In this document: piece after piece, positions 1 to 49,223 of the stretch
Position numbering within the stretch: the first letter of the stretch is position 1
Layout: each line of letters starts with the position of its first letter
Assembly: GCA_000165425.1 (NCBI GenBank)
Contig: CT868174.1
Span: 496,001-545,223 of the forward strand
Source of the DNA: Paramecium tetraurelia
Lineage: Eukaryota
Direction: 5' to 3'
Length of the DNA stretch: 49,223 nt
The notes under the pieces: generated by a model
Database searches by the model: none
What the model saw: only the letters and a program-made list of their open reading frames with translations
Told to the model about the DNA's origin: nothing
Made by a program: the position numbers and the translations under genes

Positions 1-618
1 AATAATATATAGTTAGACAATTGTTTGTAAAATGCCCTAAGGTTTACAAGCTAATTACATAAAACATTTTTCATTCTCACTCATCAAGATGAAGAAATTT
101 GCAATCAGATGAAGGAAGAAAATGAGTACTTATAAGAACGACCATGGGAACATCCACTAACATTTAAGTAGTTACAAGAGCAATTGATATTTTCTATTTC
201 GATTCATGATTTTCAACAATTATTGAGGGAACAAAAATAAAACTTCAATGTGCTATCTTTGGATATGAGAAGTGCTAAGGAATACGAATAGGCTTGCATT
301 TCTGGTTCTTTGTTTGCATTCTATGACAAGAAGAAGATCAATAACATTCAGTTATTAAATTATTTCGAACTGAGAGGATTAGTTGAAGAATAGAGCATTT
401 ATTATGTGGTTGCGATTTGCGATACAGAAAAGCAAAACGTGAACGAAATCATAGATTATTTGCTTAAATAAAGAATCAAACGTCTTGTTCTGTTAAAGGG
501 GGGAATTTAGGCTGCCCTGCTTGATGCGTAGGACATCATTAAGTTTAAATAGAAGGCAGTGTTGCCTCCATGGATAAAAGTGCAAATTGATGAATTAAAG
601 AAAAAAAATATGTAATGA
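1..618 (+). CDS. 3' part of a protein with a C-terminal rhodanese-like domain (possibly TBC1D23/TBCK-type); 5' truncated by the window
   Basis: Frame 1 is open in code 6 to TGA 616-618. Motifs LDMRSAKEYEQACISGS, VVAICD and RLVLLKGG match the rhodanese consensus (D.R...EY..GHI.GS / L.GG). The TBC link is inference only. Confidence 0.7.
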
Positions 619-640
619 AAGATTGATAATATTAATTTTT

Positions 641-2786
641 ATGTTTTAAATTAAGATCACTATGTTAATCCTGTATATCATATCTTGCTTTGAAGGCAAG
701 AATCTTATACCTCTCTGTATCAATATAGGATTGATCTGTACTCAATTTGGCAGTCTTAAATTTCGAATGCACACTGTATTTCGAATTTATGAAACACTAA
801 TTTTGTTTATTTAAATTGCGCTTATTACCTTATATGACTAGCAATTGATTGTTTACAATGTGATTTACATCATCTTATTAGATGAAACAGCAAGATTCAA
901 ATATTCTTTAATTCAAAAGCTTTCATTGCTAGGTATACTGTTCTTATAATGAAGGAACCAGTGTTTTTTATAATAATTTTTATATCATCAAATGTGATTG
1001 AATATTTAAGAAATAGTGCTTTTGCTTTGGGAATTATAATTGTGATGATAAATAAAGGAATTACAAAATAGGGAGAATTTACCAATTTATTATCGAGTAC
1101 TCGTACACAAAGTCCACGAGCATAAGAGACTTAAGGCCTGATGATAGTGGATCCCCAGAATTTAAATTGTATATATATGAATGAATATGTTAAAAGAAAA
1201 TTAGGTAATTAGTAATTAATTATAAATGAAATTGATTCAATAAGTAAATAAAAATTCGATTAGAAAATAAGAAATATTGAATTGTTTGAATTATTAAATG
1301 AATTTGATTTAAAATAATTTATGATCCATGTAAATATTGGATTTCAGATATAATGTCTGATCATACTATTGAGATAACTAAAGATGTAGATCAAAATAAA
1401 ATTCATATTACATTTTAGAATAACAAAGAAAGAGATGATCACCTTAAAAAATCATATCTATATCAAATACTGAAATAAATCTTTCATACTATTTCACATG
1501 AATTTGGAACTTCATTAAATTTTATGTTAGCGATAGCCCAAGTTGCAATAGATAAATATCCAAATCAAAAGTATTATCACTCTTTTCGAAACACATGTGA
1601 AATCATGCATTATTTCGTACTAGATATGGTTGATTACAATGATATTTTGGGGAATTAATTCAAATTGTAATTGGAAGAATTAGATCTCTAAACAATTTTG
1701 GAGTCAGTTACTACGCTGTTTTAGGAGTAGTGCAGGTAAAAGGACTTATAATTGAGTTTTGAAAATCACATTCCAGAGAGCTGGTAAATAATATCTGATC
1801 AAAGGAGGATTAAGTAAATTTTGATCCATTTAATCTCTAACGCCTAGAAGTTTACTTTAAAGGGTTCAATTCTCATAAAGGTGTTAGCCATTAGAGATGA
1901 CTTGATACAATTCTCGGTAACAGATACAGGAATTGGAATAAGCTAAAATGATGAATAAAATCTAAGAAATATGTTGGAGTAGGATTTCAAAGATGAATAA
2001 TATTTGTCATCCAATACTGCTGGATTCGGATTGGGTTGTTATTTGGCTAATAAAATATGTTTGCATTTGTCGAATAAGCAGTTCAAACTTGAATTCAAGA
2101 GGAATGAAGTAGGAACAACATTTTGGTTTTAAGTTCAAAATAATATTTTACCTACTCAAAGTATAGGGAGGATCTTGGGGATTTAATAAATCAATAAACA
2201 TTCTTACATAGATTTGAAGTAATCCTAAATAGAGAGGGCAGTTGGAAAGAAGTTGAGCAGAGTGGCCAGTAAGCCATCGCTCAATTCAAAATCAAGAATT
2301 ATGTCCTTCAGATGTTTAATTGATCCTATAAAGGATTACACGGAAAGTGTGATAAATGAAGAAGTCAATTCAATAGAAAGAAAAGCCAGAACTTGTATCT
2401 TGAATAGGAATATCAAAAAGTCAATGAAATTTCTGATAGTTGATGATGAGATCATTAACATTATTGGATTGCAATTGATTTTGAAAAGAATGAACATTGA
2501 TATCGATTATGTGTTCAATGGGGTGGAGTGTTTGCGGTAGGTGGAACAGAAGAGGTATCTTTATTAAGGGATCTTCATGGATATCAATATGCCTTTGATG
2601 GATGGATACGAAACTACTTAGAAATTGATTTCTCGTTATGGAAATTAAATTAAGATTATTGCTTGTACTGCCTACACTGATAGTGAAACTAAACAACGTT
2701 GTTATGACATTGGAATGAGTTACTTCCTTAACAAGCCAGTGAACATCGTAGAATTATAAAAAATACTTATATAATTTTAATAATGA
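641..2786 (+). CDS. Membrane-bound hybrid sensor histidine kinase/response regulator HK1 (apparent -1 frame break near 1308-1385)
   Basis: Hydrophobic N-terminus; likely intron 933-961; H-box SHEFGTSLN (~1493); N-box HLISNAQKFT; G1 DTGIG; G2 GFGLG; receiver LIVDDE..FMDINMPLMDG..CTA..KPV; TGA 2784-2786. Confidence 0.9.
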
Positions 2787-5115
2787 TATTGCTAATATTT
2801 GCCAACATTTCATCAATCATCTTAGAATTTTGGGAATGCCAATAAATTATTGAATATGTCTTTCTAAGCATAACTCTGTTTATTGATGTACTTCTTATCG
2901 CTTTCTCCTTAAAAAAATAGCAAAACTACTTAACCAGAATGTTACTATTTATTTAGGCTTCAATCCTTTTTTCCGTATTTAAAGATCCAAAGCTTTTAGC
3001 AATCAATGCAATATATCAATGTAAAATGAGGTACTTAATATAATCTTCGAATATAATATTTAATTGCCTCGAATATTCATGTATACCTTTAATTTAATTA
3101 GGCTTTTTGGTATTGATAGCCCTTTTGAGTGCAAAATATGAATTATTCGATGTAATACGTACAGCTCTCTCTGCATTTTTCTTAATTGGATTTTAAGTGA
3201 AAGAACAAATTTCCTTAAAATAAAATTAACAAAAGGGAATTGAAAACCAAACAGACTAATTCCCAATATAGATAGAAACAGATACTATTATAACTTCATA
3301 ACAATTAACATCAAATAATCCAGAAATTTTTCTAGATGATTTCTTAGGTATTGTTCAATCCAATTAGAAGATGAACGATATTTTGTAACAAATGAATTAC
3401 GACGATGTTACGAAGCTCTTGCAAGAAATATAGATCACTAACATAGACTCTAATTCTGCAAAGAAGATGGGAAGATATAAAGATGACTCATTATGGTTTT
3501 TATTGAAAAGGATAATTAATAAAAGATTAGAAATTTATATTTAAGTTTTGGATTATTATCATCCTGCATTTCAAAAATATTTAATTTTGATTCATTATAA
3601 GACTCAGTTTTAAATTCAATTCATATAAGTGAATGAAAGAGACACTTATACCAAAAAGAAATATCTCAGCCAAATATTATACTAGTTATTCAAATCATTT
3701 TCACATGAATTCGGAACATTACTAAACTATCTCTTGGCATTATCTTAAGTAGCAATAGATCAATTCCCTGATCAAGTGGGGTTTTTCTAACCAATAAAAT
3801 CGACAGGCCAAATAATGCATCATTTTGTTTAAGACATGGTTGATTATAGCGATATTTTAAATAAGAAATTCTAGTTGTAATTTGCACCTGTCGATGTGGA
3901 AGACTTACTGCAAGAAGTTATCGGATTCTATAAGTCATAAATTGAAGAGAAAGGGTTGAAAATTGGTTATTAAATTAATCTCGGAAGACAAGCAAAAATT
4001 TTTCGATGGTCGAAGATGCAAGTAGGTATTGAGTAATCTAATTGCAAATGCTTAAAAGTTTACAGTTTAAGGAGGCATCAAAATCACTGTTACTGAGTAA
4101 TCAGGTTTCACTATATTTTCAGTTGAAGATACTGGATTCGGAATGAACTTAGAATCATTTGAAAATTTAAATCACATCCTAGAAAACGAGTTTAAGTCTG
4201 AACAAAAGATTTCGTAACACACTGCTGGATTTGGTTTGGGCTGTTATTTATCGAATTAGATTGCTTTGAAATTATCAAACTTGCCCAAATTAGCTGGTGG
4301 AGGATTACAATATACTAGGCTAGAGAAAGGAATTCGTGTTTCTTTCAGAGTCAAGAATTAGCCATTTGAAATATTGTATACAAGTTGTGACATATCATCC
4401 ATGAAATCTGGGATATTGTTTAATGAAAATGGATATTTCGATTCTCGTTAATCTATCATAGATTTACAACTTACAAATAAGCATAAATCTACAGAAACCC
4501 ATCTAATATTGAATATGAATAGAAAATCTGCTTTATTATCAATTTCATTTTCTCCAAATTAGATAAAATATTAAGTTGAATAAGAATTAAATCAAGAAAA
4601 TGAAATTTCTGATAGATTAAGGAAATGTCAATTTGTTAAAAGAAGAGAAACCTAAAAAAAATCACCTACTTTTGGAGCATCTACTAGTGATGTAAAGGAT
4701 GTCAAAAATTTCAAAGAATAAACGCACATCTTAATTGTTGATGATGAGATGATTAATATTATTAGTCTTAAGATACTGCTTAGTCAATTTAACATTAAAT
4801 GCACTTCTGCTTTTAATGGATTGGAAGCATTAAATAAATTAAAAGAATGTAATAATTAATTGATATATATTAGCTAATGAGCGATTCGATCTGATTTTTA
4901 TGGATGTTAATATGCCTATAATGGATGGGTTTGAAGCCACAGAATAAATATTGAAATTTGATGATAACTTACTAATTGCGGCTTGTACTGCCTTTGCTGA
5001 TGTAGAGACCAAAGCTAAATGCTATTCTGTTGGAATGAAGTATTATATCAACAAACCAGTTACAAAATTAGAACTCTTGAAATTATTGAATCACTTAAAT
5101 TTAATTATATAATGA
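2783..5115 (+). CDS. Membrane-bound hybrid histidine kinase HK2 (apparent +1 frame break at ~4001-4005)
   Basis: ATG 2783 opens a TM-rich frame; H-box SHEFGTLLN; N-box NLIANAQKFT; DTGFG; GFGLG; receiver LIVDDE..FMDVNMPIMDG..KPV; 25-nt intron 4849-4873; TGA 5113-5115. Confidence 0.9.
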
Positions 5116-7444
5116 TTAAACATAGAAAATAGGCCATACTAGGGATGTACATTCTGCAACTCATTTATTCTACTCTAGAATGCACTCGAGTTCCCATTTT
5201 GAAACTCATTTTGCTTTTAATCAGCTTAGTTATAAGCATATTCTAAATAGTACTTTTCACAAAATGCAATAAATGGAATATATACACTCAATTCGCCATC
5301 AATATTATGAGTATTTTCGCCAAATAGAGTGATCAATTCATGATACTATAATCCCTTGTAGGATTTACAATTTTTATGCAAATTGATCAAAAAAGATGGC
5401 ATATAAATATTCTTGCTTGTTCAAGTAGTATTGGAAAATTATCATAGTCCATGTAACCCTACTCTGTATATATTCATAAAATAATGAAGTCCAATCTTAT
5501 TTGATGACAATATTCACGATCATGATTCTCTCCTATTTTTCTTGGGCTACCAAAGTGTAGAAACTATAAAAAGAGCAAAGCAAAGGATCTTTGCTTACAT
5601 CTCGAGTGCCCAATACGTTGAAGTCCCTCGTTTCTTTGGAGGATATACATTTTATAGAATAAAGAGCTATTGTTCTTGAAAATTCAACTACCCTTGAAGT
5701 GAGAACCTTTGCCAATGAACTCAGAGAATTGTTAATAAGAGACGAGGTTTTGGAAGACAACTTATTGGATCACATGAAAATACTAAAGGTAGACAAACAG
5801 ACCTAAAGAAACCTAAATTAAAAAATAAAGGGAATTAGTATGCGTTAGCTTATAAACAAATGTTAAATCCTACAGAAGACTGCAGAGATAGTAATAATAA
5901 AAACGAATTTCATATAGTTGGAATATTATTAGTTAAAGTTGAAATTTGAAAGAGATGTGATTATGTTAAAGTTTGAAGAAATCAAAGAGTTTGCGAAATA
6001 CATAAAAAAAAATTCGTGCTATGCATTGATGAATAAATTGTTTCAATCCTTCAGTCACGAATTCGGAACATTATTGAATCAGATTGCTCTCAATGCCTAG
6101 AATGGAATAGCCCAATTTCCATCTATGAAGGAGCAATTTGATTCCATTTATAATTGTGTAGTTATGATGAATAACATGGTCAAAGATTTAAAGGATTTTC
6201 ATTAATTACGCAGTAAAACATTTCAACTCGAGATTGTTGATGTAAAGATTGATGACATATTTGCTGAGCTCTCAAGCTTATTCAAATAATAAGCGACATA
6301 AAAAAAGCTATCCCTTTATCTAGTGAATCGAGTAAAAACGACTTTCAAGTAAGATGAATAAAGAATTAAATAAATACTGTAAAATCTTATTTAGAATGCT
6401 ATTAAATACACAAATTAGGATGGACACATTTATGTTACTGCAGAGAAGGAAGATGACAAAAGAATAAGGTTTTCTGTTTTGGATTCAGGTATTGGAATAA
6501 CTGAAAGTGTTGCTTCTAATATCGAAAAAATGCTGGGTAATGATCTGATTTTGACGTCAAAACTTTCAGAAGGGGCAGCTGGATTGGGTTTAGGATTGTT
6601 GAATTCAAATTATTTAATCAAACACTTGTCATCTTTCCAACAAGCACATAAAGAACACTTATAATTTAAATCAAAATTAGGAGATGGCACTAAATTTTGG
6701 TTTAATATTTGGAAATATCAAGTGTTGGATTCATCGGAAAGTTAATTTGAATCAAAATCAATAAAAATGATTGACAAGAAGGTATTCCTCCACTAGAAGT
6801 CCATCATTGCACCACCTCTTTCCTGCATGGCCTAGAATCCTAAAAGTTGTCCTTCATAAATTAGGAGATTGACTCCAAGTAGATCTTGCCAAAATAGACG
6901 ATAGCCTTAAATATTTTTCCCATCTAATATAAAGGATGAGAACATTATGATAATGGAAGAGGATGACAGAACCATCTCAGATGACCCTAAACCAAATAAT
7001 TTACCAAATCATTAACCAAGTCATTTACCAGGTCTTACGGCAAGATTACCATCTATGGGCTCACCTTAATGTTAATATGTTAAATTACTCCTGGTTGATG
7101 ATGAACCAGCTAATTTATTTCCTCTAAAGATTATGATTAAAATGCTTGGTTTTGAGAGTGACATAGCATTAAGTGGATATTAGGCTATTCAATAGGTGGA
7201 ATCAAGATTAAATTAAAAATGTTAATATCGTTTAATTTTAATGGATATCAACATGCCTTAGATGGATGGATTTGAAACTACAAGATCAATTAAATAGATT
7301 TAACCAGAAATTACAATTGTAGCTTGTTCGGCATTCAGTGACATGTAGACTAAATATTAAGCCCAGTTGCATGGGATGTTGGGTTATCTTGAAAAACCAA
7401 TAAATAAAGAAAATTTATAGCAAATTTTGGAAATGTATTTATGA
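5112..7444 (+). CDS. Membrane-bound hybrid histidine kinase HK3 (intact frame)
   Basis: ATG 5112 (alternative ATG 5145); small intron near 5425-5447; SHEFGTLLN, NLIQNAIKYT, DSGIG, GLGLG; receiver LLVDDE..FMDINMPQMDG..KPI; TGA 7442-7444. Confidence 0.92.
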
Positions 7445-8764
7445 TCATTATTATTTATGCAAATCCTTGCCTCTCTTGATAGCTTAATCAAATAATGATT
7501 TCATTCCTGGTTCTTATTAAATCTTCAATGCCTCGAAGTAAGATGCAGCAGCCTCTCCATACTCCTTCAATCCCTCATATGCTTAACCTTCAAAGTAATA
7601 GATCTTCACCCAATCTTTCTTAACATTCCTAGCCTGTTTGCAGGTTGTTAGTACATCCTTATATTTTGATAATTTCAATTAAGCATTTGCTAAGTTGGTG
7701 TAAATCTTCACAATTTCATCTCTATGCTGTTCAACAATCTATTTAGATTTCTCGATTATTTCACTATATTTTATAATAGCCTATTCATATTGTTCGCTTT
7801 ATAACAATTTATTGGCCTCAACCTTTTCAGTGTTGATTTCATTATACACATCCTTAATTTATTCATCAGTTAGTTAAACTGGGGGAGAAGGAATTTGTGC
7901 TTCCTTTCTCAAGGCAAACTCCCTATAATATTACACGCAATCCCATTTCTCATTTTATACTGCTAAGTCTAAAGGAGTTTACTTTAGATTCTCATAATTG
8001 ATATCAGCACCTTGTTTAATCAAAGTTTATGAAAATTTCAATAATCCTTTTTCAGCGCATAAATGCAAGGCTGACCATCCATCAGGATCTTTGATATTCA
8101 CATCTACTTTTTCAGGGAATTCTTCAAATATTGTATTGAATAACTCTTCATTATTTTAGTCAATCAGTAAATGTAATAAGGAGGGCATCTACTCTTAAAC
8201 GATATTTAAGTCTGCTCCTTTCTTTATCAAATGAAGAGCACTCAAATTTTATTAGTATGCCACTGCAAATGAGACCGGAGTTCCAAAATTAGACAAGGCA
8301 TTGATATTGGCACCAACAGAGAGTAATAGTTCTATCATTGGGATGGCACTTTATTATGCGGCCAAATGAAGTGCTGTGATAGTGTTTCTTTAATAATTGA
8401 CATCCACATGATGGACATCAATCAAGTATTACACAATCGATAAATGATTATGTTGAACAGCAATTAAGAATGGATTGTTTTTCTCATCATCTAATAAGCT
8501 TACATCTGCTCCTTTCTTCACTAAAAACTTGAACACTTCGAGATCTCCTCTTGAGGCTCCAAAATGAATAGCCTTCTTTCCCTTCCCCTCAGATATCGTA
8601 TTAATGAATGTTCTAATGGGAACTTTCTCATTCTCATTTCCCCTCTTGCGTTATTTAACATACAATAGATACTTTTTAATAGTATCAATGTCTGATGTGC
8701 TAATTTATGTGAAATATTCTTCGATGAATTTCTTTTCCTTCTCTATTTCTTTAATATCACTCAT
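7445..8764 (-). CDS. Ankyrin-repeat plus C-terminal TPR protein
   Basis: ATG 8764; ankyrin motifs AIHFGASRGD, TALHLAAQ and GWSALHLCAEKG; TPR helices EANKLL..QYEQAI and WVKIYYFEGQAY..EAAASYFEAL; stop 7447-7445. Confidence 0.88.
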
Positions 8765-8778
8765 TAATAATTTATTAT

Positions 8779-11515
8779 ATGAATTAATCGTAATTTTTGC
8801 AATCCTTAAACTTTGATCCACTCCGAAGTCCACCATTAAGAGAAATTGCTTAAAGACATAAAGTTTATCTCAATTAATAGCTAGAGAGCAACTATGTGCG
8901 GTTTGTTGATCGAATCTAATGATTTTTGTCAATGCTGTGGCTTGGGAATTCACACTCACCCTATTTCGCTGAAGGCAAACATCATCAATTTAGCCTTTTT
9001 GGGTCAAGGCATACCGCTGTTTTATAATATCACTTTTCTACTCATTTTGCTGACATTCATATTATTACTTATATTTGGTCTGCCAACCATCATTTTTAAT
9101 TTTTTAGCTGAAAATTGCATAGAACAAACCAATGAGGCTTATAATATATTTATTACACAAGGTTGTTCTAAGAATTGTCCTCAAGAACAGGATGATTTCA
9201 AATTAATACAACAACTCATTTCTAATAGTGATTGTACTGTCATTTGCCAACACTACTAGGAATTGTGTATAGCAACTCTGTTATCAGAAATGTCATTCAC
9301 TAATAAGCAATTGGAAGATGACCTAAAAATCATATAGTCTTTCTTTGTATTCGGATCTGTGATTTTTATAAAGATTTATCTTGTTTTAATTAGGGAGAAG
9401 CAGAGAATCATCGAGGCTGAGTGTGATTAAGAGTTGATATCTCCATCAGATTTCACGGCCATGCTGAATCATTTACCAGAAGAAGATTACGATGAAAAAG
9501 AGTTAGCCACAGCAATAGAGTAATATTGCCAGAAAATCGATAGTTCAAATAAATATGAAGTAATTAAAATTAATATTGCATATGATATCAAATCATTTGT
9601 ACTCAAAAGCAGAGAGAAAATTAAATTAGAAAAAATCTTGGCAGAAGAACAAAAATATTATATCAAAAATTAGAAATATAAGAGAAATAAACAGGAAATT
9701 GAGAAAATCAAACTTATGGTAGAACAACTGAAAAAAGAATTGGCCAATATAGAAATTGAAATTGAAAATGGGTCTTATAGAAAAACGACATCCGTTGCTT
9801 TCATCACATTTCAAACCAAATAATGTATCATTATTAAAATATGTAGAATTATAAAAATTAATACAACAAACCAAATTATCATATTGGGAATAGTTACTAA
9901 TGCAAGTTAAGAGATTGATTTAAAATAAGGATAAAAGAGGATTCTATTTCAAAGATAACTTAATATCAATTTGCAGAGCCCCTGAACCAGACGACATATT
10001 TTGGGAGAATTGTGGAATTGAAAATTCCATTAAAATCAAGAGAAAATTTATTAGTTGGATAGTGGTCTTTGTTTTGTTGGGAATCTCCTTTGCCACTCTC
10101 TATGGACTTGAATATTTGCAAGTAAATAATCATCTTATTAATTTAAGAATCAATATCTTTCAAATGACTTAGATTTTATTACCAAAACATCATTATCACT
10201 CTTAAAATCCTTAATAATCACTATTGTTGATGCTCTCATTTATTATTTCATAACCTTATTAGCTAATCATGAAAGACATGTAACTAAAACCCATCAAGAC
10301 ACTTCAGTTGCTTAAAAATTGTGTTGTGTACAATTTATTAACTCTTGTTTTCTTTTACTTTTGATTCATCTAATTGGAGTTGGATAGAAAGGGGATTTCA
10401 TGGAGAAATCAAAGTATGCAATCTAAAAATAGGGAGGAATTGCAAATGATTTACTGTTTGTTTGTTGTATGAATGCCCTATTCACTCCGATCACAGCCTT
10501 TTTTAACCCTATTTATTTCATCAAGAAATTACAGCAACTTTTTATAGAATCCAATAAGAGTCTGACTTAATTAGAAGCCAACAAATTATTTGAAGGACCT
10601 TAAGTGTTGTTGTATGATCAATATGCATTTATATGCAAGACAACTTGGATCACGTTGTTTTTAGCCCCATTGACTCCAATTTGTATCTTTATTAACTGGA
10701 TTGGGTTGTCGATGTATTATTGGATATAAAAATATTTGTTATTGAGAAGAAATAGCAAACCTCCATTTCAAAGTAGTCATTTAGACAGGGAAATGCTAAC
10801 ACTTCTAGACTTAAGTCCGCTATTGTTGGCTGGGATGTAGTATTGGATTGATGAAATCTATGATTCCAATTATCTTAGTCATAGTATAAATATTGGGACG
10901 CTAGTGATTGCAGGATTGGAATTGGTCTTTCCCTCCTATCGAATTCATCAAATCTTGTATAGAAAATAATTGGAAGATATAGAGAATTAAAGATATATTG
11001 ATGTTCACCTTCGGTTTACAACTGATTACGATAGAACTAATCCGTTGACGAGCGAACAAGCAACCCAAGAATTTATGAAGAAGAAATTTCAATAGTTTAA
11101 CAAATAGATGACTTATAAGAGGAATTCTAGAATGCAATCAACCAAAAGATCTTTGAGAGAGTATGTTCAGAAAGGAATCTAGAGTGCGAATATATCAAGA
11201 ATTCAAATTCTAAAGAGAAAGCTTCAGATTGCTTATAAATTAAAGATGTTTCAAAATATTTAATAGGAAACCAAGTATAAGGAATCTGATCGTGAAGACT
11301 CCATTCACACATTTAACTTTCCAGCTTATTAAAGAGCTCCACAGTACAACTTTTCAAGAGTAATTAATCAGTTTCCCAACTATTGCCAATATAATTCAGA
11401 TCTCACGAGTAGAAGCAATTCTATTTCCTCAACTATATAATTAAACACATCAAAATATTAATTAACAACAAAACGAAATTCTTAAATCTAATCTTTTAGA
11501 GCTCCATTATAATGA
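8779..11515 (+). CDS. OSCA/TMEM63 (CSC1)-like multi-pass channel, paralog A
   Basis: Intron 8863-8884 plus two further small introns; motifs SDFTAML, AFITFQT and RAPEPDDIFWEN (OSCA/RSN1_7TM signature), followed by multiple TM helices; TGA 11513-11515. Confidence 0.8.
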
Positions 11516-11595
11516 CAATATAAATGATTATTTTTCTTCAAAAATATACAATATATATTAAAGTTAAATGAGTTGTAAACAAGATTTCATGAGCA

Positions 11596-14286
11596 TCATA
11601 AATTTTCAAATTTGTTTGGGTTGAGAATTTTAGAGAAATTGTAGTTCTACGCTTCTTGAAATTTATTATTGTTGTCATTATCAGTGGAGATATTTAATGA
11701 ATTCTTCCTGAAACTAATATTCTTATTGATTATCATATATTCAGGTGTTTGAGTATAAATAGGTTCCTCCTATTCTTGAGACATCTCTTCATCTTGTTAC
11801 TGCTAAATCACAGCAGCAATCTAACGAGCCTTCCTTATTAGTTTGATTTTCCTCATCATGGAGATTTTGAGCTTCAATGAAATGGTATTCCTCATAAATT
11901 GAACTCCTCCCATCTAAGCGTATTTATAGAGGGCTGTTTTGGTGTCCATCACTTGAGGCTAAACGTAATTTGAATCGACTAGGGTTTTTGCTTATATGAA
12001 TTCTAATATAGCGTTCTGTTATGTTAATGGATTGGTTCTATCATAATCAGTTGGTAATTTCAAATAGACATCCGAGTATCTGTCTTTCTCAGTAGATATA
12101 TTACTCTTCTTATCAAATAGCTTACTGATTCTAGTGGCTGGAGTAATCAATTCCAGACAAGAGAAACCTAAGCTAATAAAATTGACAGTCAATATGGCTG
12201 AACTAGAACTGAAAATATAGTCTGCCCACATTTAACCAACAGCCAATATTATAGGACTTAATTCAAATAAATTCATCATTTCTCGATTCAAATGAAAACT
12301 TTAAAAAGGAGGCTTGGAATTCCTTCTCAATAATAAGTACTTTTAGATCCAATAGTAGAGTAGCAATCCGGAACTGCAAAATAGTAAAGAAATTGGCAGC
12401 AAAGGTGCAAAGAGTAGTGAGATCCAAATAGATAAACATATGTATGAATATTGCTCGTATAAAAATACCGAGGGTCCTTCAAATATTTTATTTGCCTCTA
12501 TTTGGTTAAAATTGTTATCGACTTTAAAGAAGTATTGCTGGTATAACTTATAGAGATAGAGTGGATCCAAATAGGCCAAAATAGGAACAAAGAATGAATT
12601 CACAATTAACAAAAAGAATGCATCTGAAATTACCCCTCCTTATCTGGAATATGCATATGTTGATGCATAATTGTCAGTCTTAACATTTTCAAAATTATAC
12701 ACCAAAATATTTATAACTTTAGTGAAGATTCCTGAATTAAAAAATTAAACAATTGCCAATTTAGTTGCCACAGAAACATCATGATGAGTCTTGGTAAAAT
12801 GCTTTTCTGATAATCCTAATAACTTGATAAAATAGTAGATGATCTAATTTATAATTGTGATTATTAATGAGATAACCAGCGTTATTATTATCAGTATAGC
12901 ATCATCATAGGATGAAAGGTTCTGGCTTTACAGAATATTCAAACCTAGTAAAATAGTGAAGGAAGCTCCTAAAATGAATATCGTAATAAAGAAATTCAAT
13001 ATTCTTTTTTGTAATTGATACTGAAAGTTAAACCCACAATTTTCCCAAAAGACATCATTCGGCTCTGGAGCCCTACAAATTATGATAATTCTATTTTTAA
13101 AGTAGAATCCCCTCTAATCTTATCGATTAATGAAGTAATATTTGAATCTAATCCATAACTCTTCCCAGTGAGAAAGTTTAGTTTAATCCAAAACCGATTA
13201 CAATTCTACATATATAAATGTGTCTATACATTCTTTAGTTTAGAAAGTCACAAATGCAACTTAAGTCTAGTGTGCATATTATTAATTTTCAACTTCATTC
13301 TCAATCTTTGTTAATTTTTCATCTAAAATTCCTATCCTTTATTTCAATTCATTAAGCTAGTTGATTTTCATAGATCGTGGATAACGACCATATTATTTAT
13401 AATAATTCTCAATTCTTTCTATTTTCTTTTCCAGACTCATCTTTTCCCTACTGAATTCAACAAATGAAGTAATGTCATATGCTATTATTATCTTGACAAT
13501 TTCGTATTACCCGCTCTCATCAAACTAATAACAAAAATCGAGCAACGCATCCTTTAATTCTGCTTCATTATATTCATTTATAGGTAGATTGGTCATCATT
13601 GCTGTGAAATCTGAAGGCGATACAAATTCCTAATCACAAATCCTTACTGTTCTCCTCTATGATATCCTTACTCTAATCATTGCAAACTTAAACACCAAAA
13701 TACTGCATAAAACTAATATGGATTAAACTAATTTCGAAGTCTCATCAAACTACTTGTTTGCGAATGACATTTAGAGAACTGATGTTCCTAGACAAATATC
13801 CCCAATTTTGGCACATATAGTCTCACAATCATTTGAATGTAATAATTTAGTGATAGAAGAAAAATCAGTCGAATTTTAAGGACAGTTTTTATTGCAAAGT
13901 CCATTTAATGAAAGCTTATAAAATAAATTTTCTTCTGAAATGCAATCGTGATTTCCTAAATTTGCTATTAAAGATGGTATCCCAAGTAGAGTAAATAAAA
14001 TAAGCACTATCAATATTAATTACGAAGTCATCTCAAAAAATAAAGGCATTCCCTGACCCAGAAATGCCAAATCCAATCTATTTTAGCATAATGAAATTTC
14101 CCTTTGTTGTATAGGCTATCCACAGCATGGGCAATGATCTGATTTTTACTCATTTTCTCCACAAATGGACGCTTTCTAATTAGTAATAATGCTTACCTAA
14201 TGAACTTTAGCCAGGTCAATACTGGCTGGTATGCGAAAAGGATCAAATGTTAAAGAATTCTTAGCATCAATCTTAATTTAATTCAT
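11596..14286 (-). CDS. OSCA/TMEM63-like channel, paralog B
   Basis: ATG 14286; 21-nt intron after HQ; CPCCG, SDFTAMM, AFVTFQT, RAPEPNDVFWEN and LPTDYDRTNP shared with paralogs A and C; stop 11598-11596. Confidence 0.8.
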
Positions 14287-14334
14287 TTTTAAACTCCTAT
14301 TGATTTAATATTATTAATTATATTAATTATCAAA

Positions 14335-17261
14335 ATGCAGGAGAACTCCAAAGAATATGATCCTTTTAAGATTCCAGCTGACACTAACATCTCTATTAAA
14401 CATAAAGTATAGGAATATAATGACTTACAAGAAAGCAACAAAATGTGGTACTCCAATAGCAAAATCTGAGTTATGTCCTTGTTGCGGTAGAGAAGTTGAA
14501 CAAGAATAAAAAGAAATTGGGATTTCTCCTATCGATTTAATTTATTTGGGCTAAGGAATCCCATTGTTCTTTCTGTTTCTTAAATAGATGATAGTAGTGA
14601 TATTAATAGTTTTTGGGATTATGGGGATATATTCATTGATTACGAATAGCATAAGTGATAATTGTCTAGACAACAAAAGTGACCTTCTGACCCTCTATTA
14701 AAATGGATTTTGTGAATAAAATTGTCCACTTCCTTTAGATGAGGACTATTTGAAAATAATTTCAATTCTAAAAACAGAAGACTGTTAAATAGTTTGCAAT
14801 CAATTTTCGAATGTTTGCACAACCATCTCGTCTACTAAAATAGCTTTATCCAACAAATAGCTAGATAAGGATTACAAGGAAGTTCAAGCAATCCTTGTAT
14901 TGTGCTCCATTATTTTGTTTAAAATCATACATGTGTTATTCAGAAGACATTAAAAATTAACATAAGATGAATTAGATAGAGGCTTGTTGTCAGCTTCAGA
15001 TTTCACAGCAATGTTGACTAAATTACCTTAAAATTAATATACTGAATCTGAATTAAGGGAAAGCCTTTCAAAATATTGTAAATAAATTACGCAACTTTAA
15101 CCTGAATAAGAATTTGAAATAGTTAAAATTATAATTGCCTTCGACATTTTTGATTACATCAACATCATAAGAACAAAAACTGAATTGGAGAAGCAGTACT
15201 AAATTAATGAATCATTTAAAAATATTAATACTCAATATCCTCCTTAAGTGACTGCTGAAACCTAAAAAGAATTATTGTTACAAATTGAGAAGAAAGAGGA
15301 AGAACTATCTAAAATTGATAATGATATTCAGAAGAAATAATTCACATAAACAACACAGGTTGCATTTGTAACCTTCTAAACAAAAAAATGTATTGAACAT
15401 AAATATTAACTTAGAATTGGATACCATTGTTGAATACACTAAATTAACCTCCTGGCAACTAGTTTTGACAGCCATTTTAAATGTTTTTGGAAAGACCCTT
15501 AATAAAGGTTTTTACTTTAAAGATAAGCTAATATAAATTACAAGAGCTCCTGAACCAGATGATGTGTTTTGGGAGAATTGCGGATATAGTTTAAAGTACA
15601 AAATATAGCAAAGAACTTTAAGTTGGCTCATTACATTAGTGTTACTTGTTACTTCATTTTTTATTCTATTTGGATTAGATTATGTTTAAAATAACTATCT
15701 GAAAGATCAAAACATTAATTATGTTCTATTGACAATCATTTCTTTGATAATCTCATTGATAATTTCAATTATTAATGCAATGATTTATTTTAGCATTACA
15801 ATTTTGGCCAACAAAGAGAAGCATTACACAAAAACACATTATGATGTCTCAGTTGCAACTAAATTAATCTATGTTTAATTTGTGAATTCAGGATTGCTAA
15901 TTATGGCAACAAACATCTTAGTTTAAGGATTGTAAAATCGAAATGATTTGAATGAAGATATTGAATTACAAAGTTTGGCATTCAGTAGACCAGGAGGAGT
16001 AGCATAGGATGCCTTTATCATTACTTTAATAAATGCACTAATAACTCCTTTAACTTCATTTTTTGATATATTTTATATGAGAAAACTACTCCAACAAAGA
16101 AATTTAGAGAAAAGTACAACCAACGCAATCACTTAAACAGAGGCAAACACAATTTTTGAAGGACCACAAGTTTTATTATATGATAACTATGCATATGTTT
16201 GTAAGACAGTTTGGATTACTTTATTTTTTGCTCCATTGGTACCTATTTCTTTGTTATTTTGTATATGTGGTTTGTTTTTATATTATTGGTTATAGAAATA
16301 TCTACTTTTAAGAAGAAAATGTAGACCTCCACTTCAAAGTAGTCATTTGAACAGTGAAATGTGCAATATTATTAATTTCAGTCCCATCTTATTAGCTGCA
16401 GGATAATTGTGGGTAGACTTTGTATTTGAATCAAATGCAACAACCAAGATTGTAAATTTTGTTTCAATTGGGTTTTCTGGATTAGAATTCTTTTTCCCTT
16501 TTGAAAAGTTAGCTAAAAAGTTTTTGTCTTGGCCAGAAGATCCAAATGAATTGAGTAAATACTCTGAGAAATGGCACGAATTACCAACGGACTACGATAG
16601 AATAAATCCAATAACTAGATAATAAGCTATATAAAATTATGTAAAATTTAAGTAATCGGTTGATAATAAAGGGAACAATTAAAATAATCAATAAAATGAC
16701 CAAGTTTTGTAAGCATTAAGATAATATGCATTTGAAGGAGGAGAATACAAATTCAAATCTCATTTGATTCATAAATTGAAAGCAGTTACTAATTTATAAA
16801 CTAATAAACAAACCAATAATATTCCTATTAATACAATTGAAATGCAACCTAAATCTACAAATTAATTCTAATAATAAGAAGATAAGACGGCATTGCTTGG
16901 ATAATAATAATACATCTCACAAATTTAAAGGATGCAATAATAAATTGAGCAACCTAATTAAAATCAGAATAATTATCCTGTATATCCCCCTTAATAATAA
17001 TATTATTCATATGATCAAAATAATTAGCAGTAGCCATATTATCAATAAAATCAATAACAATAATATTAGCAACCTTATTAGCAAAATTAGTTTCCAAATG
17101 CTTAAATGCCATACTATAATCAAGATCCTCGAATGTATCAATAATAGCCTGGACAAAATCCATAATAACCTGGACAATACCCATAATAGCCTACTCAATA
17201 TCCATAATAGCCTGGTTAATATCCATATTAATAATATCCAAATAACTAATATCATTATTGA
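14335..17261 (+). CDS. OSCA/TMEM63-like channel, paralog C, with a Q/P/Y-rich C-terminal tail
   Basis: First two introns at the same positions as in A and B; CPCCG, RAPEPDDVFWEN, LPTDYDRINP; TGA 17259-17261. Confidence 0.8.
17141..17224 (+). repeat. Coding minisatellite, 4 x 21 bp (QQPGQYP-like heptad)
   Basis: ataatagcctggacaaaatcc / ataataacctggacaataccc / ataatagcctactcaatatcc / ataatagcctggttaatatcc. Confidence 0.9.
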
Positions 17262-17313
17262 AACATTTATATAAATATATATTTTTTGATTACATTATTA
17301 TTACAATCGCTAT

Positions 17314-18921
17314 ATGATCGATCAAATAGTCAAAGGATTTTAAAAAATTGATAGATTTGGAGCCATATTTAGACCGCCTATTGTAGATATTCATCCAGAA
17401 TATAGGTCGGTTCTAGGAGGAATTGCTACACTCGTTTTATATGGTTCAAGTGTAGCATACTTTTTGTATCAAATCATTTAATGGCAATCCAACTAGTTAT
17501 TACCGAAAATCACTCAAATCTAGATTTCCTACGATGAAAAATATTACAATATTGAAGATCAATTGTCCTCGTTTTACATAAGAAAAAATTTTAAGAATGA
17601 TTAAATTGACCCATTCGACCCAAGAAACATCATTTTGCAGCCGATCCTTTCTAAATTCTCAAATTAACAACTTGTTAAATCTTATTCATTTTATTATGAC
17701 TAAAAATTGGAAGATCAAGATATTCGTGAAGTTATTTTAGCAAATATAGAACTAAACTTAAATACTAACAAATCAAGTGATAATCCACAAATTGAATACT
17801 TATTATCGTTTGGGACATGCATGGATATATATTTGTTGGAAGGGCAGAAGTGTGCAAATGAATCCTTGGTAAACACTTACATGAATCAAAAGAGTCATGC
17901 ATTAATAATGAATCATTTTGTTAAAGAATATAATTCGAAATAAAAACGAATATAAAACGTAAAAAAACAATTTTTAGCAATCCTTACAAAAAATACAACA
18001 CTATATTTCTAAAATCAAATCAGATTATCTAAAACGCAAATTGATGATGGCTTCTTATTTCCTTCTAATTCAAAAAAAGAATTTCCTATTGATACCATAA
18101 TTATATCTTAAACTACAGTCCCTGATAGCTTTTAAAACATATTCGGCCGACCAACTTACTTGGTTATGGCATATGGTTTAAGTGAAGTAATACAAGAACA
18201 GTATATCGAGTATCCCAAGATATCCGAAGTACTGGCTGACATTGGATCTATTGTTTCAATTATCTTAGTTTTATCATACTTATTCATCTTTTTTAATGAA
18301 CACAACTTGGAAAAAGAATCCATTTAAAAGGTCATTTAAATGTATTACCCTGAATTCTGCAATATGAAATTTAAGTAAAATTGGTATGGCAAAATTGTTG
18401 ATGTTAAATACAATAATATTCCAATTGACAAAGATGAATTCTTGATATTCTATAATAAGATTTAGAAAATTGCAACAAAGAAACTCAGCATTACTAACAT
18501 ATTATACACTCTGTCGAAGTTACAATTTCTATTGTAATCAACATACAATGTAGATAAAATCAAATTGGCTCATAAAATTGGAATCAAACTAAAGCAATTT
18601 TCTAAAGCTAGCAATATTGCATTAATTCAAGAATAATTGAATTTTTAAGAAATATCGAGAAATGAATCCAAAGATCAAATCTAAATTCATGATATTGCTA
18701 ACATCAATCCTAATGACTAAAACAACAATCCGAATTCTATGATAAGGCTGGAGACTATCAATAAAGATAATTCTAAAAGCATCTTTTTGAAATTAAAAGA
18801 CGAATACCATCTCTTGAATGATGAGGACTTCCAATTTTTTACAATTGATGAACCTATTCTTATAGATAATGATATCTAGAAGTCGGATACTTATTTTGAG
18901 AATAATTTTATTGATCTTTGA
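17314..18921 (+). CDS. Ciliate two-TM membrane protein with a large extracellular loop (DEG/ENaC-like TM2 motif)
   Basis: Intronless frame; N-terminal DRFG..YRSVLGGIATLVLY (TM1) and YPKISEVLADIGSIVSIILVL (TM2); TGA 18919-18921. Confidence 0.75.
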
Positions 18922-18955
18922 CATTCTTTATTTCAATATTTTATAAAAATTAATT

Positions 18956-19761
18956 ATGAATACTTTAACAAAAATTGCTAAACATTTTTGTAAATAGATT
19001 AAAGAAAAAAAGGATGATTTCTTAAGCAGTGATAGATATGTTTACGCAAGACAAAAACTCCAAATAATCAATGATCCAAAATTTATACAGAAAACAATTA
19101 AAATAGAAGAATCTGCTAAAGCGAAAAACTATTATTTAACAAGTAAACAATTTCCTATATTGCTTTGTGCTGGAACATTATTCTTCTATCACCTATGGTA
19201 AGTAATGCCTTACTCTAAAATATTTAAACACACCTCCATTAGTGAGTATACTAAGGACCTTCTTTATCCAATTTTATTGTCACCCTCATCACATTAAACA
19301 TCTTAATCGTTTTTAACTTATGTGCCAGCTTTAATATGTGGATTGTATTTAAATGGCTATTATATGAATTACAAAGGAATGATAGGATTGTACTTAACTA
19401 ATAGTTTAGTATAAATATTTAAGTATTTAGTTAAGTAGTGCTGTAACATATTATTACGAAAAATATCGAAATGAGTAGTTGGGAATATCAATGATATCAC
19501 CAAAGACTACTGGGGCCTGCACAGCGTTAGCATATATATTTTCATTTGCTGTCCTCTCACCTGATTATATGATAAGAGTACTCAAATTATACTAAATAGA
19601 AAAAACTTCCATTTGCCATCTTTCCACTGCTATACTTAATATACGAAGTTGAAGAACTCCTTATGGATGATCAACAAAATTGCAGACCAGCTCATATCTC
19701 ATCCATAATTCTAGGAGCTACATATGGGCTTATTTTCAAAAAATATTACAAATTTTTATGA
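18956..19761 (+). CDS. Rhomboid-like (PARL-type) membrane protein, probably non-canonical or inactive
   Basis: Two 22-nt GTA..TAG introns; basic N-terminus; LSPSSHQ, TTGACTALAY (GxS position) and PAHISSIILG (AHxGG position). Confidence 0.6.
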
Positions 19762-19792
19762 AATTTTGAGTTAATGTTTAATAATATTAATA

Positions 19793-20289
19793 ATGCAATA
19801 GTATAATATTAACTATTCCTATCATATTTGGATTGAAGATTATTCGAGGAAAATATCATATTTTTCTAAATTACAATCTCTAAATCTCATGCATGGAACA
19901 CTTAAAATGTTCAAATCATAAGCTTAAAGGGATGCAAGTCAGATAGGACATAAAATTATTCAATTATCAACTCAATAGTATTAAAATAAAATCTCTATTT
20001 AGAAAATATAAATGATCGATATTATAAATTATAATAGAAATAATATCATATTGATATTTTGCACCTATCAAGAAGTGTGGTAAATTGAAATTATCATTGC
20101 CTGAAGAATACAGATATTTTTCCCTTTACCTTATGTAAGGCTTAGGTAAGGTTCTTTTTAATTATTTCATAATAGTGAAAATAGATGAAATTTTAGTCAG
20201 TTTTAGAAAATAGGAAATGTGTGATACATTTCTAACATCCAACATACGTTATTTGAATGCAGTTAGAGAGGATCGATAATATTTTTGAT
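19793..20289 (+). pseudogene. Short hypothetical coding-like region; no clean spliced ORF found
   Basis: ATG 19793 opens about 100 codons. A second coding-like frame ends at TGA ~20289, but the candidate 25-nt intron leads to a stop. Confidence 0.3.
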
Positions 20290-20577
20290 AATTTTAGGCT
20301 AATGAATTGACTGGACATTCTCTGAACACTATATTAAGGTAGTATAAATTTCATTGAAAATATATAGAATTTTTTATTATTATGAATTGTGTATTGATTT
20401 GTATAAAAGAAATTAATGAATTATAAAAGAATATTTTTATAAATTAATTTGATTAATTTATAACTTTCAGAAAATTGGAATTTCATATTTTGAACATTTT
20501 GCTTACGCGTGTCAGTCTCTTATTTATGAATAATTAAATTATCTTTCATATGTATAATTATATATATATATATATAC

Positions 20578-21396
20578 TCAAATATTAAGTTTGTCTATGA
20601 GTTCTTCTAAGTTAGATTAATTAGTGATAAAGGGATGTTTATTAACTTGCTCAATAGTAAATCTTTTATTTGGATCTGGTTCTAGCATGTTTTAGATCAG
20701 ATCTTTGAAATCAGGATGTGTGGGAGCTTTGATTAGTTTATCAAAATAATTCCAAAACTGTTGCCACTTTTATTAGATAATGGTGTTCCAAAATCGGCAC
20801 TTAGATTGTATGGTAACTGTAAAGGGAGGATACCCGTAAGCTAGAATGAATATAACAACTCCAAGAGCAAAAACATCTGTTTTTTTGAGTGAATTAGAAT
20901 TGATGATTTTGTCTTCTAAGTTAAGTTCTGGTGCCATGTAGGTAGCGGTTCCACAATGCCTAGGATATTACTTAGATGTGTGAAGACAAACAGATAGACC
21001 AAAATCTATGATATACATTTTGGCTTCTGAATTGAGCATGATATTCTCAAGTTTAATGTCTCTGTGAACATAGTCTATTGAATGCATATAAAGTATAGCA
21101 TTTGATAGTTATAATAGAATTTATTGGATAGTGATACTTTGTAATGGTCCATGAGTGATAATGAGTTAATGAAGGTCTGTTTTCATCAAAGCGGTTGTGT
21201 ACCAATTATAATCTTGATCAAATTCTAAAATTGAAATAATGTTCTCGTGTTTAAGAGAATTGAGTATTTTGATTTCTCTCTCACGCAATTTACGTGAACA
21301 CTCTTTAAATGATTTTAAAGCATATTATTTATGATTAATAATACATTTATTAATTACACTAGACAATCCATCACCAATTTTCTCAAGTATTTACAT
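20578..21396 (-). CDS. Ser/Thr protein kinase (single domain, about 270 aa)
   Basis: IGDGLSSV, ALK, HRDIKLEN, DFG, CGTATYMAPE, DVFALGV; intronless; stop 20580-20578. Confidence 0.93.
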
Positions 21397-21519
21397 TTCT
21401 ATTTTAGTAATAAATAATAATATATTAAATTAATAATGAATTTAAAAAGTTTAATTCTGATCATTTACAGATGGCGGATGAATTGCTTAAAATATGCACT
21501 TATAAATAAAAATCAAGAA

Positions 21520-22603
21520 TCATTCTACTAAAATTCCATCTTTCCAAACTCCTCTAATGTCATGTCGATCTGACGTAGAATATATTCCTTAGCCATCAAT
21601 CATGCCATCGTTGAATTCTCCTTCAAATTACTCTCCGTTTGTCAACATGAGGACTCCTTTTCCATGCATTTTGCCTTCATAGAAATCACCTAAATTAAAT
21701 TATAAACTTCTAACCTTCATAACTCAGCCATCCGTTCTCGATGTTCCCAAGATCCCTATAGTCATAAGGTCCCTAGATTTGTTCCACTTGGAAATTGATT
21801 AGTTTTCCCTGGCCATGATATTGATTGTCTCTCCAATATCCACTATATACTTCATTCTCATATTGGTCAGTGAGCACTCCGAATCCTTCCCTTACTGCAG
21901 GTTCGTAACCCTGTCCTCGATATATAAATCCATCTTCGTATTGTAATGCCAATTGTGTTAATTATTATTATTGTTATTTATTTTAATCTGCCGGATTATA
22001 TTTCTATACTAAATCTCTGGTTCTGTCAATAGCATCTTAGAATCTCTTCTCCAATTCATCTTCCTGTTACGTGTTGACTGGCGAAATGGATTTAATTTGG
22101 GGCGTCTACTATTAGATTTGTTATTATTATGTTTGGTGATAATTTTATTGTGGGAAAATCTATTGAGGGGTTTGATTAGGAAGTGTGTACGTTTGAGGCT
22201 TTTATACCGAATATCTGGGAGCAGTTTATGGGAGCGTTTATTATTGTTGTGAACTACTTGGATAAATTAATCTTTAGTTGTTAGAGTATTGAGGGTTTAT
22301 AGAATTAACAATTGGGAGTTGTTATTAATGAATAGAATTTCGTTATTGTCTGGCAGGACTGGGTTGATAAATTTATTGGGATTGAACAGTGTAGACTGGT
22401 TAGGTCTGTCTGGGTTAGATTGATGATTGATATTATTAATATTAGTATTATTGGGGTTATGGTTGTGTATAAATTACAAAAGCTGGTTGTGGTCGTCTGT
22501 AAGTTTGAGGTTGATACGGTGGTTAGTAATAAGTGGGTCTTTGTTGTGGAATTACAAATTATTTCGGTGGTGGTTGAGGAGATGTTAACAATTACTGTCT
22601 CAT
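21520..22603 (-). CDS. MORN-repeat protein with a Q/P-rich N-terminus
   Basis: Repeats YRGQG..REGFGVL, YSGYWRDNQYHGQGKL, YEGDFYEGKMHGKGVL and FEGEFNDGMIDG; small intron ~21690-21714. Confidence 0.88.
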
Positions 22604-22626
22604 TAATTTTATTGATAATAATTTTA

Positions 22627-23315
22627 ATGTATAGTGAATAAAATAAGAGAGTTATCAAATTAGACGAGGATGAAGAAAATACACCCGAAAACCTTATTAC
22701 AATATACGAGAAGATGAATCTAGAGACAGCTGGTAAAATTTGGGAATGTGTACTACCATTTTCATTAATTTATAGTCTTTAATCTTGGGCAGATATCTAA
22801 TCAAGCAATCGTATTTCAACAAGATTGAACTGGCCAACAAGAACGTTCTCGAATTGGGTTGTGGAACTGGGATCTTGAGCATCATTCTAGGAAAGCAAGG
22901 TTGTAATGTTTTGGCCACTGATTTGCCACAGGTTGAAGCTCTATGTGAACAGAACATATCAAAGAATAACATTGCCAGTCAGGTCAAATTCAAAATACTT
23001 GATTGGAATCAAAGTAAGCACAAAACTGATTGTCTGATTGATAAAAAATAAATTGATATTCTAGTCGCTAGTGATCCAATTTATAACTAGAAAACCTTTG
23101 ACTCCTTCTTTGCTCAATTGAAAATATTGTATGAAGTGATACCCAATAAACCTATACTCTATCTGGCTCACAAATACAGACATGATGAATTTGATAAAAT
23201 CCTAGAAGACAAAATTGAAGAAACTGAGTTGTGGTTTAAAAAGGTTGATTCAGAACACTTGGATGATCTATGGAAATCATAATAGTGCGTAGTCTATAAA
23301 ATAGGCAAATTTTGA
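22627..23315 (+). CDS. METTL21/family-16 SAM-dependent protein lysine methyltransferase
   Basis: AGKIWECS, VLELGCGTG, ATD, LDW and ASDPIY motifs; 26-nt intron ~22750-22775; TGA 23313-23315. Confidence 0.88.
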
Positions 23316-23349
23316 TTTGTTATTGGTTTATCACATATATATTACATTT

Positions 23350-25083
23350 TCATAGTTTACTTTATGTCAACCAAGCATGTTCCTAAGGTTTCTTTTATCC
23401 ATATGGGTTGATTCTCACATTTACAATATAACTTTATTGAGGATTGCTAAGGATCTCTTTCATAGCATTATGCAACTGATCATGGGTTTCTACTAAAAAG
23501 CCCTTTCCTCCGAATGATTCACACTTAAATTAATTGTAAAATGTACCAATTTCTCATATCTAGAATTAGGATTCAAGGCAGTCACTGGCTTTTCATTATT
23601 CTTTTCGGATAACTCATCCACACCCACAAAAATTCCATTGTTGTTGATAATAATAAGGACCAAGGGCAGATTGTATCTAGTAGATGTCTCAAATTCAAAT
23701 CCTGAAAATCCAAATGCACTATCTCCCAAAATGGCAAACACTTATTTATCTCTGAACACTAATTTGGATGCTATTGCAAATGGCAATCCTATTCCCATAG
23801 TACCAAATGTTCCACTATCCAACTTTCTTCTTGGTAGATCATGTTCAATTATTGTTCTACCAACATCCATTGTATTGGCTCCTTCACCAACATAAACACA
23901 ATCCCTTGGTAAATATTATTTTATTATTCCAAATGCTATGCAAAATTATACTGATTAGTACCACTATAGTATTCTAAGGGTAGCTCCTTATCATTCATTA
24001 ACTATTAATTTGTGAGAGTATTCTTGTTTCTCTTATCAAATAGTTTGTCAATCCATTATTTGTTACTAAATTACCAATTTCCAAATGACTTCTACAACTG
24101 ATCAACCACCAAAGAAACATCTCCAAATAACGTTGTTGTTCTTCTATTATTGTTAAATTCCTCTGGGAAGTTATCAATTTAAATGAATTGGCAATTGTCA
24201 TCAAACCTTGGTGGCAAACCAAAATGTAATATCCAATTTAACCTTGCACCTACCAATAAAATAACATCGGCATCTCCAAGGGCTGTAGATCTAGCTGCAG
24301 ATACATTAAGATGATTAGAATCAGGAACCACTCCTTTGCCCATAGGACTTGGTAAAAATGGCAATTTTGTTGATTCGATGAACTTGATCACCTGCTCCTC
24401 TGCTAAGCTGATACTAGCTCCCTTGCCTACAATAACCAAGGGTCTCTTTGCATTCTTTAATTGCTCAACTGCTTGAAGTATGTTTTTTGGATCTGCTAAA
24501 CTTTTGGGTATTTATTCTAATGTGAATGAAGGTACTTTAATCAATTCTGTCTCGGGGATATTGCTCCTTAATAAATCTCCTGAGACCTCGATGTAAGTGA
24601 CTCCAGGTCTGCCTACACAACTTTATCTGATTGCTTTTTCAATTAAAATGGGGGCTTATCTTAAATTGGTTATCTAAACACAATTATAGTGAAATTTACC
24701 TTGGCTCCGAATTTGATGTATGGCTTGACCATATTCCATTGGTCACACTCCTAAAATGCCCCATAGGATTATTGACCATTTTCTGAACTTCCAGCCACTA
24801 TGACCATTGGCCATCCATTCACCTGAGCATTCGCAGCTCCTGCCAAAGCATGGATTAAACCAGGTCCACTAACTACTAAGCAGACGGCTGGCAAACGAGT
24901 AAGATATCCTATTGCTCCACATGCATAAGATGCTCCTTATTCGTTTCTAAAACCGTAGTATTCCATTCCTTAAGCCTGAAAGGCATAGCCTAGTTCAATG
25001 ACTGGGACTCCAACGATGCCAAACACATATTTCAGATGATTTTGAGCAAACGATTATGCGATGACTTAATTTCCTGAAATCAT
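23350..25083 (-). CDS. HACL1: 2-hydroxyacyl-CoA lyase (ThDP-dependent), peroxisomal
   Basis: [56 protein letters not shown]-terminal SKL (PTS1) before the stop; several small introns. Confidence 0.93.
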
Positions 25084-25653
25084 TTTAATTAATCTATATA
25101 TAATATTTATATATCTTATATAAATAGGATATATTATAATTGCAATTGCTAAAGTAAGTAGAAACGAGTTATTAATTATATTTTATAAATGTTTAGTTAA
25201 ATTATATAATGTTGAATTATGTGTACAAAAAAGAGATAATTCTGAGAGTTTAGCGAGTAGAGAGCCATTAAAACAAAAGTTTGAAAAGGGGAAACCATAA
25301 TTATAAGAAAAAGAGAGGTAACAGAAAATTTTGAATTTTCTTGAATTTGTCTATTTTATCAGTTTTTTCTTCGTATGTAACATTTTTTGATCTTAATCTT
25401 ATGGGTTTCTTGTTAACTTGATTTTTAAAAAACTTTGGATGGAATTAGGTATGACTTAGTTTTTAGTCCTATTGTTATGTGTTTGGTATAAAAATAAATG
25501 GTTTCTTATTTAAATTTAATTTTGATCACTTATTTTCATAGATTGGAGGTATTCTTTAATGAAAATGCAATAATTAAATGAAATTGTTCAGAGAGGGGTA
25601 CAGATTGTAATTTATAAGTGCGTATTGACTTAACAACTTAATAATAAATATTT

Positions 25654-28600
25654 ATGAGTAAAATTTTGAAATAAATGTTGTGGTTAGTTTCGATGATGAG
25701 TTTTACGGTTAATGGGATAATTGACATGTATAGAAGTTATTTATTTATAGACAATCTCATGTGAAAGGATGTTTGGATGCAAGTTGTACAAAACTCTGTT
25801 TATTGGGAGTTGCTGATTGTAGTAAGACAGTGCCAGTGTGTGAATACGGTTATTTCTTATTCAAGGAGAAATATTGTGTTAAATGGTATGGTTTGTATCA
25901 ACTATTTTAAAAGTCCTGGATTCTCGTCAGATATGCGATTTGATTGCATGGACTGTTTAGAAAACCCGACCTCGTGGGCTGAAAACAGGTAATGCAGTTA
26001 CGGATATGAAATAACAAATGGGGATGCTTTGAGCGGTGTTTTCCAATAATAAAACGATTCCGCATCAAGTTTATATTTTATTGTAGCCTCTAATTAATAA
26101 CCAACTAACCTGGTTGATCGCCAGGTAGATCTACCATATGTAGCACAATTGTGTGAGGGGTGTGACGAGTTTTGCGATGATGATACAGATGAAGCATGTA
26201 ACTTTTTTGAAGATTATAATAACAATGACGTTGACCCTCAAGTTGGAGTTTCTTGCTTAGATGGCTATTACTTTGAGAATGATAATTGTTTAAAATGTAG
26301 TCGCTATTGTATGCAATGCGATGAAAACGAATGTCAATAATGCTTCAAAGGCTATCTATTGAAGGAGGGTGGCACTTGTTTGGAGTGTCCAATTGGATGT
26401 TTGGATTGCAATTTTGGATTTGATGGCATTACGATAGAATGCTATGAATGTTAACAGGAAGGATTTGGTGAATATTTTTTGCCTAGTTTATTTTTGGCGA
26501 CTTGTGAAACTTGTGAAAGTGGATGTTCAAAATGTGAATATATGACCTATGACGATACTATTTACCCGACATACTTGACTAGAGGTTTGGAGGTACCATT
26601 TGAAGAGGATGTTAATAAATATATTAAGAGATGCAGATAGTGTAGAGGATCAAAATCATTTATTAATGCCAGTGGAAGAAGTTGCTCGAATTGTAACATA
26701 GCAGATTGCAAATAATGTTACTAGGATTTGGGCGGTGGAGTTACAACTTTGGATCCTGATTTCACTCCTAAGGATGGAGACTTTGATATCCTCTGCTATA
26801 TGTGTTCAGTTGGCTATCAGTTGAGTGCAGATAAAAAGAGTTGCACTACTTAAACTGATCCCAATTGTGCAATACTCAATTCCGATGGTACTTGTTAATA
26901 ATGTGCCAATGGGTTAATGTTTGATTCTACTACCACTCCAGGGACATGCACAACCACAAAGTGCAGTTCAAAGATATTGAATTGTGTGGATTGCTTTTCC
27001 TATGATGAACCTGATGCCGATGTAACATATGATGAAAATGGGATTCCAGTCAGATCTTAAAAAAAATAAATATAGTGTACTAAATGCAGTCTCGGTTATT
27101 ATCCTGATTTCTTTAGTGGAAAATGTGTTAGATGCAAATAAAATTGCTAGCAATGTTGGTAGAATACAGATTCATATAACCTTACTTAGATTAATTCCGT
27201 TTATTAAGTCTATTCTTAAACGGCCAAATCATCCTTCCTAAATGAAGATTTAAATGATCCATAATGTACATTATGTTACAATGGTTATGACTTATACAAT
27301 AACGAATGTTAAGGATGTGGTGATGGTTGTCTATTAGAGTAAGTCTCAATGTGTGTTTTCGAATTTGATACTGCTTATTGTTCAAAATGTCCTCCAGGTT
27401 AAAGGTCCTTAGTAAATGATAATAGTGACTGTGCTGACTGTCCACTCTATTGCGAAGGTTGTAGAGAACGAACCCAAAGTGAGATCTACAATATCAACCC
27501 ATTATTCAACCCAAGTAATTCCGATTTTCAAAAGTATTCCAATCTTTGTTACAAAATTATGAAAAATTTTGATGTAACCAAAAACTTATATCTCGACACT
27601 CTCACAAACATGCCCACTGCTTGTAATTATCCAGGCACTTCAAAGAAATGCTACTACACTTCAACTATCAACTTTGAATTAAATTGTGATGATGATGTAA
27701 CTGTCCCCGATGCCTTGGACTTGTCATCAATCTTCAAAGGGAAATCATCAACTGCTACTCTCATATTGAAAGACATTGAAAAATATGAGAACTACTTGTT
27801 ATTGAACAAAAATGCTGTATAGGAAGTCACTCTTCTAATTAATATTCATGGCTCAGAGTGCAAATTCACCAAACCTACTCAATTTAAGACCTAGCTCTAA
27901 TAGAATGTGTTTTCATTATTAAAACTGAATGTACACTTTACCTCCTCTACATCTGCCACCTTCTATTAAATAGGACATATTTCCTTCTCTAATATCAATA
28001 ATTTGAGATTTGAAAATATTAAATTTGCATATAACGATGATATAAAGTCAAAGATTAAAGATTTCGGTATAACTTTAAAAGGCAAATCAAGTGCTTTCAC
28101 ACTAATCAATTCTGAAATCTCAAAGGAAGATTCAATAGTTTAGGGTATGTTCTCCTTCAATTTTACAGGAGTTCAAAAACTTACTTTAGATTAGGTTGAA
28201 TTTTTATACTTGTCACCTATTGATCAATTCCTTAATTAAAATTTCACCTAGGAAAGCACTTACACTTTGTCATTAAATAAAGTCAAATTTACTAGATGTC
28301 GATTCCTGAATAACCAACAATTATTTGATTAGAATCCTGTCAATAATACTAAAATAACCATCAATGATTTCACCCTCTTTAAATCAGAGTTTATTGGAAC
28401 CAATATTTTCGGATCTCTAAATGGACAGACTTATGCAAAATTGGACTTGACTATTACAAATCTTAAGATCCAATTATGTACATTCTTGTAGTCCAGTTTT
28501 ATTATAAGCAATTAATTAATAGCTAGCTCAATTTCAAACGTTGATGTTTACACAAGTTAATTCGTTGGTTCATATATTTTTATGCTGAATCACATAAACT

Positions 28601-31600
28601 TGTAGAACATCTTTGTAGGATCTAGCAAGATTTTGAACAATTCTATCATATTATCAACGTCTCCTATAGTGGATGCTATGGTTGTTCCAAAAAGTGTATT
28701 GTAATAATTTAAGATCAGCAATGTTCACTTTGATTAAAATGAGTGCAACACTATCAACTGCTTGATTTACTTATCAACTCCTATGAACGCATATAATGTC
28801 TAAGCCGATTTAAAAATTGAATCTTTACAGGTAATAAAATCTGCTACCTTAATTTACACATAAGTTATTAGATATATAGATTCTGCCATGTGTGTGTTCA
28901 AACAATTCTAGAATATTAAAATATAGAAAATGAAAACAGTTGATAGCTATGGCTCAATAGTGTTTTATTTTGACCAAATAAAATCCATTGATGTTGATAC
29001 CTTTTAATGTGACTCAGTTCAATCTGAATTCATGACTGTAACTGATGAAAATGGAGATGAAATAGAGGTTAAAAACCCGTACAACAATTTGATTCCCTCT
29101 TCAGATTATTGTGCTGAATAGCTATGGTCGTCAAACAATTATAACTTTTATTGTCTCTATGTTAATGAATATTCCCATGGGGTGAAAATGAACAACATCA
29201 TAATAAGCAATCTGCTGTTGTTAGACTTTAATGCTATAGTCATACAATCCTATGACATTCTAAAAATGAAGACCAACAGAGTCAAGGACAATTTATAACA
29301 ATTTTACTCTAACTATGAGAAAGAGGTCATCATAATCACAAATATCTATGCATTTAACAATACATTACTCGCCTATGATTTGGGATCACAATTGTCTTTA
29401 CTATTAATTAAATCACAATAGGAATAATAAATTATTATAAACAATGCACAATTCGAGAGCAATCACTTGCATAAGTCATCTTTATATCAAATGATGATTA
29501 GTGCTACTGTCTTAGTAGTTCAATCATAATAAGCCATAATGAATATATCCTATGCTACATATGATTATAATCGAGCCACTAAATTTGAATACGGATTAAA
29601 TTATGTTTTAGTAAAATCTCTTAACATGAATAATTGCTGGTTTCGATCAACCAATCAATTTGAAGGAGTTTGGTTCAAGAAGTTAAATGAAAATTAAATG
29701 AATGATACTTTATAAGTTTGGGAATTTTTTTAGGTAAAATCCAAAGGAGCTAATTTGTATTTAGTGACTCAGGAATTGAACATGAAGGATTGCTAATTTA
29801 TTAATAGTTTTGGATTGGATGGTGCAGGAATATACATAGTGACATAAGGGGCTGGCAACTTATTGATAAACAATACAATCTTCAAGAACATCAAGACCAA
29901 TTTAGATTAGAAATACTTGACCCAAGGCGGATGCTTATCAATTGATGCCAAAGCATCAGCGATGTCACTCACCTTATCAAATGTTAACATGGAAGATTGT
30001 GTGAGTAGATCCAAAGGTGGTTGCATTTGGGTGGGCTCATCAAAGAACCAACAATTAATTTAAATTAGTGACAGCAAATTCATCAAATGTCAATCATTGA
30101 CTTCTTAATTCATGGACGTCTAATTCTTTGATGTAGTTAATTAAATAATGTCTATGAACAACTTAAAGATTGAGAACAATAATCTACAAGAATTTTTGTC
30201 TCATGTACCTGATTTATCAGAGACTGAAATTGATCAGTTCAAAACATCTGCCTCTGTTTACACATAAGTAAATGGATAATTGAGGATGAACCACATTTCC
30301 ATATACAACATAGTTAACTAGAACATTATCTATGCTGCCAACTTATACAGAGGATATTTTAATCAGATTTAATTTGTAAATAACACTATCTTTAGTGCTC
30401 CTCTGATGCGCTTTACCTTAAAGGATGAGTTAGGAACTGCCTATTTAGGTTCAATTACATTCTCTAATAATAACTAATTCATTCCTTAAAAAAAGTTTAG
30501 TATATGTACCAACTTATTTTTTGTAATCCCAACAGAAGCCTATGATGAATAAACTTGTGATCTATGGTAAGAGAACATCGCTCTGGTTGATTAAATATTT
30601 TCTGATTCCCTTTTAGTGATCGATGATTTAGAATTGGATGATGAATACTTAGGTATGAATGACAAAACCAAATATGGATGGCAAGAAATAGAAAATGAAT
30701 TGCAACCAACTGCTGACGATCTTCCACTCAATTTTGTATATGATTAGAATGTGAAGGATTGTATATTCTATCAACTGTTCAGTGAAATTTCAAACAGAAC
30801 CTCCGCTTACATCTAAATACTAAATATCAGAGAAGGGAATTAAATTAAAATAGAAGGGCTAGAACTAAGCAACAATGATTGCACTGTCTGTACCTATGGA
30901 TTAGTATAGATTATCCAAGTTGATAGAGCAGTTGATATCATAACTATCAATTATTTGCTTTGCGTTAACAATCATCTCTCTTATTTCGGATGTTTAGCGA
31001 TTACTGAGGATAACCAATTGAAAGATATTCATTTCAATAAACCCTTATATGGAAGGAGATTACTAGCTCAAACCAATGACCAGTATTCGATATAAGTAAA
31101 TAACTCAAGAATTATAAATAATATGGCTGCTGTTGGATCTGGTCTAAGTGTCATTAGTTTGAATATAGTGTTTGATAATTGTGAATTCTCCAATAATATA
31201 GCATCACTAGTTGGGGCTGGAATCTATTACGAATCAATCAATTCGTATATATAGATATTCAATTCTAAATTCAGCTACAATTAAGCTTAGGCTGGATCAG
31301 CCATCTATTTAGAAGGAACATAATTGAGCAATCAAACCAAATGTAAGAACTCATATGTATAAAATATTGGCACATCAACTTATGAGGATCCTGTTGGATT
31401 GAAAATCACAATGAATGATTAGAAAATGCCCACCATTCCATTCTCTAAGTATACAAATGAAGATGGAGATGTTATATCGAGTACCATAGCTATGATAGAT
31501 AAGGTGTCTACAGAAAAAGTGCAATTGTTGAATTATCCTGAAATAACTGATCTCTTGATTGTACCTTCAGGACAAAAGATTGGAAATTACAAGTTTTATT

Positions 31601-34600
31601 TCATTGATACCATGGAACAGATACCTTATGATTGGAATATGAAATTAATATATTTGAATAGATTTGATGAGAAGTTAGCCTAAGAATATTCTTCAGATTC
31701 ATGTTAGATAGATGCAAGAATATAGAACTTCAGTTTCTATGATAATTCCAAAGAATACATGAGTAACTTTACAAATTATGATACTTTGAATTACAATGTG
31801 GAGGATTCCTCTTTTGAACTGGATAGCTTGATAATTACATTTGATCCATACATGCACGAAGATCTATATTTAGAATTGAGATGTATAATAATTGATAATA
31901 TTATTTAGTTTATTGTCCAAGTGTGAAAAAACCTGTTTTGCAAGCTGAATACCCATATAATGTATTGTCCTAAAATAAAAACTATTATTTGTTAGCAAAT
32001 ATTAGAACTTACCCTTGTCAATTGGGGGAAGCTTACTACGACGGAAAATGCGAGGCTTGCGATATTAATTAAAAAAAGTTTAGTGTGGTGCCAAACTCAC
32101 CTTCATGTTAATCAATTAGTTAAGAAAGTATGATTGATGTTACTCCAGTCGGAATCAAACTCAAATAAGGATGGTATAGACCTTACATAGATAATGATCA
32201 ATACGAGTATTGCTTAAATCTTCCTGCTAATTGTAATGGCGGATGGATACCAGGCAATCCTTCATGCTATACTGGTCACATTGGTGCTTTATGTGAAAGT
32301 TGCGATCTATACGCTCTAAATAATGACATTCGATATTCTAATACTGAAAAGTACGTCTGCTCTCCTTGTCAAAATACTAGAGATTCAAGCATAGGAATAT
32401 TAGCAGGAAATACCATTGCAACAGTTGCTTCTATCACCTTATCCGTAAAAGGCACATACGAATTGGTCAATCAGTTTTTGATGGTTAAAAGCTTGGTTTT
32501 AATGGGAGCTAGATTCAACCAGAATGCTAATCAATTGGCCACGCTCATCAAAATGTTGACAAACTATTTCTAGATCATACAAATCGTTAATCAGTTCTAA
32601 TTAGTTTTACCTAAGGGATTAACCAAAACCACAGATGCTGCAGGTAACCCTACGAAATCTAGCTCATTCAGTTTGGATTGTCTACTTGAACCTATGACAG
32701 ACATCAATATGCTCTACTTTAGAATGATTTGGGCTCTGATTATGCCCTGCATCTATTTGATCATATATTTTGTTTAGTACTTCTTTGGAGTCATGATTGG
32801 CAAAATTCCTTACAAAGCTCCAATGATTACCACAGCCTTTATCTATATGTTCATTTTCACACAGCCAACTCTAGTAGGAGGGTTCATCTAATTGGGAAGT
32901 TCAAGAATCGTATCAGGAGTCAATTGGGTTTAAGCAGATGTTGCTTATCGAAGTGATACTGATGAGCATTAACTATGGGTTGCTGCATTCGTTGCACCTA
33001 TGATTGTCATCTGGGTTGCTCTCTTGCCATTGATTTTCCTTTATAGGGTTTACACCTATAGATTCCACTTGAATAATAGACATATTCGTTCGAGATGGGG
33101 ATTCTTTTATAATGAATACGATACCTCAGCCTATTATTGGGAGTTTGTGAAAATCTTTTAGAAAGAATTAATGGTTATCTTTCTCACCTTTTATGAGGAT
33201 TACGTTCTCATCAAGGGGGCATTGGTAATTCTGGTCTTGCTTTACTATTCATGGATCTAAATTAATACTAAGCCTTATGCAAATAATGATCTTAATCATC
33301 TTGATCGTTACTCGACTATCGTATGTATCATCACCTTATTGATTGGTTTATTAATTTACACCTCCCAGGAATATGACACCTAATATCTAATTATTATCAT
33401 GTTTGTTTTATTAGGCATCTTTAACTTGTTATTCTTGATACAAATCATATTTAAGATATTCGAAGGCTACCTGGTCAAACTTTCAGATAAGATCGACCCT
33501 ATTAGAGATTAAATTGTAGCTCGCAAGCCTAATATCATTTATCAATATCCGAGTCTTAGAAAATTCCTAAGGAACAAGCAAAAAACTACTCAAAGAGTTA
33601 ATGAACTTTGGTGTGCTTTGAGGTCTTACACAAAAGAACAAATAAGAAATAAGAGAAACAATTTACCTAAATACGAGCTAATCATCAATGCTCCCTATGA
33701 TTTTGAGGCAGCAAAATTACCCAGAGACGTTGCAGCAGCCATCATTCCAATTATGGATGACTAAATACCAGAATATTTAATAAGTGGAGCAGCTAAGGAA
33801 TTCTTGGAAAAAGCCAATGGATTTGCTGATACTTTTAAAGAAGATCAAAATCAAACTAAATAAGAAAAGAAGGCAGACAATAATAAGGATTAGGGATTTT
33901 TAGGTGGTTTAAAATCATATATGCCTTAATCTGTAAAAGATAAAATCGAGAAAGCAGAAAAAAAGATCGATGATGTTAAGAAAATGAAAGAGCAAACCGA
34001 GAATATTGTAGCCAAAGGAAAATAACTAGGAGGAGTTAAGGATTAGCCTACAAATGAGGAGGAGGCAAAATTAAAATAGAATGAAGATCCACAATAAAAG
34101 TAGAATGAACAAGAGAAAGAGAAAGAGTAGGGAGGAGGAGGATTCTTCGGATCTATCAAATCATTTATGCCCGATAGTGTGAAAGAATAAATTAAGAAGG
34201 CTGAGGAACAATAAAAATAAATTCAAAAAAATATTGATGATGCAAAAAAAATGAAGGAGAAACTTGAATAAGCAGCTTAAAATAAAGACAACCTACTTTA
34301 AAATGGAGTTGATTTCATGCCTGAAGAGATGAAGGCCCAAATGAAGAAGGTTGAGGAAGAAAAAAAGAAATTAGAATAATAATATTAGCAAGCTAAAGAG
34401 ATGGCAGAAAAGGCATAAAATACTGCTAACAATATTCAATAGGGTAATGTCTAGGGATTTTTACCAGGTGACATCTAAAATAAATTAAAAGATTTAGAAG
34501 AATAGAAAAAAACTCTAGAAAATAATTTTCAGTACTAATTGAATACCGAAAAGTCTCCCTTAGATATTGGTAATCAATCATAGCAACTTTTGTTGAATTA

Positions 34601-34691
34601 GGACAGTTAACTTGAAGTCTTTAAAAATGACCCCATGCGTATAACGAATAGCAACTTCTAAAATTTTGGTGATAATCTAAAGAAAAAATGA
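25654..34691 (+). CDS. Giant (~3000 aa) surface protein: signal peptide, furin-like Cys-rich repeats, pectin-lyase-like beta-helix, multi-TM domain and repetitive cytoplasmic tail
   Basis: CxxC repeats 25750-27650; FxxN/GGCI/GAGI beta-helix motifs 28000-31350; TM-domain motifs TNYFQI, SLDCLL, WGFFYNEY..YYWEFV and KPY; introns 25728-25750, 25886-25913 and ~31883-31908; TGA 34689-34691. Confidence 0.85.
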
Positions 34692-34787
34692 AAATATTCT
34701 ATTGATTTAATTTGTTATAATAATTATAAATAATTTATGGTAAATGGAAATGATTTCGTTAACTTTTCCAATAAAAATTAAATTTAC

Positions 34788-36218
34788 TCAAGTTGGTTTA
34801 CTTTTTACAATTAATTCGATTTGATTTGTAGATGAATTGTCATCGATTTCAGCATAAATATTCTTATGATATTATTTTCGATGATATTAGAATAAATATA
34901 ATAAAGGGAGAAAACCTACAATAGATAAAAATAGCATCAATTTATTCATTTATTGATAGTTTTCAAAATTTTCAATTTGCAACATATTAGCTACAACAAA
35001 TGAGAAACTTGTTATTTCTATAGAAGTTAATTGAGAATCATTACCTATATTGATGCAAGCAAACGTTAACCCGAAGCCAGTTCCAACCATATGAGACGGA
35101 ACAATTAATGGTATATGGGGCCACATAACAGCATAATATGTTCCAAAGAATAATCCATTGAGAATACTTCCGATAAGAGGGAATGCAACACATGCTGTAT
35201 CACATTCTGGCATCAAATAAAAGATTGATGTAGTTAATAATTAACAAATACTAGCAATTAACAAAATTTCAATATTCCTTCCTTACTTATCGATATAATG
35301 TCCAATAATTGGACTTAATATTGCTGAAAGATAATAAGGGATGCTAAATAGTATGTTAGCAGTGTTTTAATCAAGTTTATATCTAAATTTTCTTATGAGA
35401 ATTACATATGCTTAAACATTTCTACAGAATTGTAACCAAAAATAAAAAATGCTGCATAACAGGTTACACAACTAATCAATGTTACATAGAATTCAAGACT
35501 AAATTGTTTAATTTATCTAAGATCGACGCTATCTAATTTTTAGTCGGATGCTTGATCTCTCAGATCACTGCATCGATCAATTTAAGTGAGAATAATGATA
35601 ATTAGAAAACTTAGACTTGCTATATAGAGACACATCAACAAACAGGTAGACAAATCATTATTAGAGGATGTATATAGATAAGGATAAATGATGGCAGCTG
35701 CAATAGATCCCAATCTGCAAATACCTGTATCAATTCTATGATAGTTTGTTTGAGTACCCAAATGCAAGAGAGTTTTCCTTCCCTTTAAACCATTTGTTAA
35801 TGTAATAGCTCTCAGCCACAAAACCACTTGATTCAAATAGTCCAAAAATAAATCTACCAATGACCATCATAATGAAACTTTTCAAAATTACTGACATGAA
35901 ACACATCACTTTATTTATATTTCTATCATAAATACGTTAACCCACAATAACTATGGATGAAAAAAAAACATAGGATCGCCTCACTCCAAATGTGTCTATT
36001 ATCAAACCACCAATTAATGACATGATCATATTTGGAAATGATCGAAATGATAATAAATAATTAATTTCTGCCTAGGACACCTCAAAATACAACTTGATCT
36101 GCTCTCCCAATAGCGCTGGATATTCCCCTATTAAGAACTGCACTAATGGATAAACACCAATTAGCAATCAAATAAGCCATCTTAGGTTTGTATCATGCCA
36201 AGAAGTCATTTTTTCCAT
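34788..36218 (-). pseudogene. MFSD1-like major facilitator transporter with a single in-frame TGA at codon 17
   Basis: RWLI*LLIG, FPNMIMSLIGGLIIDTFG, GRFIFG, WFKGKE and GTGFG motifs; four small GT..AG introns; otherwise open to stop 34790-34788. Confidence 0.75.
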
Positions 36219-36327
36219 TATTTAAATTTTATATTATATTACTTTCTTTCATTATTGATTATAAATTATAAAATTCATATCTCCATACTCTCTATTATAT
36301 TTAATATATAAAAATTCAAATATTAAA

Positions 36328-38000
36328 ATGTCTGTCAGAGCCTTATATTAATCACAATAGGATGTGGGTAGAAATATCAAAAGGTAATGAATTACACAAA
36401 TAAATTAGTTCAAAAAAAAAGTACACTTGGAAGTTTAGCATTGATGATAAGGATCATACCATTGAACTGTTTGTATCAGGTTTGTCTGGAAAAAAGAAAG
36501 TTGTGCATAATGGCAAAACCTTAAGAGAAGAGGCATCGTATTTTTATTTTATTTATCTTTTATTTAGGGTTTTAGGAAGCTTTAATTATTCCATGACCAT
36601 TTAAAGTAATTTGTTAACAATCTCAAATAACGGAGATTTATATGACCTCAGGATAAACAATATGCAATTTAGTCATCTTTATCACAATGGTATTTCATTT
36701 TCTGAATTTAGAAAAAACAAAAAAAGAATTTTAATTCGAAGATGGATACAATGAAGGAAACAATTAAGAGGACTATTACTCTAAATTGCCAAAGCCTTCT
36801 AAATAAAACAAACCATTATACAAAGAAGAAGACTAAGGCTATGATTTTGGATTGGTTGATGATATCGAAAGGATGGCTCCTAAGAAAGGATTGGAAGAAT
36901 AAAATGAGTTCAATACTCATTCTAATTATTAACAAAAGTTAAACATACAATTCAAACCCAAAGAAGACCCATATGCTAAATTTAACGACCCAAAACCCTA
37001 ATAAAGACAAACATAATCTTTTTCAAATAAACCCTAGCAACCACAATCATCATTTAATTAATAATAAATTAAAAATGATTTCGGTGATTTTGGCAATTTT
37101 CCAAAACCTCCAACCACAACAGCCAATGACAACGTCTTTGGAAATTTTGGATTCGGATTTAATGACGCCTAATAACAATAAGCCAAGTCCTAATAATAAC
37201 CAACAAATTAATTTTCACAAGATTTTAAACCAAATCCTTTCGGAGACTTTTAACAACCTTCACAATCACATTAACAAACTCAACCCTTTTAACAATAGGC
37301 ACAACCATTTTTCCAATAACCTCCTCAATAATAGGTGATTGAGTAGCCAAAACCAAAACCTCTTCCTCAGGCCAATTTATTAGATTTTGGAGACGATCCA
37401 ATCCAACCTCCATAATAATAGTAATTGCCACCTGTTCAATAACAAAGTTAATAATAATTGCTATACCAACAATAATAAGTTCAATAATAATAACAATTAC
37501 AATAATAATCTTTATATAAAAATCCAGTCAATTAGCCACTTTAATAAAACCTTCAGTATGCTTAAGCTCCTCAACAATAATAATAACAATAACAAAAGGT
37601 TCTACCTTAAGATTTGTTGGATGCTTTTGATGATCCAGAACCTGTAGTACCACAATAAAACTAACAGTAATAGCCTTAATTCAATATAACTTCATTGTAC
37701 TAATAATAAGTAATTTTCAACTTTATTTTAGGCCAATGTACCCATCTAGTCATCGATAGCAACATCATCTCCCCCTTAATAATAATAATATGTAATCATA
37801 TTTTTAGATTAATTTAGAGATAAAGTATGCCCAATCAATATCAGCCTTAATCTTTTAACCATATGCCATAGCAATAATATTAGAATCCATAGGTTTCAAT
37901 TACATAGTTATATAACCAACCATAAGCTTAAGTCAACATGAATGTTCCAGTTTAAATAAACGTAAAAACACAGTCAACTCCGTTTGATGATGTATTTTGA
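36328..38000 (+). CDS. FAIM1-like N-terminal beta domain plus a low-complexity tail with endocytic motifs
   Basis: YTWKFSIDDKDHTIELFVSGLSGKKKVVHNG; three small introns; tail with DFGDF, NPFGDF, LLDF and DLLD; TGA 37998-38000. Confidence 0.65.
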
Positions 38001-38060
38001 AATAATATAAAAGGAAAATGGTTAATTTTATGTATTATAATTATTATTATTGAATGATCA

Positions 38061-40023
38061 TCATGTAGGAACATAGGATCTCATAATTTTAGAATTCGTC
38101 CCTTAAACTATTGAACGCCCTTATTAATTCACTTTCTCTTTCAATTCATAATTTTCAACTTCAATCAGGTTTGCCTTCTTTCTTAATTATTCATTTTATT
38201 GTTTTAATTCATTCGTCAATTAATTAATGTTTTTATTCTAAATTGATGTTGAATAATTACTTGTAACTCTAGTTATTCCTTATCCATTCTCAAACCTTGT
38301 ATTTTATCTTCATAATGTTGTTCTCTTCTAACAATAGATTCTTCTAATTCCTAATTCTTCTATTTCAAATTGCTGTTCTCATGTTCCAATCTATATTTTT
38401 CAACCTTGTTATTTTATTCATAATCTTCCTTCTCTTATTTTAATCTATGATTTTCTTTCTATAATTTTTCATTCATTTATTCTTTTTGATTTGAACTTTA
38501 TTCCAACTCTTCAATTTTCTAACATAGATTTATAATTTACACTCTCTAGATTATCGATCAGTTATTTATGCTTAATCCTTAAGGTTTCTATTACATTGTC
38601 TTTATCTTTTTTCAAAGATTCAACTTGAGTTTTATGTGATTCAGCCATTTGATCAATTTATTATTATTACTATCTATTTATAGAATTTAGATTATCTATT
38701 TCTTGAATAAGTTTGCCTTCTTTGTCAGCTCTTTGCTGGGATAATTTGATACTATTATTTAAATGAAAAATACTGTTCATTTTCTCGTTTTTACTAAAGG
38801 TCAATTTTTCTTTTGAGATCATCTATTAACAATTATTTTGATTTGCTTTCATTTTCTTCTTCATGAAGTCTTTATTAAAAGTTTTTAGTATCAAAAGAAA
38901 ATTAATCTCTCTCTTTGTTTATTGAAATATTTTCTGCTTACAATTCCTTAATCTTTCTTGACTTATCAGAAATTTCTTATTTTAAATTTTCTGCTTCAAA
39001 TTCATAATCCTTCTTCTAACTCTCTGAATCATTTACTAAAGCCTAATATCTTTTCTCTAATTCGTCATATTATAATATTAATTTCATATTATCCTATTCA
39101 AATTTCACATTTTTATTTTTCACCTCCCTTATCTTACTATCTGCATCCTTATTTGAACTTAACAAATCTTCATATTTTCTTTAATATTCTTATCTCAAAT
39201 CCCTAATCTCGCTAATTTCAATTGATAATTTTTCATTTTTTAATTGATGCTCCTTTAATTGTTTTTTATACAAATCACAATCTCTTTACAATTCTTTAAC
39301 TTTTCCAAGAACTTCTTTGTAATTCTTCAATAATGTATGGTTTTCTTATGTCAAATCTTTCACTTTCTCAGCCCAATCATCTTTCTGTAAGCGTTCTTAC
39401 TTTTAAATAGAAATATTTACTGTATAAATTAGCCATCTAGTCTTATATTGTTCCATTTTAAAATATATTTAAAATAATTTCACATTTTTTTTCCAATTAT
39501 TCCCTAAGTGACTAATTTTCTTCAACAAATTGCTTTGATAATTGTTCTAATTAACTGATATCTTATTTGTATATTTCAATCTATTTAATTATAAAACTTA
39601 TTTAAATTACAATATGCTTTTATTCAGCTATTTACTCATCGTAGCCATCTAATAAAGGTTGTAATTTTTTCCAAGTAAACTCTGTTCTTAGATGGGATGC
39701 TTCTTATTTTGATTCATTTTCATCATCATCTGTGCTGGTGTATGATCCAAATCTGTTAATATATTATTAAATTTCTCTTAGAGCCTTTTCAACTAATTAT
39801 TTTAATATCCATTATTTTTACGTAATCTCTAATACATAGTACTGTTTTCTTTCTCTCTCTCGAGCTCCGTTTTCATCTCCTGAAGATTTTTAGTTTTATT
39901 AACAATCTCATGCTAATTTTTCTATTAGAATGATTATTAGATGCCTAGTGCACCTTGGTTCGGTCCAAACTGTGATTGAGCTAATGATATGTGGATGAAA
40001 GCATTACTATTAAATCTCGACAT
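38061..40023 (-). CDS. Long coiled-coil protein (Q/E/K-rich), function unknown
   Basis: ATG 40023; heptad-like Q/E/K composition; ends SKIMRSYVPT-stop at 38063-38061. Intron structure not fully resolved. Confidence 0.65.
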
Positions 40024-40071
40024 TAACTTTCAAATTTTATTTTGAAATAATTATATAAATTTTATCATTAA

Positions 40072-41704
40072 ATGCATATTGAACATAAATCAAATAAGAT
40101 TATCAACGAATTCATAAAACAATTTCCTGATGAATAAAGGAACAGCGTAATGAATTTTCTGTTAATTCTTGGATTCGACATTGCTAGAAAACTGGGATAA
40201 AACAATCAGGCTGAACTCTATTCAACGATGAAATAGTTATCAAGTATAAAATTTGATTCACCATTTTTTGTAGAATTTATCATTAATGATTACACCTAGA
40301 ATGGCTAAAGTGAGTTGCGAGAAGAGATTAAAAAAATTTAGCAATAATTGGTTCAACTAAACTCATTGTTCAATAATAGTGAGAACGAGTAGATGTAATC
40401 GAAGAGCTAGGATATCTACCGAAATCAACCTTAAAATAGACCTTAATATAGTCATAACAGATTTTATACACAGAACGATATGGAGGATTAAATAAATGCA
40501 AGAATGAGAGAAGAACAATAACTTAGTACAAATTCAAAAAATTAATTCAAACCTGCCAAAAGAAACAATAAACATAAATCACCATTGTAACAAAATAATA
40601 ATAATTTAACTGCCAAAATAACTGAATCTCCACCTCCTCCGATGATTTTTTAAAAAACTGTAAGCAGCAAATTCAATATTAAACCACACTTAGATGATCA
40701 TCAAATGTAATTTAAAAATTTTACTGTTTTAGAAAATAATTGCTTTACTCTGAAAATGAAAAAATATATTAAGAAGATTTTGATTCAGTTTCAAATAGAG
40801 GTCATCATTACAATCCATCTCCAAAATCTATTAAATACACATTAAATATTTAGAACCTTGGTATTGTTTTGAATTATAATAGACAACATCGGATAAAGAT
40901 TTTAAACCCATGAAACAAATAAAAAGAATAAACCTTAATAAACTTCGAATAGCAGCAGATAAAAAAAGAAAGTGCCTGCATATTTATAGAATGTTGAATC
41001 CAAAATTAAACCAAAATTAGATTAGGATAAATAGGCATTTAAAAATTAAAAAAGTACTTCTTTCAAATAATTTAAGATTATGATGGCGATGAAAATCAAT
41101 ATTATAACGACTAGATCTCTTCATCATAAAAAATGACTGCTAATTTTTAAAATAATAAAAATTTTATTCGTCCTAGTTAGGAATCAGATACTTATTATGA
41201 AATACAGCAATACTTGATTAATTAATAGCACTAAAATGTTCATCTTTCTCCAGTTTAAGAAATGAAAACAGGCAATGAGATCAATTATAACAAAAAAAAA
41301 ACTTAGAACTTTAGGGATAATACAAAAAGTTCATTGAAAAGCTCAAATGATGCAAACAATCTTCGGTAGCATCAGCAATAAAACTTTTTTGAATAACATG
41401 AAAGCCTACCTTATGCAAATTCAATTACTCCAATTTAGGTATCCGATTTTTAAACGAGTAAATAATAATCAGATTTAAGCTTTGATGCATTTAGAAAAAA
41501 AGCCTAATTCATTTCTCCATATGTAAAATACAAAAATAATTTTAGGCAATATCTTTACAGCAAAGTTCTTAGCCAATTCAAACAGCTTAAAAACTCTAAA
41601 GGAATGATGAAGAAAGTAGTGAAAGTTTTTCTAATTTTACACCACCAAACAAGGAAGTTAGAGAATTTTTATCTAAACAGTGCATTTATTAAGACTAAGA
41701 TTGA
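40072..41704 (+). CDS. Hypothetical protein, mostly low-complexity
   Basis: ATG 40072; several GTA..TAG introns (for example ~40223-40273 region and ~40707-40732); TGA 41702-41704. Confidence 0.6.
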
Positions 41705-41730
41705 GATTTAATTTACCTTTAGTTTTATTT

Positions 41731-42272
41731 ATGTTCAAAATATTTAGACTGCTTGAGACACTAGGCCGATTCTTTAAGAAACCACCAGCGGGGACAGGTA
41801 GGCGAATTGCTATGTCTCCATTCTTTAAGAATATTCTAACTGAAGACGAAGAAGAGAACTTCAAAAGATAGGAGATATTTTATGATCCACATGCGTAATA
41901 TATCAACATAATTGAAGATTTTATTTGAGACAACAGAAAATATAGTCTTACTAAGATGAACTAATGCAGAAAAATCATTCAAGGCATAACGAAAGCGGTT
42001 TATCTGAATTAGGTATTTTTGATCTCATAAATGTAGTGATTACAGCCAAAATGCCTTAAAGAAATCAGTTGTCAAACACTGGCGATTATATAATTCACAA
42101 TTAAGATAGCTTTCTTCATTCAATTCAACTTGGTAGAAAGGGAGCTGATAATCATTTTTTTAGCTTAGATGACGTTGAATCAATTTATAGCTCCTTTGAA
42201 TAGGATATTAATTTTGATATGTAATACTTTTAAAATATTTATAGAGAGGACAGCTTAGTATACCAGCATTGA
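41731..42272 (+). CDS. Small hypothetical protein (about 160 aa)
   Basis: ATG 41731 MFKIFRLLETLGRFF; introns ~41895-41917 and ~42221-42244 restore a frame ending TGA 42270-42272. Confidence 0.55.
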
Positions 42273-42329
42273 AATATTCTCAGTTATTTAATAATATAAA
42301 TTACATAATTCTTTAATCAACATTTTTGA

Positions 42330-44006
42330 ATGAGAAAAAACAATCGTTAAAGAATTGACAATGATTCATCTATTAGAACAAGAACTAGGTAGAAATCTAT
42401 AAATCAGAATGAGGAGAAAAAAAGAAAATAAATAGATGAAGAGTTTGAGAAACAAAAATATCAAGCAAAATTATAAGTTCAAAATTTACTTTTGGATGAA
42501 AATAGTTGCAGCAAAGCTGATCTAAAAAAAGAGATCGTTAAAGGAAGAGTAGCAGTTGATGAATGTTTTATTTACAAGGCTGACTACCATGTTTACTAGA
42601 TCAATAATAAAATTTATGATTCTCTATTGAACCAAACCAATATTGTCTAGGGCAATAACAATAACAAATTTTACATAGCATAAATCCTAGAAAGTGATAA
42701 TTAGCCTTGTAAAATTCTGTATTTATTTTAGTTAAGTACTATTTTTTCACAAGATGGGGAAGGGTAGGTTAAAAAGGGTAACATGCAGCAAAATAATTAT
42801 CTCTCTAGTCCTGTATTGATGAATATGAAAATAAAATTTATGAAAAAACTATTACAGGCGATTATAAAATTTTAGAGAAATTTCTCATTAATTAAAATTC
42901 TGAGCTATCTAATGACTTGGCACATTATGAAAAATCAAAGTTATAAAAAGAAATTAAAGATTTACTTTAACTTATATACGATGTTAAAATGATGGATAAA
43001 CAAATGATGGAGTATATAATATTATACTAATTTTAGGATTGGTTATGATTCCTCAAGAATGCCATTGGGAAAGTTAGGTAATGAAACCATAAAAAAAGGA
43101 TATAGTATATTAAAAAAGATTGCAGAAGCAATAAATGAAACCAAATTAACGAAACAAAAAAAAAAGTGTTTATTAGAGGGTTTGTCATCTGAATTTTATT
43201 CTTATATTCCTCATAACAATGGCTACTCAAAATTAAAATCCTTAGACACTAATTAAGACATAAAAGAAAAATTAGAAATGTTGGCATCTTTAGAGGCAAT
43301 AGAAATAGCAACAAGTTTGATCTTAAATGAAAGTGGAAATCTTTTTGACAATTACTACTTAAAGTTAAATTCAGCAATTAATTTGATTGTTTCAGATTCT
43401 GAAGAATATGAGTTAATTCAAAAGTATGTTGATAATACTCATGGAAGTACTCATTCTACTTACAATCTCAAAATTTTAGAAATATTTAAGATTAAGAGGA
43501 AAGGAGAAAAGGATAAATTTAAGAATGTGGGCAATAGGATGTTATTATGGCATGGTTCAAGATTAACAAATTTTGTAGGCATTATAAGTCAAGGTTTAAG
43601 AATTGCCCCTCTTGAAGCACCATGTACTGGATATATGTTTGGAAAAGGTGTTTACTTTGCAGATTCTGTTTCTAAATCAGCAAATTATTGTTGTACATCT
43701 CCTTCAAATCCTGTTGGATTAATTTTATTATGTGATGTTGCTCTAGGAAAGTGGTAGGAAAGAACTTAAGCTGATTACGAAGCAAGCAATTTAGAACCTA
43801 ACTGTTATAGTACAAAAGGAATTGGAAAAATGGCACCGGAGTTAACTGTTTCATTTTAAGATTTGAAAGTTCCAATAGGAAAACTAGAGGATCAGCAAAT
43901 CAAGAGCGATTTGATGTATAATGAATACATAGTTTATAATGTGGACTAAGTTAGGATAAAATATTTGGTTAAATTGGAATTTTTATATAAATAAAAAATG
44001 AAATGA
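42330..44006 (+). CDS. Poly(ADP-ribose) polymerase, PARP2-type (WGR + regulatory + catalytic domains)
   Basis: NNNKFY..RWGRVG (WGR), MPLGKL, FYSYIPH, LWHGSR, GYMFGKGVYFAD and YNEYIVY (H-Y-E triad); TGA 44004-44006. Confidence 0.93.
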
Positions 44007-44049
44007 TTCTTATATCTCATTTTATTTTTATATATTCTAAAATCAAAAA

Positions 44050-45400
44050 AATGTTTGTGAATCATAATATTTCTACATAAATTTGAATTATTCAGCCGAT
44101 TCCTTATTAAGCTGAGAAGTTATTTTACCTATCCAAAAATAAGTTCTGATATATATTTAAATTCTAATTTAAAATCAAAGTCTCTTTAATATATAAATTC
44201 CACAGATAGATCATTTAAATTAAAAATATCAGTGAGTCTCTGAATGATTTCTTAATTAATTTCACACTTTTTAAAGTGCCACGCTTTCATTCAATGACAA
44301 CAAGAATTTTTATTTAATTTAAAATAAATCAATAATTAGAATTAATCTAAAAATCAATTCTACACAGAAATAATAGTTAATTCACCTACATAAGGAGATT
44401 ATGATCATCATAAATATAAATGATTATTATTAGCACATATATATTAGGTCATCATCGATAGTAAAATAGTGAAATAAGAAGGTTTTTCTCAAACACCCTA
44501 AGCCGATTATGAGGCGGCCAAGTCATTGAAAAAGTAAATTTTGTAACTGAACATTCAAGTCGTCATTTATTATGAAAAAGTCAGAATCCTCTTGAATGAT
44601 AAAGATTTTATTTGAGTGAATCTAACTTGCCACAGTAATCTTATACTATGTCGATGATGAGGAAATCAAGTGTTTCACATATGAAAGTAATAGCCGAATA
44701 AATTACACATTAAAATCTGACTACTACCAAGTAGAAGTCAAACTGATCATAGATTTCAGTGATTTTAGTAGGTGGATGATACTAAAAATATCTATCATTT
44801 GTAATAATGGTGTGAGAAGTTATGTTTATTGCAATCTATTGCCTATCATTAGGAAGTAGGTGTTATCAACGCTATATCCAATGACTATAATGAGATTGTC
44901 AGTAGAATCATGGAGAGTAATAATTATTATAATCTATTGTGCTTGTTGCTTATAATAAGATCTGACTCATTAGGAACGTAAATAATCCTAATTAGAAACA
45001 CATTTCAATCTTTTATATATGACGATGAAATCGTGATACGTTTATACGTTAGATACAATCCTATAGCTATGATGAGGAATTTATCATAAATTCAACGATT
45101 AAATGAGTTGATAACACTAATATTATACTATTATCTACGATGAAAAGATAGGCTCATCATCATAGATTGTAGAGAGGTGATTATGCTTAATACAATCATA
45201 CAACTATGATATGAATATTAACTCATAAGATGGAAGATGAACGATTAACATATAATTGAAACTTGGGACTTAAATTTAAGGAATATTTTGAAATTATTGA
45301 GGGAAAATGAAGGAAGACAGAGCTATCAACATAAAGAGACGAATAGAACAATCGATAACAGAGTTAAATAAAAATCAAATAGAATGAGTATTCATTAAGA
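44050..45400 (+). pseudogene. Decayed coding-like region of unknown origin
   Basis: Several 50-100 codon open stretches in shifting frames with coding-like composition, broken by TGA and not joinable by canonical introns. Confidence 0.3.
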
Positions 45401-45965
45401 AACCAATAAACATAGATCCTTAATTTATAATTTGTGATTCCAAGAGTGGCATTTTGTAACACTTATAAAAATAGTAATTAATAAAGTAAAACATAATATC
45501 TGAACTATCCATTACGTATTTTGTTGTTATGTCCTTATAAAATATATATAGGTCCAGTTTCATAACAAAAAAAAATGGAACTTCATCAAAATAATTTAAT
45601 TGCTTTCTTAAAATTCTTACAAGATTAATGTCCTTTGACTAAACTTATTGATAATGCGTTATCTTTTTCACAAATTATAATATTGAGTGTAGATATATAG
45701 AATGGAAAACTAAACATACTAAAAACTGATTTAGTTATTAGAATCATCAACTATCAAATTTTTGCTCTATAATTTTTCAATCATATATCACTAAGACGCC
45801 ACTTAACTTTAATATTCTGATTTTTTGAAATAAATTTAATGAGAGAATTTTAGAAATGGTATTAATATAACCCAGACATAGTATGAGAGGTAGTTATTTT
45901 TGTTATAAAACACAAAAATAGTAAATAAATTAACATTAGATATTTCTAATAGAGCATTTTAATAT

Positions 45966-48462
45966 TCATTTTTGTTACTATTCTTTTGAGGAATCCAAAA
46001 TCAAACTGCCTTTTGATTTGAATAATTATCTTAAATTTTATGCCTAAATAATTACTAAATTCTCCTTTCATGATGAGAGCTCTTTATATTTATAAATTTT
46101 GATTTTAAGATGTTAGTAGAATAGAAATAACTGAGTTAGCATTATCTTGAAAATCCAAAGAAAAATGGGGGGGTTTAAGTTACATCAGAATTTCTTTTTA
46201 ACAATTTTGGAAGATAAGATTTGTGGTTCTGTTTTTATATCCCATAACCGAAATAGACATATCCTCACTTCCAGATATTAATCTATTACCTTGAGGAGTG
46301 AAACAGACAGAATAAACCCAATCATCATGACCATCTAATATGGCTATTTATAACCTTGTCTTAACATCCCATAAACGAATAGAATGATCCCAACTACCAG
46401 ATGCTAATGTAGTACCATCAGGAAAGAAACAAACCGATAAAATTCAATTACTATGACCATTTAAGTTTGCTTTTTATTATCCAGTCTCAACATTCCATAA
46501 ACGGATTGACTTATCATCACAACCCGAGGCTAATGTAGAACCATCAGGAGAGAAACAAACAGATTAAACATAGCTTGTATGACCATTTAATATTGCTTAT
46601 TATTCTCCTTTTTTAACATCCCATAAACGAATGGACATATTTGAACTACAAGAGGCCAATGTAGTACCATCAGGAGAGAAACAAACAGCAAGAATTCCAG
46701 TAGTATGACCAACGTATTTGTTTTTTAATTATCCTGTCTAAACATCCCAAAATAGGATAGACTTGTCCAAACTACCAGATGCCAATGTATGGCCATCATG
46801 AGAGAAATATACTGATAAAATTCCACTAGTATGACCAAGTAATTTGCGTTTTAATTATCCTGTTTTAATATCCCAAATACAGATTGACTTATCATCACTA
46901 CCAGAAGCTAATGTACTACCATCAGGAGAGAAACGGACAGATTAAACATAACTTGTATGACCATCTAGCATAGCTTTTTCTTATCTAGTCTTAACATCCC
47001 ATAAACGGATCGACTTATCCCAACTACCTGATGCTAATGTAGTACCATCAGGAGAGGAACAGACTGATAGAATTCCATTAATATGTTCATCTAATTTGGC
47101 TTTTAATTATTCTGTCTTAACATCCCATAAATGGATAGACTCATCACAACTACCAGATGCTAATGTATTACCATCAGGTGAGAAATTGACTGAATAAACC
47201 CTTCCTAAATGACCATCTAGTTTGGCTATTTATTACCCTGTATTCACATCCCAGAAACAGATAAAGTCATCATCACTACCAGTTGCTAAAGTAGTACCAT
47301 CAGGAGAGAAACTGACTGAATAAACACTTCCTAACTAACATTCTATTTTTGTTTTTAATTACCCTGTCTTAAAATCCCATAAATTGATAAAGTTATAACT
47401 ACCAGATGCTAAAGTAGTACCATCATGAGAGAAATTGACTGAATAAACACTTCCTGAATGACCATCTAATTTGGCTTTTTATTATCCTGTCTTCATGTCC
47501 CATAAACTGATGGATTCATCTTAACTACCAGATGCTAATGTAGAACCATCAGGGGAGAAACAAATTGAATTAACTTTCTTTGAATAACCATCTAATTTTG
47601 ATATCTACTTTCCTGATTTAAGATTCCATAAATAGATAAATTATCTGCTACTGAAAGCTAAAGTAGAATTCTTAGGTGAGAAGCATTATGATTTTACCTC
47701 CGCGTCTCCTTTAATTATAGACTTTATTTTTCCTGTTCTTAAATCCCAAATAATAATAGAATTATCACAAGAAGCAAAGAACTTACTATCTTTAGAAAAG
47801 CAAACTTAATTGACACATCTACTATGAACGTTTAACTTATTTAACTCATCTATTTTTATATTCTTCCAGTTGCAATTAAACAATTTGGCTCCATTCAAAT
47901 TAATTCCACAGATATTTACATTATCAAAATCAGATCCGCTTAAGTTACATCTTACTAAATTTGCTCCTATTAAGGAAGTATTTTTAATTCTAATATTCTC
48001 AAATTATTATTTACTCAAATCAACTTTCATTTAAATTAATAGATGAAGAGAATTTGATCCAGACTATATATATCTCTCATCTAATGCAGTAAGATGAACT
48101 AAGAAATTTAGAAATTTGATAATTTTCTCATTCCATGATATTTTTATGATCAAAGCTTTTTTAATTTTTTCATATTCTTTTAATGCATAATTATATTCAT
48201 TAAATTCATGATCCTTAATTTTTTTGAGAACATATGTCATTCTGACCATCTATTCCTTATCAAATAGTGATTAATTTACTACCTATAATATTTCTTATTC
48301 AACTTTCCTTATATTTAGATCATTTGAGAAAATTTCTCGATTGTCTTAAATTTTATCTCTTTTATATATTTTTAAAAGGATTGAGAAAACAACTTCGTCA
48401 ATATCTTTAGATAAAGCCAAAACCTCATACAAATCTCCAGCCTTATCATTTTAGCAATTCAT
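45966..48462 (-). pseudogene. Paramecium-type pentapeptide + WD40 (126-bp repeat) gene, truncated or disrupted at its 3' end
   Basis: ATG 48462; pentapeptide region NTSLIGANLVRCNLSGSDFDNVNI; 13 WD40 units (GH...V.SV.FSPDG.TLASGS.D.SI.LWD); TGA at 46446-46444 in unit 12 and frameshifts downstream. Confidence 0.85.
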
Positions 48463-48506
48463 TTTTATTTAAATACTATATTTCTATTAATTTAATTTAA
48501 AGTCTT

Positions 48507-48626
48507 CTATGTGAGTACCCCCCCCCCCCCCGGATTTGTGAATCAAAAAACTATGTAGGTACCACCCCTGGATTTGTGAATCAAAAACTATGTAGATACC
48601 ACCCCCCTGATTTGTGAATTTAAAAA
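48507..48626. repeat. Three tandem ~37-44 bp repeats with a variable poly-C core
   Basis: ctatgtgagtac(c)nggatttgtgaatcaaaaaa / ctatgtaggtaccacccctggatttgtgaatcaaaaa / ctatgtagataccacccccctgatttgtgaatttaaaaa. Confidence 0.9.
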
Positions 48627-48800
48627 TTTCCAAAATTTACCATTTTTAGGAGGTAAAAGTTGAGAAAACAATTTTTGATAGTCAAAAATGGAAAAAAAAT
48701 ATAAGGTGTTAAAATATTTTCTCTCTATTCCTTTATTGATAATATTGCATTTCTTTGACAATAAGAACAAATTCTCATTAGTCTAATATTATTAATATTG

Positions 48801-49092
48801 AAATTCTAAAACTACAGTTTGAGAAAAATCTTTTCTCGCCATTTAATATTACAATTCTAAAATTGCAGTTCGAGGAACATATCCCGATTCTAATTTAATG
48901 ATAAAGTTTTTCGCGATTATTAGACTGTTAATAATGGCATTCTACATATTTGAGGACAATTATTTTTAATTAAGAATATCAAATTAATGTTGTAAATGTA
49001 GCAATTCTAAAATTACTACTTGAGTGAAATTATTTCAAATATATAATATTAAATTAAATTTGTCAATGTAGCAATTCTAAAGCTAGCTTGCG
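48801..49092. repeat. Degenerate dispersed repeat (caattctaaa...tgag), including a 70-bp tandem duplication
   Basis: Motif at ~48802, 48852, 49002 and 49072; aatgtagcaattctaa recurs at 48995 and 49065. Confidence 0.6.
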
Positions 49093-49223
49093 TATAAAAT
49101 TAACTCTCTCAATAATCGTTGTAAATATTGATACACGATCTATAATTCAATGGTATTTATTAGAAATTTATTTAAAGCTTTAGCTCTAATCGATTCTGCA
49201 TTACAATAAGGATTGAAGCGTGC

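What the first reader, a model, noticed from the sequence alone, without database searches (positions are those of the whole stretch)
641..7444. Three hybrid histidine kinases chained by operon-like ATGA stop/start overlaps
Seen in sequence: the HK1 stop (TGA 2784-2786) overlaps an ATG at 2783 that opens the HK2 frame, and the HK2 stop (TGA 5113-5115) overlaps an ATG at 5112 that opens HK3. Both junctions read TAATGA with no intergenic DNA. For HK2 the next in-frame ATG is ~150 nt later and would remove N-terminal hydrophobic segments. Established: 4-nt ATGA overlap is the hallmark of bacterial translational coupling and viral termination-reinitiation, and ciliate genes are regarded as monocistronic. 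Inference: either a polycistronic, coupled two-component sensor array, or the AT-rich last codons of each gene double as promoter/5' UTR for the next. Caveat: a Gln(TAA)-TGA ending creates an ATG automatically, so the signal is that it is in frame with the next gene twice in a row.
Basis: partly seen in the sequence, partly recalled or inferred. Interest (0 to 1): 0.8.

Follow-up and report, generated by a model that had tools for sequence, protein, structure and literature searches.

The report
Overlapping tandem Paramecium histidine kinase genes
Three old sensor-kinase gene copies in a Paramecium genome sit head to tail with no spacer, each stop codon overlapping the next start codon; the RNA data fit three separate messages packed very tightly rather than one bacterial-style operon.

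Summary
TAATGA lies at 2781-2786 and at 5110-5115. In each, the TGA ends one hybrid histidine kinase, and the overlapping ATG is in frame with the next.

The ATG at 2783 is very probably the true HK2 start. Two homologue models, from P. pentaurelia and P. tetraurelia, begin at this same Met. Residues 1-52 are as conserved as the rest of the protein. Three out-of-frame ATGs lie before the next in-frame ATG.

The ATG at 5112 is the probable HK3 start. Two more distant paralogue models begin at the same position and have Leu where the window has its second Met. The closest orthologue, however, is annotated from the 5145 equivalent.

RNA-seq is thin, at depth 0-3. Coverage drops to near zero after each stop and rises again inside each gene. 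RNA contigs from an independent study break at both junctions. No read or contig was shown to bridge either junction. This favours three separate mRNAs whose ends overlap the neighbouring coding sequence, not a polycistron. No transcript start or poly(A) site was mapped.

The last 30 nt of HK1 and HK2 are extremely AT-rich, as Paramecium initiation regions are. Published work already notes gene and UTR overlap in Paramecium, so this is an extreme instance of a known kind of compaction.

The parts
641..2786 (+). HK1, a hybrid histidine kinase. The 3' two thirds (1344-2786) are secure. The 5' part is uncertain.
   Evidence: Pfam finds HATPase_c (1.6e-15) and Response_reg (4.4e-23) in 1308-2783. 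Orthologue models P0129 and P0130 are 72-73% identical and align from 1344/1347 to 2783, ending on the same ...ILIQFQQ. Upstream, the frame shifts at about 964 (RNA contig X3 lacks one base) and at about 1324 and 1343 (orthologue alignment). ATG 641 opens a hydrophobic frame (641-949) with only weak likeness to the family N-terminus (20-23 identities). X3 contig 664-1194 shows this stretch is transcribed.
2781..2786 (+). Junction 1: TAATGA. HK1's last Gln codon and its stop overlap the HK2 start ATG (2783-2785).
   Evidence: Sequence; frames; tblastn places residue 1 of P0156 and of P0001 at 2783.
2753..2782 (+). The last 30 nt before ATG 2783, inside the HK1 receiver-domain coding sequence. 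Inferred initiation region and 5' UTR of HK2.
   Evidence: G+C is 1/30. Only 0.1% of 30-nt windows in 641-7444 are that low. The function is inferred from published initiation positions, not measured here.
2783..5115 (+). HK2, a hybrid histidine kinase of 768 aa once the intron and one extra base are removed.
   Evidence: Pfam domains. The model has no internal stop. P0156 (767 aa) aligns over its whole length in three frames.
3982..3982 (+). One extra base in the window that breaks the HK2 frame. Probably an assembly error.
   Evidence: The base is absent from 2 of 2 X21 reads and from the X3 contig (depth 9.15 of 9.15). Removing it restores a frame collinear with P0156.
4849..4873 (+). HK2 intron, 25 nt, GTAAT...TTAG.
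   Evidence: Sequence. The 25 nt are left out of the X3 RNA contig.
5110..5115 (+). Junction 2: TAATGA. HK2's last Gln codon and its stop overlap ATG 5112-5114, the probable HK3 start.
   Evidence: Sequence. Residue 1 of P0013 aligns at 5112, and residue 1 of P0008 at 5145.
5082..5111 (+). The last 30 nt before ATG 5112, inside HK2 coding sequence. Inferred initiation region and 5' UTR of HK3.
   Evidence: G+C is 3/30 (1.6th percentile), against 10/30 for the 30 nt before ATG 5145.
5112..7444 (+). HK3, a hybrid histidine kinase of 769 aa if it starts at 5112.
   Evidence: Pfam finds HisKA 4.2e-05, HATPase_c 1.2e-17 and Response_reg 1.2e-22. The model has no internal stop. Homologues P0008-P0015 are 61-84% identical.
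5425..5447 (+). HK3 intron, about 23 nt, GTAG...ATAG. The donor could instead be at 5428 or 5419.
   Evidence: Candidates are listed. The homologue tblastn alignment jumps from 5420/5423 to 5444/5447. No RNA confirmation.
1..618 (+). Upstream gene with a rhodanese-like domain. It also ends TAATGA (613-618), 22 nt before HK1's ATG 641.
   Evidence: Pfam Rhodanese 4.7e-05; sequence.
7445..8836 (-). Convergent ankyrin/TPR gene. Its stop (7445-7447 on the minus strand) abuts the HK3 stop (7442-7444).
   Evidence: ORF. Pfam Ank_2 2.6e-41 and TPR_1 5.7e-08. Well expressed on the opposite strand, and X3 contig 6152-8224 runs across both gene ends.

Best explanation
Three anciently diverged paralogous hybrid histidine kinase genes lie head to tail in the macronuclear genome of a Paramecium aurelia-complex species. 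All intergenic DNA between them has been squeezed out, and each TGA stop shares three bases with the next gene's ATG.

Each gene is most likely still its own transcription unit:
- RNA polymerase II would start HK2 and HK3 mRNAs some 10-26 nt upstream of their ATGs. That places the start inside the extremely AT-rich last codons of the preceding receiver domain.
- Each upstream mRNA would be polyadenylated a few tens of nt past its stop, inside the first codons of the next gene.
- Neighbouring mRNAs would then share a short stretch of sequence on the same strand, and the same DNA would serve as both coding and regulatory sequence.

Shown here: the overlaps exist, ATG 2783 is a conserved protein start, ATG 5112 probably is too, and RNA coverage restarts in each gene.

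Inferred, not shown: the positions of the transcript starts and poly(A) sites, and any promoter role of the terminal codons.
For: (1) HK2 start.
- P0156 (P. pentaurelia) and P0001 (P. tetraurelia) both begin at the Met equivalent to 2783.
- Residues 1-52 are 41/52 and 34/52 identical, against 264/340 and 219/323 for the rest of the protein.
- P0001 has Leu where the window has its second Met.
- Three out-of-frame ATGs lie between 2783 and 2939.

(2) HK3 start.
- P0013 and P0015 begin at the 5112-equivalent position (P0015 one residue later), with Leu at the 5145 equivalent.
- The 30 nt before 5112 have 3/30 G+C, against 10/30 before 5145.

(3) RNA. Summed depth of three stranded oligo-dT runs, my sums:
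- HK1: 1.9-4.2 per 300-nt bin over 1501-2700, then 0.11 and 0.29 over 2701-3300.
- HK2: 1.6-3.8 over 3301-4800, then 0.3-0.9 over 5101-6000.
- HK3: 1.1-3.1 over 6001-7200.
In the independent run X3, the listed contigs end at 2719 and restart at 2801, and end at 5056 with the next listed one at 5512. Their depths are 4.7 then 14.2, 6.1 then 9.2, and 5.

(4) AT-richness. The last 30 nt of HK1 and HK2 have 1/30 and 3/30 G+C (0.1 and 1.6 percentiles of the locus). HK3, which has no tandem follower, has 5/30.

(5) Literature.
- Arnaiz et al. 2017 (PMC5485702; passages found): mean 5' UTR 21.7 nt, mean 3' UTR 44.6 nt, UTRs overlap, and genes 'sometimes overlap'.
- Preprint 10.64898/2026.09.19.752804 (passages, section 10): the middle half of mean initiation sites lies at -26 to -11, the initiation region is AT-rich, and promoters may overlap the upstream neighbour's 3' UTR.

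(6) Conservation of the arrangement.
- HK2-type and HK3-type models share contigs in P. primaurelia and in two P. sonneborni contigs. Their accessions are adjacent or one apart.
- On a third P. sonneborni contig an HK1-type model is followed directly by an HK3-type model.
- The C-termini ...ILIQFQQ (2 of 2 close HK1 orthologues) and ...LNHLNLIIQ (6 of 6 HK2-type models) are kept.
Against: - No transcript 5' end, cap site or poly(A) tail was seen at either junction.
- Depth on the kinases is only 0-3 per run, and the reads are 58 nt long.
- The coverage pattern is 3'-weighted. A 5'-co-terminal set of longer read-through mRNAs would therefore look much the same in the raw reads.
- The tool itself warns that a hole in contigs proves nothing, and five X3 pieces were not listed.
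- Almost no reads cover 2720-2830, where the HK1 mRNA must still run. So the dip is partly an end or composition effect.
- For HK3, the closest orthologue model (P0008) starts at the second Met.
- Most homologue models start elsewhere: 4 of 6 HK2-type and 5 of 8 HK3-type start further downstream or in other frames. The annotations are inconsistent.
- No DNA of another species was available, so conservation of the ATGA overlap itself is untested.
- The AT-richness argument rests on two junctions and one control.
Confidence: 0.7

Rival explanations
1. Polycistronic expression. One long mRNA carries two or three kinase ORFs. Ribosomes terminating at TGA reinitiate at the overlapping ATG, as in bacterial translational coupling or viral termination-reinitiation.
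For: - Two consecutive ATGA overlaps fall on real start codons.
- There is no spacer for a conventional promoter.
- The 3'-weighted RNA-seq cannot see 5' ends.
Against: - Coverage collapses just after each stop and rebuilds within each gene in three runs. The listed X3 contigs break at both junctions although their flanks have depths of 14.2 and 6.1, and of 9.2.
- The reinitiation motif TGGGA of caliciviral TURBS (motif recalled, not from a call) is absent from the 120 nt upstream of both junctions.
- In P. tetraurelia, adjacent cap sites fall in different genes in over 99% of cases, and nearly all genes initiate within 50 nt of their ATG (PMC5485702; preprint).
- Two literature searches found no report of polycistronic mRNAs in Paramecium or other ciliate macronuclei.
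- Reinitiation after an ORF of about 700 codons is inefficient in eukaryotes (general knowledge).
Confidence: 0.05
2. HK2 starts at the overlap, but HK3 starts at its second Met (5145). Junction 2 would then be an ordinary 29-nt spacer, and its ATGA would be a by-product of a Gln-TGA ending that happens to be in frame.
For: - The closest orthologue model, P0008 (83% identical), begins at the 5145 equivalent.
- The in-frame, open condition over 11 codons has a chance of about 0.26 (my arithmetic).
- All four consecutive plus-strand genes here end in A-TGA, so an ATG arises at every stop.
- The HK3 frame is open up to 5001 anyway.
Against: - P0013 and P0015 carry an N-terminal extension of the same length (one residue shorter in P0015), starting with Met, and have Leu at the second-Met position. 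P0013 shares 5 of 11 residues with the window's extension.
- The sequence before 5145 has 33% G+C, unlike the AT-rich regions before 641, 2783 and 5112.
- There is no ATG between 5112 and 5145, so a transcript starting upstream of 5112 would meet that ATG first.
Confidence: 0.25
3. The overlaps are chance, or an artefact of a faulty assembly or of decaying pseudogenes. The real starts would be the later ATGs, 2939 and 5145.
For: - The window carries at least four single-base frame breaks in HK1 and HK2.
- With TGA as the only stop, long spurious open frames are everywhere.
- The joint chance is about 0.03.
- My RNA data did not re-read the junction bases.
Against: - RNA from the same strain lacks the extra bases at 964 and 3982. 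The X3 contigs show 0 other differences over the pieces listed, and the corrected HK2 is intact.
- The termini on both sides of each junction match homologue termini exactly in position.
- HK2 residues 1-52 are conserved like the rest of the protein.
- All three genes are transcribed.
Confidence: 0.03

Closest known systems
Overlapping genes and UTRs of the compact Paramecium macronuclear genome (Arnaiz et al. 2017, PMC5485702; preprint 10.64898/2026.09.19.752804)
   Same: - Same genus.
- Tiny UTRs: mean 21.7 nt at the 5' end and 44.6 nt at the 3' end.
- The authors state that UTRs overlap and that genes sometimes overlap.
- They suggest that a core promoter may overlap the upstream neighbour's 3' UTR.
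- Initiation regions are AT-rich.
   Different: - Here the coding sequences themselves overlap by 4 nt, twice in a row. The inferred initiation region lies in conserved receiver-domain codons rather than in a UTR or spacer.
- In the passages I read, neither paper describes CDS-CDS ATGA overlaps or gives their frequency. I did not read either paper in full, nor their supplements.
Bacterial and archaeal ATGA stop/start overlap with translational coupling in operons
   Same: The same four-base overlap between same-strand neighbours of related function (two-component sensors).
   Different: - Coupling needs one polycistronic mRNA. None was seen here, and coverage restarts in each gene.
- The organism is a eukaryote with cap-dependent scanning.
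- TGA is the only stop codon in this code, so any 4-nt overlap must read ATGA.
Viral termination-reinitiation (calicivirus VP1/VP2, influenza B M1/BM2; recalled from general knowledge)
   Same: An overlapping stop and start (AUGA or UAAUG type) in a eukaryotic translation system.
   Different: - It requires a bicistronic RNA and an upstream element that tethers the 40S subunit.
- The recalled TGGGA motif is absent from the 120 nt upstream of both junctions.
- The upstream ORFs here are about 700 codons long.
Ciliate expansion of membrane-anchored hybrid histidine kinases (70 in Tetrahymena thermophila; Kabbara et al., PMC6324907, passages found)
   Same: - Hybrid architecture of kinase core plus receiver.
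- Several N-terminal hydrophobic helices and no recognisable sensor domain.
- A large lineage-specific family.
   Different: The passages I read do not cover Paramecium kinases or their genomic arrangement. Here the copies form conserved tandem arrays with no spacers.

Membership tests
Hybrid histidine kinase (HisKA - HATPase_c - receiver) | HATPase_c catalytic domain | tested here: met
   Pfam PF02518: HK1 1.6e-15, HK2 2.7e-13, HK3 1.2e-17, all above the gathering score.
Hybrid histidine kinase (HisKA - HATPase_c - receiver) | C-terminal receiver (Response_reg) domain on the same polypeptide | tested here: met
   PF00072: HK1 4.4e-23 and HK3 1.2e-22. HK2's domain is split by the intron, giving 0.0083 for the first part and 8.6e-18 for the second.
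Hybrid histidine kinase (HisKA - HATPase_c - receiver) | HisKA dimerisation and phospho-acceptor domain with the conserved His | tested here: inconclusive
   PF00512 is below its gathering score of 26.9: HK3 23.9 bits, HK2 17.3 bits, and HK1 has no hit at E <= 0.01. All three translations show an SHEFGT string at the expected place. Reading that string as the H-box is from recall.
Hybrid histidine kinase (HisKA - HATPase_c - receiver) | N-terminal membrane segments (ciliate type) | tested here: met
   Crude Kyte-Doolittle scan with 19-aa windows above 1.6. HK2 window starts: 1, 21-27 and 95-107. HK3 window starts: 21-35. No dedicated predictor was run.
Polycistronic operon with translational coupling | Stop and start codons overlap (ATGA) | tested here: met
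Polycistronic operon with translational coupling | A single mRNA spans both cistrons | tested here: inconclusive
   No bridging contig among the X3 pieces listed, and near-zero read depth across both junctions in three runs. Depth is low, and five X3 pieces were not listed.
Viral-type termination-reinitiation | Upstream 18S-complementary element (TURBS motif 1, recalled as TGGGA) within about 100 nt of the stop/start | tested here: not met
   No TGGGA in the 120 nt upstream of 2783 or 5112.
Separate, overlapping Paramecium transcription units | Own transcript start about 10-50 nt upstream of each ATG | not testable with these tools
   No cap-selected data were laid. The one read-laying run used oligo-dT RNA-seq.
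Separate, overlapping Paramecium transcription units | Own poly(A) site shortly after each stop | tested here: inconclusive
   Coverage falls after each stop, but no A-tailed loose ends were reported at 2786-2900 or 5115-5250.
Separate, overlapping Paramecium transcription units | AT-rich initiation region directly upstream of the start codon | tested here: met
   G+C of the 30 nt before each ATG: 4/30 (641), 1/30 (2783) and 3/30 (5112), against a locus mean of 29%.
Separate, overlapping Paramecium transcription units | The overlapping ATG is the conserved protein start | tested here: met
   HK2: 2 of 6 homologue models start there and none starts upstream; residues 1-52 are conserved. HK3: 2 of 8 models start there and 1 of 8 starts at the second Met.

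The most novel reading that the evidence does not exclude
A ciliate nuclear gene array in which part of HK2 and HK3 synthesis comes from read-through bi- or tricistronic mRNAs. Ribosomes would terminate at TGA and reinitiate at the overlapping ATG, giving stoichiometrically coupled sensor kinases. This would be bacterial-style translational coupling in a eukaryotic nucleus, kept since before the aurelia whole-genome duplications.
Probability: 0.04. Interest if true: 0.8.

Novelty: new member of a known kind. Interest (0 to 1): 0.3.

Why it matters
If the inferred layout is right, two conserved receiver-domain tails also act as core promoter and 5' UTR for the next gene. The first codons of that gene would in turn hold the upstream gene's 3' UTR and poly(A) signal.

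That makes a compact natural test bed for how Paramecium places transcription starts and ends with no non-coding DNA at all. It would also let one ask how double duty constrains protein evolution.

It also flags a practical problem. Most homologue models in other aurelia species are truncated at the N-terminus: 4 of 6 HK2-type and 5 of 8 HK3-type. One possible cause is gene callers avoiding overlapping coding sequences. The window's own assembly also carries single-base insertions that break these genes.

It does not overturn the view that ciliate genes are monocistronic.

Tried and rejected
- **Whole genome of the window.** None is held, so I could not measure a genome-wide frequency of ATGA overlaps.
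- **DNA of other Paramecium species.** The one metagenome scan with an HK3 alignment returned 80 loci at no more than 43% identity. These look like ordinary prokaryotic hybrid kinases; I did not open them. No Paramecium locus appeared, so conservation of the junction at the DNA level is untested. The other DNA collections hold only prokaryotes, phages and plasmids.
- **Frame changes read as introns.** I first took the frame changes at about 3966-3987, 933-961 and 1330-1389 for introns. RNA and orthologue alignment show that most are single extra bases in the window. An intron at 933-954 or 933-961 remains possible for HK1. However, the X3 contig 664-1194 keeps that stretch.
- **ORF listing as a gene map.** A stop-to-stop ORF listing of the whole window is useless for this. 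With one stop codon, every frame has long ORFs. I used it only for a few long genes.
- **Earlier notes of this scan.** There are none for this genome, and the word search gave only bacterial ATGA cases.
- **Literature.** Searches for polycistronic or overlapping genes in Paramecium and ciliates found nothing specific. Johri et al. 2017 is not in the library.
- **Paralogue reads.** The loose ends at 4894 and the A>C at 4920 come from a paralogue that reads ...EKFNVIF..., as P0001 does. They are not evidence of splicing at HK2.


Full report
**What the window is**

The window has 25-35% G+C. It reads as long genes only when TAA and TAG code for Gln. Its proteins have their closest relatives in Paramecium species of the aurelia complex: P. 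pentaurelia, primaurelia, sonneborni, octaurelia and tetraurelia. One intron confirmed by RNA is 25 nt long and of GTA...TAG type.

**The observation**

TAATGA stands at 2781-2786 and again at 5110-5115.

- The frame ending at TGA 2784-2786 encodes HATPase_c and a receiver domain.
- The ATG at 2783 opens a frame that leads, through one frame break and one intron, to HATPase_c and a receiver domain ending at TGA 5113-5115.
- The ATG at 5112 lies in a frame that leads, through one intron, to HisKA, HATPase_c and a receiver domain ending at 7444.

The three proteins are old paralogues. They are 29-39% identical, and blastn finds no likeness between the HK2 and HK3 gene spans.

- The next in-frame ATG of HK2 is at 2939.
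- The skipped stretch holds two hydrophobic segments.

One detail needs correcting. The HK3 frame is open from 5001 and has an earlier in-frame ATG at 5019.

**Is it more than chance?**

With TGA as the only stop, open frames are cheap. A random frame stays open over 52 codons with p = 0.39, and over 11 codons with p = 0.785. An A precedes 38% of TGAs. All four consecutive plus-strand genes here end in A-TGA: the rhodanese-like gene at 616-618, then HK1, HK2 and HK3. Two in-frame, open ATGs given such endings have a chance of about 0.03 by my arithmetic. The sequence pattern alone is therefore weak evidence.

**Homologue evidence for the start codons: HK2**

- I saw six HK2-type models: P0001-P0004, P0007 and P0156.
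- P0156 (767 aa) and P0001 (752 aa) begin at the Met that corresponds to 2783. The other four begin at Mets further inside, and none begins upstream.
- Residues 1-52 are 41/52 identical to P0156 and 34/52 to P0001. The rest of the aligned exon is 264/340 and 219/323 identical. So this stretch is under the same protein constraint as the rest.
- P0001 has Leu where the window has its second Met.
- A transcript starting after 2783 would meet out-of-frame ATGs at 2836, 2856 and 2886 before reaching 2939.

I take 2783 as the real start.

**Homologue evidence for the start codons: HK3**

- I saw eight HK3-type models.
- P0013 and P0015, which are 65% and 61% identical to the window, begin at the position of 5112 (P0015 one residue later). 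Both have Leu at the position of 5145.
- P0008, the closest at 83%, begins at the 5145 equivalent.
- The other five begin further downstream or with unrelated N-termini.
- tblastn places residue 1 of P0013 at 5112 and residue 1 of P0008 at 5145.
- The 30 nt before 5112 have 3/30 G+C. Those before 5145 have 10/30.

I take 5112 as probable, at roughly two in three.

**RNA evidence**

Three stranded oligo-dT RNA-seq runs of the same species label were laid on 1-9000, together with the contigs of an independent run, X3. X3 has the 25-nt intron spliced out, so it is RNA.

The kinases are weakly expressed, at depth 0-3 per run, on the expected strand. Summed over the three runs (my sums), the depth per 300-nt bin is:

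| Region | Summed depth |
|---|---|
| 601-1500 (HK1, 5' part) | 0-0.4 |
| 1501-2700 (HK1, 3' part) | 1.9-4.2 |
| 2701-3000 | 0.11 |
| 3001-3300 | 0.29 |
| 3301-4800 (HK2) | 1.6-3.8 |
| 4801-5100 | 2.5 |
| 5101-6000 | 0.3-0.9 |
| 6001-7200 (HK3, 3' part) | 1.1-3.1 |

Most of the 2.5 in the 4801-5100 bin comes from paralogue reads: twelve reads have a foreign 5' part at 4894 and carry C at 4920.

The X3 contigs show the same sawtooth. Their depths are 4.7 then 14.2, 6.1 then 9.2, and 5. The listed pieces end at 2719 and resume at 2801, and end at 5056 with the next listed piece at 5512. The X3 depth in bin 2701-3000 (4.98) equals what those two pieces contribute, so nothing else was laid there.

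A single tricistronic poly(A) RNA would not give three separate rises. Read-through as the main source of HK2 mRNA would keep the junction at least as deep as the HK2 5' part.

This evidence has limits:
- Depth is low.
- The pattern is 3'-weighted, so 5' ends are not seen.
- The tool warns that holes in contigs prove nothing.
- The last 60-100 nt of HK1 and HK2 mRNA are themselves hardly covered, so end or composition effects contribute to the dip.
- No cap site or poly(A) tail was seen.

**What is known about Paramecium transcript ends**

- In P. tetraurelia, 5' UTRs average 21.7 nt and 3' UTRs 44.6 nt. UTRs overlap, genes 'sometimes overlap', and adjacent cap sites fall in different genes in more than 99% of cases (PMC5485702; passages found).
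- A 2026 preprint places the middle half of mean initiation sites at -26 to -11 from the ATG. It finds the initiation region more AT-rich than its surroundings. [quoted passage not shown]

Applied here, HK2 and HK3 transcripts should start inside the last codons of the preceding gene. Those codons are strikingly AT-rich: 1/30 and 3/30 G+C in the last 30 nt of HK1 and HK2. These values are the 0.1 and 1.6 percentiles of 30-nt windows in the locus. HK3 is followed by a convergent gene and has 5/30.

The tails are also well kept:
- The two close HK1 orthologues end in the same ...ILIQFQQ.
- All six HK2-type models end in ...LNHLNLIIQ.
- The HK3 tail varies more.

This fits double duty for the tails, but it rests on a very small sample.

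**Age and conservation of the arrangement**

HK2-type and HK3-type models lie on the same contig in several cases:
- P. primaurelia: accessions ...324 and ...326.
- One P. sonneborni contig: ...693 and ...694.
- A second P. sonneborni contig: ...224 and ...226.

On a third P. sonneborni contig, an HK1-type model (...114) is followed directly by an HK3-type model (...115) that starts with the long N-terminus. So the tandem array predates the divergence of these species, and probably a genome duplication. Whether the zero spacer is equally old could not be tested, because no DNA of other species was within reach.

**Local context**

Other same-strand or facing gene ends in the window have short but positive spacers (these assume the first ATG is the start):
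- 22 nt between the rhodanese-like gene and HK1.
- About 52 nt at 17261/17314.
- About 200 nt at 31926/32130.
- 57 nt between the divergent starts at 8836 and 8894.

The HK3 stop abuts the stop of a convergent ankyrin/TPR gene, giving TGA-TCA at 7442-7447, and one X3 contig runs across both. The region is tightly packed throughout, and the kinase array is its extreme.

**State of the genes**

The window has single extra bases that break frames:
- At 964, missing from the X3 contig.
- At 3982, missing from 2 of 2 reads and from the X3 contig.
- Near 1324 and 1343, implied by an exact orthologue match in the intermediate frame.

The X3 pieces listed otherwise show no base differences from the window. 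So these are most simply assembly insertions, not decay. With base 3982 and the introns removed, HK2 (768 aa) and HK3 (769 aa) have no internal stop.

The 5' end of HK1 is unsettled. ATG 641 opens a hydrophobic frame that is transcribed. Joining it to the rest needs a 22- or 29-nt intron at 933, and the X3 contig does not splice it. The orthologue models start further in.

**Verdict**

The best reading, at about 0.7, is three monocistronic but physically overlapping transcription units. The inferred initiation regions lie inside the upstream coding sequence, and the poly(A) regions inside the downstream one. This is an extreme case of a compaction already described for Paramecium.

Translational coupling on a polycistronic mRNA has no positive support, and I put it at about 0.05.

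Cap-site and poly(A)-site mapping, or long-read cDNA, would settle the question.

Noticed in passing
window 964, ~1324, ~1343, 3982: Single extra bases in the window break the HK1 and HK2 reading frames. RNA lacks the bases at 964 and 3982. Orthologue alignment implies the ones near 1324 and 1343. All are insertions, which suggests a systematic assembly error. The source's own gene call for HK1 (P0128, 477 aa from ATG 1353) is truncated accordingly.
   Followed up: partly
window 7442-7447: The HK3 stop (TGA) and the stop of a convergent, much more highly expressed ankyrin/TPR gene (TCA on the plus strand) are directly adjacent. The two mRNAs must therefore overlap antisense at their 3' ends. 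One RNA contig (6152-8224) spans both.
   Followed up: partly
window 613-618 and 641: The upstream rhodanese-like gene also ends TAATGA, only 22 nt before HK1's ATG. All four consecutive plus-strand genes end in A-TGA.
   Followed up: partly
window 4894-4950: Twelve RNA reads (3, 6 and 3 in the three runs) match only from 4894 onward and carry C at 4920. Their foreign 5' part reads like the P. tetraurelia-type paralogue (EKFNVIF). So an expressed paralogue cross-maps on the HK2 receiver domain.
   Followed up: no
window 7498-7667: Partial-frequency base differences (for example 16 of 70 reads at 7598) and loose ends at 7636 and 7656 in the ankyrin/TPR gene. They suggest reads from a close paralogue or a second allele.
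   Followed up: no
window 8894-17258: Three paralogous membrane-protein genes with PHM7_cyt and Anoctamin-like matches (OSCA/TMEM63-like) lie side by side: 8894-11512 (+), 11599-14799 (-) and 15252-17258 (+).
   Followed up: no
window 25765-31923: A 2053-codon open frame rich in Cys-X-X-Cys repeats at its N-terminus has no Pfam match. It may be a large surface or secreted protein.
   Followed up: no
window 2783-5115 vs 5112-7444: In the window, HK2 and HK3 span exactly the same length, 2333 nt (ATG to ATG is 2329 nt). Yet they are only 29% identical as proteins and share no DNA-level likeness. This is probably coincidence.
   Followed up: partly
homologue models P0002-P0004, P0007, P0009-P0012, P0014: Many annotated homologues in other aurelia species lack the N-terminal membrane region, or carry unrelated N- or C-termini. 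This suggests systematic mis-annotation of these tightly packed kinase genes.
   Followed up: partly
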